From: Raillietiella orientalis
Taxonomy: Eukaryota
NCBI GenBank assembly: GCA_036172245.1
Contig: JAYWIR010000025.1
Location: 1,674,001-1,738,000 of the forward strand
Length of the DNA stretch: 64,000 nucleotides
Direction of reading: 5' to 3'
Shown: positions 1 to 64,000 of the stretch, one piece after another
Layout: each line of letters opens with the position of its first letter
Numbering within the stretch: position 1 is the stretch's first letter
Made by a program: the position numbers and the translations under genes
Notes under the pieces: generated by a model
Database searches by the model: none
The model's input: the letters and a program-made list of their open reading frames with translations, nothing else
Told to the model about the DNA's origin: nothing

Positions 1-3000
1 CTCCCTTCCCGGGGCTTCCGCCGGCGCTGCTACCCGCCTGCAGCGCCACCACGTTGGTCGGCGCGCGACAAGCGTACAAGGCGGAGAGAGCGCAGCGGTT
101 GAATCCGAGGATCCACCGCCGCGGAGTGGACCGAAGGGGAAACGAGGGCGGGAGGGGAAGGAGGGGGGCGTTCTCCAGCCCCTTCGTGCGCTCCCAGTTC
201 GAATGCGTGAGGGGTTCCGCTGGTGGCGCGGCGGCGGGGCAACCGCACCTAAGGAGCCGCCGCTGCCACGGGGCGCGCGGGAGCCTCGGTGGGCCCGAGG
301 TCCGTCCTGCTGGGGCCGGAGACTGGGTAAGAGGCGTCGGACTTTCCTCTCGCTTAGGACCCAGCGGTCTCTGTCGGAAAAGCCCGCGCCAGGATGGTGG
401 AGCCACCCGCAGAAGGAAGGCACCAGGATGGCGTGTCGGCGTCGAACACGTCCCACCCCTCCGGCACCGCCAACGACTACGTGTCTCCCACCCTCCGCAT
501 GCGCCCCTCCCCCCACCCCCCGCTTCCGGCTCTGTTCATCGCGGATGAACTCCTTCGCGCTCCTCTTCTTCCCTCCTGAGGCGCTCGCGCTCTCCCGACA
601 GCGCTTCCTGGATGACGTCACTTCGAAGCGGAAGAAACGGCTGAGGGAAGGAGAAAGGAAGTTGGCCCGCAGGGGACGAAGGCGACAGAGGGCTTCTGCC
701 CCTATGCGTTCCCGAACGGGCCGTCGTAGGAAGACCTCCTCGAGTCGGACCTCCGCCCTTCCACCTTCTTCAGAGCCGCGCTCGCCTCGCCCCGTGCCGA
801 CGTGTTCCGTTCCGTCCGTCGCAGCCTCCCCCCCCCCCTCTCCTCCCGCGCCTCCCCGTCTGCCGAGCGAGAGGGACCGAGCGCATCCCGACCGGCGTCC
901 CGCGCGCATTCCTCAAGGCCGCGTCGCCTCTAGAGCGACTCGAATAGCCGAGCGCGTGCTGCTCCCTCCGGCCTTCAGGCGAGGTCACGGGGACGAGAGG
1001 AACGCCGAGAAGGCGCGCTCGCTCTCACGCACGCACGCCAGGGCTCCAGCCTCATCACCAGCCTTGACGTTTTTGTCTTTCAAGGACGTCTCATTGCTGA
1101 TCCGAAGGGGGAGGGGGGCCGGTTGGCGGAGTCTGCGACCCTTCGGAGCGAAGGCCGGAGGGTCGACCACGATCCGAGAGGAGACCCGGGGAGACCGAGA
1201 GACTGCTGGAATGGGCGCCTCGCCGGCTCACGAGAGGAGGCCGACGCCGACCAGGACCTTCCGCGCGGACTGGTGGGCAGGTATGCCCACCATCGGTCGC
1301 GGTCTCTTCCCAGTCCCTCCGATGGAACCCGCCGAGCGAGACAGGGCGTCGCCTCGGGCTACTTCGAGGAGAAGAAACTTCCTGATGACGCTGGGCCTCC
1401 GGACAGAGCCCGTGTTGCCTAAGAGACGTTGCAGGGATCCGTCGCTTCCGCAAACAGTCGTTCTGCCTTCCCAGCCCCGGGGCAGCGGTGGTAAAGACCC
1501 GATGAAATGAAGCCTCCTTCTGGGAACCCACCCAGAAAGAATCGTCGACTTCGCGGGAAGGAAAGAGTCTACAGGTCAGCACGTCTATCCCAGTCGTCAC
1601 GGAGAATCCTCCGGCCACCGGTTCAGCCTGAGGAAAGACGGGGCGCTGCAGCAGCGACTGGAAGGACGTTTGTGTTGGGTCGCGTCCCGCGCTTCTGAGA
1701 GCCAGAGAGAAACCTGGAGCTCCGGCCAGTGGTGCAGACCGAAGGAAGATGGAGGTCCCGTGCTTCTTCAAGGGACGCCAAGGAAGGGGGAGAAAAGGAG
1801 AGGTCAGGCGTCTTTTCCTGCGCCTTTTCTCTCCCTCTGCTCACATGGGGACGAGGGGTCACCTTTGAAACGGGAGCAACCTGCACATGCCGGTTGGTTC
1901 CCCGGAACCTCAGAACGGCTCTAAGCACCGAGTGACTCGCAGAACGGAAACAGAAAGGTCACGCCCTCCAGCGTGTTCCCAGAGTCAGCAAGTTGGGACG
2001 AAACGGGACGGGCCGTTGCTTCATTCCTTCGTCGTCCTCTCCTCCCAGCTTCTCGCTGACTGGGTTCGAATCTTGGCCTCGGCTTCCTTTCCTCATCGCC
2101 GCCTAAAAGACAACTTGACCTGCGGACGTCTGTTCCTTCGGCGCCACACCGCCGATCCGGTGGAGCTCCTGCTCCCGCCTAGCCAGGGGATCCTCAGGAA
2201 CGGTGAGGCTGCTGACGACACAGGAAGCGCGACTGCAGTGTGAGGGGTGCTGCTGGACGCTGCGTTCCGAGAGACGGAGAAGAGGAGCGGATGGTTTCCT
2301 CCTCCCTGAAAAGCACACCTCCGTGGTCGGAAACGCCCCTCTCCCCCTTTCGCATCCGCGAGGGCTTCAGGCTGGACGCTCCCATCGGGCGGACGCTTCC
2401 GCCACTTAGGGTGCTTGTGACGCTCTACGACGCCAACTCGCCGGGAACTCGGGTGGCTGGAACCGAGGCGGAGGGGAGCATGCGCGAGGAAGGAGAAGCC
2501 GCCCTCCTCCCAAACACTTCGCGCCCGCTCTTCCACCAAGGGGCCAAGCGCGACGCGAGCTGCAAAGAATCCCTCCGATACCGGAAGAGAATTCTCGTCG
2601 TCTTGGAGGAGAGATCTTTTACCGAGCACAGTCGGAACCTACTCTCCAGACTCCCGCCCGCCCGCCGCCGCTCCATCGCTTGCAGCCATGGTGACGCTTC
2701 GGAAGGAAGCGACCGAGTGCCGAGCCCGCTCTCTGCTATTATGTCTTCCCCGGACCGCTCCGAATCGTGAGGGCAGACGCACCGGGTCCCCTTCCTCGGA
2801 CCTAGATCCCAAGTCGGGAAACCGGGAGAAGCTGCGGTCTAAGAAGTTAGCAACTGGGCACCGACCGACGCGCATGCATGCGCGCCGGTCTCTCGACTTC
2901 GGATCAGCTCGCGGCTACGCGTGAAGTGTCCGCGCCGAGTGGGGCCAGGAAGATTTTTGAAACAGACAGCAACAGAAGCGACTTTCGCTTAAAAGCCCAT

Positions 3001-6000
3001 TCCCAACGACCCTCGTCCATGTCGTGGAAGGCGCCGTTGTGGATTCGTTTCCCCGAGCCGTTTGCCGGCGGGGTAGGCAGTGATTCCCCGCTCCAGACGC
3101 GGGGCCGCTTCCACCACCTGGAGCCCTCGCGGCTGCCCTCTTTGGAGCAGGGTTGCCACCTCCTTCCAATCCCGCGCCCGTATCCTTCTCTCGCAAGCTC
3201 TGCGACCCGATGGTCGAAATTTTGCACTTTCCATCCGTGCTGACCAACAGGAAAGGAGGAGCGAAAATCGCTCTTGTCTGCAACTTTTTTTTCTTTGTTC
3301 TTCCGATGCGGATGCGCTCTGCGGCGCCAAAAATGCAGGCTGAACTTGCACTTTCGGCCTCTTGTCAGAGCTCCAGAGTTGCCCCACCAGAGGCGAGCAC
3401 ACCTGCCACGGGGGGGTGCGACAGCGGGCGTCCCCCCCCTCCCCCCGAGACGCCAATGACTGGCTGGACGTCCGCCAGCACGCTAGGTTTCCCTCTGGCT
3501 CTCGGACGAGTGCGTGACGTGGGCCGATAGGCAGTTCTGAGGGAGATCCTTGGGAGCGCGGGACGCGAACCCCAAAGACCGGTCGTACTGCCAGCCGCTG
3601 CTGCAGCGCCTCCGCCTCGGCGGTCCTTCTGCTGCGGGCCGAGCGCCAGCGTACACCGGGTGATAGTCAGTGCACAGATGACACTGAGGATTCGAAAGGA
3701 ACATCTCTCGGCACGGATGACCCAGTTTCATCAGCAATCCGACTGCTGCTGGCTGTCGTTACCCACTTTCCAAGGACACGAGAATGATGCCCACTATCGA
3801 GTTTCGGGTGCCGCTGCAAGTGGAACGGATCTGATTGATCGGGAACGGGCAAAGTCCACAAGTCGAAGCACTTCCGAAAGCCGCGAAGTTGGAAGGATCC
3901 GGAATCGGACATCGGTCAAGCCGGCAGTCTCCTTCCGACGTGCAGGAAAGTGGCGAGGTTGATCGCACGTTGTGTGCAGGTCCTGCGTGCCGAACGGGCG
4001 GATGCTGTCGGGAGAGGAAACGACCCAGGAAGATCGACCCTTGAACAGAAAGGTACAATTTTCGGCGGGGCGCGCAAACCCGTAAATTCAAATCACCGCT
4101 CCCGCATGAGGTGAGAGGGGGGTGGGAAACCCTAGGAGAGGGGAGCTGTACACAGGTGTCACGCGTGAGTTGCACGGCAACGAGATGAGGAGGCAGCAGC
4201 TTCTTGCGAAACTCCCGAAGCGCTCTGCCAAGTAAAATGCGTTTCCGAAATCTGGCTCCATGGAAATTCCCTGGCTCCTTGCATCAACGGCCTGATGGAA
4301 AAAATTAGCATTCTAATGTGCATCTCTCACGCGGCTGCTCTGGGAGGCCTGCATGCAGTTGGGCGCACGCGCAAAGGGAAGCAGGAAAAAAAAACTGCAA
4401 GAACACAGAAAACATGACATTGCGTGTCCGTTCATCTGTGATGCGCGCATAAAAAGATTTATGTACAGACACATATTGCAGCAAAAAATACCTTTTTTTT
4501 TTTTTTTCTTCTTCTTTTCTTTTCTTTTTGAGGACAGATTACCAAACACAGAGAATCCGAACACAAATACAAGGGTAATATAATGTAATACAAGGGGAAC
4601 ACTCACACACTTATTGTGTACACATATACAACAAGCTGTGTAGCCAGAGAGCGTCGGTGGGAACACGGCAAAGGTGATTCCTTCGATTGCCGAACGACGG
4701 TCACTACGCCGGCTGCAGAAGAGCAAAATCCCGTTCGAAACACGCGGCGCAGAGTGTAGGAGTACCGCCGCCACAGTTGGCACAGAAGAGCATCCTCTGA
4801 CCTCCCTTGGACCGCATGGTTTCCTGCTTGAAATCTCCAGCGATTCGGCTGTTTGGTCCTCAGAATGGGAAACCCTGAAAAGAGGAAAACGTTCGTTGCG
4901 ACCGGATCCCGTAGAGAATTCCGGAATTTGCCTCGTGATTGAGGGAGGACCTGGGAGCTTATTGATTTCTTTCGGGGTATGCCGACAATGAGGGCATTTT
5001 CGCTGTACCCCCACAATTTCGAAACTTGCGATCTCCGCACTCGCGAACCAGAGAATCCGACAAAAGTTTGGTGCCACTTCGACATTTTCGTGTGCGCTTC
5101 CAAGCTTTACAGAGCCAGCAACGCGCCCCTTTACGCACCAATCCTCCAAAGGTTTTTTTTTCCTTTTTCTTCGGTCCTCTCATAACTGGAAGGATAAGCT
5201 CAGAAATCCCCACAAAAACGAACGACAAACTACGGAAATTCATGCAGTTTACCTTTCCGCTCACCAAGAGGAAATGATAATTTTTGAAAGAACTGGGAGC
5301 ACCTGCCCTTCGGGCACTGCTTTCGCGTACCCTCAGGCTCTCCTTCCAGAATTCCCTCCTGAAAGAGGAAACCGTCGAAAGATGGAGCGCCACATAGCAG
5401 TGTCACCACCTGCCTTGGGAGGGAGCACAAGAGACACCTACAAAATTTCAAACACTTCCAGCCGCGCTGCGCGTTTGTGCTCCCTTTTGTCTTCCCTAAT
5501 CGTGGATCTGCCAACCCATGCAGTTCGGTGGAGCCGGCTGCTGAAATATGAAATCTGGACCATTCCGCCGGGGCTCTGAAAGTCTGTGATAACCCAGAAT
5601 CGCAAGCAGAGCAAGGAAAGACGAGTCTTCCCGGTCACGGGCCAGGATCAGATTGCGCGAGCACGACGAGGTCGATCGACGAAGCCTTGACGCGAACTCG
5701 TTTCCCGCGAACACATCCTGATTCAAGCTTCCACGTTCCAGGCATGCTGCGAACGAAAGCTAACCAGGATCAGAGCCGCAGAGTTTCTTTACTTGGTGAA
5801 GAAGTCGAAGACTTCTGACTTCAATTCACTGCGATTTCCTAGAGTCAGGCTTTACCATTCAGAAATTTCCGGATTTTGTGTGTGTGTGTGTTTTCGTTTA
5901 TGTTTAGCCTTGACGACCCGATTTTATTAGTCAGGCAGTCAGCGCTTGCCAACGTGTGTTTCCTTAAGAGGGCATCAAACTCTCCCCTGAGGGGGGGCAA

Positions 6001-6118
6001 ACTCGGTCCTATCTCGGGATGGAGGGTTGTTAGCAGTTAGAATGAGGCCGTACGCAATGATATGGAGCTAAGTTTCAAGCATGGGTTTATTGAACATCAC
6101 GATATACATCGATCATTT

Positions 6119-6138
6119 TTTATTATTATTATTATTAT
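6119..6138. repeat. (TTA)n microsatellite
   Basis: ttattattattattattatg. Confidence 0.85.
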
Positions 6139-8252
6139 GGCTTCGATGGGCTTCTTGACGTGGTCTTTGACCCAATCTCCAACGCCTCTCATCACAGATC
6201 TGCGACCAAGGTGTAGTGGACGATGGTTACTGAGCGAGGTGCAGCACGTGACAGTGCTCTGGAGAGGATAACATACTGCATCCAGAGGACACGAGTGAAT
6301 TACCATAGCAGCCTTCAAGCGCGCTAATGCAGTCTGCTTCTAAGGTGCGAATTCTAAGGTGATTTCGTCTCTCGAGACCAGCTTCCATGCTGAAACGCTT
6401 TCAAGCTGGATGGCAGATATCCACGTGACGCTCAGTAATCTTCCACGCCACATAATGCAATGTTTCCTCTTATAGTAAAAACTTGCTAGGAATGTTTCAT
6501 GTAACCTACAGTAACGAATAATCCCGTCGTCCCACAGATCCCGCTTCCTTCTAATGTTGCCTCCGTTGAACTTTGGAAGCAGGCTTGCGCGGACACCATC
6601 TTCACCGAAAAATTACTTGGAACAAAAGGAATTGATTCTGCAAGCACCTGCCTGCATCATGTGCGAACCATGGAAAGAAACCGACACACGTGCAGCACCT
6701 ACGTATATGTATGGAAGCCAGAGACTCGTAGCACGCGTGCTATCTTGGAAAACTTAAACTTAAGACCCCTATTGCTCTTTGATGGTCTCTCAAATCAATT
6801 CCGTCGCTTCTTGGTAACGATTCTGTCGTTTGTTCGCAATTATGTTTCGAGTCTTCTTTGTTTCCAGGACCTTGCACAACATTTCACCGGGAAGAAAAAC
6901 GATATCTTTCACAGTTTCTCTTCGACAGAGTGTTGTCCCAAGTTAGCTCGTTACTCTTCATATTGTGTGTGAATTGACAGATTTTCTTGCCAGCATAAAT
7001 TTATCAGATGCTGAGTTGCACCGCCACGAATCCCATGATTGATGATGCTCCGAACAAAAGGCGAATCCCTGGTACTCTTTTGGAAAAACTGGTAGAACAA
7101 AAACCACTGATTTTGTCCTTTGTATTCGATGATTACGAAATGCCTTCGATCCGAACATAGTATTTTCTCTATCCTCCTTAGCCTGTCTTCATGTATGAAA
7201 CACCTTCGTCAAGGATCAGTTTCTTACGAAGTTAGGAAATCAGTGGGAATGAACTTGCCAGATTGAATTTGAAAACAGGAAAAAGGCGAAACCAAAAAAA
7301 AAAAAATTTGAAAATTCACGAAACGCACGGCGTAATGGAGACTCATGGCATTAGAAATGAAGCTGCAGAAACATCGCTACTGGGAAGATTTGGAAACATT
7401 CTGTACGTATCTGACATTCGATCTGAGATTGGTTCACAATAGTATAAAAAAAAAAGGAAAAGAAAAGAAAGCTGAATAGAAAAGGCATCGCTGAACTTGC
7501 AGATACGTAAATCGAAAATATCAGAGTAGTGGTAGGATTTCTTCAGCTAGGCAGTGTGCTGGATGGATGCAGATGGCACGAAAAGATGCCATCCATGTTT
7601 TCGACTCGAAAAACGACTGCAGACAGTAATGCCTACTTACGTGGCAAACTATAATCGAAGTTGGACGTTCTGCATGCAATGATCGCATCTGAGATTTAAA
7701 ATACGAAATGGAAATATCTGATGGATGCATGCCTCCGTGTCTGGAGCCAGGGCATTCAAATGTACATCGTCGAACAGAGAATTTTGAGTGGACTCGCATA
7801 AGCAACCCCAAAGCTAAGAGCGACCTACTGAACGGAGTTGCGCCTTACTGAGTTGGGGGCCTGGAAACCTACAAAGAATCGACCATGAGTCATGATAATG
7901 CTAATTTGCGACCACCGAATGCTCTTTCCGATCCATTAGTGCAACGCCAACTGCTTCCAAAGTTTTCGCTAGCAATGCCTTGAAGTCGTCTGTCCTCCTC
8001 CCTGTTTTTCAAATATCAGAATTTTTCTTTCGACGGAAGCCCGTAAGATAACGATCACACAGCCCGTCACACTCTTTTCTTTTTCTTACTAATAAAGCTC
8101 CACAAACACGTATTCCTTCACGACGATACGTCTGCAAAGCCACAGACAGAAAAAACAAACAAAATCAGTACATTACCGAATGTACTTTGTAATTATCCAA
8201 ACGAAGGACCATGGAGGAAGAAACAACTCCAAACCACTGATTAAGATCGGTC

Positions 8253-8258
8253 TTTATT
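8253..8258 (-). promoter_or_regulatory. Candidate polyadenylation signal of NDUFB11
   Basis: AATAAA on the minus strand (TTTATT on plus) about 50 nt downstream of the stop codon at 8307-8309. Confidence 0.6.
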
Positions 8259-8306
8259 TCGGTAATGTACAATTACTGCAGAAATGACTATTTCAAAAAG
8301 CACACT

Positions 8307-11300
8307 TCATATGATGAGCTCTGTGTCACCCAACTCTTCTTCGGACGGCAGGGTTGCTGCAACGATCTCGGGATCAACAACATTACGATCGATATACGGA
8401 AGACCTAACTTCTCTCGTCTATGCAACTCCAGGTAAGCCTCTCTCATGGACCAGTCACGCAATCTAATCGAGAAAACATTTCATGACTTATTGAAAAGCC
8501 AAAGGGAACACAGAAGAAATCTGAAATACATTCCCAGTGAGCAGAATTAACACAAAGCAGCTTATTCTCATTCCGCAAGAATTTCAAAACACGGAACTTA
8601 CACGCGTTTGCGAAAAGCTGTACGCAACTCTTATCATCACAAGTAATTTTGGATGTTTGCTTGAGAAACGAGTTTCCAAAAAAGATACTTTAGAAAACAT
8701 GAAAAACAAGTTCATCTGTAACAAAATACTTTACACAACGAGACGATTTTCTCTCTCTCTCTCTCTCTCTCTCTTTAAGATCTTTCGATGGAACACAATT
8801 AAATTATACATTCACCTTAATTCCACTCATGTTCTGATCATTAAATTTTCATCATTGCGATGAGCTCGCTGCAAAGTTGCGGGATATAATCGATCCTTAT
8901 GCAAGGCTAAGATACAAGAGGGAAAAAATCGCAAACAAAAACGTACGTAACGTCTGCAACACATTTCAAGCATGGCAAATACAATGATGCAAAAAAAAAA
9001 ACACAAAACACTTTTGGATTCAGTTCAATCTTCAAAAGACGAAGAGATGCATTAACGATCCATTGATGCCTCACGTACTCGGGAATGGCCGGATTGAGAC
9101 ATTTCAATTTGGAGAAGGATATTTGCCACTTACATCGTGCAAACCATTTTTGGACACTCGAATCCGAAAAGGATGCAGGTAACAAAAGCCCTGGACCTCG
9201 CCACATGGATCAACAGAAAGTCTCTTCCGAAGACTTTCTCTGATCTGAATCGCAACATTTCCAAAGCAGAGGTAGGAATTTCTTGGCTTTGGAACATCGA
9301 ACCAATAAGGCGAAGTTCATCGTGTGTTCAGAGTTGAGAGTTCAGAGTATCCTCTCGGGAAGCTGTCTCCAGAAAAGTGAATGGTTCCAGGAAATGACTG
9401 TGCATGAAATGTGTCAAGAAGCAATGAACGGCGAAAATGCAGAGGATTTCACAAGATTATTCATTCCTCAAGATGAAACACGAATGCTACATAAAAAACG
9501 TGGACATTCACAAAGCCCAACAACTCACGGCTATGGCAAACCTCCAATCCTTACTTCCTTAATCTTATAAAAATCTTTGCTGCTTAATCTCATCCCAAAA
9601 CGGCCTAATGTATTGAGAAAGTTCCCAAATGTGTATTTCCAAAAAGAATGCTTAGAATCATACAACTCGATATATTTCTTCCACTTTAATATGGTTTCTG
9701 ACCATAGAACGAAAAAAAAAAATACCCTATGAATCGCCAGTAAAATTTGGAAACATCAAAACTGGAAGAAATTCAATATGGGAGAGCTTTCCAGCTATTT
9801 CAGGTCACGGCCACTTGTTATGGCAAGCAATTTTCAACACCGAATTTCTGATCTCGATCTATACCATCCCTTCTTTTTATAGTTTGGAAAGAGTTATCAA
9901 CCCCTGCAAAGATGCTTTGATAATTTGAATCGTAATCTGTTTTCTCCAAAATCTTAATCCTCCCGAGTCATCATCAGTCTTCATACCTATTATACCTTTG
10001 TTCTGTTTCAAAACTCACATTGATTGAACATTTCAATCTTCATTGATTCCAAACCGTAAATACTCTCACTTGCTCAAAAGGCAAAAAGTATTAATGATGA
10101 CTTCTTTGATGACGTTCCTCACCTCAAGACTATCACCTACAAAGCCTCATGTTTCTCTGTTTCTATTAATGACAGTCTAATCAATCAAATATCCACCAAG
10201 TGATGTGACTGAACAATGAAGAATCTACATTTTTTTCGATCTGAACCTTACAATAAGCTGCATCATGTCTCCTCTTTGAATGACAATGATTCAGGAGTGA
10301 ATACTGTATATCAAAGAGATATTCATAATTTTGCAATAACCAGAAATTCTTCAATCCCTTCAAATCTTTTCATTAATCTCAAGTCCAAGGGGCACTCGCA
10401 TATATCCACATTATGAACGAATGAATCTGATCTGCAGCTTGCTGCTCCCATAAGGATAATTCCAATTCCCTACTCACCGTCACTTTTCGTCATGAACACC
10501 CACATCAGAATTCATGCTGCATGTGATAACTTGTAGTGTAACATTGGACAGTGAGACTACATCCCACTATACACTTGAAGCTTCTTGTTTAGTAGCAGTA
10601 CCCCTGGCTACCTCCAAAACTATCTACGAATTACTCTTCCTGTTTTTTGAATCTACCAATCATGCATGAAGCTAAAAGAATGTCATCTCTGTACAAAAAC
10701 TTCCTGAATATCTCAAATGGCACATCATCTGCCTTTTCTACTACTCACGTCTTGAGATGCCTCTCTGATTAAGTACCAAGACAATTGAAGACAACTGAAG
10801 GTTTTCCGCAATAATAGCTGCATGAATGTAATAATCACTATTGACATTACGGTAGTAATTGTGCTAATAAATGGTAAACGTACATTCAATATAAATGTTG
10901 GAACACTTAAGACTAACAAACCTAATTACATTTTTTTCCAGTCTTTTTCTGGTGCAAACATTTTGGATCTTGTTTTTCTCTTAATGTGCTGTGTGCAGTT
11001 TGATCCAGATTTTGGGATTCAATCGTAATTTTTTTTTAACAAAATTTTGCGCAGGCTTGTCTTAATGTCTTGGTTTCTGTACACCTTAGTCTCAGAAAGT
11101 AAATATAAATAAATGATAGTTGCTTTTTCTTAAAATAATTAAATTCCAAATAAAAAATCGTAGCTGTGTTACTACTTAACGAAAGATAAACAAAAACAAC
11201 AAATGAACCAAAGAAGAAAAAATTTAAACCAACTATCTTTGAGTAGCACTAAGTGCTACCTGAAGTTCTAATTCTTTTCTGAAGTCCCACTTTTTTGGGT

Positions 11301-13146
11301 TCACACTCAATGAAGAATATCAATAAGTAAATGAAAATACAAAAACATTCATGTTTCATCAGAAATCGCCTGTGACTTGTTGCATTCATGGATACACCAA
11401 TAATGCTGTCATTTTTTTGCATCAACTTGAATGCATCATTTGATACCTTGTCCGTAAATCACTGTAGAAATTGAAGAAAACAGAGTAAACAACCTAGAAT
11501 ACTAAGAAAAAGCAAACCAATTCATTTCTCAGCAGTCTTAGTTCATGATGCTTCTTGCATTTATCACTGGGGAAATGAATTTAATTGCTCAGTGAAAGAT
11601 CACAGAGAAGTAACGGTTTCTGCACCTGATTTCTAATTAGAAATTTTGTGTATTTGAATCTATTTGTTAAAATGGTACTGAACATGTCCCACACTCCTTT
11701 TTCTGTATTTCCATCATAATCTGTGAAATTAAAACACAATTAAATAGAATCTCTAAACAGCCATGCACATTAGAAAAAACTGAAGATGGAAACTGCATTC
11801 ATCATTAAAAAAATAACAATTGAAGCACTGACTTCAAAATCATCCCAAATGGCTTAGAGAAACATGATGTGAATCTTTGTAGGAGTATGCTTACAGTAAA
11901 AGATTACAAAGATTTGCAAAAACATTCATCACATAGAAGGGATCAATTGACTGAAACAATATTAATACCCTTCTCCATTAACAAGAGAAAACCCATTATC
12001 CATGCAGTTATGAGCTTTCAGTGATAAACGAAAGTTCTTTAGTAAAAGATTGCAACAAAATGAAATAGCAGGTGCAATAACTTTACCTAATTAGGAGATT
12101 TAAAGAGATCACTATTAAGAAGTGTAAAGGTCATTGATCTAAGCTAAGATTTTTTATTTGGAATTTAATTATAAGAAAAAGCAATTATCATTTATTTATA
12201 TTTCCTTTCTGAGACTAAGGTGAATATAATTGCACAGAAACCAACACGACATTAAGACAAGCCTGCGCAAAATTTTGTTAAAAACAAATTACGGTTGAAT
12301 CCCAAAATCTGGATCAAACTGCACACAGCACATTAAGAGAAAAACAAGATCCAAAAGAGTTTGCACCAGAAAAAAACTGTAAAAAACAAATATTATCACA
12401 AATATCCAAATGGAAATAACAATAGAATAATTACATACCACACAAGTGGGAAAAAAATTAGAAACATTTTTAAATGATACGTTAAATGAAGCAAATGTGA
12501 AACCGATATAAGCACGAGCATTCTATCGAGGAATTCTATTCAGTAGCATAGTATACTATCAAATAATAACCAGGATGAAAAAAACTCTTTCAAAATAGGT
12601 CTTGTAGATAACTAATCTTGGAAGCAAAACAATAAAACACATTTTATAAAGCCATTTTTTGAGTTTCTAAAACAAAAACAAAAAATGAATTAAAGTTCTA
12701 GCACACGATAGCTATGATCACATCAAACACATAAAGCACAAACGTTCTTCGCAACTTACTACTGGGACCTTCAAACATGAAAATATTAAAACATTGTAAT
12801 GTTCTGAGTTATCGACTGCTTACCCCATGTCCGGCAAGTGCATTGCAACGAAAGTTCCAAGCACAAGCATGAGTGTGATTCCTGTAAACACACCCCGATG
12901 TGCAAATTCTCGATCCTTTTGTTCATCTTCATAACTGTATCCATAAGAATACCAAAGCTTAACAACGGATAAAGGTACTCTAAGTTTGGTACTTACCTTC
13001 AAAGGTTTAAATTTTGCTTTTTCTGGAAGATTATTGGCACTAGATATATCCTGATTTTCGTTTTTGGATGTCTTGGATATTCTCCTACATAAAACAGTTG
13101 AAGCACAAAAACGTGGAAAAGTTTTCAATGTCAGTTGTGTAATCAT
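8307..13146 (-). CDS. NDUFB11: NADH dehydrogenase (complex I) 1 beta subcomplex subunit 11 (ESSS/NP15.6 family), about 146 aa, 3 exons
   Basis: Spliced model complement(join(8307..8463,12824..12957,12997..13146)) = 441 nt with GT-AG introns in consistent phase. Basic N-terminal presequence-like segment, WYSYGYSYEDEQKD, a hydrophobic TM (GVFTGITLMLVLGTFVAMHLPD) and the family-typical C-terminus GLRDWSMREAYLELHRREKLGLPYIDRNVVDPEIVAATLPSEEELGDTELII*. The 39-nt intron 12958..12996 is in frame and stopless, so it is the least certain part. Confidence 0.93.
8749..8773. repeat. (CT)n microsatellite
   Basis: Uninterrupted tctctc... run in NDUFB11 intron 2. Confidence 0.9.
10931..12386. repeat. Long inverted repeat (arms about 10931-11165 and 12142-12386, spacer about 1 kb) in NDUFB11 intron 2; possible non-autonomous foldback/MITE-like element
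   Basis: Left arm ...ggatcttgtttttctcttaatgtgctgtgtgcagtttgatccagattttgggattcaa... is the reverse complement of right arm ...ttgaatcccaaaatctggatcaaactgcacacagcacattaagagaaaaacaagatcc.... The match continues for about 230 bp with few substitutions and indels. No clear TSD. Confidence 0.9.
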
Positions 13147-16100
13147 TATGGTTGCTTTCTTCTAGTATTCCTTATAGCATCCCATCTTACACTTAGCAGA
13201 ACGGATTCTTGCGGGAATATGCCAAGTTTCTTTTTCAGGTACTGCTGCCTCAATTTCACATCCCACCATCTGTAACAGCCGAAACAGGGTGACCCCATTG
13301 ATGTCTCTAAAGATCCATTAAATCGTACAATTTATTTGTTAAATTATCATGCTTTTCAGAATTTATGATACTTTTGCTGGGATATTTAATGCTGTTCTGA
13401 AAGCAGAAGGCCAAAAACCTTGTACTGTTTAATTCATAGAAACTCTTAACGGGGTAAAGCATTCAACTTATGTTGAAATAATGGAAGGAAGTCCATAAAG
13501 TTTTCGATTCACGAAATTTTTCATTCACAGAAATACATATATGAAATAATAAGTTCTTGGATTTTCATTACATATTAGAAAAGCATTCAAGGAGCAATTT
13601 AGTTTCCTCGAGCTACAACCATTCTGCACTTGCTGTCTGCATTGATATTTTGTGTCTTAAGTAAACAGCACTTGATCATTGTGAGGAAAAGCTTCATGTT
13701 CTTTTAAAGAGTTGTAATCTAACGCAAAGGTAAGCAGTCAATATGAATCTCTGCAAACCACCTTTGTGTGGTACTATTCTTCAAAAAGGGTTTCATTTGC
13801 ACAAATCATTTTTCAGCAATCAAGTCGTAGAACCATCAGTTTCGTATTCTAAAATTGGTGCTTCGATCTTGAAATACGTCTGTTGAATTTATTTAAACGA
13901 TGTTAATGATCAGGCGAGACATTTGACCTGATAAAGGAAGCAGTTTTAAAGAGTTGATTCCAGAATTGCACAGCATATACGATTCCATGTTTCCGTACTC
14001 CATTCACCAAAGTCCTTAGATAATGACTATTTTCATTAATGACTATATTAACGACTATTTTCAAACATAGATACTCAAGACGTCCATCAATCAATATAAA
14101 TCTTGTGCTGAAACCTGTGATGCTCCTACAATAATAATTCTGTAATTGTGTTCATCCAGCATATACGTCCTCAGATGGAATTTCCTGGAGTCAAGACAAA
14201 AGAGAATAAATTAAGTGTTTTTTTTCTCTCAAGAAGGTAAATTTATTTCATCAGACTTCAAAAAGATTTCTGTAATCATCCATAAAAATTTTGCCTAAAA
14301 CTTGAATGATGTGTTTATTTTATTTATTCTTTTTTACTTTGTCTACTTGCTGTTCACTTCAGTTCTCAGTTCTCTGAAATAAGCGAATCTAATTTTCGTT
14401 TTATTTTGGAATTTTTAAGATTCTGAATAGCATGATTAGAACTTGTTTCAAATTCAGAGAATTTTTGTTATGACTTTCATTCATCAGAAATACGAGCTTA
14501 TGACATTAGAATAGACTTCTGCTTATTACCCCTAAAATGTCCATCATTTGATTTTTATACTTTTCTTCTTTTCTCTTTAGTAATCTTCATTTCAATCTCC
14601 TAGGAAAGAATTATAGGATTCTGGAATACGATATTTTGAAAATATTTAGACATAATTTCCTATCTGGTATTTTGAATTTTCACTTCATTATCTGAATCCT
14701 ACACTGAATTAAAACTGCAAATTATTTATTCGAATCCCAGTTTAGAATGAGAAAATGCTTGGGAACTGTTCTATTGGATGGATTAGAGTATGGCATTATT
14801 ATGCATAAGAATTACTAAATAACTTTGCAATGATAGATTAATTACTGTCAGTGCGAAATCTTTCATGCTTATGTACAGACATTCCTGTCATCCTAAGTCA
14901 ACAGCTTGAAATCACTAGCAAAAATTTGGACACTTCAGCATCCAAGGACAAGAGACAAGAGTGTTTCGGTGAAGGCATCCCTACTCTGAAGTATCCGAGA
15001 CATATCTTTTCAAATCTTAACAAAACTTGCGTTTGATTGGAAGTTGTCAAAATAAAAAAAAAACTTTGAAAGCCGAGTTTTTAAAGTCTACACATTCATT
15101 TGATGTCAAATCAGAAAGCAGAATACCCTCCTCATTTGTTAGAGATCAAAGCAATCTTCAAGTAACTGTGTGAATGTTTATTAATGATTGAAGTTTTCTT
15201 TGAGATGCATTATCTGCCGTGGGTGCGGTTTTCAATGATGCACTCGATTTTTATTCAGATCATGAATCTTTTGTTTTGCATGTAGCCAAAGAGCGATACT
15301 CTGAGACCCAAATGTGCTCTACGAAGATGATTATGGGTAAACTTGGTAAGCAGAATCTCTGAAGCAAGATGGTTAAATAGCGAATATGGTTTAATAACGA
15401 AAGGGAATAGTGTGTTTATTTTCTCGGTGATGTGACACATATTCCTTAGGTGAGCAGATGATTTCAGGAATCGCATAGATCACATCGCACATCGATCTGC
15501 GTGGAAGTTCAAATGAAACAACTTTTTAGATTCTATAGAAAAATCAGTTGTTTTCTGAAAGATACCAGGATTAAATGAATTAAGGAGAATGCTTTTTTCT
15601 CCTATGCCAAAATGGAGAATGTTCTCTTGTGGAATTTCATGCTTTCACACGAAACTGAAGGAAGCTCGAAAGCAACAGTTTCGAGGATTCTGAAAGCAGT
15701 GTTCTTTATTCTGTGCCCGTGTCTATATCATAACTTTCATTGGCACTTTCCGGGAATGTTTGTTTTGAGCATAGGGGTTTGGTATAGGAGCAGTCTCCAT
15801 TTGAGGCTTCCTTTCGTCGTGAATATTTTGTGACGTATTTTTAAGGTGGCATAAAATGCTGGAAGTGTTTTCCTCTAAAACATTCAAAAAATGCACAGCG
15901 TTCAAATCGAACTGGCTCCTTGCATGAGTTCCTTTCTTCCTACGTGTAATACAGTGCGGTGCCTGCTGTTATAGAAAGATTCTTACACTCTTTCCATACC
16001 TTCTTTGTGTGATCTGTAGCGTATTGAGCGTGATACATTCTATGTAGTGGTTCAATGCACTGATTGCAGCCCACTCAATCACATGGGTTCACTCATTTTG

Positions 16101-17377
16101 GTTCTACATGCTGCTGACATAGAATGCAAGGTCTTGAAGAATTCTTTAGAAAATAAGGTGAAATTTGCGAAACTACGATTGAATGTATTTTTCTTGTATT
16201 CGAATTTTCGCGCCATAGCTAAGTTATGATACCGTAGATTTCCTTGCATTCTGTACTTGTACCTGGTTCATTGATTCGATTCCCAATAAGGACGCTATAA
16301 GAGCGCCAAAACAACACGAAGAAATGATGAATTTATAAAATTACATTCAATCTACATATGTACGTAGATCCTTGTTCTCATCCCAGAGTTCAGCTAGTTT
16401 GCTTCTTCCAATAACCATTTCGAAGAAACCTCGTGGAAAACTTATACTTGCTACTCTTTTGAAAACTCTGGTCTCGGCTAATCGTGCTATGAAGGATTTC
16501 TAATTGAGTCCTGCAGGTCCCAGAGGCGGTTCATGAGGTTTAAATTTGGCTGTTTACTGAAAAGCACAGTGCTACCCCTATCTTGCCATCAGAATTAGAA
16601 ATCGTCTTGTGGGAAACAGTGAAAAGGTCGTATATCGTAAATTCTTATTCATTTTCATGACTGTAGGATAAAAACACATTTTCTTCTGCTTTCATCCTAA
16701 GAATATAAATAAGAATTTCAATTTTGCTGTGCACGCTTTAGAAGTGATCGAGTAGGATTGGAACCACCTCTGGATGAATACGTGTGTTTTTTTGGCGTAA
16801 TGGCAACACTAGATGACAAAGCCACTATTGGAATCTTCTATTCTCAGATTAAATCCTCTATTCCAGAAAGCTTCGTCAATAGCGTAGAGATTTTGTGAAG
16901 TGGCCAGTACTTTTTCCCCATACGATCTAAGATTGAAAATTCAGGAAATTGCTTTCGCATTATATTAAAAAGGTGGCTTCTATCATTCACTATTTTGGTG
17001 ATTTCTTCATAGAAGCTGAGTCCAGTGCTTGTGTTTCCTATGTTACGTTTGCGTTGATTTTGCTCCTCATCAGTGCTGGAAGAAAAACAAGAGCAACAGT
17101 TGCATCTTGTGAAAGTAGGAAGTAATTAAAACTAGTGCAGTGGAACGAATCTGCCGCTATTGTGAAGCAACACTGGAGGACTGCTTTCCAAAGTTCGTAG
17201 TTATGTGTTTATGACAACGTATGCAGAGCAACTATCACGGCAGTCACTAGAGGTTTCATGTCTTAAATTACTGATATCGGATTAGCTGGAAAGTGATAAA
17301 CCCAACTAAACGGATGTTTATCAGATTAGAAAATCATTATAATGCAGCATTCCTGTGCTCACCACAATCATATTCAT

Positions 17378-18348
17378 TTTGCCCGCGTCGGAGGGCTTGT
17401 GGTTAAGGCTTTCGGGTGTGGCACCATGAGTCGCGGGTTCGAATACTTCGGCAGAAACTCTGACGCCACTGCGTCGTCGAGTTCCGAGTTTCTCCTGCAA
17501 TGGCGCTGGTTGGCCGCGACATTCGGGCGTGGCACCGGCGGTGGATTAAGCCGGAGGCCCCCGATGAAAGCCGGAACAATGGAAGTCGACCTTCGGGTCC
17601 TCCCAGGAATCAAGGAGTGGGGAGTTCCCCCTCCTGTCGTGCAACGGAGAGCGGACCCCCCCACCGGGGGACACTCCGAGTCGTCTCTTCACAGAGTGCA
17701 CAAGGAAGCGAGAGCGATTCCCTGCGGGAAGCTGCAGCGCCCCTTCTGAGTTTCGGAAGCGTCCCTTCGGGGTTCTCTTCAGAGGAGTGAACAGGAGCGG
17801 TTCCCTTGCGGGTTCCCTCCGGAGAAGTTGAAATGAAGTTGAAATGGAGAGGACGGCCCCTCCCCATTGGGGGGGGTCCCTCCGGAGAGAATGAGGAAGG
17901 AGATTCCCTTCGGGGTTCCCCTTCGGAGATAACCAGGGTGGGAGGTGCGATCCCCCCGTCCGGGGGGATCCCTCCCCAAGAGTGAGAGGAACGGACTCCG
18001 AGCCCTTCCTGGATTCATAGAGCGGACCCCCATCCCGGGGTGCCCCCTGTCCTGAAGAAATTACACTGAAGAATTACACGCATCCGTGTGGGTTGCCGTG
18101 GGCGGAGGGGCGTGGAAACAAAATAGTGTGTTTAATGTTTAAAAAAGAGCCACGTGTGCCGCGAGGCACGCGACTGGCTCTGAGGTACTTAGCGAACCAA
18201 AAAAAAGAAAACTTAAAAAAAAAAAGCTGAAAGAAAAACAGCGAAGTCAGAAGAAAAAGAAGAACCTAAGGATTTCCATCGTCCTAGGGCAATAGTAACG
18301 ATCTCCTCGTGGGGGTCGCTACTGGCCTTTTTTTTTAAAAAAAAAAAA
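17378..18348 (+). mobile_element. Full-length tRNA-derived SINE-like retroposon (copy 1) with TSD and poly(A)
   Basis: Starts GCCCGCGT at 17381, B-box GGTTCGAATAC at 17436-17446, GC-rich hairpin body, 3' hairpin 18294-18323, T9 at 18328-18336, then an A-run. Flanked by the direct repeat AATCATATTCAT at 17366-17377 and 18349-18360. Homologous to copies near 31 kb, 41 kb, 58.5 kb and 59.5 kb. Confidence 0.85.
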
Positions 18349-20764
18349 AATCATATTCATAAGGACAGTTTCCCACAAATACAGCACATCTCAGATCAAG
18401 GAGGTCCAATTCGTGGCTTCTTACGACCGTTGCGTTGTTGATTGGTGTTAGATCTTTCTTAGCATCTTTTCTTAGCTATTTTGTCGTAGTTTTATCCTCC
18501 TGTTACCATGTAGTCTCACGTCATAGTACAGTCTTTACAGTAGTCATGATGACTAAGCATTGACAGGGGCGAGCAGCAAATAGAAGACATGAAAAGAGAT
18601 TATCTGAACATATAAGAAATACTTTCAGAGAATTGGCAAATGTGATAAGAATACATCTTTCTTAGTTAAGAATCATGTGGATGAATAAAAAAACTGATAC
18701 CAGTGTGGGCAGACTAGAAAAAAAAAAGAATCTCCCCTTAATGCTGTCTGTGCTATCTTAAACCTGCAAAGTGAGAGATGAGTGCTGGAGGATTCATAGA
18801 GAGAGAGGAGAAAAAAAGAGCAAAAAGAAAAAAATTAATTGGAAAGAGAGAAAGCCAAATGATTTCTTGCTTTCCAAGAGAAAAACAAGTCTGTCTCTGC
18901 CTCCTTTTGACATTTGATATAAGAAATCGAAATGCTAAATCACCAGCTCTTTCAGATCACTCGCGAGTGGCTCGAAACTTTAAAAGTGAATCTTCATAAG
19001 TTCAAACTAGATGAAGAGACAGTTCCATAATTTGAAGGTTAGGCAAATTTCCTGCATTTATCTAATACAAATTACTGAGATTGTGGCTGTCAAGTGATGC
19101 AACTCGAACCGAGTCCGTGTCTGTTAAGTAAAACAAATATCTTCCACGACCTATTTTCTAAGAAAAACATGCCACTACAACCAATTTTGCAAGAACAGAT
19201 ATGCCTTGCTTTAAGAAAGAAACGTAGAAAGAGAGAAGTTGAAATGCTTATCCCCTACCATTCCAGACAACGGAATTGTCGCTACTCGTAGACCTTAATA
19301 CCTGGTATTTTCCTGCTTGGATTACCGTCTCTGTTCCAGAAGTTCTTGAAGTTTTATAAGAAATCCAATAGGTGTTTCCGACGTAAGGCTTAAAATAAGA
19401 TTGTCTCTCAGCTTAATCAAAGATTCAGATTTTATGACCAAAAATTCGACAAGAGCTATCTGAATGACATCAAACTTGATTTTTGGTCGCGAGTTCGAAG
19501 GAACCAAACATCAATGAGAGCAATAACTCCATCAAAAGTTTTAGAGGCAGTGTTGGATGCAAGTGCTAAGAAAATCTCTCCAAACTGATAAAAGGTGAAA
19601 CTTCAGTATCCCGAGAGTTGTTAAAATCGCGGACGCTGGCGATTTGAATGAAAGAGGAGAAAGCTGTTCCTGGGAATAAAACACCAATGGATCAACGGAT
19701 GCTGGAGTGGGTTCTAAACTTGATGGACGTTCTGAACATGATGGCTCCACGAAGAAAATGGGGTTAAGGCAACTGGGATGAACACTGATTTATGGCAAAG
19801 CTCTCAGAATTTTCTAATGAGTACTCCCTCATTCGAAGATTTCAAGTTATTCGAATATCTGCAATTGCCCTACATACAAAATCTGAATTCTCTGGAAATT
19901 ATGCATCAAAGGTCCAATTGAGACGGCGTTTGTGTTAGCTCTGAAAAATCAATCAACGATGGCTATCCTCATTGCCTAAATGAAAAGCACGAACTAGTTT
20001 ACACCCCCTCGAGAGTTACGAAAATGCACCGATAATTATGTATCTAAAAGCATTGTGTAATATCTGCGGCTATCCTCGATTTTGAATATCTTCATCAGAA
20101 TCTGAAAAGTTTTTATGCAGCTGCTCTCCACGCTATGTACAAACAGCTGTTGCAAGGACTTTCAAGTTTTCTTTTTGAAATTCCTACGGCACTTGCATTG
20201 ATTTTTAGGTTTCGAAATATTTACTGATTGACTTTTATCTGCAATTATTATGCACGGATCACGTAACAGACAAAAGAACCTGCAAAAGGTTGCTGAACAA
20301 AACACCATCAAAGAGGTTCTACATTTTTGGATCTTGAGATCTATGAATTCGAGTACGTAACTGATGTGCATACTTCCATCAACTGCTAATAAACTATTTG
20401 ATCAACAGTGCTATTCATTTTTCTTTTTTTTTCATTATTTTTAGAATAATTTTTTGCAATCTCCTGGGTAAAGACGGATATTCAAGAAAACGAATTGACG
20501 AAGATTCTACCCATCATAGGCACAGACATCTGGTTTTGCCATCCAACATTAGTAGACATGATATGGGCTACGAATTAGAATTCATATTGCAATCCATCAA
20601 GCATCCCATTGGATAAGCATAACTCAAAGGTTGAAAAATGCTGCTACGATTTGAACAGTCGGTCTGAAGACCTAGTCCATAAAATACGATATGTTGGATC
20701 CCAATTTTGACTTGGGATCACATAAACTACTCCCAACAAAAAGTGGAACGATGCAGTACTGTTA

Positions 20765-23700
20765 TCATTTATGACGATGCTTTTGAAACAACAAAGATTT
20801 GCGTTTCTTATTTGGAGAAACAGTTTCTGTTCTGTTATGCTTCCGTTTCTGGGGTTTCTTTTGTGATGGGGTTGTATTTTCTGTTGGATTGGACTTGACA
20901 TGGTTGGAAAGCTTTTTAAGTTTAGCAACAAAAAAACCATCCATATTATGTAAATGAGGATAAAAGCGCCGAGTCAGTCTCATAGTGGGGTGGAAGCTAA
21001 GAAAAGTACTGATTCTTTACTTTATACAAAGTAACTTACCTCCAAGTCCGATAGCGGCAAAAACCTTCTTCACCAAAGTCAAGACCCATGGGAACTAGCT
21101 TCACATCTCGCTTCTTTAGGGCATACTCAATCACTCTTTCATTTTCCTCAGGCTACAAATACCTACACTCATATTCAATGAAAATACTTCAGTTTTCTTA
21201 CCAATACTGAGCAAGTTGAATATACCAAATACCCTCCTGTTTTGGAATTGCTATTCAAACAATCAATGGCTGACAAAATCAACTCCTTCTGCAACCGAGC
21301 ACACTTCTGTATATCTTCTTCTGCTTTACTGATTTTGACAGAAGGATCCTTGGAAATTACTCCTGTTCCACTGCATGGAGCATCTAACAAAACCCGATCA
21401 AATCCTTTTTGTATCTATAGCATGAAACCAATGATTATGGCACTTGAAAGCTATAAAGTACTCACTTTGTGAAATTTCCGTCCATCAACAGCAGATACCA
21501 CCCCTTGTGTAATACCCATCCTATGGAAATTACCTACTATGGCATGTGCCCTTTCTGGGTGAATATCATTGGCAAATAAAACCCCTGTATTTCTTTGCAA
21601 GGCAGCTAAGTAACCGTCTTGAGAGCTGACAAAGATAATTCACTCACCAATATATGTAGCTTTGCCCCCAGGAGCTGCACACAAATCTAATATTTTTTCA
21701 TCCTCTTGTGGAGCTAAGGCCATAACTGGAAGAAAGCTGGATGCTCCCTGAAGTATATAGTGCCCAGCCAAGTATTCTGGAGTAGCTCCAACTGGTACTT
21801 GGGAATCATAAATAACTAACCCTACTTTGGACCATTTCTCCAAAGGATCCAGATTAACTCCACGATTAATCAAAGCCTTCCAGGACTGAGGGTAACATTC
21901 CTCAAGATTATGCCATCTGTTACCTGTGCCAGGTCACGTCTACGTGTCTTCAGCGTATTGGTGCGTATGGTGACTGGCCTTTGCACTTCATTGGCTTCTA
22001 GGACCTCAAGAAGCTGAGATAATGGGAATAGTTTCATGAACTTGTTCATAAGGAAATTATTGTAAGAATAATATATACATAAATCCTTGCGTAAATCCGC
22101 CAGATACTCAGCTCGGTTCCTGAAAGAATCCATTTTCATCCAATCATGCCTCAGAATCATAACATACTTTAATGTAGAACGGTTTTTGAAGTCCAACAAG
22201 ATCTCCATGGTTTCCTTAATTCGCTGATACACCTCTGGCAGAGTGATAGCCTTCTCTGATTGTTCAGCAGACTGCTTATTAGGCTCATGTGTGTGCAGAA
22301 TTGGAAGTTCCCTAAATGAATCAATTCATGTTTAAGATTAAGAACTTACAATTAATAACTCACTATGTCCTGAATTCATGTTTCAAGTAACTACATTCAC
22401 TTCAAGCATGCTTTCATAATTCAATAAATAAATAAATAATGCATGCAGTTTGCATGCACCATAAATTATGGATTTTATGTTGATTAAATAACAATGACCA
22501 AGCAATCACATTGACAAGATCAACATTTTGAAACAGATCTAGAACCTGTTTCTCGATATGCCACATGCCCCACACCTAATGAATCATACTGCTAACAACC
22601 ACAAGGTAAAGAAAACAAAGGAAAGACAAGAAAAATACAAACATCTTCTAATCAAGGAATGTTTATCACTTTATTAAATAGGAATGATATTCAGAAAAAA
22701 CAAAATTCAAAAATATATAAGAGAGCATATCATCAATAGCATTTGTACATGTGAATGTACATGTACAAATGGAATTTTCAAGACTTATTTGTATGCATGG
22801 TATTACAAATACCAAATACCCAGAGCACAAAATATAAATACCTAGTACAGAAAGCATCAGTCACTTGGTCTTCATAGACAACCATGAGTTCCAAGTACAT
22901 GATTAGCTATCATGAATTAAATCAAAAGTTCATGCTAAAAGCAATGAAGCTTTTAAAACTTAAGGAGGAAAAAATGATGAAAAATGAAAAATCTACAAGC
23001 ACAAAAAATGCATACACATATTCATAACGAACAAGATGACACTAATTGATTAAAGAGGAAACATGCAATGTATGGAACCTGAGACCTGAGATCACATTGC
23101 AACTATTAAATACGAATCGTTAGAAATAAACACAAGATTATATGGTTAGGTACTGTAAAAACTATTAGTAAACATTGTTGAGCTCTTAACTAAGGGATTA
23201 TCAGTGGAAAACTTCATTGCATCTTGTAATTTATAAAGATTTTATAGTCCTTGCATACAACTCTTCTTTTTGGTGATTAAATATAAGTTTTGATTTTTAA
23301 ATCAATGGTTCAAATGTACTAACATGGAAGTCTGCTCATCCTGGGTTTCCTCATCGCTCACATCATTCTGAGTAACAATATTCATATCTTGATCACTTTC
23401 GGGAAAGGAATCCAAAGAATCATTTCCTTCAGAGTCCCAGTCCAAATTTTCATCTAAAAACCGGATTGGATAAATGAACTCACTTTAATTTTATTATTTG
23501 GTTCTACTAAATTTTTACACTAAGGCATACACAAAAACACTTGGTCTCAATTGTATTGGAAAGTTGCTTCACATACCTTGGGGTATTTTCTTTTTGAATA
23601 TTGAATGCGTTGATTTAGAAATGTTTCCATTTAGCAAAATTTTCGATTCTTTGCTGGTTTCATCTTTTGAAAAAGAAAAAGTAACTTTCTTGACTGGTTT

Positions 23701-24140
23701 CTTTGTAAGTCCTTTTTGTTTATTGAGCTTGCAGCTCTGACTAGAAACACTTGTTTTCTTGAGAGAACTTTTTTTTTTCAGTCCCAATTTAAGTTTTGCA
23801 GTCGAATCTGAAAATGTTTGGATTCATATATTTTCAAAATTTGCGGATCGTATTTTCTTATTATAAGGAAAACCTGGCATATTGTGTTAACCACACTCTA
23901 CTCATCTTTTGATCTACTAACAAGCGCAACATGTTTATTCACGCAGGGAAGCTTACTAGCCTTTTGCAAATTTATACACAAAATATTGATAAATTTAAAA
24001 TTTCATTTTATTTTGATTTCCAAGAACATATAATGCATACTCCCGCTATCAATGAACCGCTTTAAAAAGTTTGGTGGCTGTTGCTTTTTTGCTTTTCTTC
24101 CTGGACCAGATTTTTTCGAAAATCTTGCTTTTCGTCCCAT
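20765..24140 (-). CDS. NOP2: NOP2/NSUN1 25S/28S rRNA (cytosine-C5) methyltransferase, about 575 aa, 10 exons
   Basis: Model complement(join(20765..20996,21040..21152,21202..21414,21466..21605,21648..21876,21924..22119,22168..22311,23324..23453,23577..23807,24041..24140)) = 1728 nt, all GT-AG and phase-consistent. N-terminus [115 protein letters not shown]. Exons 2-3 lie in a poorly conserved region and are less certain. Confidence 0.95.
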
Positions 24141-27100
24141 ATTTCTCGAAGATAAAAAATGACAACCAGTGTATTATTTCATAATTGCGTGCATTATTTT
24201 ATTTTTGTTTTCAACTAATGCACTTCATAATGCTTAAAAGTGTCATCAAGAGTCTGTTGTTTTTCACGAATGATGAACAGCAAAAATTGAAATTCACAAC
24301 CTGTGCAAAATCGCAACTTTACACAATCGCATGCCAAGCATGCTCGCTCACCACATGTCAGAAAATATCAGGATGCATGGGTGTTTCCAAAATGTAGCTT
24401 TAATAATTAATGTTTCCCTTGAATTATCCAAAAATTAATACAAAACAAAGAAACCAAGAAAGATGAAAATTTTCAGTGGGAATTTCTTTTAATTCTAGGA
24501 TGATATATGAGAACAAACTTTGCAGTTTCTTTATAAGTAATTACACAGTACAAATGATTTTCATCTCGGGGGTCATCAAATTTCTAAGCTAGAGGCAAAG
24601 CATGAGACATTAACAAAACGAAATTCAATTGACAAATACAGGTATTATGAAGTTATATTTTGTTTTCTCATTTTAATTCTTTTTATCCATAATACATTTT
24701 TGATATTTCAGTAGGAGCATCGCTTCCATATAGCAAAGTGATGCTCGTAAATAGTGGAAAATGGGAAAAATGAAATTTCAATAATTTAGCAATATACCTG
24801 TTTTGAAATATTTTTTATTATTCTGTGCGCCCATTCCCTTATTTTCACCTGGTTAAGGTTTCCACTTCATTCGTTTTCCTTTTCCATTATAATTCTGCAT
24901 CATGCTTTTACAAAAATTAAAAACCCTTAGGTATATCCTTTTTGAGAACTTTTATATTTATGGGAAGATAGCATTTCAACTCTTGGCATTTCATCTATTG
25001 GATTTCTCATATCGTCATCGCAGATTTATTGTCACTACATGGAAATTCTGTTCATTATAAGCATTCGTTTGCAAACCATTCCATTGCTCGCAACTTACAT
25101 GATCCATTACTTTATTTGAAAGTATTTCGACACCAATTATTGCATGATAGAGACCATGTCTTATTTATTAACTTGGTTTTTTGCATGCTTTGGGCAAGCT
25201 TTCGTTGAATCGCCCTCGACACAAAAAGTTACATCTACTAAATATTTTATTTCTACTCCATTGCTTCATACCGAATAGTCATTTTATTGCACTTATAATA
25301 CTTAATACTTATTCCTTGTGTTTAAATCTGCATCTTGAATTCTGCATTAACAAGTATTACTCATGTATTTTTTAACAAGTTCTACTCATATATTTTCACC
25401 AGTTTTTCATTCACATTTTGTTAACTGCTTGAGACGTTCAAAAGCTGTTTATTTCTTCGTTTTGTTTGACTCAGTTATTCTCATTATGACATCATTTTGC
25501 CTTTAAATTCCTTTTTTCTTGTTAATGGGAAAGCTGTTGTAAAGTGCTCTCTGTTATCATGATCTCCATCAACACTGTCAAGAGCACTGCTTTTTTAGAG
25601 TCCATAATCGTACACGTCAAGAAACTAGAAAGCAGCCTGAGTGAATTGTAAGCCGTTTTCACTTATGACCATCTCAGTTCATCATCGTCATCGTCACGCA
25701 CTTCAACCAATTCGTTAGACCAGTAAAACGGATACATTAATGAATTGATGACTGTTGTGGTAACTGCTTATGAACATGAAACTAAATTTCTCAGTGATAA
25801 TGTAGAAGAGCTCATGAAATACCTGAAAAGCCAGCAGTTGGGATATAATGTTGCAGCTTAGTTTTATCTTGGTTTGAAAAAGCTAAATCCAGGAAATTAT
25901 TTGGGAAAAGTGTTCTAAACAGTGCGACAGGACGAATTAGGAACAAAATGATTCATAATCAAATGTAATATTAGTTCTTTTATTCATAACTACAAAGCAG
26001 GGAACTAAAATCAAAAAAAAGAAAGATATTGTGCTTCTAGCAATATAAAGGATGAGGTTATTGGAAACATGAGAAGCGAAAAAAAACAAAATCCAGATTT
26101 GGGGGAAATTTTAAATTTATTACTGAAGAATGATTTCATCAAGAGATTCATATTAAAAGATTTATATTAAAGAAACGCTAACTGAAGAGCTGTAAAATGG
26201 AAGCATTAGAATTTCCCAATTTTATCCTAGGAAATGAAAAAGTTAAAAAAATAGTAAAGTATCTGGTGGAAACCTTAAGCCAACTCAAAGGCTTTTCTTT
26301 GTCCGTGGAGATATAGTCAATCTTTAGAAGCTTATAGAGAAGAAAGAACATACTATGCTGAACCATAGCAATCGCCTAATAAGAAACTGATTCAAAAGAT
26401 ATGATGGATATCAAAAGAATTCAATGCTATGTCATTTTGCAAGCTCACTAATAAGTACGGAATATGCAGCCGTCTGTGACTATCTTTGGAGACGAAGAAC
26501 GTAACATGCAAAACACATCATGACACAGGGGATTCCTAGGTGTTTCAGAAAATCTTATACGCCAGTAAATTTATCAGTCAAATAAAATTTCGAAATATCT
26601 GAATTTCCTCAGTCTCATTCTCCTGCTGGCAGGAACATTTAAAGTTTGGTCGCTTTAAAATCGTACCTACAATTTGTGCGGAGGTCGATGAAACAACCCT
26701 TTTCAATTCCTCCTCCCACCTTTCATCCCAGTTTGGAAATGCTGAAGCCCTAGGCATTCCTTGTGCTTGAAATCGCCTTATGGTGATTTCAGAAGGTTTT
26801 TCTTTTTACACGAAACACCTTGAATTGATTACCTTTCAAGATTCCTTAATTAGAGACCTTTTAGTTCTTCATATGGACTGCAATCCAGCAAACTGCAAAT
26901 CCAGCGGGAAAATTGCCATTTTGCCTATCAAAAATACAAGAACAAAGCAATCCTTCTCGTTTTATCGACATCTCCATCAGTCGAATGATTTTAATTTATT
27001 TCAGATAACTTTCAAGGAATTCGAGATCAAAGTTTCGGTTCAGAAGAGCCTATTTATTTGCTCTTGTCTTCTGAAACCTCTGATCTCTGTTTTTCTTGTC

Positions 27101-30100
27101 CCCCAAATGTAAGGGTATATTTATTTCCTCTTTCTGCGAAAGCTTTCACAGTGCAGTTTAGTTCCTTGAAGGCGCAGCTGCAGTAAAGAATTTAGCTTGT
27201 TTTCATCCATGTCGTTTGTAACACTTCCTTGTAGAAACCGGCAGGTGCTTGATCATAAGGGGATTGAAAAATTATTTGCCTTGGTCATTTTTGGATTAGG
27301 GTGTTCTTACTGATTAGTTACTGGAATGCCCTCGAAAAACAAAGTGGCTACTCTGTGGCACTGAATTTGTATTTCCTAGCATTCCCTCCAGAATGACCAC
27401 TTTAATTTTAATCACAGGGGTCACTTTTGTCGCGCTTCGCTCATATAAAAGCTCCGTGATTTATACGTTCCTGTTTCCGTGACAATTTAATATTAAGTCA
27501 GTTTTCCTCATTGGCAGTTTGTTCTCATAGTTCATTCGTTATTCGCAAATCATGTTTCATAAGATTCCCAAGAGCGGCCTTTTAGTGTCTCAGCGTGTGC
27601 AGGATGACATTAAAACACATCAGCAGTGAGATCTATGATGTTTTTGTTGGTTCCTCTTGCTCGCACCGTCTTTTATGAATTCAGAGTTTTGAACGAATGG
27701 AAATGGTCTACATAACTTACGGGAAGCTGGATGAATGCCTCGTGGTATCCCACGCGGTAAATGAAGATCTCGGTTGAGTTTGTGGAATCATGCAAGAGAG
27801 CTGCAGTGCATGAGGATCGTGTTCAACGCAGTAACTCTTGAAGGCGGATGTCCTCTTGTTTGACCTTGTAACTCACCATGTGTGAAATGCATGTTTACTG
27901 CACGCGTTTGCAGTTGAGCAGAGCAGTTGTTTATCTATTTTCTACTGCAAAAAAAAAAAAAACTACACATATAGATTTGCAGCCTCTTTCGAAGAAGTTT
28001 CGTGCAGGGTGTCCTTGGTGCACCTGATCAATTTCTTGGGCCACATTCCGAAAAATTCTGGTAGGCTCCTTGCCTCCCATGAAGCAATGCTGCTTGTTCC
28101 AGTACAGAATCATTTGATTCTCCCGAAAGCCGCCCCGATGAAGGATGATTAGAGGATGATTAATGATTGTGATCAACAATGATTCGAAGAGGAATTTCAC
28201 TTCATTTTCAGGTTCGTGAAATGGCGAGCTCCACGACGTCTGTTCCTTTCCCTTCGCATTTCGTGTTCCTTTTCCCGCAGTTGACATTCCGGGAGGAGAC
28301 TCTGCACTCCTTGCTCCCTGGCTGCGTCAGTTCGTAGAGTGCGCGCTGATTTCATCTCGAGAGGGCTGTTGTGCACATTCTGGGACAAGCCCGGCGTCTT
28401 CCTCTTGCCTGAGAACCTGCTTTAATCTCCGGAACTCCTCACGAAATCACTTAGGCCCTTGTCGCTTTCCCTCTGGCGCAGCTGCGTGCAAAGAGTGGTC
28501 CTCATCTAGTGAATGACTCGGTTGGGACGTTTCGAACACTCGGCCAACGGAAGGCCGCGTAAAAGCAGCGGGGTTCGACATAGTTGAGCCTGGGAAAGAT
28601 TGAGGCCAAACAGCCTCATCTGAGTCCGAGGCGGAGATTCCACCGTAAGGGTGGGGCAAGGCTATCAAAGGGTCCTGTCAATGACAGCCGGAGAAATAAT
28701 GTGGCTGGACCTCTGGAGAAATAGGAAGACGCTTAAAGTGGAAGAGGGAGACACACGGCGGCAGAGATCTGCAGTCCGCGACCCATAGAGCCTGTGCTGC
28801 CATGACCACCGGTGTGTTTCGGAGTTGTCACGGGAGGCCGGAATCAGGGATCCGGGATGCGGTAAGTGGTCCCACGCATGAAGGGCAAGAAAATGTAGAG
28901 TGATGATGCCTGAAGAGATGCAGTTTCCTGTGATCAAGACCTGGCTTGAGGAATCCGAAACGCTCCGTATACGAGGAAGCAGCGCCACTTCCCTGGACAA
29001 AGAGAAGTTGTGGATGCTGCAGGAAAGTGTCGATTCCCGGATTCAAGGGATGGGAGGAGGAAAGGAAGCTCCCGAAAGATCTGCTGGGGCCAGCCCCACT
29101 GGCATAGATTCCTCCTGGATCATCGTCTGTTTTCGGAAGACCTGAAGCCAGGAAGCCGTCCCAGGACGCAGACCGCACCTGCATGCAGTGGCCACTTCCT
29201 CCTGCGCTTTATCTTTTTCTGTCTCTCCTTCCGGATGGTCATCCGTCGCGCGCATGCCATGGGGGAGAGGGAGAAGAACAAACTCTGAGTCCCTCCCTTG
29301 TCGAATCTTCAAAGGATGAGCCTTCCAGGAACGCTTTTGAATGAAGAGCGTGACCTCGGTAAGAGAAAAAGAAAAGCAAGGAAAGGCGGCGTGCCCAAGA
29401 ACATGAACTCTTTCCACCAACGAAGTTGTCCCTTCTCCGGCGTCCCCTCGTGTGGAGACCGTCAGAGCGGCTCAGGATCAGGAAGGACGGAAGAGGAGAG
29501 CGCCTGGAGACTGACGAGCGAACCAAGAGATCGCCAGCGGATCCTCTGGAAAGACGATCTCTAATCCAGCCTCCTACTCTCCTCGATCCCAGTGGCGGAA
29601 GCATTCGCTCCTCCCCACAATAGAAAGGAGAGAGACGGGAGCAGATGGTTCAGTCTGGCGGCTGGTCCTTGAACTCCTCCCTCGTGGAGGGAAGTTCTGT
29701 GGGGGCTCATCGGGAAGTTGCCACCTGGAAGTGGTCTGTCAGGTCGTGTGAGCTCAATGGCGAGTTTCAAGCCGTAGATGGTTGCACGTTCTGGGGACGC
29801 CCTCGTGGGTAAGGAAGGAGGCCTATGAGCTCAGCTTCCTTCATCATCCCCCATCCCATCTCTTTTTTCCCTAAGCGTCGCAAATCTTCAGGAAGACCGT
29901 TTGGCGCCTCATCCTCCAGGCCCACGGAGACGGAAGCTGCCTGAAGGAGGGGCACACGCATCCCTCGGCCGGAGCCCCTTCCCCATTTTCTCCACCTTTC
30001 CCCTGCTTCAACAATAGGAGGGGCGCTCGTGGATGAAAATGTATTGCACGTCGGTTCCGCTGGGCGTCTCTGCGTTCACTTCAAGTGGCAAAAGTGCAAC

Positions 30101-30458
30101 ATCTCCTACAAGACGCGCAGGCGGCTCCATGCCGCCTCCGGGCATCGGATTTTTTTTCTTTCTCCCCGGGAGGGGAGGCAGGTGGCCGGCGGGAAGGGTT
30201 ATTACCTCCTGGGAGGAAGGCCGCATGCCCCCCCTCCAGTATGGGGGGGGGGCGCAGCCATGTCCTTCTGTCCGTCCTTCTGCAGAACGCAGCGGTGCTG
30301 CCTCGACGGGGGTCGTGTCAGGCCAAGAGCACTCCGAAGCGCACCGAGGTACCATGCAAGAGCATCCTTCGCGGCGTTAGAAGCGGGATGATGAGAGGGA
30401 AGAAGAGGGGAGCTTTTTGCAGGAGGAGGTCGTGCCTTGAAGTCTGTCCTGAAGCCCG

Positions 30459-33400
30459 TCACACCTTCTCGTCACTCTTGTCGGTGATGACGTTGTAGTA
30501 CGATCTCTCGGGGAACCGGTCCAGCTCTATGTAGTCCGTCTCGGACATGATCAGGTTCTCCAGAGCGCTGGCGACCTCGGAGAAGGTGGGACGCTCTTCC
30601 GGGTCGCTGTCCCAGCAGTAGAACATGATGTTGTAGATTTCCCGCCTGCAATGCTCTGGCTTCTCCAGGCGGTAGCTGCCTTTGATCCTCCGGACCACCT
30701 CGGATGCTCCCATGCCGGGATAAGGAGTGGCGCCTGAGAAAAGACTCTGAGATTGCACGGACTAGTCAACGGGCTGCTGCCCTCAGTTTCTAGCCCCCCC
30801 CCCTTCCCCCGAGCATCTCTCGCACCCCATCCGAAAGCAGGTCGTGTCTTTCCCTACGGTGTTTGAGGCGAAGAGTCTGGAAACTCGTTCGACCTCGATC
30901 TGATGCTCAATTCGAGTTCTCACTGTGCTGCAAGAAGAAGGAATTCTCGTGGACCTTGCACCCGAGGAGTCGCTAGTTTCCCTTTTCCAGAGTTGGCTTG
31001 GTACGTGTCATGCGCACAGTACGAAGCCAGCGGGCACCTGTACTCTTCGTACTTCGTTTGAGACAAAGGACCCAAATCCGTATGTCACTCGCAGGTCCAC
31101 CCCGTTCTTGTTCAACCTAACTGGATAGGTGCTCCCCATGCAGGCTGACCGCGGGTTCATGTGTTTCGCTGCTTTCCTTCCAGCCTTTCCTTCCGAAGGG
31201 TCGGCGGCGGGGAGGAAATCGCCAAGTGCTGGAGAACCGTCCGCCTTGGAGGAGCTCATGAAGCTTTTTAACACTCTTCCACGCCACCGAAGGGGTGTGT
31301 GTGGTGACTCTTCAAGTTAGGGGGTGTACTCCGAGAGGGGAGCAGGGTCAGCCTATGAATCCAGGAAGGCTCCGGAAGGAGGAGTCCGTTCCTCTTACTC
31401 TTGGGATGGGAATTTCGAAGAAAATCCCTTCCTTATCCTCTCCGGAGGGACTCCCCAGAGGGATAGCTCCTCATTTCATTGCCGAAGGGAACCCGGAAAG
31501 GATCCACTCCTGGGATTTCTTCTCCGGAAGAAACGTCCTCAAGGAAACCTCTCCCTATTTCCCCCTCCTCTGAAGAGAACCCTGAATAGATGCTTCCCGA
31601 TTTCTCTCTGAAGGGCGCTCCTCAAAGGGAACAGACTCGCTTCTTGACACTCTGGGGAGGCAACCCTTGAAAAGGGTATCAAGCAACTCCATGGTACGCG
31701 ATGGAGGGTCCACCCGAGTGGTTGAAGGGGACGGCTCTATTGGCAAAACCTGAAGGGAACCCCGAAGGGAACCGGCGCTCCCTGATGTCTTGGAAGGACC
31801 CCGAGGGTCGACTTCCAGTCCTGGCCAGTCAACGGGGGCATCCGGGGGTTTTCGGCATCCATCAGTGCCTCTTCCGAAGCCTATAAGGTCAACCGGCGTC
31901 ATCCTGCAACGGGGAGGGATTCGAACCCCACGACGCACTCCCCGTTCTCGGCGTCGATCCTTTCTCCGGGCAGGATTCGAACCCGCGACTCCTGATGGCG
32001 GCGGCCGCGTGGCTACGGATCCTTCGCACTCCGTTCGAAGACAGAGCTCGGTGTCGTTCGGAACCTGAGAGTGAGTAGGTTACATTTTCATGGGTGCTCC
32101 ATGTGATCATGGGCTGTGCCTTCCTCCACAAGTCTGACTTGTGCTCAAGATGGCACCACCACCGGATTTTCGCACTCTGCAGATTCCGTGTTCCTCATAA
32201 AGGCAGTGTGCTTGCGCCCCCTCCCACCACGAAAAGAGAGGGGGTGTTTCCCGGCCTCCCACAGGTCGGACGAAGGCTCGCCACTTGCTCGTCTCTTGAG
32301 CACTGGTCGCATGCACGTGTCAAGCGTGTTTTCTCTGAACCGGAAGTCTTCTCTCTTGACGCTGGAGCAGACCTGAAACCACCGACGGAGACCGAAGGCA
32401 CGCCATCTGCGCCGCGAGAAGTAGGCCAACGACCTACTTCTCCTTCTTCATTTAAAGATTGTCTGCACTTTCACCATTGGAGAGGCAGCGGAGGCTTTGG
32501 TTTTCTTCACATCATCTGACGACGTCCTGCCTGAGAGGAATAAAAAAGTCTTCCTCTTCTCTCTCAAAAGAGTTCATTTCTCTTTTTTTTGCTTCCGTTT
32601 TGAAAAAAAAAAAAATTGATCATGCAATTTCCTTGATCTAGAGTGTGCAATAAGGAGTTCTACACTTCTTCGGAGGTTTCGTCTCGACCTCACTTGGATT
32701 CAAGCAGTTCGTTGTCATCCACAGGAAGGAGGCATCAGCTTCCAAAGCGCACCCTGCTATTCCTTAAGGACACTTCCGCCCTCCCCCCCCCATACACACG
32801 TTCTAAAGCGTGATCCAGCGATGTGCTACCGTGGAAGGAACGCAAACAGCAATACATCAAGAAAGACATGTTTCCCTCGAACTCTTTCGCAATGAAGAAC
32901 GCTGTGTGCATTTTTGTTTTGTTTTCCCCAAAGGGCACGCTGAGAAGATGCGTAGACGAAAAGAAGCCGAGTTCGAAAATCCTGTCGAGTGATCGACACC
33001 GACGACTCTTCGTGTCGATCTCGCTCGTCCTCACCACACAGTAGATGAGCAAGGCTGTCGTGGGTGTGGCGGGGGCGCGTTTTCCTATGCGGGTAAACCA
33101 TGAAGTGCTGTCGAAAATGACCCGTTCCTGATGGCCAGGAGGTACTTCCGACTCTCCAGTCCCGCTTGGGTGGGATAGCCAGGAGACACTTCGCACTCGC
33201 GGTTCACCGACGGGGAAGAGGGTGAATCCGCAAGCCGGGAAGGAGCAGCTTTGCGACCGCGAGGGAGCGGGGACAAGCGCGCGCCCAGTTTGAGCGGCTC
33301 CGAATCGTTCAGGACAGGACGCAGGCGGTGGTGATTCTTCCTGTCCTCTTGTGACCACGAGGATAAGTGGCGGTGCACTGGCGCACCCGAAGGAGGGCAG

Positions 33401-36400
33401 GCGAACACCAAGATCGGCGATGGTGGGCGAGGAGGAGGACGCGAAGATCATGTGATTGGCACGAGGCGAACCTCCCCTGACGCGAGCACCGGCGACGTCC
33501 CTAATGGGAAAGTCGTGCCCGCGCGAACCCTACGTCTGACGGACGGCCTCCTCTTTCCCGTTCTCGCTACGCGAAGCAGCCTCGGACCCCGGAAGCTATC
33601 CCTGGATCCGATCTCGGTTCTTTTTCCTTCCGCGTTCGAGAGCACCCTCCCTACGCGCAGCATCCGCGCGAAGGAGCCGCCGGCCCTTAGAAGGCGTCAG
33701 GAAAGGAGATGGGGGGAGGGAAGGAAACGCTGCGTATCAACCGCTCTCCAGTCAAGGGTGCGGAAGGCAGCAGCGGGACGCGAGAGAGGAGGGAGCGGCG
33801 GCGCTGATCGGGCAACGTGATGCACTTCGCCCTACTTTCGTCGTGCGCCGCACGCACTAGCTCTCCGGTGGGCTGCGTGCCCGGAAACGGCGCTCGCTCC
33901 TGAAGCCCCCGCCCGACTCACCCAGCGTTACGATTTCCCACATGAGGATTCCGAAGCTCCAGATGTCCGACTTGGTGGTGAAGATGTTGTCGTATAAACT
34001 TTCCGGAGCCATCCAGCGTATGGGCAGCTGCCCTTCCGACTTCCTCTCGTAGACGCAGTTCGACAGGACGTCGCGGGCGAAGCCGAAGTCGGCCACTTTG
34101 CAGGTCTTGTCCTGGTCCACAAGCACATTCCTTGCGGCAAGATCCCGGTGGATTATCTGAAAGGGAAGCAAACATAGAGGCGCGGTCCATGGAGCTTCCA
34201 GGCACTTCACTCCTTTGGAGGAAAGGTACTCCATGCCCCTGGAGACCTGGTACGCGAAGCTGGTCAGGTCGCGAGAGCTGAGGTGGCAGCTACCCCCGTG
34301 GAGGTTGTTGTAAGATCGGTTGATGCGCGAGTTGCGCAGGTAGGCCTGAAGCTTCCCTTCAGAGATGTATTCCAGGATGATGAAGATGGGATCTTGTTTG
34401 GGAGAAGCAGATCCTCCTATGTCTCGAAAACCCAACGCCTCTCGAACTCACTTTTCTCCGTGCAGCAACCCAGCAAGCTGACCACATTGGGATGTGGGTC
34501 GAGCATGGTCATCACTCTGAGCTCGCTAAGGAGGTCCTTCCTCTCTCTTTGGCTGGCGTTTTCCTTCAGCGTTTTCACGGCCACGGTGGTGATGCCTTCC
34601 TTCCCTTGGATGTTGATGGCTTCCACCTTCCACACCTGGCCGAAGAATCCTTCCCCGAGGATGCCCAGGATGCGGAGTCGGTGGCGAGAGAACTCCCACT
34701 TCGCAAAGACCTGCTCCGTCTGGAACGCACAAAGCCACCACCATCAAAGACTGGTCGGCGGGATTCTGGTGCAGGGAGGCGCGCGGCAGCCCGCCCCAGC
34801 ACCGTCTCGAGCAGAGGGAGGGCGGCGAGGGACTCGCTGACTTGCGTTCAAAACGGAAGCATAGAAGGGCGGGTTAAGGACGAAGGAATCGTGTCTTGCG
34901 GCCGCCACCGAAACTTTGAGCAGGCGGAGGGGGGGTGTCCTCATCCGTCGTCGGGGAGACGGGAGAGGGAACCGCGCGCGCGCTTTGGAGATACCCGAGG
35001 AAGATGCCTGGTCTCTGGTCTTTCCTTACTGATAGGAGGGATTCATGGTGCTTTTTCCCATACCTCGCTAGCTTCAAGAGTGGGCCCGATGAGGGGGTGG
35101 GTGGGTGGTGGTGGTAGATGCACAAATGACCACTCGAGAGCTCGCCTTCGCTGATGTTTTGGAATCCACGCCAGAAAGAATGCACTCCGCAGAAGACTCG
35201 CCCTCGGGCGTTCCGAGAGTTAGCAAGCTGCCAGCCAGCGAGCTTCAGAGCATGCTGAAGTGCTTTTGCCTGCTTGCTGTTTGGATCCCTCTGGGGATGA
35301 GGAAGAAGGAAATTCGGGGGAGAGGAAGTTCCTATGTGCCTAACAGGGTGGCGGATGGTCGCTGCGATGCACCACGAGACCTGTCCTGGACTCTTCAGCG
35401 GCGCGGGAACGGACTGCTCTCTCGACGCTCCTCGACCGCCGCCGCTGCTTCTGTTTCTACGGAGCTGTATTTCCAGGGAAGCAGGAGGAGCGCCTCAGGC
35501 ACCGCCAACCGGCCCCTGGAGAACCCACTCCAGAGGTTCTGTCTCCGAACGGGAAGAGGCGGCAGCGTCTTCCCGTTCGGAAGATGGAACGCGTCCAAGG
35601 AGATCAGGTACTTTGCAAGAGGAGGAGGGAGGAGAGGGACACTCTTGCCTCTCCTGAGGCAGGAGGCTTGTGGGTATTCCGAGGAACTCGGATGGATGAC
35701 GAGGTCTCAGGGCTTCCCCGCAGGGCGAAGGTGCAGGTGCAGGCTGCCGATCCCCTTCTTTCGAAGACGCGCGCCTGTGCCTCTCCCTGGCGGCTCTGCT
35801 TCTCGATCCTACGGGAAGCGCTTGGGGTGCACGAAAGTCCGGGAAATCGGTCGGAAAGGAAAAACTCGGAAAGGAAAACGAACGGGACATAAACAGAACA
35901 TGTCTAGATGAGTTCCAAGAAGCGCCTCCCGACATAGGCTGGATGCCTTCGAATCGCAGGCAGGATCCTTGCTCGAAAGCACGCAGGGTTGCCAGATTTC
36001 AAGCTGAGACCAGGGTCCCCCGGATGCTGCTTGGCAGCAGCTCGGCGAATCAGTCCCTGAAGGGTCATTCCCGGAACCGCCGCGTCGCGCCGAAGCGTGG
36101 AGCTCCTCGCACGCGAAAGTGCGGCGCACCCAATGGCAAACTGGCCGCCGGAGCCAAAACGTCTGAGGTCCGGCTTGGCTGGGAGACTGGAGTCGCGGGG
36201 AGGCACGAAAGAGGCAATGAGCTGATCGCAATGAGGCGTGAGAGGCCGCCAGTGAGAAACGAGGAAAGGGTCACTCTGCTGGGTGACCCTTTGCTCCATC
36301 GAAAACAGCACGGGGGGGGGGGGGGAAGGAAGCGCGCGGAAAGAGCGCCCTCGAATCTCTGGTTTAGCGAGCGTCCTCACCAATGGTGATTTCGACGCCC

Positions 36401-39400
36401 CGCCCAGGGTGCCCCCCCAAACGACCGAATGCGACCGTGCACTGCTGGGCCGTGCAAAGTCCTTCGGACCCGCGCGAAGGTAGCAGACCGTCACCTCGCC
36501 TTCATTTCTCTTCCTCCTCCATCCCCGGGGCCAAAGAAAAAAAAAACTCTGGAGAGGAGAGAGCTTGACCGCTTTCCCGTTCGTGGAGGGAGTGGTTCGT
36601 TTCATCCACGCCACCGATCGAACTCCTTGAGGTCTCCCCATCGCCAAGGCAACGGGGGTGCAGCGAGGCGATCAAGGCGGTGCCTGCAGATGGCAGTCTC
36701 GGATGGATAGACGAGTCGGCCGGTAGCAGGGAGTAGACCGAACCCATCAGGGAGAAGGAGGGTGTGGGGCGGGAGAGGACATCCGGGACGCGCGGCCAGC
36801 AGGACCGTTTTGAGCCCTGGGCAGCTCCCCCTTTTCCTCGTGCGACTTACTCTTTCGCCAACTCCGTTCCTAGGAAGCTCGTACTTGTTGGACAGGGCCT
36901 TCTGGTGCAAAGAAAGGATATCGGCCGCGGGTTCCGACGCTCCCACCAGGGAGGGCTCGACAGTGCTCATCTGATGGACCATCTTCTTCTGAGAGCGCAA
37001 AGGTTTCAAAACTGCCTGGCGCCAGCGGCGTTCCCTCTCACCATCTTGTTGCCGCTCTCCTCCGTTTTCTTCTTGTGCCTCCTCAAGCAGTAGGCGACCG
37101 TCGTGACCGAGGAAACTATGAGCGCAGTCAGGGCGACGACGAGGACGGACAGCATGATGTAGGAGTTGCTGCCTGCGGCAATGACGTGTTCGTCGAAGGT
37201 CGTGTTCTGCCTCTCGCGGATGTTGTCGGAGCCGCTCCCATCCTTTCCTCCAGCGGGTAGCTCCTCCGGCACCTTCTCGTGGATCGCGTTCGCACTGGAC
37301 TCGGGAAGAGACGGGGGTTTCCGGGGGCCGTCGAGGAAGATGTGAGGTGGTTCCGCGTACTCAGAAACGCTCGAGTCCTCCTCCGCGGAATTCTCGGAAG
37401 AGTCGCTGTCGTCCAGCTTCCTCAGGGACGGGACAACGGAGATCCACACTTGGACTTTGCTGGGGACATCTCCATCGTCCGCGACCACGTACAAGTAGAA
37501 GTTCTTCTTGGCCTTCAAAGCTGAAATTGCGAGCTCGCGGGGACCGAGGCGCACGCACCATTCCCTTGAGGGGACGGACCAGCTTGATGGTTCCCCTTCT
37601 GGGATCGATGGAGAAGAACTTGGATCCGTCGCTGAAGGGGTTTTCCTCAATGCTGTAGGTGATGTCCTGGCCATCCAGGTCAGTGGCCTTGACCCGTTCG
37701 ATGATGCTCCCTTTGTTTTAAAGCGCGTTCTGAAATGGTTTGGATGATGTGGCTACCCGTACCCGTTGGTTCCTCTTCTGAGAGCCGCCATTCTCTTTTC
37801 AAGTGGAGGAGGGGTGGCGTGCACCGCGCGAGAAAAGCTGAAACGCAAGAAAAGGAAAAAAAAATTACTGATCGGGTCCGGGGAAGCCGGAGAGAAAAGC
37901 GCACTCCCGGGAAACGGTTCTCCGGATCAACCCGGACCTAGCGGCACTACTGGCGGTGAGTCTGTCCCGGGAAGCCGTCGCCGGCGGCGTTCGCCCCTTC
38001 CCCTCCCTCGGGCGAAGGTCCGAAGCATGGGAGCCGTCGTCGGTCGGGGTGGCGGGTTCGACCCCGCTGCTCGCACCTGGGGCGCCTGGTCCGGGTCGGA
38101 GAACCCCAGAAAGCGGTTTGCAAGAAGGCATCGGCAAGACGGAGGGAGGGGGGAGGAGGTGCTGCAAACAGAGACTCGCAGCTGTTCGCAGCCCAGTTGA
38201 GGAACGTTTCCTCCTCCTCTTCCTCCCCCCCCTTTCTTTCCGGCAGGCGCTGCGAGTTGACCTAGAAAGCGCGCGCCGCTGCGTGGCGCAGAGTCCTTCC
38301 CGCGCCGTGCGGAAGGCACTAGTCTCTCCTTCTCCCCCTCCTCGCCGCGGAAAGACTCGCGGTTCGGTAGCCAACGAAGCCCCACGGTCGTGGCAACGGA
38401 GAGCAAAAGAGCGACCGATGATGCTGAGCACCTTCGAGAGCGGGGAGGCATCCTTCCTTGCCCGGGTTCAAGGAACGGGCGTTTCTGGACGGATCGCGAA
38501 ACTTCCTGGGGACGAAAGCTCGACGCGGGGATCGAGGCTGGCAAAGACACGTCCTCATCCTCAGACTGCGGGAGACTCTCGAGAATTCGTCGGGCCAGAA
38601 ATGCGGGACGCAGGACTCTTCAGGAGGTCAGGAACACGGCCCGGAGGGACCACAGAGAGCTCGACGCGGAGGTCTGTCTATCCTGGCTCTTTGTCCTGCA
38701 TCTCATTCTCCGCGGTGGGAAAGAGGCAGCAGGCCACGCCCAACTTCCGAGCTGCCGGAGGATGTGGGGGGAGGGGAGGGGGCATCGTGGCCACCGACAT
38801 TCCCTGATGTTTTGAGTCTCGTTCGACCGGAAGGAGTTCGAGTAGAGACGGGAAGCCTGGAGTGATCAGGAAGGTGATCGACAATTTTTTCACCAATCAA
38901 CTCATCATTTAACTGGCCGTCCACTTCAGGAGGCAGCGACGCTCATCCTCAGTCCATACCATCACCTTCCTGGGCAGAAGAGCGCTCCAAGGTCATGGCG
39001 CATGCATGTCGATCTCGAGAACGAGGAGGAAGAGTCTCCGGACCAGAATGGCAGGAACCTTCCCGAGGAAACACGCGAAGGAGCAAGGCAAGGGTCACAA
39101 GTTGGTGCTTGGTGTGCGCCCGAGGACACCGGAACGCTCGTATCTCTGGAGAAACCGAAATCCTCCGCGGCAGCGTTTGAGGTGGAGGAAACGCGGACGG
39201 GACTCGAAAGTCGCCAAAGGGGGCTGATCAAGAAGGGAGTCACCCAGAGCGTCATCGCGGTGCTTGGAAAATTCTTGTATCCAAGCAACCGTCCTCGGAG
39301 ATCCTCGAACCCCTTTGTCCCTCCTGCCTCATCTACAACTGCACTTTTTAGAAGCGCGTCGGGATTTTTTTTTTACTGTTCGGGAACAGAAAGCGGAAGA

Positions 39401-42400
39401 AGCGAAGACCACCTTCCTATAAATGCCTTGTTGCGGCGGCATTCGACCACTTGATCCACAGGGAAGACGGAGTACTGCAGAGAAAGAACGGAGGGCGAAT
39501 ACAGATGACCCAATGGAGCCAGGGATTGCGTCAGCACACAACGCATTGGCGTTTGCAGCGTTTGGCCGTTCCCAGGAAGCTCAAGTTTAAGAAGCATCTG
39601 GGAGTTGAATTTTTTGAGAGGATTCCCAGAGGTTTTCGAGAATGAAGGTTTAAAAAGAAAAAAGAATGCAATCTCACTGTTACACAAAAAACACTGTCGG
39701 ATTGAGGACACGACGTGTTGTACCTCTCGCATCAACCTGATCGCCATTACGAGGAAGAAAAACAAAAGTCACAGATCGTCTCGATACAGCGAAATGCTGA
39801 AAACTTGAGAAGAGTGCTCGGAAGGAATCCCAACTGACGTGTGACTGGGAAGACGACGCGCACACATTTGTACCGACCTACAAGAACGTTCAAAAGCAAG
39901 TGTTCTACTCACACATCAAATGATAACAACACACGAAAAAAACATCACATTCACTTAATCTCGTGTGTGTTTCCTCATGCTTGCTGTACACTACTTTACT
40001 AGCTTTGCCAAGAGTGTTTGATAAGCTCACTTTGTGCTTCGAACCAAACACTGTCTCAGCGGTATGCCGTATTTCGATCTTTCTGATGAGGACCACAGGT
40101 AAAGGGGTAAGGTTGTCCAGCAAGACGCGCAAACAAGCAGCGTATTTTTCAACGGAACCTTTTGGTGTTTCTTGCGGACAGATATCCATTCCTCTGGCCA
40201 TCCTTCCGGATTCCTTCCTTGGGAGACTCACACCTTTGTGATGTTGAAGATGCATCGCCGACGCATCTTTCACGAACTGTCCCCCCCCCCCTCTCTCTCT
40301 TCCTTTCTTTGATCTACCTTTTCTGGATGTATCAACTGTCTTTTGTGTGTTCTTCAGAAACTTGCTATGCTCTACAAGAAATACTGGAAGGTTTCTTGTA
40401 CTCTTCACCTTGATTCCGTTCTCCCTCCGCAGGCGTTGAGATTTCTTCTCAAGTACCAGTGGATATTCCTACTGATTGACTTTCTCGAAGAGTTTGCCCG
40501 CTCAGCCATCGCTTTCGTTGCTTTGAGTCGATGGATCGATTAAACCGATCTGATAGGGCGAATGGGGAATGGGGTGATCTCTGCCTGGGTCGTTGGGATC
40601 AGCTCCGTCTCTTCGTGCTTTCCCGGAACGGAGTGCTGGGAAGCAACGAAACACGAATTCTCGAAACGAGCAGCACGCCGACCTCATTTGTTGATGGTCA
40701 GTTGCCGTCATGATCACAATTGAACACCTCGAAGCCAGGTAAGTATGGTCACCGAAGCGGCCTCGATTTTTTGTGAATCCTGTTTCACTGTAGAAGAGAA
40801 AGGAAATGACGTCGATGGCTTTCGCACTCCAGTGCAGTCAGCACGTACAATATGTGTTGCTTCAGCGACAAAGATACCAGACTCGGTTCAGCCGCCCAAT
40901 GCATGCACGGCTAGGCTGAGGCAAGACCTTTCACGCGACCAAGGAAGGACAAAAGACTCAAGGCAGCCACTTCTCGGGATGTGGCTTCCAAGATGACAAG
41001 AATCCCATGGCTTTCTGTTTCTTGTTTCCAGCTTCTTCCAGCGTGTTCAGAACTCATCACTCGTTTCCCTTCTCTTTATAATTATTATTATCTCCCGTTG
41101 CCTTTTTACACAGCAAGACGCTTCCCCGACAACACTCGCCCAATAACAAAGACAAAGCAACGAGAAGAATAGGATCAAAGGTTTCCAGAAAGGCGACTTC
41201 CGCGGACTGTCGGAGGCACTTCTTTTTGTCGAGGATTGATTTCACTTTGGAGGAAAAGATGCGCAACCAAGGTTTGGAGACAAACCTTGGTTGCTCACTT
41301 TTGTTTCTTCTCCAAAGGGAACCCGGAACGGATCCGCTCTTGGAATTTCTCCTCCGGAAGAAAACCTCTCCATTGCTACTCCTCCGAAGAGAATACCCCA
41401 AAGGGAGGCTTCCGGAATACCCTGAAAGGTCCCTCCTCGAAGGGAGTAGCGCGCTTCTTCGCACTCTGAAGAGGTCTCCATGGTACGCGATGGCACGGCT
41501 CCATTTTCACGACCGAAGGAGAACTCCGAAGGGAACCGCGACTCCTTGATTACTGGAAAAACCCCGGAAGGTCAACTTCCAATCGCCGTCACTCATCGGG
41601 GACGTCCGGTTTCCGGCTTCCACCAGTGCCACTGGACCCAAAGCCTATAAGGTCAACCAGCGTTATCTTGAGAGCGGAGAACTCGAAACCAACGACGCAC
41701 TCATTTTCTCTGGCGTCCATCCTCCACGTGGGGATTCGAACCCCCAACGCTTGGTGCCACGTGCGGAGACGTCAGCCCCGCGGACGCCAACGCGGGCGCA
41801 TATTCCACAATCCGTCCATGCATCGTTTGATCGTACCATAAAAGGGGGTTCTTGCCAAGTGCATCTGCTACCGGAAAGATGCAGCTAATGCTCTGGGAAA
41901 CTCGCCCAAAGCAGCAGCAGACTACGTAGTGAAAGTGAAACACTGCAAGAGAAGTCCCTCGCGGTGTTCCGAAGGAAGAGATGCAACTCTGAAAGGAGAA
42001 GAGGAAGAGAAAGGAAAAACAGAAACGAAAAAGGCATGCCGACCGCCAGAAACGGAGCCCCTTCGAGCAAAAAATTGCGGTCTTTCCCCTGTTCGGGGAG
42101 TTGGCAGTTTGAAAATCAAAGATTCCTGAGGCGGGCACTGCATCGGCAAGGCCCACTCAAAGAGCGAGATGCCGACGCGACGAATCTCCTACCTCCATCC
42201 GCCTGTATTTGTTCAGGGAATTCGTGTTTCTGACTTTACGACGACCTAGAGGAGGGTGTGGTCATCACGAATAGGAAAGGGAAATGGATCAATAATGGAC
42301 CATCATTTTCCGCTTCCTACCGCTGTTGACTTCGTGACTCTCAAAGTGTACTGGCTAATGACATTTACACTGACGTCACGGGGAACACCTGATGCGTATC

Positions 42401-45400
42401 AATGGATGCTGAACCTGGATGTTTCATCAAAGTCCATCTTCCATATTCATTGCTATTCTGAAACGGGTTGCAGATGGTTTGCAGCGCATCACCGGTGCTC
42501 GCGTGTGCAAATGAGGGAGTGATAGCACCACGGCCGCAGTCTATCTCTAATTAAGATTGAGAAACAGATGATTTATGAAGATGTAAGATGCCCCAAATCT
42601 GATCATCTTCGGATGAAGATAGGCAAGACTTTGATCCTCTGGATGAGAAAAGAGAGATTCAAATCAAGCTTGCGGAAAAGCTGGACTTCTCGTGTGAACG
42701 AAGATAAGTAACTGCATGTCCAGGCTTTAAAAAAAAAAGGAGGAAAGCAAATCCGACAAGGATATCGCTTCTGATGGACTCACTCGACCATGATCTTTCC
42801 GCGAGCATGAAAATCACTTCTAGCGAACAAGAGAGGATCAAGCCAAAAATGCAGAAAGTGGACAGGCAGCCGCTTCCTCCCGATGCCAGCATTGCAAAGT
42901 GGGAAGTTGAACTCGTTATGCCAGCTCCTCATCCCACTATAGTGGCACCGATCTCCCAGCTTCAAACGAGCGACACGCCTCTCCCAAATGCTTTACTTGG
43001 AGATACGATGATACGGTCTCTCTTTGGTACCGTCATCTCATGAAGAGCAAGTCTGCCACTGCAAGGATATGCAGATAGTATTGGAGTGGACCGAGGAGCA
43101 CTTCCGTGCGTTGCGAACGCTGGGCGTGGATGGTCAGGAGGAACTTCAAACTGCGTCCTCCAAAGGGCCTCGCGTCCTCCGGGGTCTTGAGGGGGGAAGC
43201 ACCGGCGAAGTTCCCAGTGAGATTCCGGTGATTGAAAGCTGGTTTTTTCCCGAACCAGAGAACTCGACATCTAACGGTGGTGTGCGCAAAACAGCTCCCC
43301 AGAAACACCGAACAGACCATTGGAGAGTAGGAAAACAAACAAACAAAAAACAAGGTGGAAGACTTCCGTTGAAAAAAAAAAAAAAAAAGGTATGTGGTTC
43401 ACGAAGAGCCATTTCGTGCGCTTCGAATGTCCGCAAGACCGGAGGGAGGATGGGGCACAGTGCCCAACGACAGACGACCAGTAGACCTGCCTGATCCAGA
43501 CCGAGAATGGGGTGAAAGTTCTCGGGTGTATGGAAGGAAACTTGGAGGAAGGACCCTACTCTAATGAACACCTCAGGAGGACGAAGAAGCTTCAGGTGCG
43601 CAAACAGCTGTCGGTGGAGCGAGGTCCAGACTGGGACCTCACCGAAACACAGGTGAGAAGAAAGGAGAGAACGTGGTGTGTTGTTGCTTTGCACCAGCAG
43701 CAATTCTCTCAGTGCAGAACCGATAGAGGGCAGCACCTCAAACATCGACTGGAAGGGATAAAAAGCTTGTACGTGTATCTGGTAGAAGTTGGTACACGAC
43801 TTTGTCTGCTGTGTAAACGGTCCAATCAGAACTCATTTCGCTGATGCCGTTGTGTATCCATGGGCGTGTCAAGGTCGGTACCCATGGATGCTGCAGGGAC
43901 CCGTTTCTCTGCAGGCTTCGGTATAAAGTCCGCAGTGACCATAGAAACAGGCCATTTCATGGGGAAACTTCTCGTGAGGGTCGCGGGGGTGGCAGAGACG
44001 TCTGCGCACCTGGAGGGAAGGTGGAAACTTGCGCACGTCAAAAGACGGATTCCGTCAAAGGTCTTGCCTGCCCCGATGGTGCAAAGCAAGTGAGCAAACC
44101 GAGTGGTTTGCCCAGCATGGCAGCGCGCGAATCCATCAGCCTGCGAAGAGCGAGGGCAGAGGGAAAGCCGGCAGGCACACGGTTAGCCAACTCGTCTGGT
44201 AAAATTCAGGACTCCAAGGGATTCTCCGCCGTCTCACAACAGGGCTCCGTTTCGCTCCAGGGAAAGGAATCAGCATTGGGAACGTTTTCACTTGGTTTCC
44301 GGCTCCACCGCGCACCGCACACTCAATCGAATAGGTTTCGTCCCCTTTCCCTACTGAGCAGGACCTTTCTCTTGTTCGACCAATCAAAAAAGGGCTGTTG
44401 AGAACGAGGCGAGCTCACCATATAAGGTGAGTACAGCTTGCAGTCATTGCTCCCTGTTGCCCGCAGCGCAACGTCCTTCCAGTCCATTCCCTGGTAGTCC
44501 CAAAACAACCAAATATTTTGCTCCCAATAGGATGACCCTCAGTATCCTCACTCGGTTTTCCAGTATCTTTCGGAGCTCCTCGCGCGAAACTTTCCTGCCA
44601 ACTCCTCTAGCACCAACTAGAAGCGACCAGGTGGCTCACGTCTTTAAGACGGTTGTCTCTGGGCCCTGCACTTGAAGCTCTTACAATAGCAGCAGCAGCA
44701 CCCCCCGCGCATGAAATCGCTTCCTTCAATATCTCTCCGGTCGGTAGGGTTTTTGTGGTGACCTGACCTTGGGGAGGAACCTGCGCCGAGTACTTCTGAA
44801 AAAGCGCGCCAAGTTTGCTCAGCATCACCTAACTCCCTAGTTGCTCTTAGCAGCTCCAGCGCTTAAGTCTCGCTTGGCATCCCGCCGAAGAAGCGCCTCT
44901 TGGATTCCCCTCGACTTCGGCGCTTCCGGCTCGCCTGCTGGATTTGGTGCTCCCGAGGTGAGCATGCTCCGAAATCGGCATCCTCATCCGGCGACGGAGG
45001 TGCAGATCGTGCAAACCGTGGTGATCTTGGTGTGCCTTCGAACCGACCAACGAGGAACCGACAAGGAAGGTGGTGCGCTCTCACTTTTGTCGCAGGTCGT
45101 GGTCATCGTCCAGCTGATCGGCCCTGTGGGATGGGTGCTCTCTCTTCCTCCCCCTCGCACCCCACTCATTTTCATTTTTCGACCGAGGTCCTAGCCGAGA
45201 ACGCTGCACGTCGACTCGGAAAAGTCAAGAGAGAGAGAGAGAGAGACTTCCGCTTCCACCCCGTGGTGTTCGGGAATCGCAGGTCGAGGCGGCTTCCCGT
45301 TGCGTTGGTTTTCGCTCTTTGCTTTTCGCCTCGCTTTTTGCGGCTCTTCCTCCTCCCTTTCTGCATTCCTTCCATTCTTTACTCCTCCGCTTCTTTTGTA

Positions 45401-47102
45401 GAACCTTCACAGTGTCTTTGCTCTTTTTTCCGGTCTTTTTTTAATTCCATCTCTCAGCATCACTCGCTTGACGTTTCCAAATTTGCTGCAGCCCCTCCAT
45501 TCCCGGGAATTATCTTCCAGAAATTGTCGTCTTCAGTTGGATGACGCCCTGCTGTTGGAAAAAAAAAAAAAACATGTCCGGCTCAAATAGCTGTCCTGTC
45601 TTTCCGTTTTTTGGTTGCATCCAGGCGATTCCTTTACCAAGGAACCTCCAGGTGGAGCCGTGCTGCGCCAGCTGAAAACATCGGCGTTCTGACTTTAGCA
45701 CCCCCAGCCCGGAAATGCCGCTTCCTCTCGGCTTTCCTGTTCTTCGCGTCCCGCTGCTCACTTGTCCTCGATGGCCGCTCTTCTGCTTTGGTGCCACCTC
45801 GCCAAGCGAAAGGGGAGAGCAAGTCCACTCTGCACCCGCGACGTACGTCATGATCTCGAAGTAACTGCGGATTCATCTCCAGTGTTCTGGATGTGGGAAA
45901 AGGAAGGCGAGGTGCTTCGGTCTGGGATCTTCCCTGGAAGCAGGGATCGCCCCCGTTTCCAGATGGCGAGAGTGCGCGCGCGTACCTGCTGCTCCTCTTC
46001 GTTCGTCCCGCTTTCCGGCTCGCTCGCGGCCGTGTGCCCCTCGCGAGCTCGGAAGTGGCTCCTGCCACGAGAGGGCACCTGCCTGAATCCGAGGAAGTCA
46101 CGGGGTGGGACGGGCCGCGCGATTGGAGGGCCGCGTGGGAGCAGATCGGAGGCGGACAAGGGAAAAGGTTCAAACCGCGCGGACCGCGCCACGGCGGTAT
46201 CCAAACCATGCGCGGCGTGTCTGCGCGGAGCGGATACGCACGGCAGGGCGGAGTTCGCCGCACGCGGAACGCGACCAGAAACGCTCTCCGGTATCGCAGG
46301 GTCGAGTGCGAGGTCCCCGAAGGTGGTGGCATGAGGTGGGATCTTCCCAGTGGCACGCAGGCGATCCCAGCTTCGTGGAAACGGTTCTGGAAACTTCAGC
46401 TCCCCTCGGTTTCACCCTGGGCGGAAGCTTTCCGTTCCTTTTCCTACCTCTTGCGAGCACGGGGACCGCGGCTGCCCAGCGCCTTGGAGGCTCATGGACC
46501 ACGCAACGCGGAAACGCGAACAGGAGAAAGTGTCCGCGCCTCGGCCGCACGAACAACGCACGGAAAGTCGGCTGCTGGAACAGGCGCGTTCCTTTTCCTG
46601 CGAGCGAGTCGCACCCGGCCGTCTTTCGCTTTCGCTCCGCATCCTGCGCACGCTTTTGGAGAGCGCTTCGGTTTTTTTCCCGCTGGACTCGGATCTTTTC
46701 TTGTTTTTCTTTTTCCTTTCCTCCCCCTGCTCAGCCCTTCTTTGTCCTCCATCCAGCCTCGGAAACACTCCGGGGCCAGAACCCCGTTGCGTAAGCCGCG
46801 AACGATTCTTCCGGCCGGCGAACCCGAGCCGCCTAAAACCTTCCCGTTCTACATCGACAAACGCCTTCCACCGAATCCCACCGAACTTCGCCCTCATTCC
46901 CCTGGTCCACGACGTGACCTCCCTCGACGGGAACGACAAATCTCCGATCCGGAGCATTTTCCACTGCGTCCCCGTTTCCGGGAAAACGGCAAAAAGCAAA
47001 AATACCCAGTCCACTCTGTCTTACAGTACAAGGGAAAACCAGCGAGAGAAAAGAAAAAAACTTACCTAAAGTACAAAACACCGAGAGGATAAAGTGATTC
47101 AT
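30459..47102 (-). CDS. Cad96Ca: Cadherin-domain receptor tyrosine kinase, Cad96Ca/Stitcher-like, about 610 aa, 9 coding exons
   Basis: Model complement(join(30459..30733,33922..34156,34211..34392,34452..34719,36851..36988,37042..37512,37559..37710,37763..37837,47066..47102)) = 1833 nt, phase-consistent. Signal peptide [18 protein letters not shown], one cadherin repeat ([47 protein letters not shown]), TM ([25 protein letters not shown]), kinase [53 protein letters not shown]. Exon 1 is inferred from phase and signal-peptide fit across a 9.2-kb intron. Confidence 0.88.
31160..32029 (-). mobile_element. SINE-like family copy 2 (in last RTK intron)
   Basis: The reverse complement aligns by eye to copy 1 (gagtcgcgggttcgaat; ggaagtcgacc..ggtcct; cccaagagt.agaggaacggactcc..ccttcctggattcatag; gctg.aag.aa..cagcgaa). 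Two B-box-like GGTTCGAATCC motifs near 31920 and 31978. The 3' limit is approximate. Confidence 0.8.
38860..38970 (-). mobile_element. Possible decayed Myb-like segment of an R2/NeSL-type retrotransposon
   Basis: Minus-strand translation [17 protein letters not shown] followed, after a frameshift, by [14 protein letters not shown]; resembles the WTxxExxxL...IAxxLPxRT Myb-like motif. Short and interrupted. Confidence 0.25.
41305..41797 (-). mobile_element. SINE-like family copy 3 (3'-truncated, in RTK intron 1)
   Basis: Reverse complement begins GCCCGCGTTGGCGTCCGCGG (same 5' end as copy 1) and has B-box GGTTCGAATCC near 41735-41743. Shares blocks aagcctataaggtcaacc, ctccatggtacgcgatgg and gggaacccggaa.ggatcc with copy 2. 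Confidence 0.82.
42785..43275 (-). mobile_element. Decayed CR1-like LINE ORF2 3' fragment
   Basis: Minus-strand pieces [49 protein letters not shown] and [15 protein letters not shown] occur in the order of the CR1 post-RT motifs KCKVLHxG, LxFxxHI..KA..LGxI, EERLxxLxLPTLE and FF..TRGH. Contains stops and frameshifts. Confidence 0.45.
43400..44900 (-). mobile_element. Possible decayed non-LTR retrotransposon ORF1 / endonuclease-start remnant
   Basis: Interrupted protein-like frames: [30 protein letters not shown] (RRM-like), [12 protein letters not shown] (degenerate zinc knuckle), [12 protein letters not shown] (like the LQxNxxRS start of APE endonucleases). Weak, motif-level only. Confidence 0.25.
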
Positions 47103-47725
47103 AGCAATCGAACGAGGGGGCACGGTCCAGGACCCACGCAACGAGCCATCATGCTCGGCACCCACTGTGACAGCAAGCGGAAACCAAACTTCTCGTGCGC
47201 AATAGACATTCCATTCGCCTAGCATCCAGCAGATCAAGCTCTCGGGCCAGTCCGCGGAAGAAAGTGACAGGGACGGCGCACCATCTATGAGAAGACTCCC
47301 GAATCTCCGAGCACGAAGCTTGATCTTTCCGCGATGGAAGCGGAGAAAGTGGGCAAGGATGCGACGAGCTGACCAGAAGAGCGAAGCGACCGTTGCCTGT
47401 GCTTTCGGATCATCGAGAAACCGCGTGGAGTGCTCTTTGAACAAAGAGTGCAGTGATCATCGCACACTGATGATGCGACGTCGGTGGGTTGCACACCAAT
47501 CGGCGTTCCGCCAATACTTCCTTGATGGCAAGAGATGCAGTTCCTTCGCGGCACTCAAGTCTTTCCAGGGATGGAAATCCAGGAAAGCGAAAGGCCAACG
47601 ATCGACCTTCAGCAAGGAAAGAGATCAAAGAATTTCACCAATTGCGAATAGCTGAGATGTTGGAGAGAAAATTCTGTCATGCGAGAGAACCATTCTGTTT
47701 CTCTATGGGCACCACTACAAGTAAC

Positions 47726-47770
47726 GAATGTCAGGAAGCTTCCAGAGATGAATGTCAGCTTCCAGAGATG
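47726..47770. repeat. Short tandem duplication (about 20-24 nt unit)
   Basis: gaatgtcaggaagcttccagagat followed by gaatgtcagcttccagagatg. Confidence 0.8.
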
Positions 47771-49509
47771 CTGCCTGTGCGCAGACATAACTTTGCTGAT
47801 ACAGACAACTAAGCTGTCTTGTTCTTCATGCAACAAGAAGCTGAAATTTCCGGTTCAAAATAAATTAATCTGCACAATTCAACACGACAGAGATAAGCTG
47901 AAAGGTTGAACGCGCTGCATCTGGTGCCTTAGGTGCCGAAGATTCCGAAGATAATGCTTTAGAAAGTAGCCTTAGTGCAGGTCTGGTGGATGTTCGTTTA
48001 TAAAAAGCCCAGTCAGCTCAAGAATCCAAGCAAAAACGAAAATTTTTTAGGTAAGTTTTTTCAGCTTTTTGATTATTAGTTTAGTTTTGGGTCGTGGTAA
48101 AAATCCCTGTACGCTAACAAGAGACTCGTAGAGGCGATACTTGTTAGTGTACAGGAGATCGAGGAGGCGATTCAGAGGAGCAACCGTGCGAGAATTCGTA
48201 AGCGAGGCTGCATTGTGTTCAAGGTGTTCGTGTCTTTTTCATACACCTCGTTCTGAAAGCAGGCTGCCTCAGTGAAAGGCTCTTTCACTTCCTGATTTGA
48301 ATCACCTCAGCGACATGCGCTCTACCTGCTGCCTTGCAAAATACCTGAAGCATTTTAGCGGTGGTACTGAAGATCATCCAAGCAGAGCGTCTTGCAGCTA
48401 AAGCCCTCGCTTCTTTTCTCCTTGGTGTACATGTACGTCTTTCCGGACAGCCGCGCGGAGTCGAAGTTTTTCGGATGATTCCAAGAGGCAGTGTTCCCAG
48501 AGTGTGATGGGAAGAGTGGAAGGTCCGAGAGAGACCGGTCGCTGCTCACTGCTCGTTCGTGTGGAGGCGGCTCCTACGGGAGAGCGGATCGTAGATGAGA
48601 CGCAACTGAATAGGTTGCGGACGTGGTTTTGAGGACGTGCTCTACACGACCCTGGAATGAAGTCTTCCTCCCGTAAAATGTCAACACCGTGCTGTTCTCT
48701 TGCTTCTGCATCTTCGTGTAGAGCAGCTCGTTGTCTTAGAAACGGGGAAATGGAACAGTGATTAATGTGATGTGTTTGATTTTCTGTTGCCGCTGTGGGT
48801 AGATGCTACTTTGGTGGATCTCGGACAGGGCAACTAATCTCTTACAGCCGGCTGCTTCGTTTGTGGCTTGTTTAACAGGGACCATTGCGTTTGTAGAGGG
48901 TCTACCGCGAACAAGTTGGAAATCCGGAGAAAGTTCTTCTAGCATGGAAAAGGAAGTCTTGAGGATTCCCTGCCTCTTCTGAAGAGAAATGCAAAGTAAT
49001 TGGAAGCATGCGTCGAAAACTGGTCCAGAGGCCCCCTGAAATCAATTCTTCCGTCGAGAGTGCATAGCACGGCTGTGCGTCAAAACGAATGAGCAGCTGT
49101 TTATCCACATGTCCACTTACATGTTCTTAAAATTTTTTTAAATACCATCATAAACAAAATCTAGCAATAATTTCATAATCCAACCCCGATAAATTCCAAA
49201 TAAACATCAACCCAAACTTCCAGACTAATCAAACCATCCCTTTACCCAATCACATGCAAGTAAAATATACGACTATCAAACCTACTCTCCAAACCGGTGT
49301 CATTTTAGCAGTTCATGAAAAAAAATTTCAAGCAACTTCTTTCAATCTAGAAAAAGAATTGTGCTTCGTTGCTAGGCGAGTTAAGGGGGTTTATGGAGGA
49401 GGGATAGCTGTTAGGAATACTCTTTGAAGTAAGAGTACTCTGGGAGAAGAACGGCTTTGCCCTGGAAGCTGAAGGAGTGCGCCCTTATCTGTTACTACAG
49501 TCTTCTAAA

Positions 49510-49819
49510 ACATGGCATCGGCTGCCGAGTGGGCCCATCTTTCGGAAGACGATAGGAGAGATATCACCGGCATCCATAGCCGGTTCTGAAGGAAAGGAAC
49601 GGCCGATCCAAAGACCCCCGTCCCCTACCCTCCCATATCTTTTATCTTTATTTATATTTTTTATATGTGTTTTTGTGACCCCCTCCCTCCCGTTCCGGAC
49701 TTTCGGTATACCGACCTGCGTGTCGGGGATTTCCCCCTTCGTTTCTTATGTGTCCTTTGTCCGGGAACTCTGTTCCTGGATAATTTAAGAATAAACACCC
49801 CGGCGCACCCGGGTGACAA
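49510..49819 (+). mobile_element. 310-bp insertion flanked by 13-bp TSD; probable 5'-truncated non-LTR retrotransposon 3' end
   Basis: Direct repeat ACAGTCTTCTAAA at 49497-49509 and 49820-49832. The insert has a short frame ending (MASAAEWAHLSEDDRRDITGIHSRF*), a T-rich stretch, hairpins (tccgggaac-tct-gttcctgga) and AATAAA about 25 nt from its right end. Confidence 0.65.
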
Positions 49820-51599
49820 ACAGTCTTCTAAAGAAAAAGGAAGCGTCTGGATGAAATGAGTTTCAGCTGGACCACACTGTTTTATTAATTTTGGAACGGG
49901 AAAATTCCTCTTCATTTCTCCACACGAAACACTTTGATGAAATAACTCGTGAAAATTCGGGCGCGATCGTCAGCCCACTTCCAGAACTTTCAATGAAAGA
50001 CGCATTCAGGCGAGGGGGGACTCGCTGATTCCTTCTCCCGCTACTCCCCGCCAACCAGAATGGAACATGTGACATTCACAGGGAGTTATTTTTTTTCTTC
50101 AAAATCTAAAATATGCAGATATTTTTTTGTTTTTTTGTCTTTTTTGGAATTCGCCGTAAGGCTGGTTTCGAACGATTGCGCGCTGAACTCATCACAAGAA
50201 CATCGGTGCGAAATCAAAGAAATTGCGAATTCCAAAAATGCCCCGACGGGAAGAGCTGCCATGGCTTTCCAAAAATGAATTGGAATGATCTCCACAGCTT
50301 CATGGTCGCCACGTGCAGCCAAAGTGATCGTGGAATCGGTTCAAATCCTCTCACAGTGAAGACGAACCCGAGTATGGATCCCGGTTCGCTTGCATCAGGT
50401 CGCTTGCAGCGAGTCATTTGACAAAGCATGCGTTGCTCTCTTATTCTCACTGTACATTCACTCATACATTCTCACTGTACAGTCTCGAGAACATTAGCTT
50501 TATTGTTTGATTGAAGGAACTGCACACCGTACGTTCCAGATGTCCTACGCAAGCCCCAAACTAGAATCCTGATCTCCGTACTCCTACCGGCCTCGTAGAT
50601 GCATTTTGGACCTCATATTCCGTCCTTTTTTGTTTTTTTCCTCTCTTCCTTTCTTTCTTTTACCTGCTGGAGACGCGGCGCTTCCTCCGAGACCAAAGGG
50701 TCCAAAAAGGGAGAAGGGGACGGAGTCACTCACGCACGATTCGCATCCCGTCGCGTCGCGGGGTAACGGCCGGGGGAGAGTGCATGCCGCACACTCATCA
50801 CGGAGTCGGCGGAGGAGGAGGAAAGCACAGCAACAGGAAATAATAGCAGCAACAGCAGCGGTGCAGCAGTGGAAGAGGAGGAGGAGGAGGCTCTATAGGC
50901 ACCACAGAAAACCCCACTCGCTCACACCTGGTAAAACAGGGTGGATCGGAATCCAGTAGATCTCCTGTCGCTCCACAACCTCTAATTCTTGGTGGTGGAG
51001 GACAGTCGATATGTGTGGCGTGGGTCACGGAGACTCTCCCGGAGATTCTTTGATCTCTTAAGGCATCCTGGAGGGTGCACATTAGAAGACGTTGCACAGA
51101 ACCCAAGGAAGCGGGTCTGGCCCACTATCCATTCCCCTGACAGCAGCAATCCTTTGCTCCCAGTTGTTTGCTTAGAAGGAGTTGGGTTTCATGTCGCAGA
51201 AATGCTTCGGGGTGGCTGTTGACCAATCTTCCAGAAGTCTTCAACGCGGCGAAATTGATTCTAACGATGCGCCTTTATGCCGAATGGCCTTTATACAACG
51301 CTCTGCACCCGAGCGCGTCAGAGAGCCATATGTTCGTAGTGCGTAGCGCTCTTCGAACTTAACAGCGACCAGAGTCCTCACTGACCGCAGTCCGGACATT
51401 ACTTGCCCCTACGGCGTCACCGAAGGTATTTAACTAAATGACGTCTTTGCGAGCTGTTGACGTGCAGTGCATGTGGTTGTTCCAGGATTTTGGTGCAGCA
51501 TCCCCATTCAACTGATGACCCAGGAGATGCATTCTTGACATACTGCATACTGGAGCACACATCTCCAGTATGCAGCATGCACATGTGAACAATGGGAGA

Positions 51600-51850
51600 T
51601 GCGACGCAGAGACAGCGCGAGCTGATTTCTCTGATCCGCCAGACAGTGACTCCCTGTAATAAGATCCGGATGCTGAGTTACGTGCTGCAGTGTCTCATCC
51701 CACGGGTCGCACTCTTCCTGACAGGTGATCCTCACCTTCTCTAGGGAGCAGGGAAACACGAGACGTCTCCTGGAAACAATAAATGGCTCGATGCACGGTG
51801 CAACCCGACCAGAGACGCCTTTCTTGCTCCCAATGACTTCAGTGGGGGAC
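51600..51850 (-). mobile_element. Decayed R2/RLE-type retrotransposon zinc-knuckle region
   Basis: ORF 51508..51963 contains CQEECDPWDETLQHVTQHPDLITGSHCLADQRNQLALSL, resembling the R2 pattern CRxxCxxxETxxHIxQxC...RHN with the last C and H lost. Confidence 0.4.
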
Positions 51851-52949
51851 TGTTGTGCATCGTGCGTCGCACAGCCTGAGAAATCAGAGAGCCTACCTTC
51901 CCGGTGGGAGGTTGGCCTTTGACCCCCGAGGCTTGCTTTGCGCGAACAGTTCCGTACTTCCACACAAATGGAGGCACTGCTGCTGCACTCGACTCTTCCG
52001 GGGAACGCTTGCCAAAATCATCTTCAGTATGGACAGTAGCGGACAATGATGTTCCCTGACGTGGATTGCCGTTCTCCAGATGTGAGAAGACCGGTGGGTC
52101 TTCTGCCGCTCTGCAAACTACGCTGCATGGCGGCAGAAAGCAGTGGACACAAAAGTCAACGGTGGAATCGTCTCTGGAAGGACTTGAGGCGGAACCGAAG
52201 AAGTAAATCCTATCCACCACCACCTCCTTGGCTTCAGTGCTGCTGCCCTTCCTACAGGAGAGGAACGACAGCTACCAACCGTCGAGACGAGAGTTTTTGT
52301 ACCCCATAGCAGGAGTCACGAAACGGTTCAGAATCCCGAAAGATCATAAAATGAGATTTCAATTGCCACAGACTCCACTCTCTACAAAAACCGCTTCAAT
52401 TTCTAACGCAAGAAATCACGGGGAATGTTTGTTGTCTTGAATCCCCTCTATAAATAGATGCCTGCTTCAGATTGAGTTTACGATGAAAGTTTATGTCTTT
52501 GCTGAGTGTGTTTGGAGGAACACAAAAGCCAGAAGGCAATAAAATTTCAAATTGCTTAAGAACTCGAAGAAATAGGTCGACTCGAAACGAAATTTTTAAA
52601 TTTATGATTGCACAGAAAGATGGCAACTGGGGTAGCCATGAGTTGCTGAAGTTTTTTGTTACTCACGTATTAGAAGTACGTCAGCGTTGCCTTGCCCCAG
52701 GACGAGAGTAACGAGGAAGTGTATTTGATTTTCCTGCTTATAATTTGCAACTTTTTTTTACAAATGACAGGCATGAATCAGCAAAACTTCCAATTCGGCC
52801 ATCAGAGCTTTCCTAATTCAGACCATCTGTTTGAAGGCAATGAATTGCAAGTCCGCCGGGTTTTAAAGATTTCTTCAAGCCCCTACGAGCGTGGGGAGCC
52901 TAAGGGAGAAATTTCGAATGATCTTTGGGGGAGAGGGGGGGATTTTTAT

Positions 52950-53400
52950 TTCTGAAATTCGAGTATTTCCCTCTCGCCAAACCTAGGACTACATCGGAAC
53001 CACCGATCGCCTTTACCAGATAAAAATGCTTGCTGGAAACCACAAGGTTCCATAAACTTGAAAAAACGCCTAGCATCCGTGCACTCTCGGATGTCCGTTG
53101 TGAGTTCATTTTCTCAATGAGTAGTATCCAGTTCTCTTTATAGGTTAAGCGCGGGTGGTATCAAGAATTTGGTTCTTTTCTTTGACTTCCTAGGAGGAAC
53201 ATATGTAAGTAACCTCTCTTCGATGCTACGTATTCCATGTCCCTGCATGCTCTCGAGTGCCTTGTGACTACTGTGATTCTCTCTTCCTGTGGGAATATTC
53301 TTCAGCTTGAAAAGCTTCAGCTTGTTCCTGCAGTGTTTCGTTCGTTCCCCCCTCACTCTCTGGATAAGCAAAGGTCTTGAGGATATTTCTGTTTCGTTCC
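52950..53400 (-). mobile_element. Decayed LINE reverse-transcriptase N-terminal remnant
   Basis: Frameshifted pieces FSSLWNLVVSSKHF and W*RRSVVPM resemble LFNxxxxxGxFPxxWKxAxVVPI; upstream GERTKHCRNKLKLF resembles the EKAELF linker. Confidence 0.3.
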
Positions 53401-56400
53401 CTTTGCTTTTGAAATGGAATATCCTTGGAAGCTCCGTAAGTTCACTCGCCGACCTTTTACGGATTCTCGGCCTGCCTGTTTCAGGAGAAGCATTTGGAGG
53501 ATTCCAAATCATTCTCGATGATTCTTGCCTTTTGTGAAATTTTCTTACAAATTTCGCGAGTCCCGAGTCGTTTTTCCAGTTCCCGTAATGACTTTCGCTT
53601 TCAAAGCCGGGCTACAACCCCTTTGAAGTACTCCGTGGTTAAATCAAAGTGAGCACTCACCACAGCAACATTCCTTCCATCGTGTATGGAACATCCGGGA
53701 ACGTTTTCAGAGTCCGATAGAGTCAGTAGCAAACGCCGTTGAGCATGGCTGGATTCTGGCTGGGCGGGCGACTGTCTCACGGAACTCACCAGAGCCATGA
53801 CGACAAATTTCAGTCCAAGGGCAGCACTCAGCATTTTTGGAACCGCTGTAGTCACGGTACCGGTTCGGGAACTCGGTCGCTAACGTGGCTTGCAGGCGAT
53901 TTTGTGGGGTGCGAGGAGTCCGGAAGTGTCGTGGGGGTTTTTCAGAAGTCTAGTGGAATCGCTGCATGTCTCTTAGCAGGTGCGTACAGGGACGCTCACG
54001 CTGTGGTGCCTGCAGGGATTCCCGAGAAAGCAAGCGTACCCCAAAGCTTCTGAGAAGAGGGATGCAGATGAAAAAGGAAAGGAAGAAATGAGGAACAGCT
54101 TGTGACTGGTGCACCTGAAAATCTGTGGTGAGACCGTCATCAAATCCTGATCTGCGAAACTTTAGATCTCGCCATAGACGCTTGAACAAACTGATCCAAA
54201 AGGATCCGTTGAGGCGAATTCCATTTCCGATTTTCACCAAAAAAAGGGTGGTTTGTCGCGACATTTTCGATTCCCTTCTGCTGTACTCATCTTCCTCTGA
54301 TTTTCCTAGAAGATCCTTCCATCTCCCTCCATCTTCCTCATGATTTGTCCTATCTCATATGTAATCTTGCATATGTAATCATCTCATATAAAAAACTACA
54401 GGCCTGCTATCTCCTTACTGATCTGGATTTTAATTAGAGTACACTTTCTTCAATTACAGAAAATATATTTACTGCAGTTGGAGGTCATTTCAATTGAGGA
54501 TTCACGATTTTCTCGATTCCTTTTCCTTGATTCGCATTTCCTCTTGATAAATTATGCTCTGGTTTTGACGATGCAACCCCACCATGACACGAGTCTCCTT
54601 ATGTCAGTCATTAGTTGATTGAGAAATCTATCTGAAGGAAATTCGATAACGATAACTTGAGTTTTTGCGCTTACAGGTTCTTTGGAACACACTTCTTAGA
54701 TTGCAGCTTATTTCTAAGAAGCACATTTCAGAGTGTCTCCACACATCATCGGGGGGGACAGTCCAACAGTCATGGATCAAAAAACTCACCCATCTCAAAG
54801 GGTCCAACGATGACTCATCAAGTCGTGGATTAGGTACCGAAACGGTATGTGAATCGTCTAAATCATCTGGTTAGGCCTTCTGAATTAGAGGAGCCCGAAA
54901 AACTCGAGTCCTCTCATGCTGCGACATGGAACTGGAAACGCATCTCATGTGCCCTTCACCTCGCTAATCTGAACTCAAAGGGCAGTTTCATCTTTCGCGA
55001 GCCAGTGCCTCACTTGTCTACTATTGCTAAGCATTCAAGATAATGAGATCTATCAGGAAAAGATTTGCCGATGGAAACTGTTGGTCGTTGCCAGCAAGCG
55101 AGGGAGCTTCCTACATCCTTCCTAGACTGCCTGCTTTTCCTCTTTAAATTTCCAGTTGTGGCAGAACTTCCCATCGATTTCTTGAAACCTCGGAGCTTCA
55201 CTTCCTAGTCCGCACCTTCCCGAATGCTCCTTGAAGTTGCACGTGCTATGTGACCACGATCCTGTCGACATTCGAATGTCTCCACGCAGGGCATGCGTTC
55301 TTCATCCCCACCAATGAAAGAAGTTTTCTTCGTCAAACCGCATCTTTGCGTCTGTTTCAAGAATTCTCGCAAGATGATGGCGAAAAATTCACCACGGATA
55401 TTCGGTGAAGTTCCTTAGAATTTATTAAAATCTCTCCCTGCTGTGCTGGGGAGGTGTAAAGCAAGCAAAAGAGTGCTCCTCCATCTGTACGGAGCGAGCA
55501 TGGCCACCTTCGGAGACTTACTGTGCTTAGGAACGCTTCGGAGACGAGGGGTTGTTCGTAGCAGAGATACATTTATAGATGCTTGCATGATTTGTTGCGA
55601 ATCGCCTGGCAGACAAATGCCAAAGCCACACTAACTGTGGCCATCGAGAAAATGCTGAGGAGTAGGAAAGGTGACTGCATCAGTTCGCTCTTGCACAGGT
55701 CCTCTGTCCAGGCGGGTTTCCTCCTTTAGGTCACGTCAAGAGAGAGGCATTGCACTGGATGCATCCTCCTTTTCCGTGGCAAAGTTCCCTCTGACCTGTC
55801 ACATGGGCTAAATCGAGAAACGTTCGGTCAAGAGGCAGCGGTTTCATTCCCACATCTGAAGAGTTCCAGCATCTCATGGCAAACTACTCTCATGGCCAGC
55901 ATCTCATGGCAATCCCAGTATACCACGTACTTTCTATCCAAAAGAACGGGGTATACTGGGATTCCCTTGTTAATCTGGAGGAAACAGTATCCTTTCTGCC
56001 TGATTCCAAGCGGATCAACAGCTCAGGAAGCATGAGCGTTCGGCGAGTGTTCTTTCTGTCTTCCCATCGCAGTTCTTGCACTCCGCACCCCCTTGTCTTC
56101 CCAGAATCACTCACTGCACTGCGATTTGGGGAACTGCACCATCATCGATTAGAGAAGAAACATAAATTTACGCGTCGTAGTAAAAATTAGCGTGAGGTTG
56201 TCAAGGAATTCCTTTCTTCCCGAAACACAGCAGCTCTGTGGATTGCTACTAATGCTGGCTCGCGTGAAAGATGTGCACACGAACGAGATGCAAAGATAGG
56301 CAGGACGTCGTCTCTTTCCATTTCTGTGCTCTCCGTTCACCATAGCTTGCGCATTTCTTTTAACTTCGTGAAATTTTCGCTGCCATACATCGCCCTAATA

Positions 56401-56641
56401 AAGGAATCTGTTCGAAGAATCCTTAATCTTCTTCGGAGTTCATTCCTTTTTTTGGAGCAGGTCTTCGAGAATGGCTTGCAGGGACCGGTATTAATTGCAA
56501 CCCGAGAATTTTAGTTCGGTGGAATTCGGAGAATCATTGAATGATGCAACGGTAGCGTCCACATGGAGATTCAAAGGCGCTCTCACGCTGATGACCACAA
56601 ATTTCCTGCCCTTAAAAGAGAGGAAGGGGGGGGGGGATTTA

Positions 56642-56674
56642 AGCTAGCAAGCTGCTTCCGGCAGCTTGCTAGCT
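56642..56674. repeat. Perfect 14-bp inverted repeat with 5-nt loop
   Basis: AGCTAGCAAGCTGC-TTCCG-GCAGCTTGCTAGCT. Confidence 0.9.
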
Positions 56675-58471
56675 AAGGTTTTCGGCTACTAATCTCTCAC
56701 TCTCTTTAATTGCATTGGGATGGCTTCCCATCTGTTCTTATAAAAGTTCATAGCTTGTTCAATGATACCAGCAAGAACACACACACACAAAAAATCGTGT
56801 GAAACACTCTCAAACCGAGGAAAGCACACCCGAAACACGTGTGCGTGTGAAATATAAACCAAACTCACATTCAACAAGATTTAGGGTCAATTTGATGCCA
56901 ATACTGGTATTTCGATTGGATCGGATCAGCACCTCTCGAAACATTCCCATCGAATGCTTTTTTCTTTTTCTGTAACGTAGTTAGAGAGTTTTCCAATCTC
57001 CTATTTATTACATTAATTCTTTAATCAGATAATCGTACCTCTCGTTTTCATCTTGGACATTACAGAAAGAAGCACATGCTTTTGCTTTGCTATATGTTTG
57101 CCTATCTCTTTTTTTTCTCGAGCTGCCTTGAATATCTGTCTTCCTGGTCTCCTTGATTAGTGGTACTCGTGCCACTGTGCCCACCCCGCTAAGACGCTCG
57201 TATCGTTTTGAGTTCATTCACCAACTCTGAAAACTTCTTCAAAAACGAAAGCTTCCTCGTTTCCCACAGAGATGGCAGTGAAGTGGACGGAATAAGGAAG
57301 CACTCCATAAAGAAATTCTTTAGTTAGACAAGGGACCTCTGACGTCCTTGAGGATGTTTGCTGGATGGAAAGGTTTTAAATGCCATCTAGGTTCCAAAGA
57401 ATGGTCCTGTTTCTTGAAGAGGACACGCAGGGAGGAAACTCATACTCCACTGTATCAGGGACCCCTTCAAAAAAAGGGTTACACAGCTTCACAGACCAAG
57501 TGCGAATCATTCGGGATTTCGTGATTGGAAGAAGCTGAGAATCTGGCTCCTTTGACCAAAGAGATCAAGTAACCCCATCGATGTTACTCGAACGACGCGC
57601 CCCTGCCATTCGAACCCACATGCCGCAAAATCAGGTCGCACTGCAGCCTTGTGCACGGGCAATATCGTAGCCGAGGAGGAAGACTGAGGCGCGATTATTG
57701 CTAGTTGAAAACTCAGGTTGCAATGTGGTATCCTGGAGCCACCCGTACGGATGAAGGACGTCATCACCCCACCTCTCTTCTTTCTCGCTTTCACGAACCC
57801 CGGATCTACTGTTGGTATCTCTTCGGAGGATGGGCAAGAAGAGGAACGTCCTCCAGCTTGCTCGCAGCCTCACGGTCAGATGTCTTTGGCAGCAGGCCGA
57901 CAGATGATGGGATGAAGAATCGTCCAAGAGTCGATCTTGGCATCCGATAACCACCCACAGACCTTGGATCCTCATCGGCACCGCCGTAAGACGGCCTCCC
58001 CCCGCCTTTCTAGTTCCAGATCTTGGGGGAGAGGTGTCTCGTTAGCTCTTCCCGCTCGGGGAAGAGGATGGGATGGAGAGATCAGGAAAAGAGGGGAGGT
58101 GATCGAAAGAGAGGGAGAGAGGGAGAAGAAGGATGAGCAGGGCAGCAGGTGGCGAGAAGAAGAGGGCGCTTAGGAGCAGACGCGCTCGGCAGGAAGACGC
58201 GAGGGTGAAAGCTGAGCTGAACGGAGGCACCATGATGCCAGAGGGCAGACTAGGATTGCGGAACGGGTCCACGAGCAGCACGCAGAAAGGGGGGGCAGGA
58301 AACGGAAGGCTCCTTGGAGGACGTCGTCTAACGAGGAAGCGGCCGCGAGCACGGAGTTTTCCTACTTCGAGGGGAAAGAGGAGGGGGCGACTTCGCACTC
58401 TGGAGAGGCTATCGATCCACCAACTCCATGATGCTGCAGTCATGGAGTTGGTGGATCGATAGCCAAACCAA

Positions 58472-58585
58472 AGACCGAAGGGGAATCCTCTCAGGGGCTC
58501 CTTGGTGTCCTGGAAGGACCTCGGAGGGAAACTCGGCCAGTTGGTATGGGCATCCGGGGGTTTCTCGCTTCCACCAGTGCCACGT
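58472..58585 (-). mobile_element. SINE-like family internal fragment (copy 5)
   Basis: ccgaaggggaa..gctccttggtgtcctggaaggacc..ggccagtt..gggcatccgggggttt..ccaccagtgcc matches copy 2 at about 31760-31870. Confidence 0.65.
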
Positions 58586-58614
58586 TCTTCCCGCAATACC
58601 GCAGCCTCACGGCT

Positions 58615-59179
58615 AGATGGAAGGTTGCTGTGGAATTCTCCGGAAGTAGAAGATGATTGGGAGAGTGGACGATGGACCAGCTCACCGACACACAGTTGCG
58701 ACCCAGAGTTCTGGACCTCATAGACTTTAGCGCTAGGGCGTGCTACAGAGTATTGCGGAGGAAGACCTGCGGTGACTCTCGATACTCATGAACACGGGCA
58801 CCCTCCCCTTAAAGTGATGGGGGTTAGCACTGATGCCGCTGCACTTTGACCTCCCGGGCAACGCCCGCCGGCACCACTAGACATGAGGGGCTGTGTGGAC
58901 CCAAACTGTGCAAGGTGCAGGGAGCAGAAATCCCTCTCGTACCTTCTGGTGAACTGTGTTGCCCTCCGACCCCTTTGGGAACGCTTTGCCGCGACCCTTG
59001 GAAGCCCCGACGGCAACGCCAGAGAGGTTTTAAAGTACCTCTTCTTGCGAGACGCTCTCACTCCGGCCGCATCCCTAGCTGCACTCTGCTACCCACGTGG
59101 AGGGATCGTGGCTGCATGGAGCAACGTCAGAGGAGGCCAGGATGAGGGAATTCCATCTGTTTTGCTGTCTTCTTCATGA
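58615..59179 (+). mobile_element. Decayed L1/Tx1-like LINE 3' fragment (zf-RVT region)
   Basis: DFSARACYRVLRRK (FSVKSAY-like), then LHFDLPGNARRHH (LHxxLPTNxR-like) and RGCVDPNCARCREQKSLSYLLVNCVALRPLW (CCHC knuckle with H replaced by Y), in shifting frames with stops. Followed by a T-rich UTR-like tract. Confidence 0.65.
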
Positions 59180-59489
59180 GGATGGCGTCAAGATGACCCC
59201 ATTTGGGAACCATAAAACAGGAACTTACCGGCATCCTTGCAGGATGCAGAGGACATCCTCCAGCACACGATAATCCCTTCCCAAACCCCGTCCCCATTTT
59301 TTTTGACTGCATGTTTTTCGTTTTATTTTTTTTTCTTTTTGTTTGTCTCTTCTTCCCCTGTGCTGCTGTGCTGCTAAGCCGAACCCCGCTCTCCTGCGTG
59401 CCAGTTCCCGGCAGGTTCCTCCTCGTAGTTGTAAGTAACGCGGCAGGATCAAACGTCCTGTCACAGACTTTTATTTTTTTATAAATAGA

Positions 59490-59689
59490 CGCCTCGGGTT
59501 GACCGGATGCCAACCAGTGCCTCCGCACCCAAATAAGCCAACCAGAGTCATCCTGAGGGCGAGGGGACTCGAAACCCACGGCGTACTCACTGTTCTTGGC
59601 GTCGACCCTTACCTTCCCCGGGCGGGATTCGAGCCCGCGACGCCTGGTGCCGCGGGCGAAGGCCGCAGCCACGCGGCTGCCAACGCAGG
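59490..59689 (-). mobile_element. SINE-like family head fragment (copy 4)
   Basis: Reverse complement CCCTGCGTTGGCAGCCGCGTGGCTGCGGCCTTCGCCCGCGGCACCAGGCGTCGCGGGCTCGAATCCC, then the second gacgcc...gtttcgagtcccc module, matching the heads of copies 1-3. Confidence 0.78.
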
Positions 59690-62600
59690 GAGGGACTAGG
59701 AGCTGGGTGATCATCATTTTCAAAATGGCGAAGGCGTCAGGGTCAGTAGAAGGCGACGTGAGCCGCTCCGGAAGTCTTCTTAGAGTGGGAAAGGGGGTGG
59801 TTGCGGTGGTAAAAGAGGGCGCAAAGGATAAAGATGGCCATCGATGATCCTGTGATCTCACCGAGTCCACGGCCACTGCAGCCACGTTATCTTTTTCCTC
59901 CCCTCGGTATCCCAGAACGTTGTTCGAGATGGCTCTTGCCTCTGCCGTGTTCCTCTCCCGAGGGAAGGATGACGAGCGGTGCCTGTCCGGAGGAAAGGAA
60001 CGAGGGGAGACTCATCCGGAGGTCAGCAGTGACCCGGCGAGAGAACCGGTAGCCCGAACCGGGCATATGGGAGCAAGACGAATCGAACCTTCTGGTTGTC
60101 CTCCTCAGGATGGCTGCCGCTCGCCGAAGGAGAATCAGCCTCGTCCGGTCAAGAGAATGCCCGGAGACCTCGGGAGCAAAATGGTTCCAACCTGTTTTCA
60201 GGCTCTGAATAGGTGAGAACTTGACTTGCTCGACCTCAGAACCTCAGGCTCCCGGATCTGCGAGGGCCCACCTGGCCCATTCTGGCAGGCAGGACCCGCT
60301 CCGTGGGATGGAAGCAGACGCGGAGTTGCGGCGAGCGCGGTAGAGGTCTCACAAGGTCACGTGGAAGGTTCCGGTTGCGATGAGCAGCAGAGGGGCAGGA
60401 TTCCCCGAGGAGTGTTGCCAAAGGCTCACCTTCCGAAGCCACTGATCCGAACGATGCACCAGGCGTCGTGAGCTGACGCCCAGCAGCTGGGGCAGAGCCG
60501 CTCCCGATTTTCCTCCCTCCCAGTAGCGTAGCCGCGGGACTTGCCCGTCCCCCGTAGGGCAAGGCAGAGTCCTTCAGATCGCTCGGTCTTCCGGACCCTT
60601 TGGGAAGAGGGAGTGGCTCGCGGGAAGTCTGAAGGAAGGAGGGATGCCAGAGGGAGGGAGCGCCGTCCAGAGTCTCCGATCAACAGGGAAGGAGGAGAAA
60701 ACGACCCGCCTGTCCCTTTCCTCTCCGAGAGCGCTGCAGCCTCGGCGAGCGCGTGGTCCTCGTGCCTGTCTCCTTGGCAACGAGTGGCTGTCTTCACACC
60801 TCTTACAGCGCAGATTCACGGAGGCTTCTTCCCCCGCCGCGTTTCTCTCCCGGATGGAAGATGATGAGTAATGCTCGAGGAGGTGAAATCCCCTTCCTCC
60901 TCTCCTCGACTTCCTTCTGGCCAGACACGATCTGCATGACCTCTCCCGAGGGAAGGGGGGGCAAACCCTCATCCATGATGACGGTTTACCCTCGCACCGC
61001 GAGTAAGAGGTTCGGGCGCGGGCTCGTCTAGAGCCACAGGCTCATATCTTCGGGAGTAGAGGTAACCTCCCCTCCTCAGAAGTGCTTTCGAGGTGTGACG
61101 CGAAGGAGGGAGTGTCCTTGGAAACAGCAGCCGAGCAGGAAGGAGAGAGAGGCGGAACCTCCGTTTTGACTCGGCAGAGCTACGACCTGGGGAGCACGCA
61201 CACCAACCCGGCCCGTATGCTGGGCACCGTCTATGCCCGTCCCTCGAGGGGCGTGCGGAATCCCGAGGCTGAGAGGCGGGTGGGTGGTGTCCATAGCGAC
61301 AAGAGAGGACCCAACGGAACGGAGCTGCTTCTGCTTCTGGACGAGCGCGCGCGCCCTCTTCCAAAGGAACATCCGGGAGGGACTCCTGTTGTTCTAGACC
61401 CGCACCTCCATCACCAGCCCACCCCAGCCCTTTTCAGCCTTTCGTTCAGTGGGAGGGGGAGGAATTCGTCAAACTATCCGAGACCCCCCTCGCTTCCAGG
61501 CCGCTCCGCACAGCGGTTCCTCTCTCTGCGCGGAGGTTTTCCTGCGCAGAGGGCTTTCGAGGAGGCGCCGGAGGAGACGAAGAGCTGCCGCCGGTCCGTT
61601 TTTCTTTTCTTCCTCTTCTGTCTCCCCTGCCCCCTTCCTCCGGTTCTGTAAATTCCTCCTTGGACCGTGTCACCGACCCGGTGCCGTGGTCATGTGGTTG
61701 CCTCGCTCTGTCGGGTGTCACCGCCCGTGTGTCACTGCTCCGGTGCCACAAGAGCACGAAGAGTGACGCGGCATGGCCGAAAGAGCTCGAGGCGGTTTCC
61801 CGCAGTGGAATGCACTCTTTGAGCCGCGCGCGGGTGACATCCGTGTGACCTTTGCACTGATGAGCGCACACTTCGCGGGCCGTCGCGCGGCCCTTCTACT
61901 CTGCGGATTACCCCCGAACCACCCATTCCTGGACGCACCGCACGTTTTTTGAGGAAGAAATGTTTTCCCTTTCCTGCAGCAGTTTTCGCGTTCGTACGCG
62001 ATCATCTTTCCGACGGAAGCTGGAGTGGCGGTATCTGCTAACGACAGCGCGCACCGAGCCTCTGAGACGCGCTTCGATGGCTCTCACGGAGAGGGCGCTT
62101 CCTCCGCCTTTCATCGTGGGTCGCCGCGGAGAACGGGGAACACACTGGTAGCCTCCCTCGCGCGGAACCCCCCTCTGCGGTTCGCTGCCTCGCCTCGCAC
62201 GCTGGAGGAGTTTACCGAAGGAAGAAATGCATATGAAGTTAATGATGAAGGAGATTTATTCGAGCGCTCCTAATCGCTGTTTTTCCTCGGTTTCCAAACA
62301 TCCATCTTTGAACTCCCTTTGGCCTGGGGCGGAATGCGAAATTTATTTCCTCTTTTGTGACAAGGGAAACCTCGAGCTGGAATCGAAGGCGTGCTATTCG
62401 GGTCACGCTACATGATAGTTCGAGTGATAGGCGTATTTACCGAGTGCGTAATGGGCACGTTTAGAGTGCGTAGCAGTCCAAGCTCGGAGCACGTAACAGG
62501 CACGTCTGCGACACATTGCGGGTGCACAAGTTTTCGGTACATGCCAGGTCTCTCTGCAGGGAGCGCAGACGGTGGGCTTTCGGGCCGGACTTTCGCGACC

Positions 62601-64000
62601 CGCTCACGAGGTCCCTCCGAGGATCCGGTCTCTGCGCAAGCAGAGGAGAGGGGTGCCGCGCGCACTCCGGAATGCCGCCGTCCTTTCCGGTCTGCGCGGG
62701 ACGAGCTGCGCTCTCCCGCAGCGTTCCGATCGTGCGTTCCCGCGCGCTTCGCCTCCCCCGGGTGGCACGTTCGGCAGCTACCTGGAGCGCGGGGTGCGCG
62801 CGCGCGCTCGGGGACACGGGCTTCACGTCCCGCTGCCGCTTGCGCAGGAAAATCTCAGGCGTAGGCATCTACGCCTGAGGCCGAGGGGAACGGGGAAGGA
62901 AAAGGGGGGTGGAGGAGAAAGGAAAAACCAGCCCTGGATGACGGCGTTGTTCCGGACACGTCCCTCACCACCCTTTACCCCCCTCCCCGCCCCCGCCCCA
63001 CCCCTCCCTTTCGGCTTTTCGTTCTTCGAGGTGGGACGCACGCGCTCCGGCGACGCGAGTTGCCATCCTCCCCTTCCTTCACGTCCGTGCATTGCGCAAG
63101 ACCCCGCTGGCCAGGCGTGCAGTCTCGCGGCCGCTCGTTGCGAAAGAGACCGGCTCGGGGACCACGCCGAGGCTGCGGCGCGCGCGCGGGCGCAGCCCGG
63201 GGAGGAAAAGGGAAGGGCGGGTCGTTCGCCTCCTCCTTCCCTGTTGTTGACCCGGAGACCCTAGACAGCGCTGTTTCCTTCCCCTCCCTCCGGCATCCCT
63301 CCTTCCTTCCGGCTTTTCCGCAGGTCGCGCCCCTCTTCCTGAAGGGTCCGGAGACTGGAAGACCCTGAGTTCCGCGCGCCGGTGGTCTCTCCGATTTGCC
63401 CGGGGCGCGCTCCGCGAGCGGAAGCCAAAATGCGGTCTCAAAGGACACGCACGCGCTTCTTCCACGGCTCCGGCCCCGTTCTCCCGGTCGTCCAGCCTGG
63501 GAGAACCTCGAAGTGCCCGCAGGTGACTTCCATGCCGGTCATGGCCTGAGGGCCTCCGAGGATGAGGAAAGATTCTGGGAGCACTCAGGGTTGGCGGGCT
63601 CCTTTCACTGGTGCAGGCTGTAGTGTGGGGAACCTTGGTCTCCCCTTCTTCCCGGACCCCAACTTCCCCGCTACGAGTCCTCGACCTATGGGACGAAGAC
63701 CGGCATCCACGCCATGCTAAGGAAAGTCCCAGGGACTCCACGAGGCTCAAAGAAGGATGCCTCCCACAGAGAATCCTGGTCTCGGGTTCTCTGGAAGGCA
63801 ACCCTGCGGCGACAGTTCTCGAAAGCCTCTAGGATGTGGAGTCAGCGTGTCTCTGTCGCAGGAGTGCAGGAACGGCTGCAAGGGCCCCACGTCCCTGCCT
63901 CCGCGCGGACTCTGCTCTTCCCCACTGGGAGAGCCTCATCTGTCGTTCCAGACTGCCAGGACGTCCATTCCAAACGAATGGACAAAATGAGGGCAACAAA

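Follow-up and report, generated by a model that had tools for sequence, protein, structure and literature searches.

What is the GC-rich, hairpin-laden element at 17381-18336 (plus strand, 956 nt without its A tail) of the window, by which we mean the whole 64,000-nt stretch of DNA analysed here? Is it the retrocopy of a large structured RNA, or a mobile element whose hairpins arose in another way? A first-pass annotation had offered two possibilities, a new long SINE family or retrocopies of an unrecognised functional non-coding RNA, and every sequence feature that it listed was found in its place. The element is very probably a recent copy of a lineage-specific, non-autonomous, SINE-like arthropod retroposon family of modular build (Table 1).

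Boundaries, modules and family copies

The insertion is flanked by the perfect 12-bp target-site duplication that had been reported and ends in a 3' A tail. Both hallmarks of a LINE-mobilised retroposon are thus present and imply LINE-mediated retroposition. The element start had been placed at 17378, which holds for the insertion but not for the family. Independent copies in X1, a separate DNA run, begin at 17381, which is therefore taken as the family consensus start and leaves 17378-17380 as extra bases. They may have been transcribed as a 5' leader from the source gene, or added without a template. A Helitron with a 3' hairpin was ruled out by the duplication and the poly(A) tail, and a minus-strand element by the B box, the 14:0 strand bias of CTTCGG and the position of the A tail on the right. 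Neither the 175-aa minus-strand ORF in the element (ORF 17546-18073) nor the other long GC-rich ORFs matched Pfam; all of these are a by-product of composition.

Table 1. Features of the insertion (copy 1) and of the older family copies in the window.
Feature	Position	Strand	Remarks
Upstream target-site duplication, AATCATATTCAT	17366-17377	+	identical 12-mer at 18349-18360
Extra TTT at 5' junction	17378-17380	+	X1 copies match from 17381 and are unlike the sequence before it
Head, tRNA-related remnant	17381-17455	+	B box GGTTCGAAT at 17436-17444; poor A box
Second module	17456-17500	+	GACGC...GCGTC hairpin, then second B-box-like motif (alignments of copies)
Family-specific region	17501-17584	+	conserved in copies 1-4: GCTGGTTG..GGCAC..CCGGA.GCCCCCGATGA
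Body	17585-18065	+	about 10 degenerate 40-65-nt units; 4 of 5 CTTCGG; 15-bp hairpin 17940-17976
3' domain	18066-18190	+	15-bp hairpin 18146-18181, GCGA loop
A-rich linker	18191-18261	+	AAAAAAAAGAAAACTTAAAAAAAAAAAGCTGAAAGAAAAACAGCGAAG...; copy 2 homologue G/C-substituted
Terminal module	18262-18336	+	two hairpins, then T9 (18328-18336), Pol III-terminator-like
Poly(A) tail	18337-18348	+	A12; A14 (to 18350) counting two A's of the duplication
Downstream target-site duplication, AATCATATTCAT	18349-18360	+	12/12 bases identical to 17366-17377
Copy 2	31104-32044	-	old, near full length; nhmmer (copy 1 query) E 1.9e-44; blastn blocks 78-82%
Copy 2, location	intron of Cad96Ca-like kinase gene	same strand as gene	kinase exons identified
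Copy 3	41297-41830	-	old, 3'-truncated, head and first body half; nhmmer (copy 1 query) E 1.7e-29
Copy 4, probable continuation	58391-58590	-	about 900 bp of other sequence between it and the head part
Copy 4, head part	59493-59689	-	nhmmer with copy 2 query (E 3.4e-16 and 8.9e-13 for the two fragments of copy 4)

The claim of a tRNA-like head with a B box stands as far as the B box is concerned; of the likeness to a tRNA, the T arm and the B box are the clear parts. The distance from the first base of the element to the B box GGTTCGAAT is 56 nt, and this box is found in three of four heads, the fourth carrying GGCTCGAAT. The T arm is intact with a 5-bp T stem in copies 2-4 and degenerate in copy 1. 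ARAGORN called no tRNA in the element, and Rfam returned no tRNA, 5S or 7SL match for the copy 1 head even with a 141-nt search space and no tRNA at a useful score for the whole window and three heads. The sole hint among the heads searched is a weak similarity of the copy 3 head to Rfam tRNA-Sec (12.4 bits, E 6.8). For comparison, the head criterion given in the SINEBase text is at least 60% identity to tRNA, 5S rRNA or 7SL RNA over at least 60 nt, and the boxes are treated there as indicative but not as proof (PMC3531059). Every copy that extends into the 5' region (four in all) has the same head, and together with the X1 start at 17381 this gives the pattern of an internal promoter. In the second module, the GACGC...GCGTC hairpin is invariant in copies 1-3 and has two mismatches in copy 4, and the degenerate B-box-like motif on its 3' side reads GGTTCGA(A/G)T. 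The stem enclosing this module (helix 5) varies in sequence while its pairing is kept in copies 1-3, with four of seven pairs changed on both sides. The head may once have been a tRNA-like dimer, of which this second module would be the relic.

The window contains three to four further, older members of the family, all in minus orientation, with 76-82% identity in aligned blocks; in all, nhmmer detects 4-5 dispersed copies per 64 kb. When copy 1 was used as the nhmmer query, the two fragments of copy 4 were recovered at E 6.5e-05 and 0.028. In X1, 99 contig fragments match the element at 80% identity or more (1 contig at 99% or more, 18 at 95-99%, 39 at 90-95% and 41 below 90%). These matches are confined to 17381-18310, and depth is zero in both flanks. 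Among sequencing runs, X1 (DNA, share 0.04) is the single one listed as a match, and the listing contains no RNA run. The family is thus interspersed, non-tandem and shorter than 1 kb (956 nt, 4-5 copies, 99 X1 contigs), in line with the size and dispersal that SINEBase asks of a SINE. The counts suggest a family with many copies, although neither 4-5 copies per 64 kb nor 99 X1 fragments is a genome count. A two-block pattern had no match in metagenome contigs. Searches with an 18-mer in metagenome contigs and a 17-mer in genome contigs gave 19 loci each, which we regard as chance matches because no blastn alignment extended past the seed (longest alignment 39 nt). A decayed duplication around copy 2, read by eye as GAACGGAGTG / GAACGGGGTG, was too weak for use. 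A kinase exon of the window shows 70% identity to tick and 69% to horseshoe-crab Cad96Ca, which identifies the host as an arthropod; chelicerates provide the closest matches to this kinase.

Hairpins, the internal repeat and tests for structural constraint

The body is built from degenerate units in which a hairpin made of a C-run, a 3-5-nt loop and a G-run is followed by a TCCCTYCGGAGA-like stretch and a purine-rich spacer. Eight such hairpins occur 40-75 nt apart, and the units align at 53% mean identity compared with 39-48% in 10 shuffled controls. Units have been gained and lost between copies. Tandem Repeats Finder reported only four short low-copy repeats and not the body array, since its units are too diverged. 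The five CTTCGG motifs described for the element were located at 17446, 17591, 17765, 17908 and 17921. This number compares with 0.41 expected and was reached in none of 2000 dinucleotide shuffles. The reverse complement CCGAAG does not occur in the element, and over the family copies read in sense there are 14 CTTCGG and 0 CCGAAG. The excess is explained by the approximately 10 degenerate repeat units, and, being located within this internal repeat, the five motifs did not arise independently. The short UUCG stems that had been singled out (GACC-TTCG-GGTC at 17588-17599, CCC-TTCG-GGG at 17763 and 17906) are present, but the three hairpins possess no extra stability over shuffles (z -0.75, -0.44 and +1.43). 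None of the five CTTCGG sites of copy 1 is kept as CTTCGG in another copy, and of 12 aligned sites just one is shared between two copies. Where these sites align, most variants differ by a single step (CTTTGG, CTTCAG, CTCCGG, CCTCGG), which fits decay from a motif-bearing unit. The many small hairpins of the element very probably owe their presence to this decayed repeat, not to conservation of an RNA fold.

Three longer hairpins are more stable than expected. The perfect 9-bp stem reported at 17949-17970 (GATCCCCCC/GGGGGGATC) was confirmed and is lengthened to 15 bp by GGGAGG/CCTCCC (dG -30.3 kcal/mol, z -4.54); one X1 contig carries an 18-nt deletion at 17951, within this hairpin. The GNRA-capped hairpin at 18146-18181 likewise exists as described, with its GCGA loop (dG -26.7 kcal/mol, z -5.51), and its copy 2 homologue is poorly paired with a TCCA loop. 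At the 3' end, the series of terminal hairpin (approximately 18286-18329; dG -26.4 kcal/mol, z -3.37), T9 (18328-18336) and A-run (18337-18350) is also as the first-pass annotation had it. X1 covers 18254-18310 of the terminal module region, and in copy 2 the terminal region aligns in decayed form; at the T9 site the alignment reads AGTTAGGTT / GAACAAGAAC, possibly a decayed version of the T run. As claimed, there is no TTTT upstream of 18328. This absence is not significant, as shuffles average 2.8 occurrences and 7.2% of them have none (P 0.07).

The further claim of a large, structurally constrained RNA did not hold up. The fold of the whole element scores z -2.95 on the plus strand and -2.85 on the minus strand. 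RNAalifold gave covariation terms of +1.41 and +1.81 for the 3-4 decayed copies, positive values that lend no support. Changed pairs that can still pair number 45 of 131 in copy 2, compared with 45-59 of 121-145 in six slid controls, and 26 of 72 in copy 3, compared with 27-34 of 60-82. Pairs changed on both sides show a weak excess (12 versus 4-9 in slid controls and 6.0 +/- 1.8 in shuffles). Given this excess and helix 5, RNA-level constraint on the head modules is possible. With no more than 3-4 decayed copies to compare, constraint acting only on the master gene stays conceivable. Up to E 10, no Rfam family matches the element in a meaningful way. Some SINEs carry self-cleaving ribozymes, for example those of the schistosome Sm-alpha type, and no ribozyme family, hammerhead included, was among the Rfam matches to E 10 in 17000-18700. 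Absence of significant covariation together with turnover of the UUCG and GNRA loops, which the copies display, is the very outcome that the first-pass annotation had named as contrary to its structural reading.

Relation to known retroposons and origin of the element

In its head-body-tail design, its Pol III-gene-like head with a B box and its non-coding dispersed copies of less than 1 kb with a target-site duplication and an A-rich tail, the element resembles tRNA-SINEs as characterized in the SINEBase text (PMC3531059). It differs in having a head too degenerate for an ARAGORN or Rfam tRNA call, and its 956 nt without tail lie outside the 75-662 nt (mean 253) given there for 175 families (Vassetzky & Kramerov 2013, PMC3531059). 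The quasi-oligomeric SINEs CHRS and CHR-2 of mammals similarly contain a short degenerate body motif in tandem with variable repeat number; compared by description, their motif measures about 20 nt and is repeated more than 10 times, whereas the unit here spans 40-65 nt and carries a C-run/G-run hairpin (PMC3531059). T+ SINEs (B2, Dip, Ves) share with the element a tRNA-type head and a terminator-like T run directly ahead of the A tail, inside the retrocopy (PMC8466645). In the account given in that source, T+ SINEs are reported only in mammals and require AATAAA plus beta and tau signals. The element is about five times longer, lacks AATAAA and ends in T9 behind a stable hairpin in place of the TCTTT of T+ SINEs (PMC8466645). 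The T9 agrees with the terminator of T+ SINEs (T4 or longer, or TCTTT) and the polyadenylation signal does not, neither AATAAA nor ATTAAA being found in 18250-18336. A T run before an A tail implies termination and then non-templated A-addition before reverse transcription. Since a T9 inside a retrocopy ahead of poly(A) is unexplained by an Alu-type model, post-transcriptional A-addition would be needed.

We found no published description of the family or its sequence strings in the literature on chelicerate and tick SINEs and on unusually long SINEs. The Ruka SINE, described by Sunter and colleagues in 2008, is reportedly only about 200 bp, compared with 956 nt here. Ruka, from ixodid ticks, represents chelicerate SINEs in the SINEBase reference list (PMC3531059). 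Our family is SINE-like and of an ordinary kind, and appears to be new relative to Rfam and published descriptions.

Of the two possibilities initially put forward, that of a new long SINE family fits the target-site duplication and poly(A), the T arm and B box, the 4-5 copies and the 99 X1 fragments. In our model, the tRNA-related head, which may formerly have been a dimer and is now degenerate (T arm and B box), is joined to a GC-rich body formed by amplification and later decay of a hairpin-bearing unit of about 45 nt, the source of the recurrent CTTCGG motifs and CCC...GGG hairpins. The family-specific region, 3' domain, A-rich linker and terminal hairpin with T9 make up the remaining modules. 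The hairpins are then a DNA- or RNA-level property of the repeat unit and not a conserved tertiary fold. RNA would be produced from the internal Pol III promoter, with transcription running across the whole 950 nt and ending in T9 behind the hairpin, and would subsequently be A-tailed. A LINE-encoded endonuclease and reverse transcriptase would copy it by target-primed reverse transcription, generating the 12-bp duplication, and inserted copies would decay neutrally. No partner LINE lies within the window, and no reverse-transcriptase or endonuclease remnant was detected in 219 distinct stop-to-stop ORFs of at least 90 aa across it (219 of 240 listed, the other 21 being ORFs that overlap the repeat copies). 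Counting against this explanation, the head is not recognised as tRNA by ARAGORN or the Rfam tRNA model, and 956 nt is long for a Pol III transcript. In its full form, the model has Pol III transcribe this roughly 0.95-kb arthropod retroposon from end to end, from a tRNA-type internal promoter, and stop at the element's own hairpin-T9, after which the RNA is A-tailed without AAUAAA and copied by a LINE; in this form it is tentative and rather unlikely to be correct in every step.

SVA elements of hominids offer another precedent. They are GC-rich, non-autonomous and at least 1 kb long, with a variable central array, and are mobilised by LINEs, leaving poly(A) and target-site duplications; they are transcribed by Pol II, use a canonical poly(A) signal and combine Alu-like and retroviral pieces with no tRNA-like head. 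The element is similar to SVA in length class, GC-rich variable array, poly(A) and target-site duplication, and unlike it in possessing a tRNA-like head and no poly(A) signal. It might accordingly be read as a composite Pol II-transcribed retroposon of this type, in which the tRNA remnant is a fossil module and the GC-rich array a VNTR, and whose RNA, made by Pol II or by host-gene read-through, is polyadenylated and mobilised by a LINE. This would account for a length beyond the SINEBase range, a central degenerate array whose unit number differs among copies, the poor A box and missing tRNA call, and a T9 internal to the retrocopied RNA, where Pol III should stop and not read through; an intronic copy 2 on the same strand as its host gene would also agree. 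We nevertheless consider such an origin improbable, given that AATAAA and ATTAAA are absent from the 70 nt before the poly(A), that the head is common to all four 5'-reaching copies with X1 starting at 17381 and that the B box is kept in three of four heads. The young copy has no TTTT ahead of its terminal T9, which points the same way, as weak evidence.

Close to refuted, and in our estimation very improbable, is the proposal that the copies are pseudogenes of a functional structured Pol III RNA of approximately 950 nt whose UUCG and GNRA helices are selected in the master gene. The enriched and strand-specific CTTCGG motifs (5 versus 0.41) speak for it, but the internal repeat accounts for their recurrence, none of the five sites of copy 1 is kept in copies 2 and 3, and the UUCG mini-hairpins are no stabler than shuffles. 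Likewise, the whole-element z of -2.95 is equalled by the opposite strand (-2.85). Three long hairpins do reach z -3.4 to -5.5, yet neither the GCGA loop nor the 9-bp hairpin is conserved, and hairpin units come and go among copies. There remain in its favor the small excess of double changes (12 versus 4-9) and the enclosing stem of the second module (helix 5), which stays paired despite sequence change in copies 1-3. These are opposed by positive covariation terms, by changed pairs whose retention does not exceed that in slid controls and by the missing Rfam match. With no covariation beyond controls and the UUCG and GCGA loops lost, the functional non-coding RNA of the first-pass annotation was not upheld. 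LINE UTRs, for their part, can contain GC-rich repetitive stretches and structured 3' ends, which the long GC-rich repetitive body and structured 3' end of the element resemble. An internally deleted, non-coding LINE derivative, its 5' UTR joined to its 3' UTR and its T-arm-like motif a coincidence, would also agree with the faint tRNA likeness and with the lack of a Pfam-matching ORF in the element. It is hardly credible in view of a B-box/T-arm motif and stem conserved in all four heads, a second such motif following them, a constant 5' end and no reverse-transcriptase or endonuclease remnant in the 219 scanned window ORFs.

Implications

For annotation, the SINE-like retroposon reading means that this is a GC-rich family in introns and AT-rich spacers which should be masked and catalogued. 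It gives rise to hairpins and to spurious long ORFs that invite misreading as structured RNAs or genes. The element reveals no functional RNA of a new class. Its interest for transposon biology is modest: it extends the size range accepted for SINEs with a tRNA head and combines a terminator with a following poly(A) tail, an arrangement that until now has been reported for T+ SINEs of mammals alone and is found here without AATAAA. If the T9-poly(A) tail proves to be a feature of young copies, the family would be a tractable case for studying A-tailing of Pol III transcripts in arthropods. Should the full form of the model be true, the element would be a non-mammalian SINE of T+ style, longer than any tRNA-headed SINE recorded, and would point to an AAUAAA-independent route, for example via a non-canonical poly(A) polymerase, that feeds the LINE machinery.

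Repeat family and genomic setting

Using the retroposon (copy 1; 17381-18336 plus poly(A)) as query, family members in the window were sought with blastn and nhmmer. Two older minus-strand members (copies 2 and 3) and two further fragments (termed copy 4) were found, with identities of 76-82% in blocks aligned between copies (blastn). Homology spans the head, body, 3' domain and A-rich linker and reaches into the terminal module, and the entire ~950 nt thus represents one family unit. Judging from their sequence, the two fragments of copy 4 are probably a single interrupted copy. The ca. 900 bp of unrelated sequence separating them (58610-59490) starts A-rich (TTTATAAAAAAATAAAAG) and looks like a later insertion. 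A perfect 14-bp inverted repeat (41263-41294; GCAACCAAGGTTTG / CAAACCTTGGTTGC, 4-nt loop) lies exactly at the copy 3 breakpoint and may be part of whatever truncated this copy. As CTTCGG or CCGAAG occurs 58 times across the window, more decayed relatives may hide in its GC-rich blocks.

An independent DNA sequencing run (X1), the only run with words in common with the stretch, was compared at a threshold of at least 80% likeness. All 99 matching contigs fell within 17381-18310 while both flanks had zero depth. The sample shows family copies of many ages, with 1, 18, 39 and 41 contigs at identities of at least 99%, 95-99%, 90-95% and below 90%, respectively. Loose ends of unlike sequence ahead of 17381, together with the empty flanks, place the 5' end of the family at 17381. 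The TTT that separates this base from the upstream duplication may stem from a short transcribed leader or have been added without a template. Searches of metagenome and prokaryote-genome collections returned chance seed matches only and no further family copies.

Copy 2 resides in the last large intron of a Cad96Ca-like gene, on the same strand. The best matches of the kinase exon were arthropod Cad96Ca receptors of ticks (70% identity) and horseshoe crab (69%), with 60-68% for spiders, scorpion, insects and crustaceans. The window is thus animal DNA, and its host an arthropod, perhaps closest to the chelicerates. An inverted repeat (10961-11136 / 12168-12356) immediately upstream of the ESSS/NDUFB11 exon, its arms measuring 112 nt (97% complementary) and 62 nt (90%), encloses ca. 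1.0-1.2 kb of AT-rich DNA and looks like DNA-transposon terminal inverted repeats or a foldback element. A U4 spliceosomal RNA match at 57645-57716 (+) (Rfam; 58.6 bits, gathering threshold 46, E 1.8e-10) comprises 72 nt against a 138-position model and may be a truncated pseudogene or retrocopy, not a working gene. The window is a sharp GC mosaic at 1-6000, 28000-47000 and 58000-64000, where blocks of 50-69% GC alternate with spacers of 31-40%; many long ORFs on both strands of the GC-rich blocks gave no Pfam match. Two GC-rich palindromic segments (62881-63013 and 38131-38245) showed weak, sub-threshold Rfam matches to several unrelated microRNA-precursor models on both strands and are most likely simple hairpins, not miRNA genes.

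Features of the window and of copy 1
Feature	Position	Strand	Basis or remark
ESSS/NDUFB11 subunit	12823-13161	-	stop-to-stop ORFs
Target-site duplication, 12-mer AATCATATTCAT	17366-17377 and 18349-18360		flanks insertion
B-box-like GGTTCGAA	17436	+	motif count
Long hairpin	17940-17976		z -4.54, markedly stable
Long hairpin, GCGA loop	18146-18181		z -5.51, markedly stable
Terminal hairpin ahead of T9			z -3.37, markedly stable
T9	18328-18336	+	direct reading
A-run	18337-18350	+	directly after T9
RsmB/NSUN-type methyltransferase	21643-22325	-	stop-to-stop ORFs
Cad96Ca-like receptor tyrosine kinase gene	30462-38000	-	
Tyrosine kinase exons	30462-34743	-	stop-to-stop ORFs
Kinase exon	30462-30761	-	
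Kinase exon, with short in-frame intron	33860-34447	-	
Kinase exon	34420-34743	-	
Cadherin-like exon	37364-37717	-	stop-to-stop ORFs
Copy 2	~32044-31104	-	old, near full length, intron of kinase gene
Copy 3	41830-41297	-	old, 3'-truncated
Copy 4 fragments	59689-59493 and 58590-58391	-	blastn/nhmmer

Head, body and tail of the element

The B-box claimed in the first-pass annotation is present. In an alignment of four heads, GGGTTCGAATCC is conserved and accompanied by a 5-bp stem in copies 2-4 that is degenerate in copy 1; these are the T arm and B box. The head is preceded by GCCCGCGT.GG..., whose A-box likeness is poor. A GACGC...GCGTC hairpin, invariant in copies 1-3, and a weaker second GGTTCGA(A/G)T motif follow 3' of the head and suggest an anciently dimeric tRNA-like head. 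ARAGORN called no tRNA, Rfam gave no match for the copy 1 head even when only 141 nt were searched, and the sole match for the copy 3 head was a weak one to tRNA-Sec (12.4 bits, E 6.8). By its T arm and B box, the head is putatively tRNA-derived.

All five annotated CTTCGG motifs were recovered by motif count at their stated positions. This excess is real, since 2000 dinucleotide-preserving shuffles of 17381-18327 never contained five (mean 0.41); the reverse complement, CCGAAG, does not occur within the element. The UUCG mini-hairpins built on these motifs were no more stable than shuffled sequence (z of -0.75, -0.44 and +1.43 for three short hairpins). The body (17585-18065) contains eight hairpins of a C-run, a 3-5-nt loop and a G-run, spaced 40-75 nt apart; behind each come a TCCCTYCGGAGA-like stretch and a spacer rich in purines. 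Cutting the body at the hairpins yielded ten units with 53% mean pairwise identity, compared with 39-48% in ten shuffled-unit sets. Unit content varies, a CTTCGGGGTT unit being present in copies 2 and 3 and missing from copy 1, and an extra CCCTT-TTC-AAGGG unit occurring in copy 2. Because the body consists of degenerate repeat units, the recurrent CTTCGG was inherited from an amplified unit and does not reflect five independent inventions.

Direct reading confirmed the 12-bp duplication and the T9 followed by poly(A), and no TTTT precedes the T9, as had been proposed. Since 7.2% of the shuffles (n=2000; mean 2.8 TTTT) likewise lacked TTTT, its absence is only suggestive. Copy 1 ends in a hairpin, T9 and A12-14, all within the duplication, and the RNA template therefore held a U run with A's behind it. 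The Alu-type model, with its templated A tail and a Pol III terminator beyond the end of the element, does not fit a T9 inside the retrocopy ahead of the A's. The arrangement matches T+ SINEs (mammalian B2, Dip, Ves), in which Pol III stops at an internal terminator and the transcript is then polyadenylated; however, this class is known from mammals alone and requires AATAAA (PMC8466645), whereas the element carries neither AATAAA nor ATTAAA upstream of its tail. At the tail position, copy 2 aligns AGTTAGGTT / GAACAAGAAC, which may be a decayed T-run/A-run. X1 copies reach the terminal module as far as 18310, the low-complexity end being skipped in the comparison. The T-run plus poly(A) end may be a shared family trait or private to copy 1.

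Constrained RNA or SINE family

The first-pass annotation had proposed a retrotransposed, structurally constrained Pol III RNA, representing either a new long SINE family or retrocopies of a functional ncRNA. The GCGA-capped hairpin was recovered. Folding the whole element gave z scores of -2.95 on the plus and -2.85 on the minus strand, and this equality points to palindromes at the DNA level rather than to an RNA fold specific to one strand. For three copies, RNAalifold yielded -87.7 kcal/mol, and its covariation term was +1.41; for four heads the term was +1.81. Neither value supports conserved structure. We then used the local MFE structure of copy 1 (292 pairs, span up to 60) as reference, with partners slid by 1-3 columns as controls. 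Changed pairs still pairable amounted to 45/131 in copy 2 (slid controls: 45-59 of 121-145) and 26/72 in copy 3 (27-34 of 60-82), and paired double changes in copy 2 to 9/27 (11-14 of 29-39). Pairs altered on both sides numbered 12 (slid controls: 4-9; shuffles: 6.0 +/- 1.8); several fell together in one helix only (helix 5, the stem around the second head module, 4/7 pairs). The 79.3% of alignment cells that were paired is an inflated value, as the structure derives from one of the rows.

None of the five CTTCGG sites of copy 1 is kept as CTTCGG in copies 2 or 3. In the three-copy alignment, 12 sites read CTTCGG in one copy or more, and only one of them is common to two. Most replacements (CTTTGG, CTTCAG, CTCCGG, CCTCGG and similar) are a single step away, and several fit CpG decay. 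The GCGA position reads TCCA in copy 2, where a shorter, different palindrome also replaces the 9-bp hairpin, and one X1 contig has an 18-nt deletion at 17951 within this hairpin. At the low power of three or four decayed copies, whose post-insertion decay says nothing about the master gene, no result favors a conserved body fold. With folding equal on both strands, unsupportive covariation and lost loops, the constrained or functional RNA is not borne out.

The new long SINE family held up, being a dispersed family with a ~950-nt unit and hallmarks of retroposition. SINEBase describes SINEs as dispersed, shorter than 1 kb, with at least 100 copies and at least 60% identity to tRNA, 5S or 7SL over at least 60 nt, and includes a quasi-oligomeric SINE (ca. 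20-nt motif, more than 10 repeats) (PMC3531059). By size and dispersion, the element falls within this description. Consensus lengths of 75-662 nt (mean 253) are given for 175 SINEBase families (PMC3531059), all of which the element would exceed. Literature searches with diagnostic element strings and for tick/chelicerate and unusually long SINEs found no description of the element, and the family is, on the literature, provisionally considered undescribed. Our results support a SINE-like family of ordinary kind that is unusual in its length and in a terminator-then-poly(A) tail without AATAAA, both worth examining given a full genome and RNA data.
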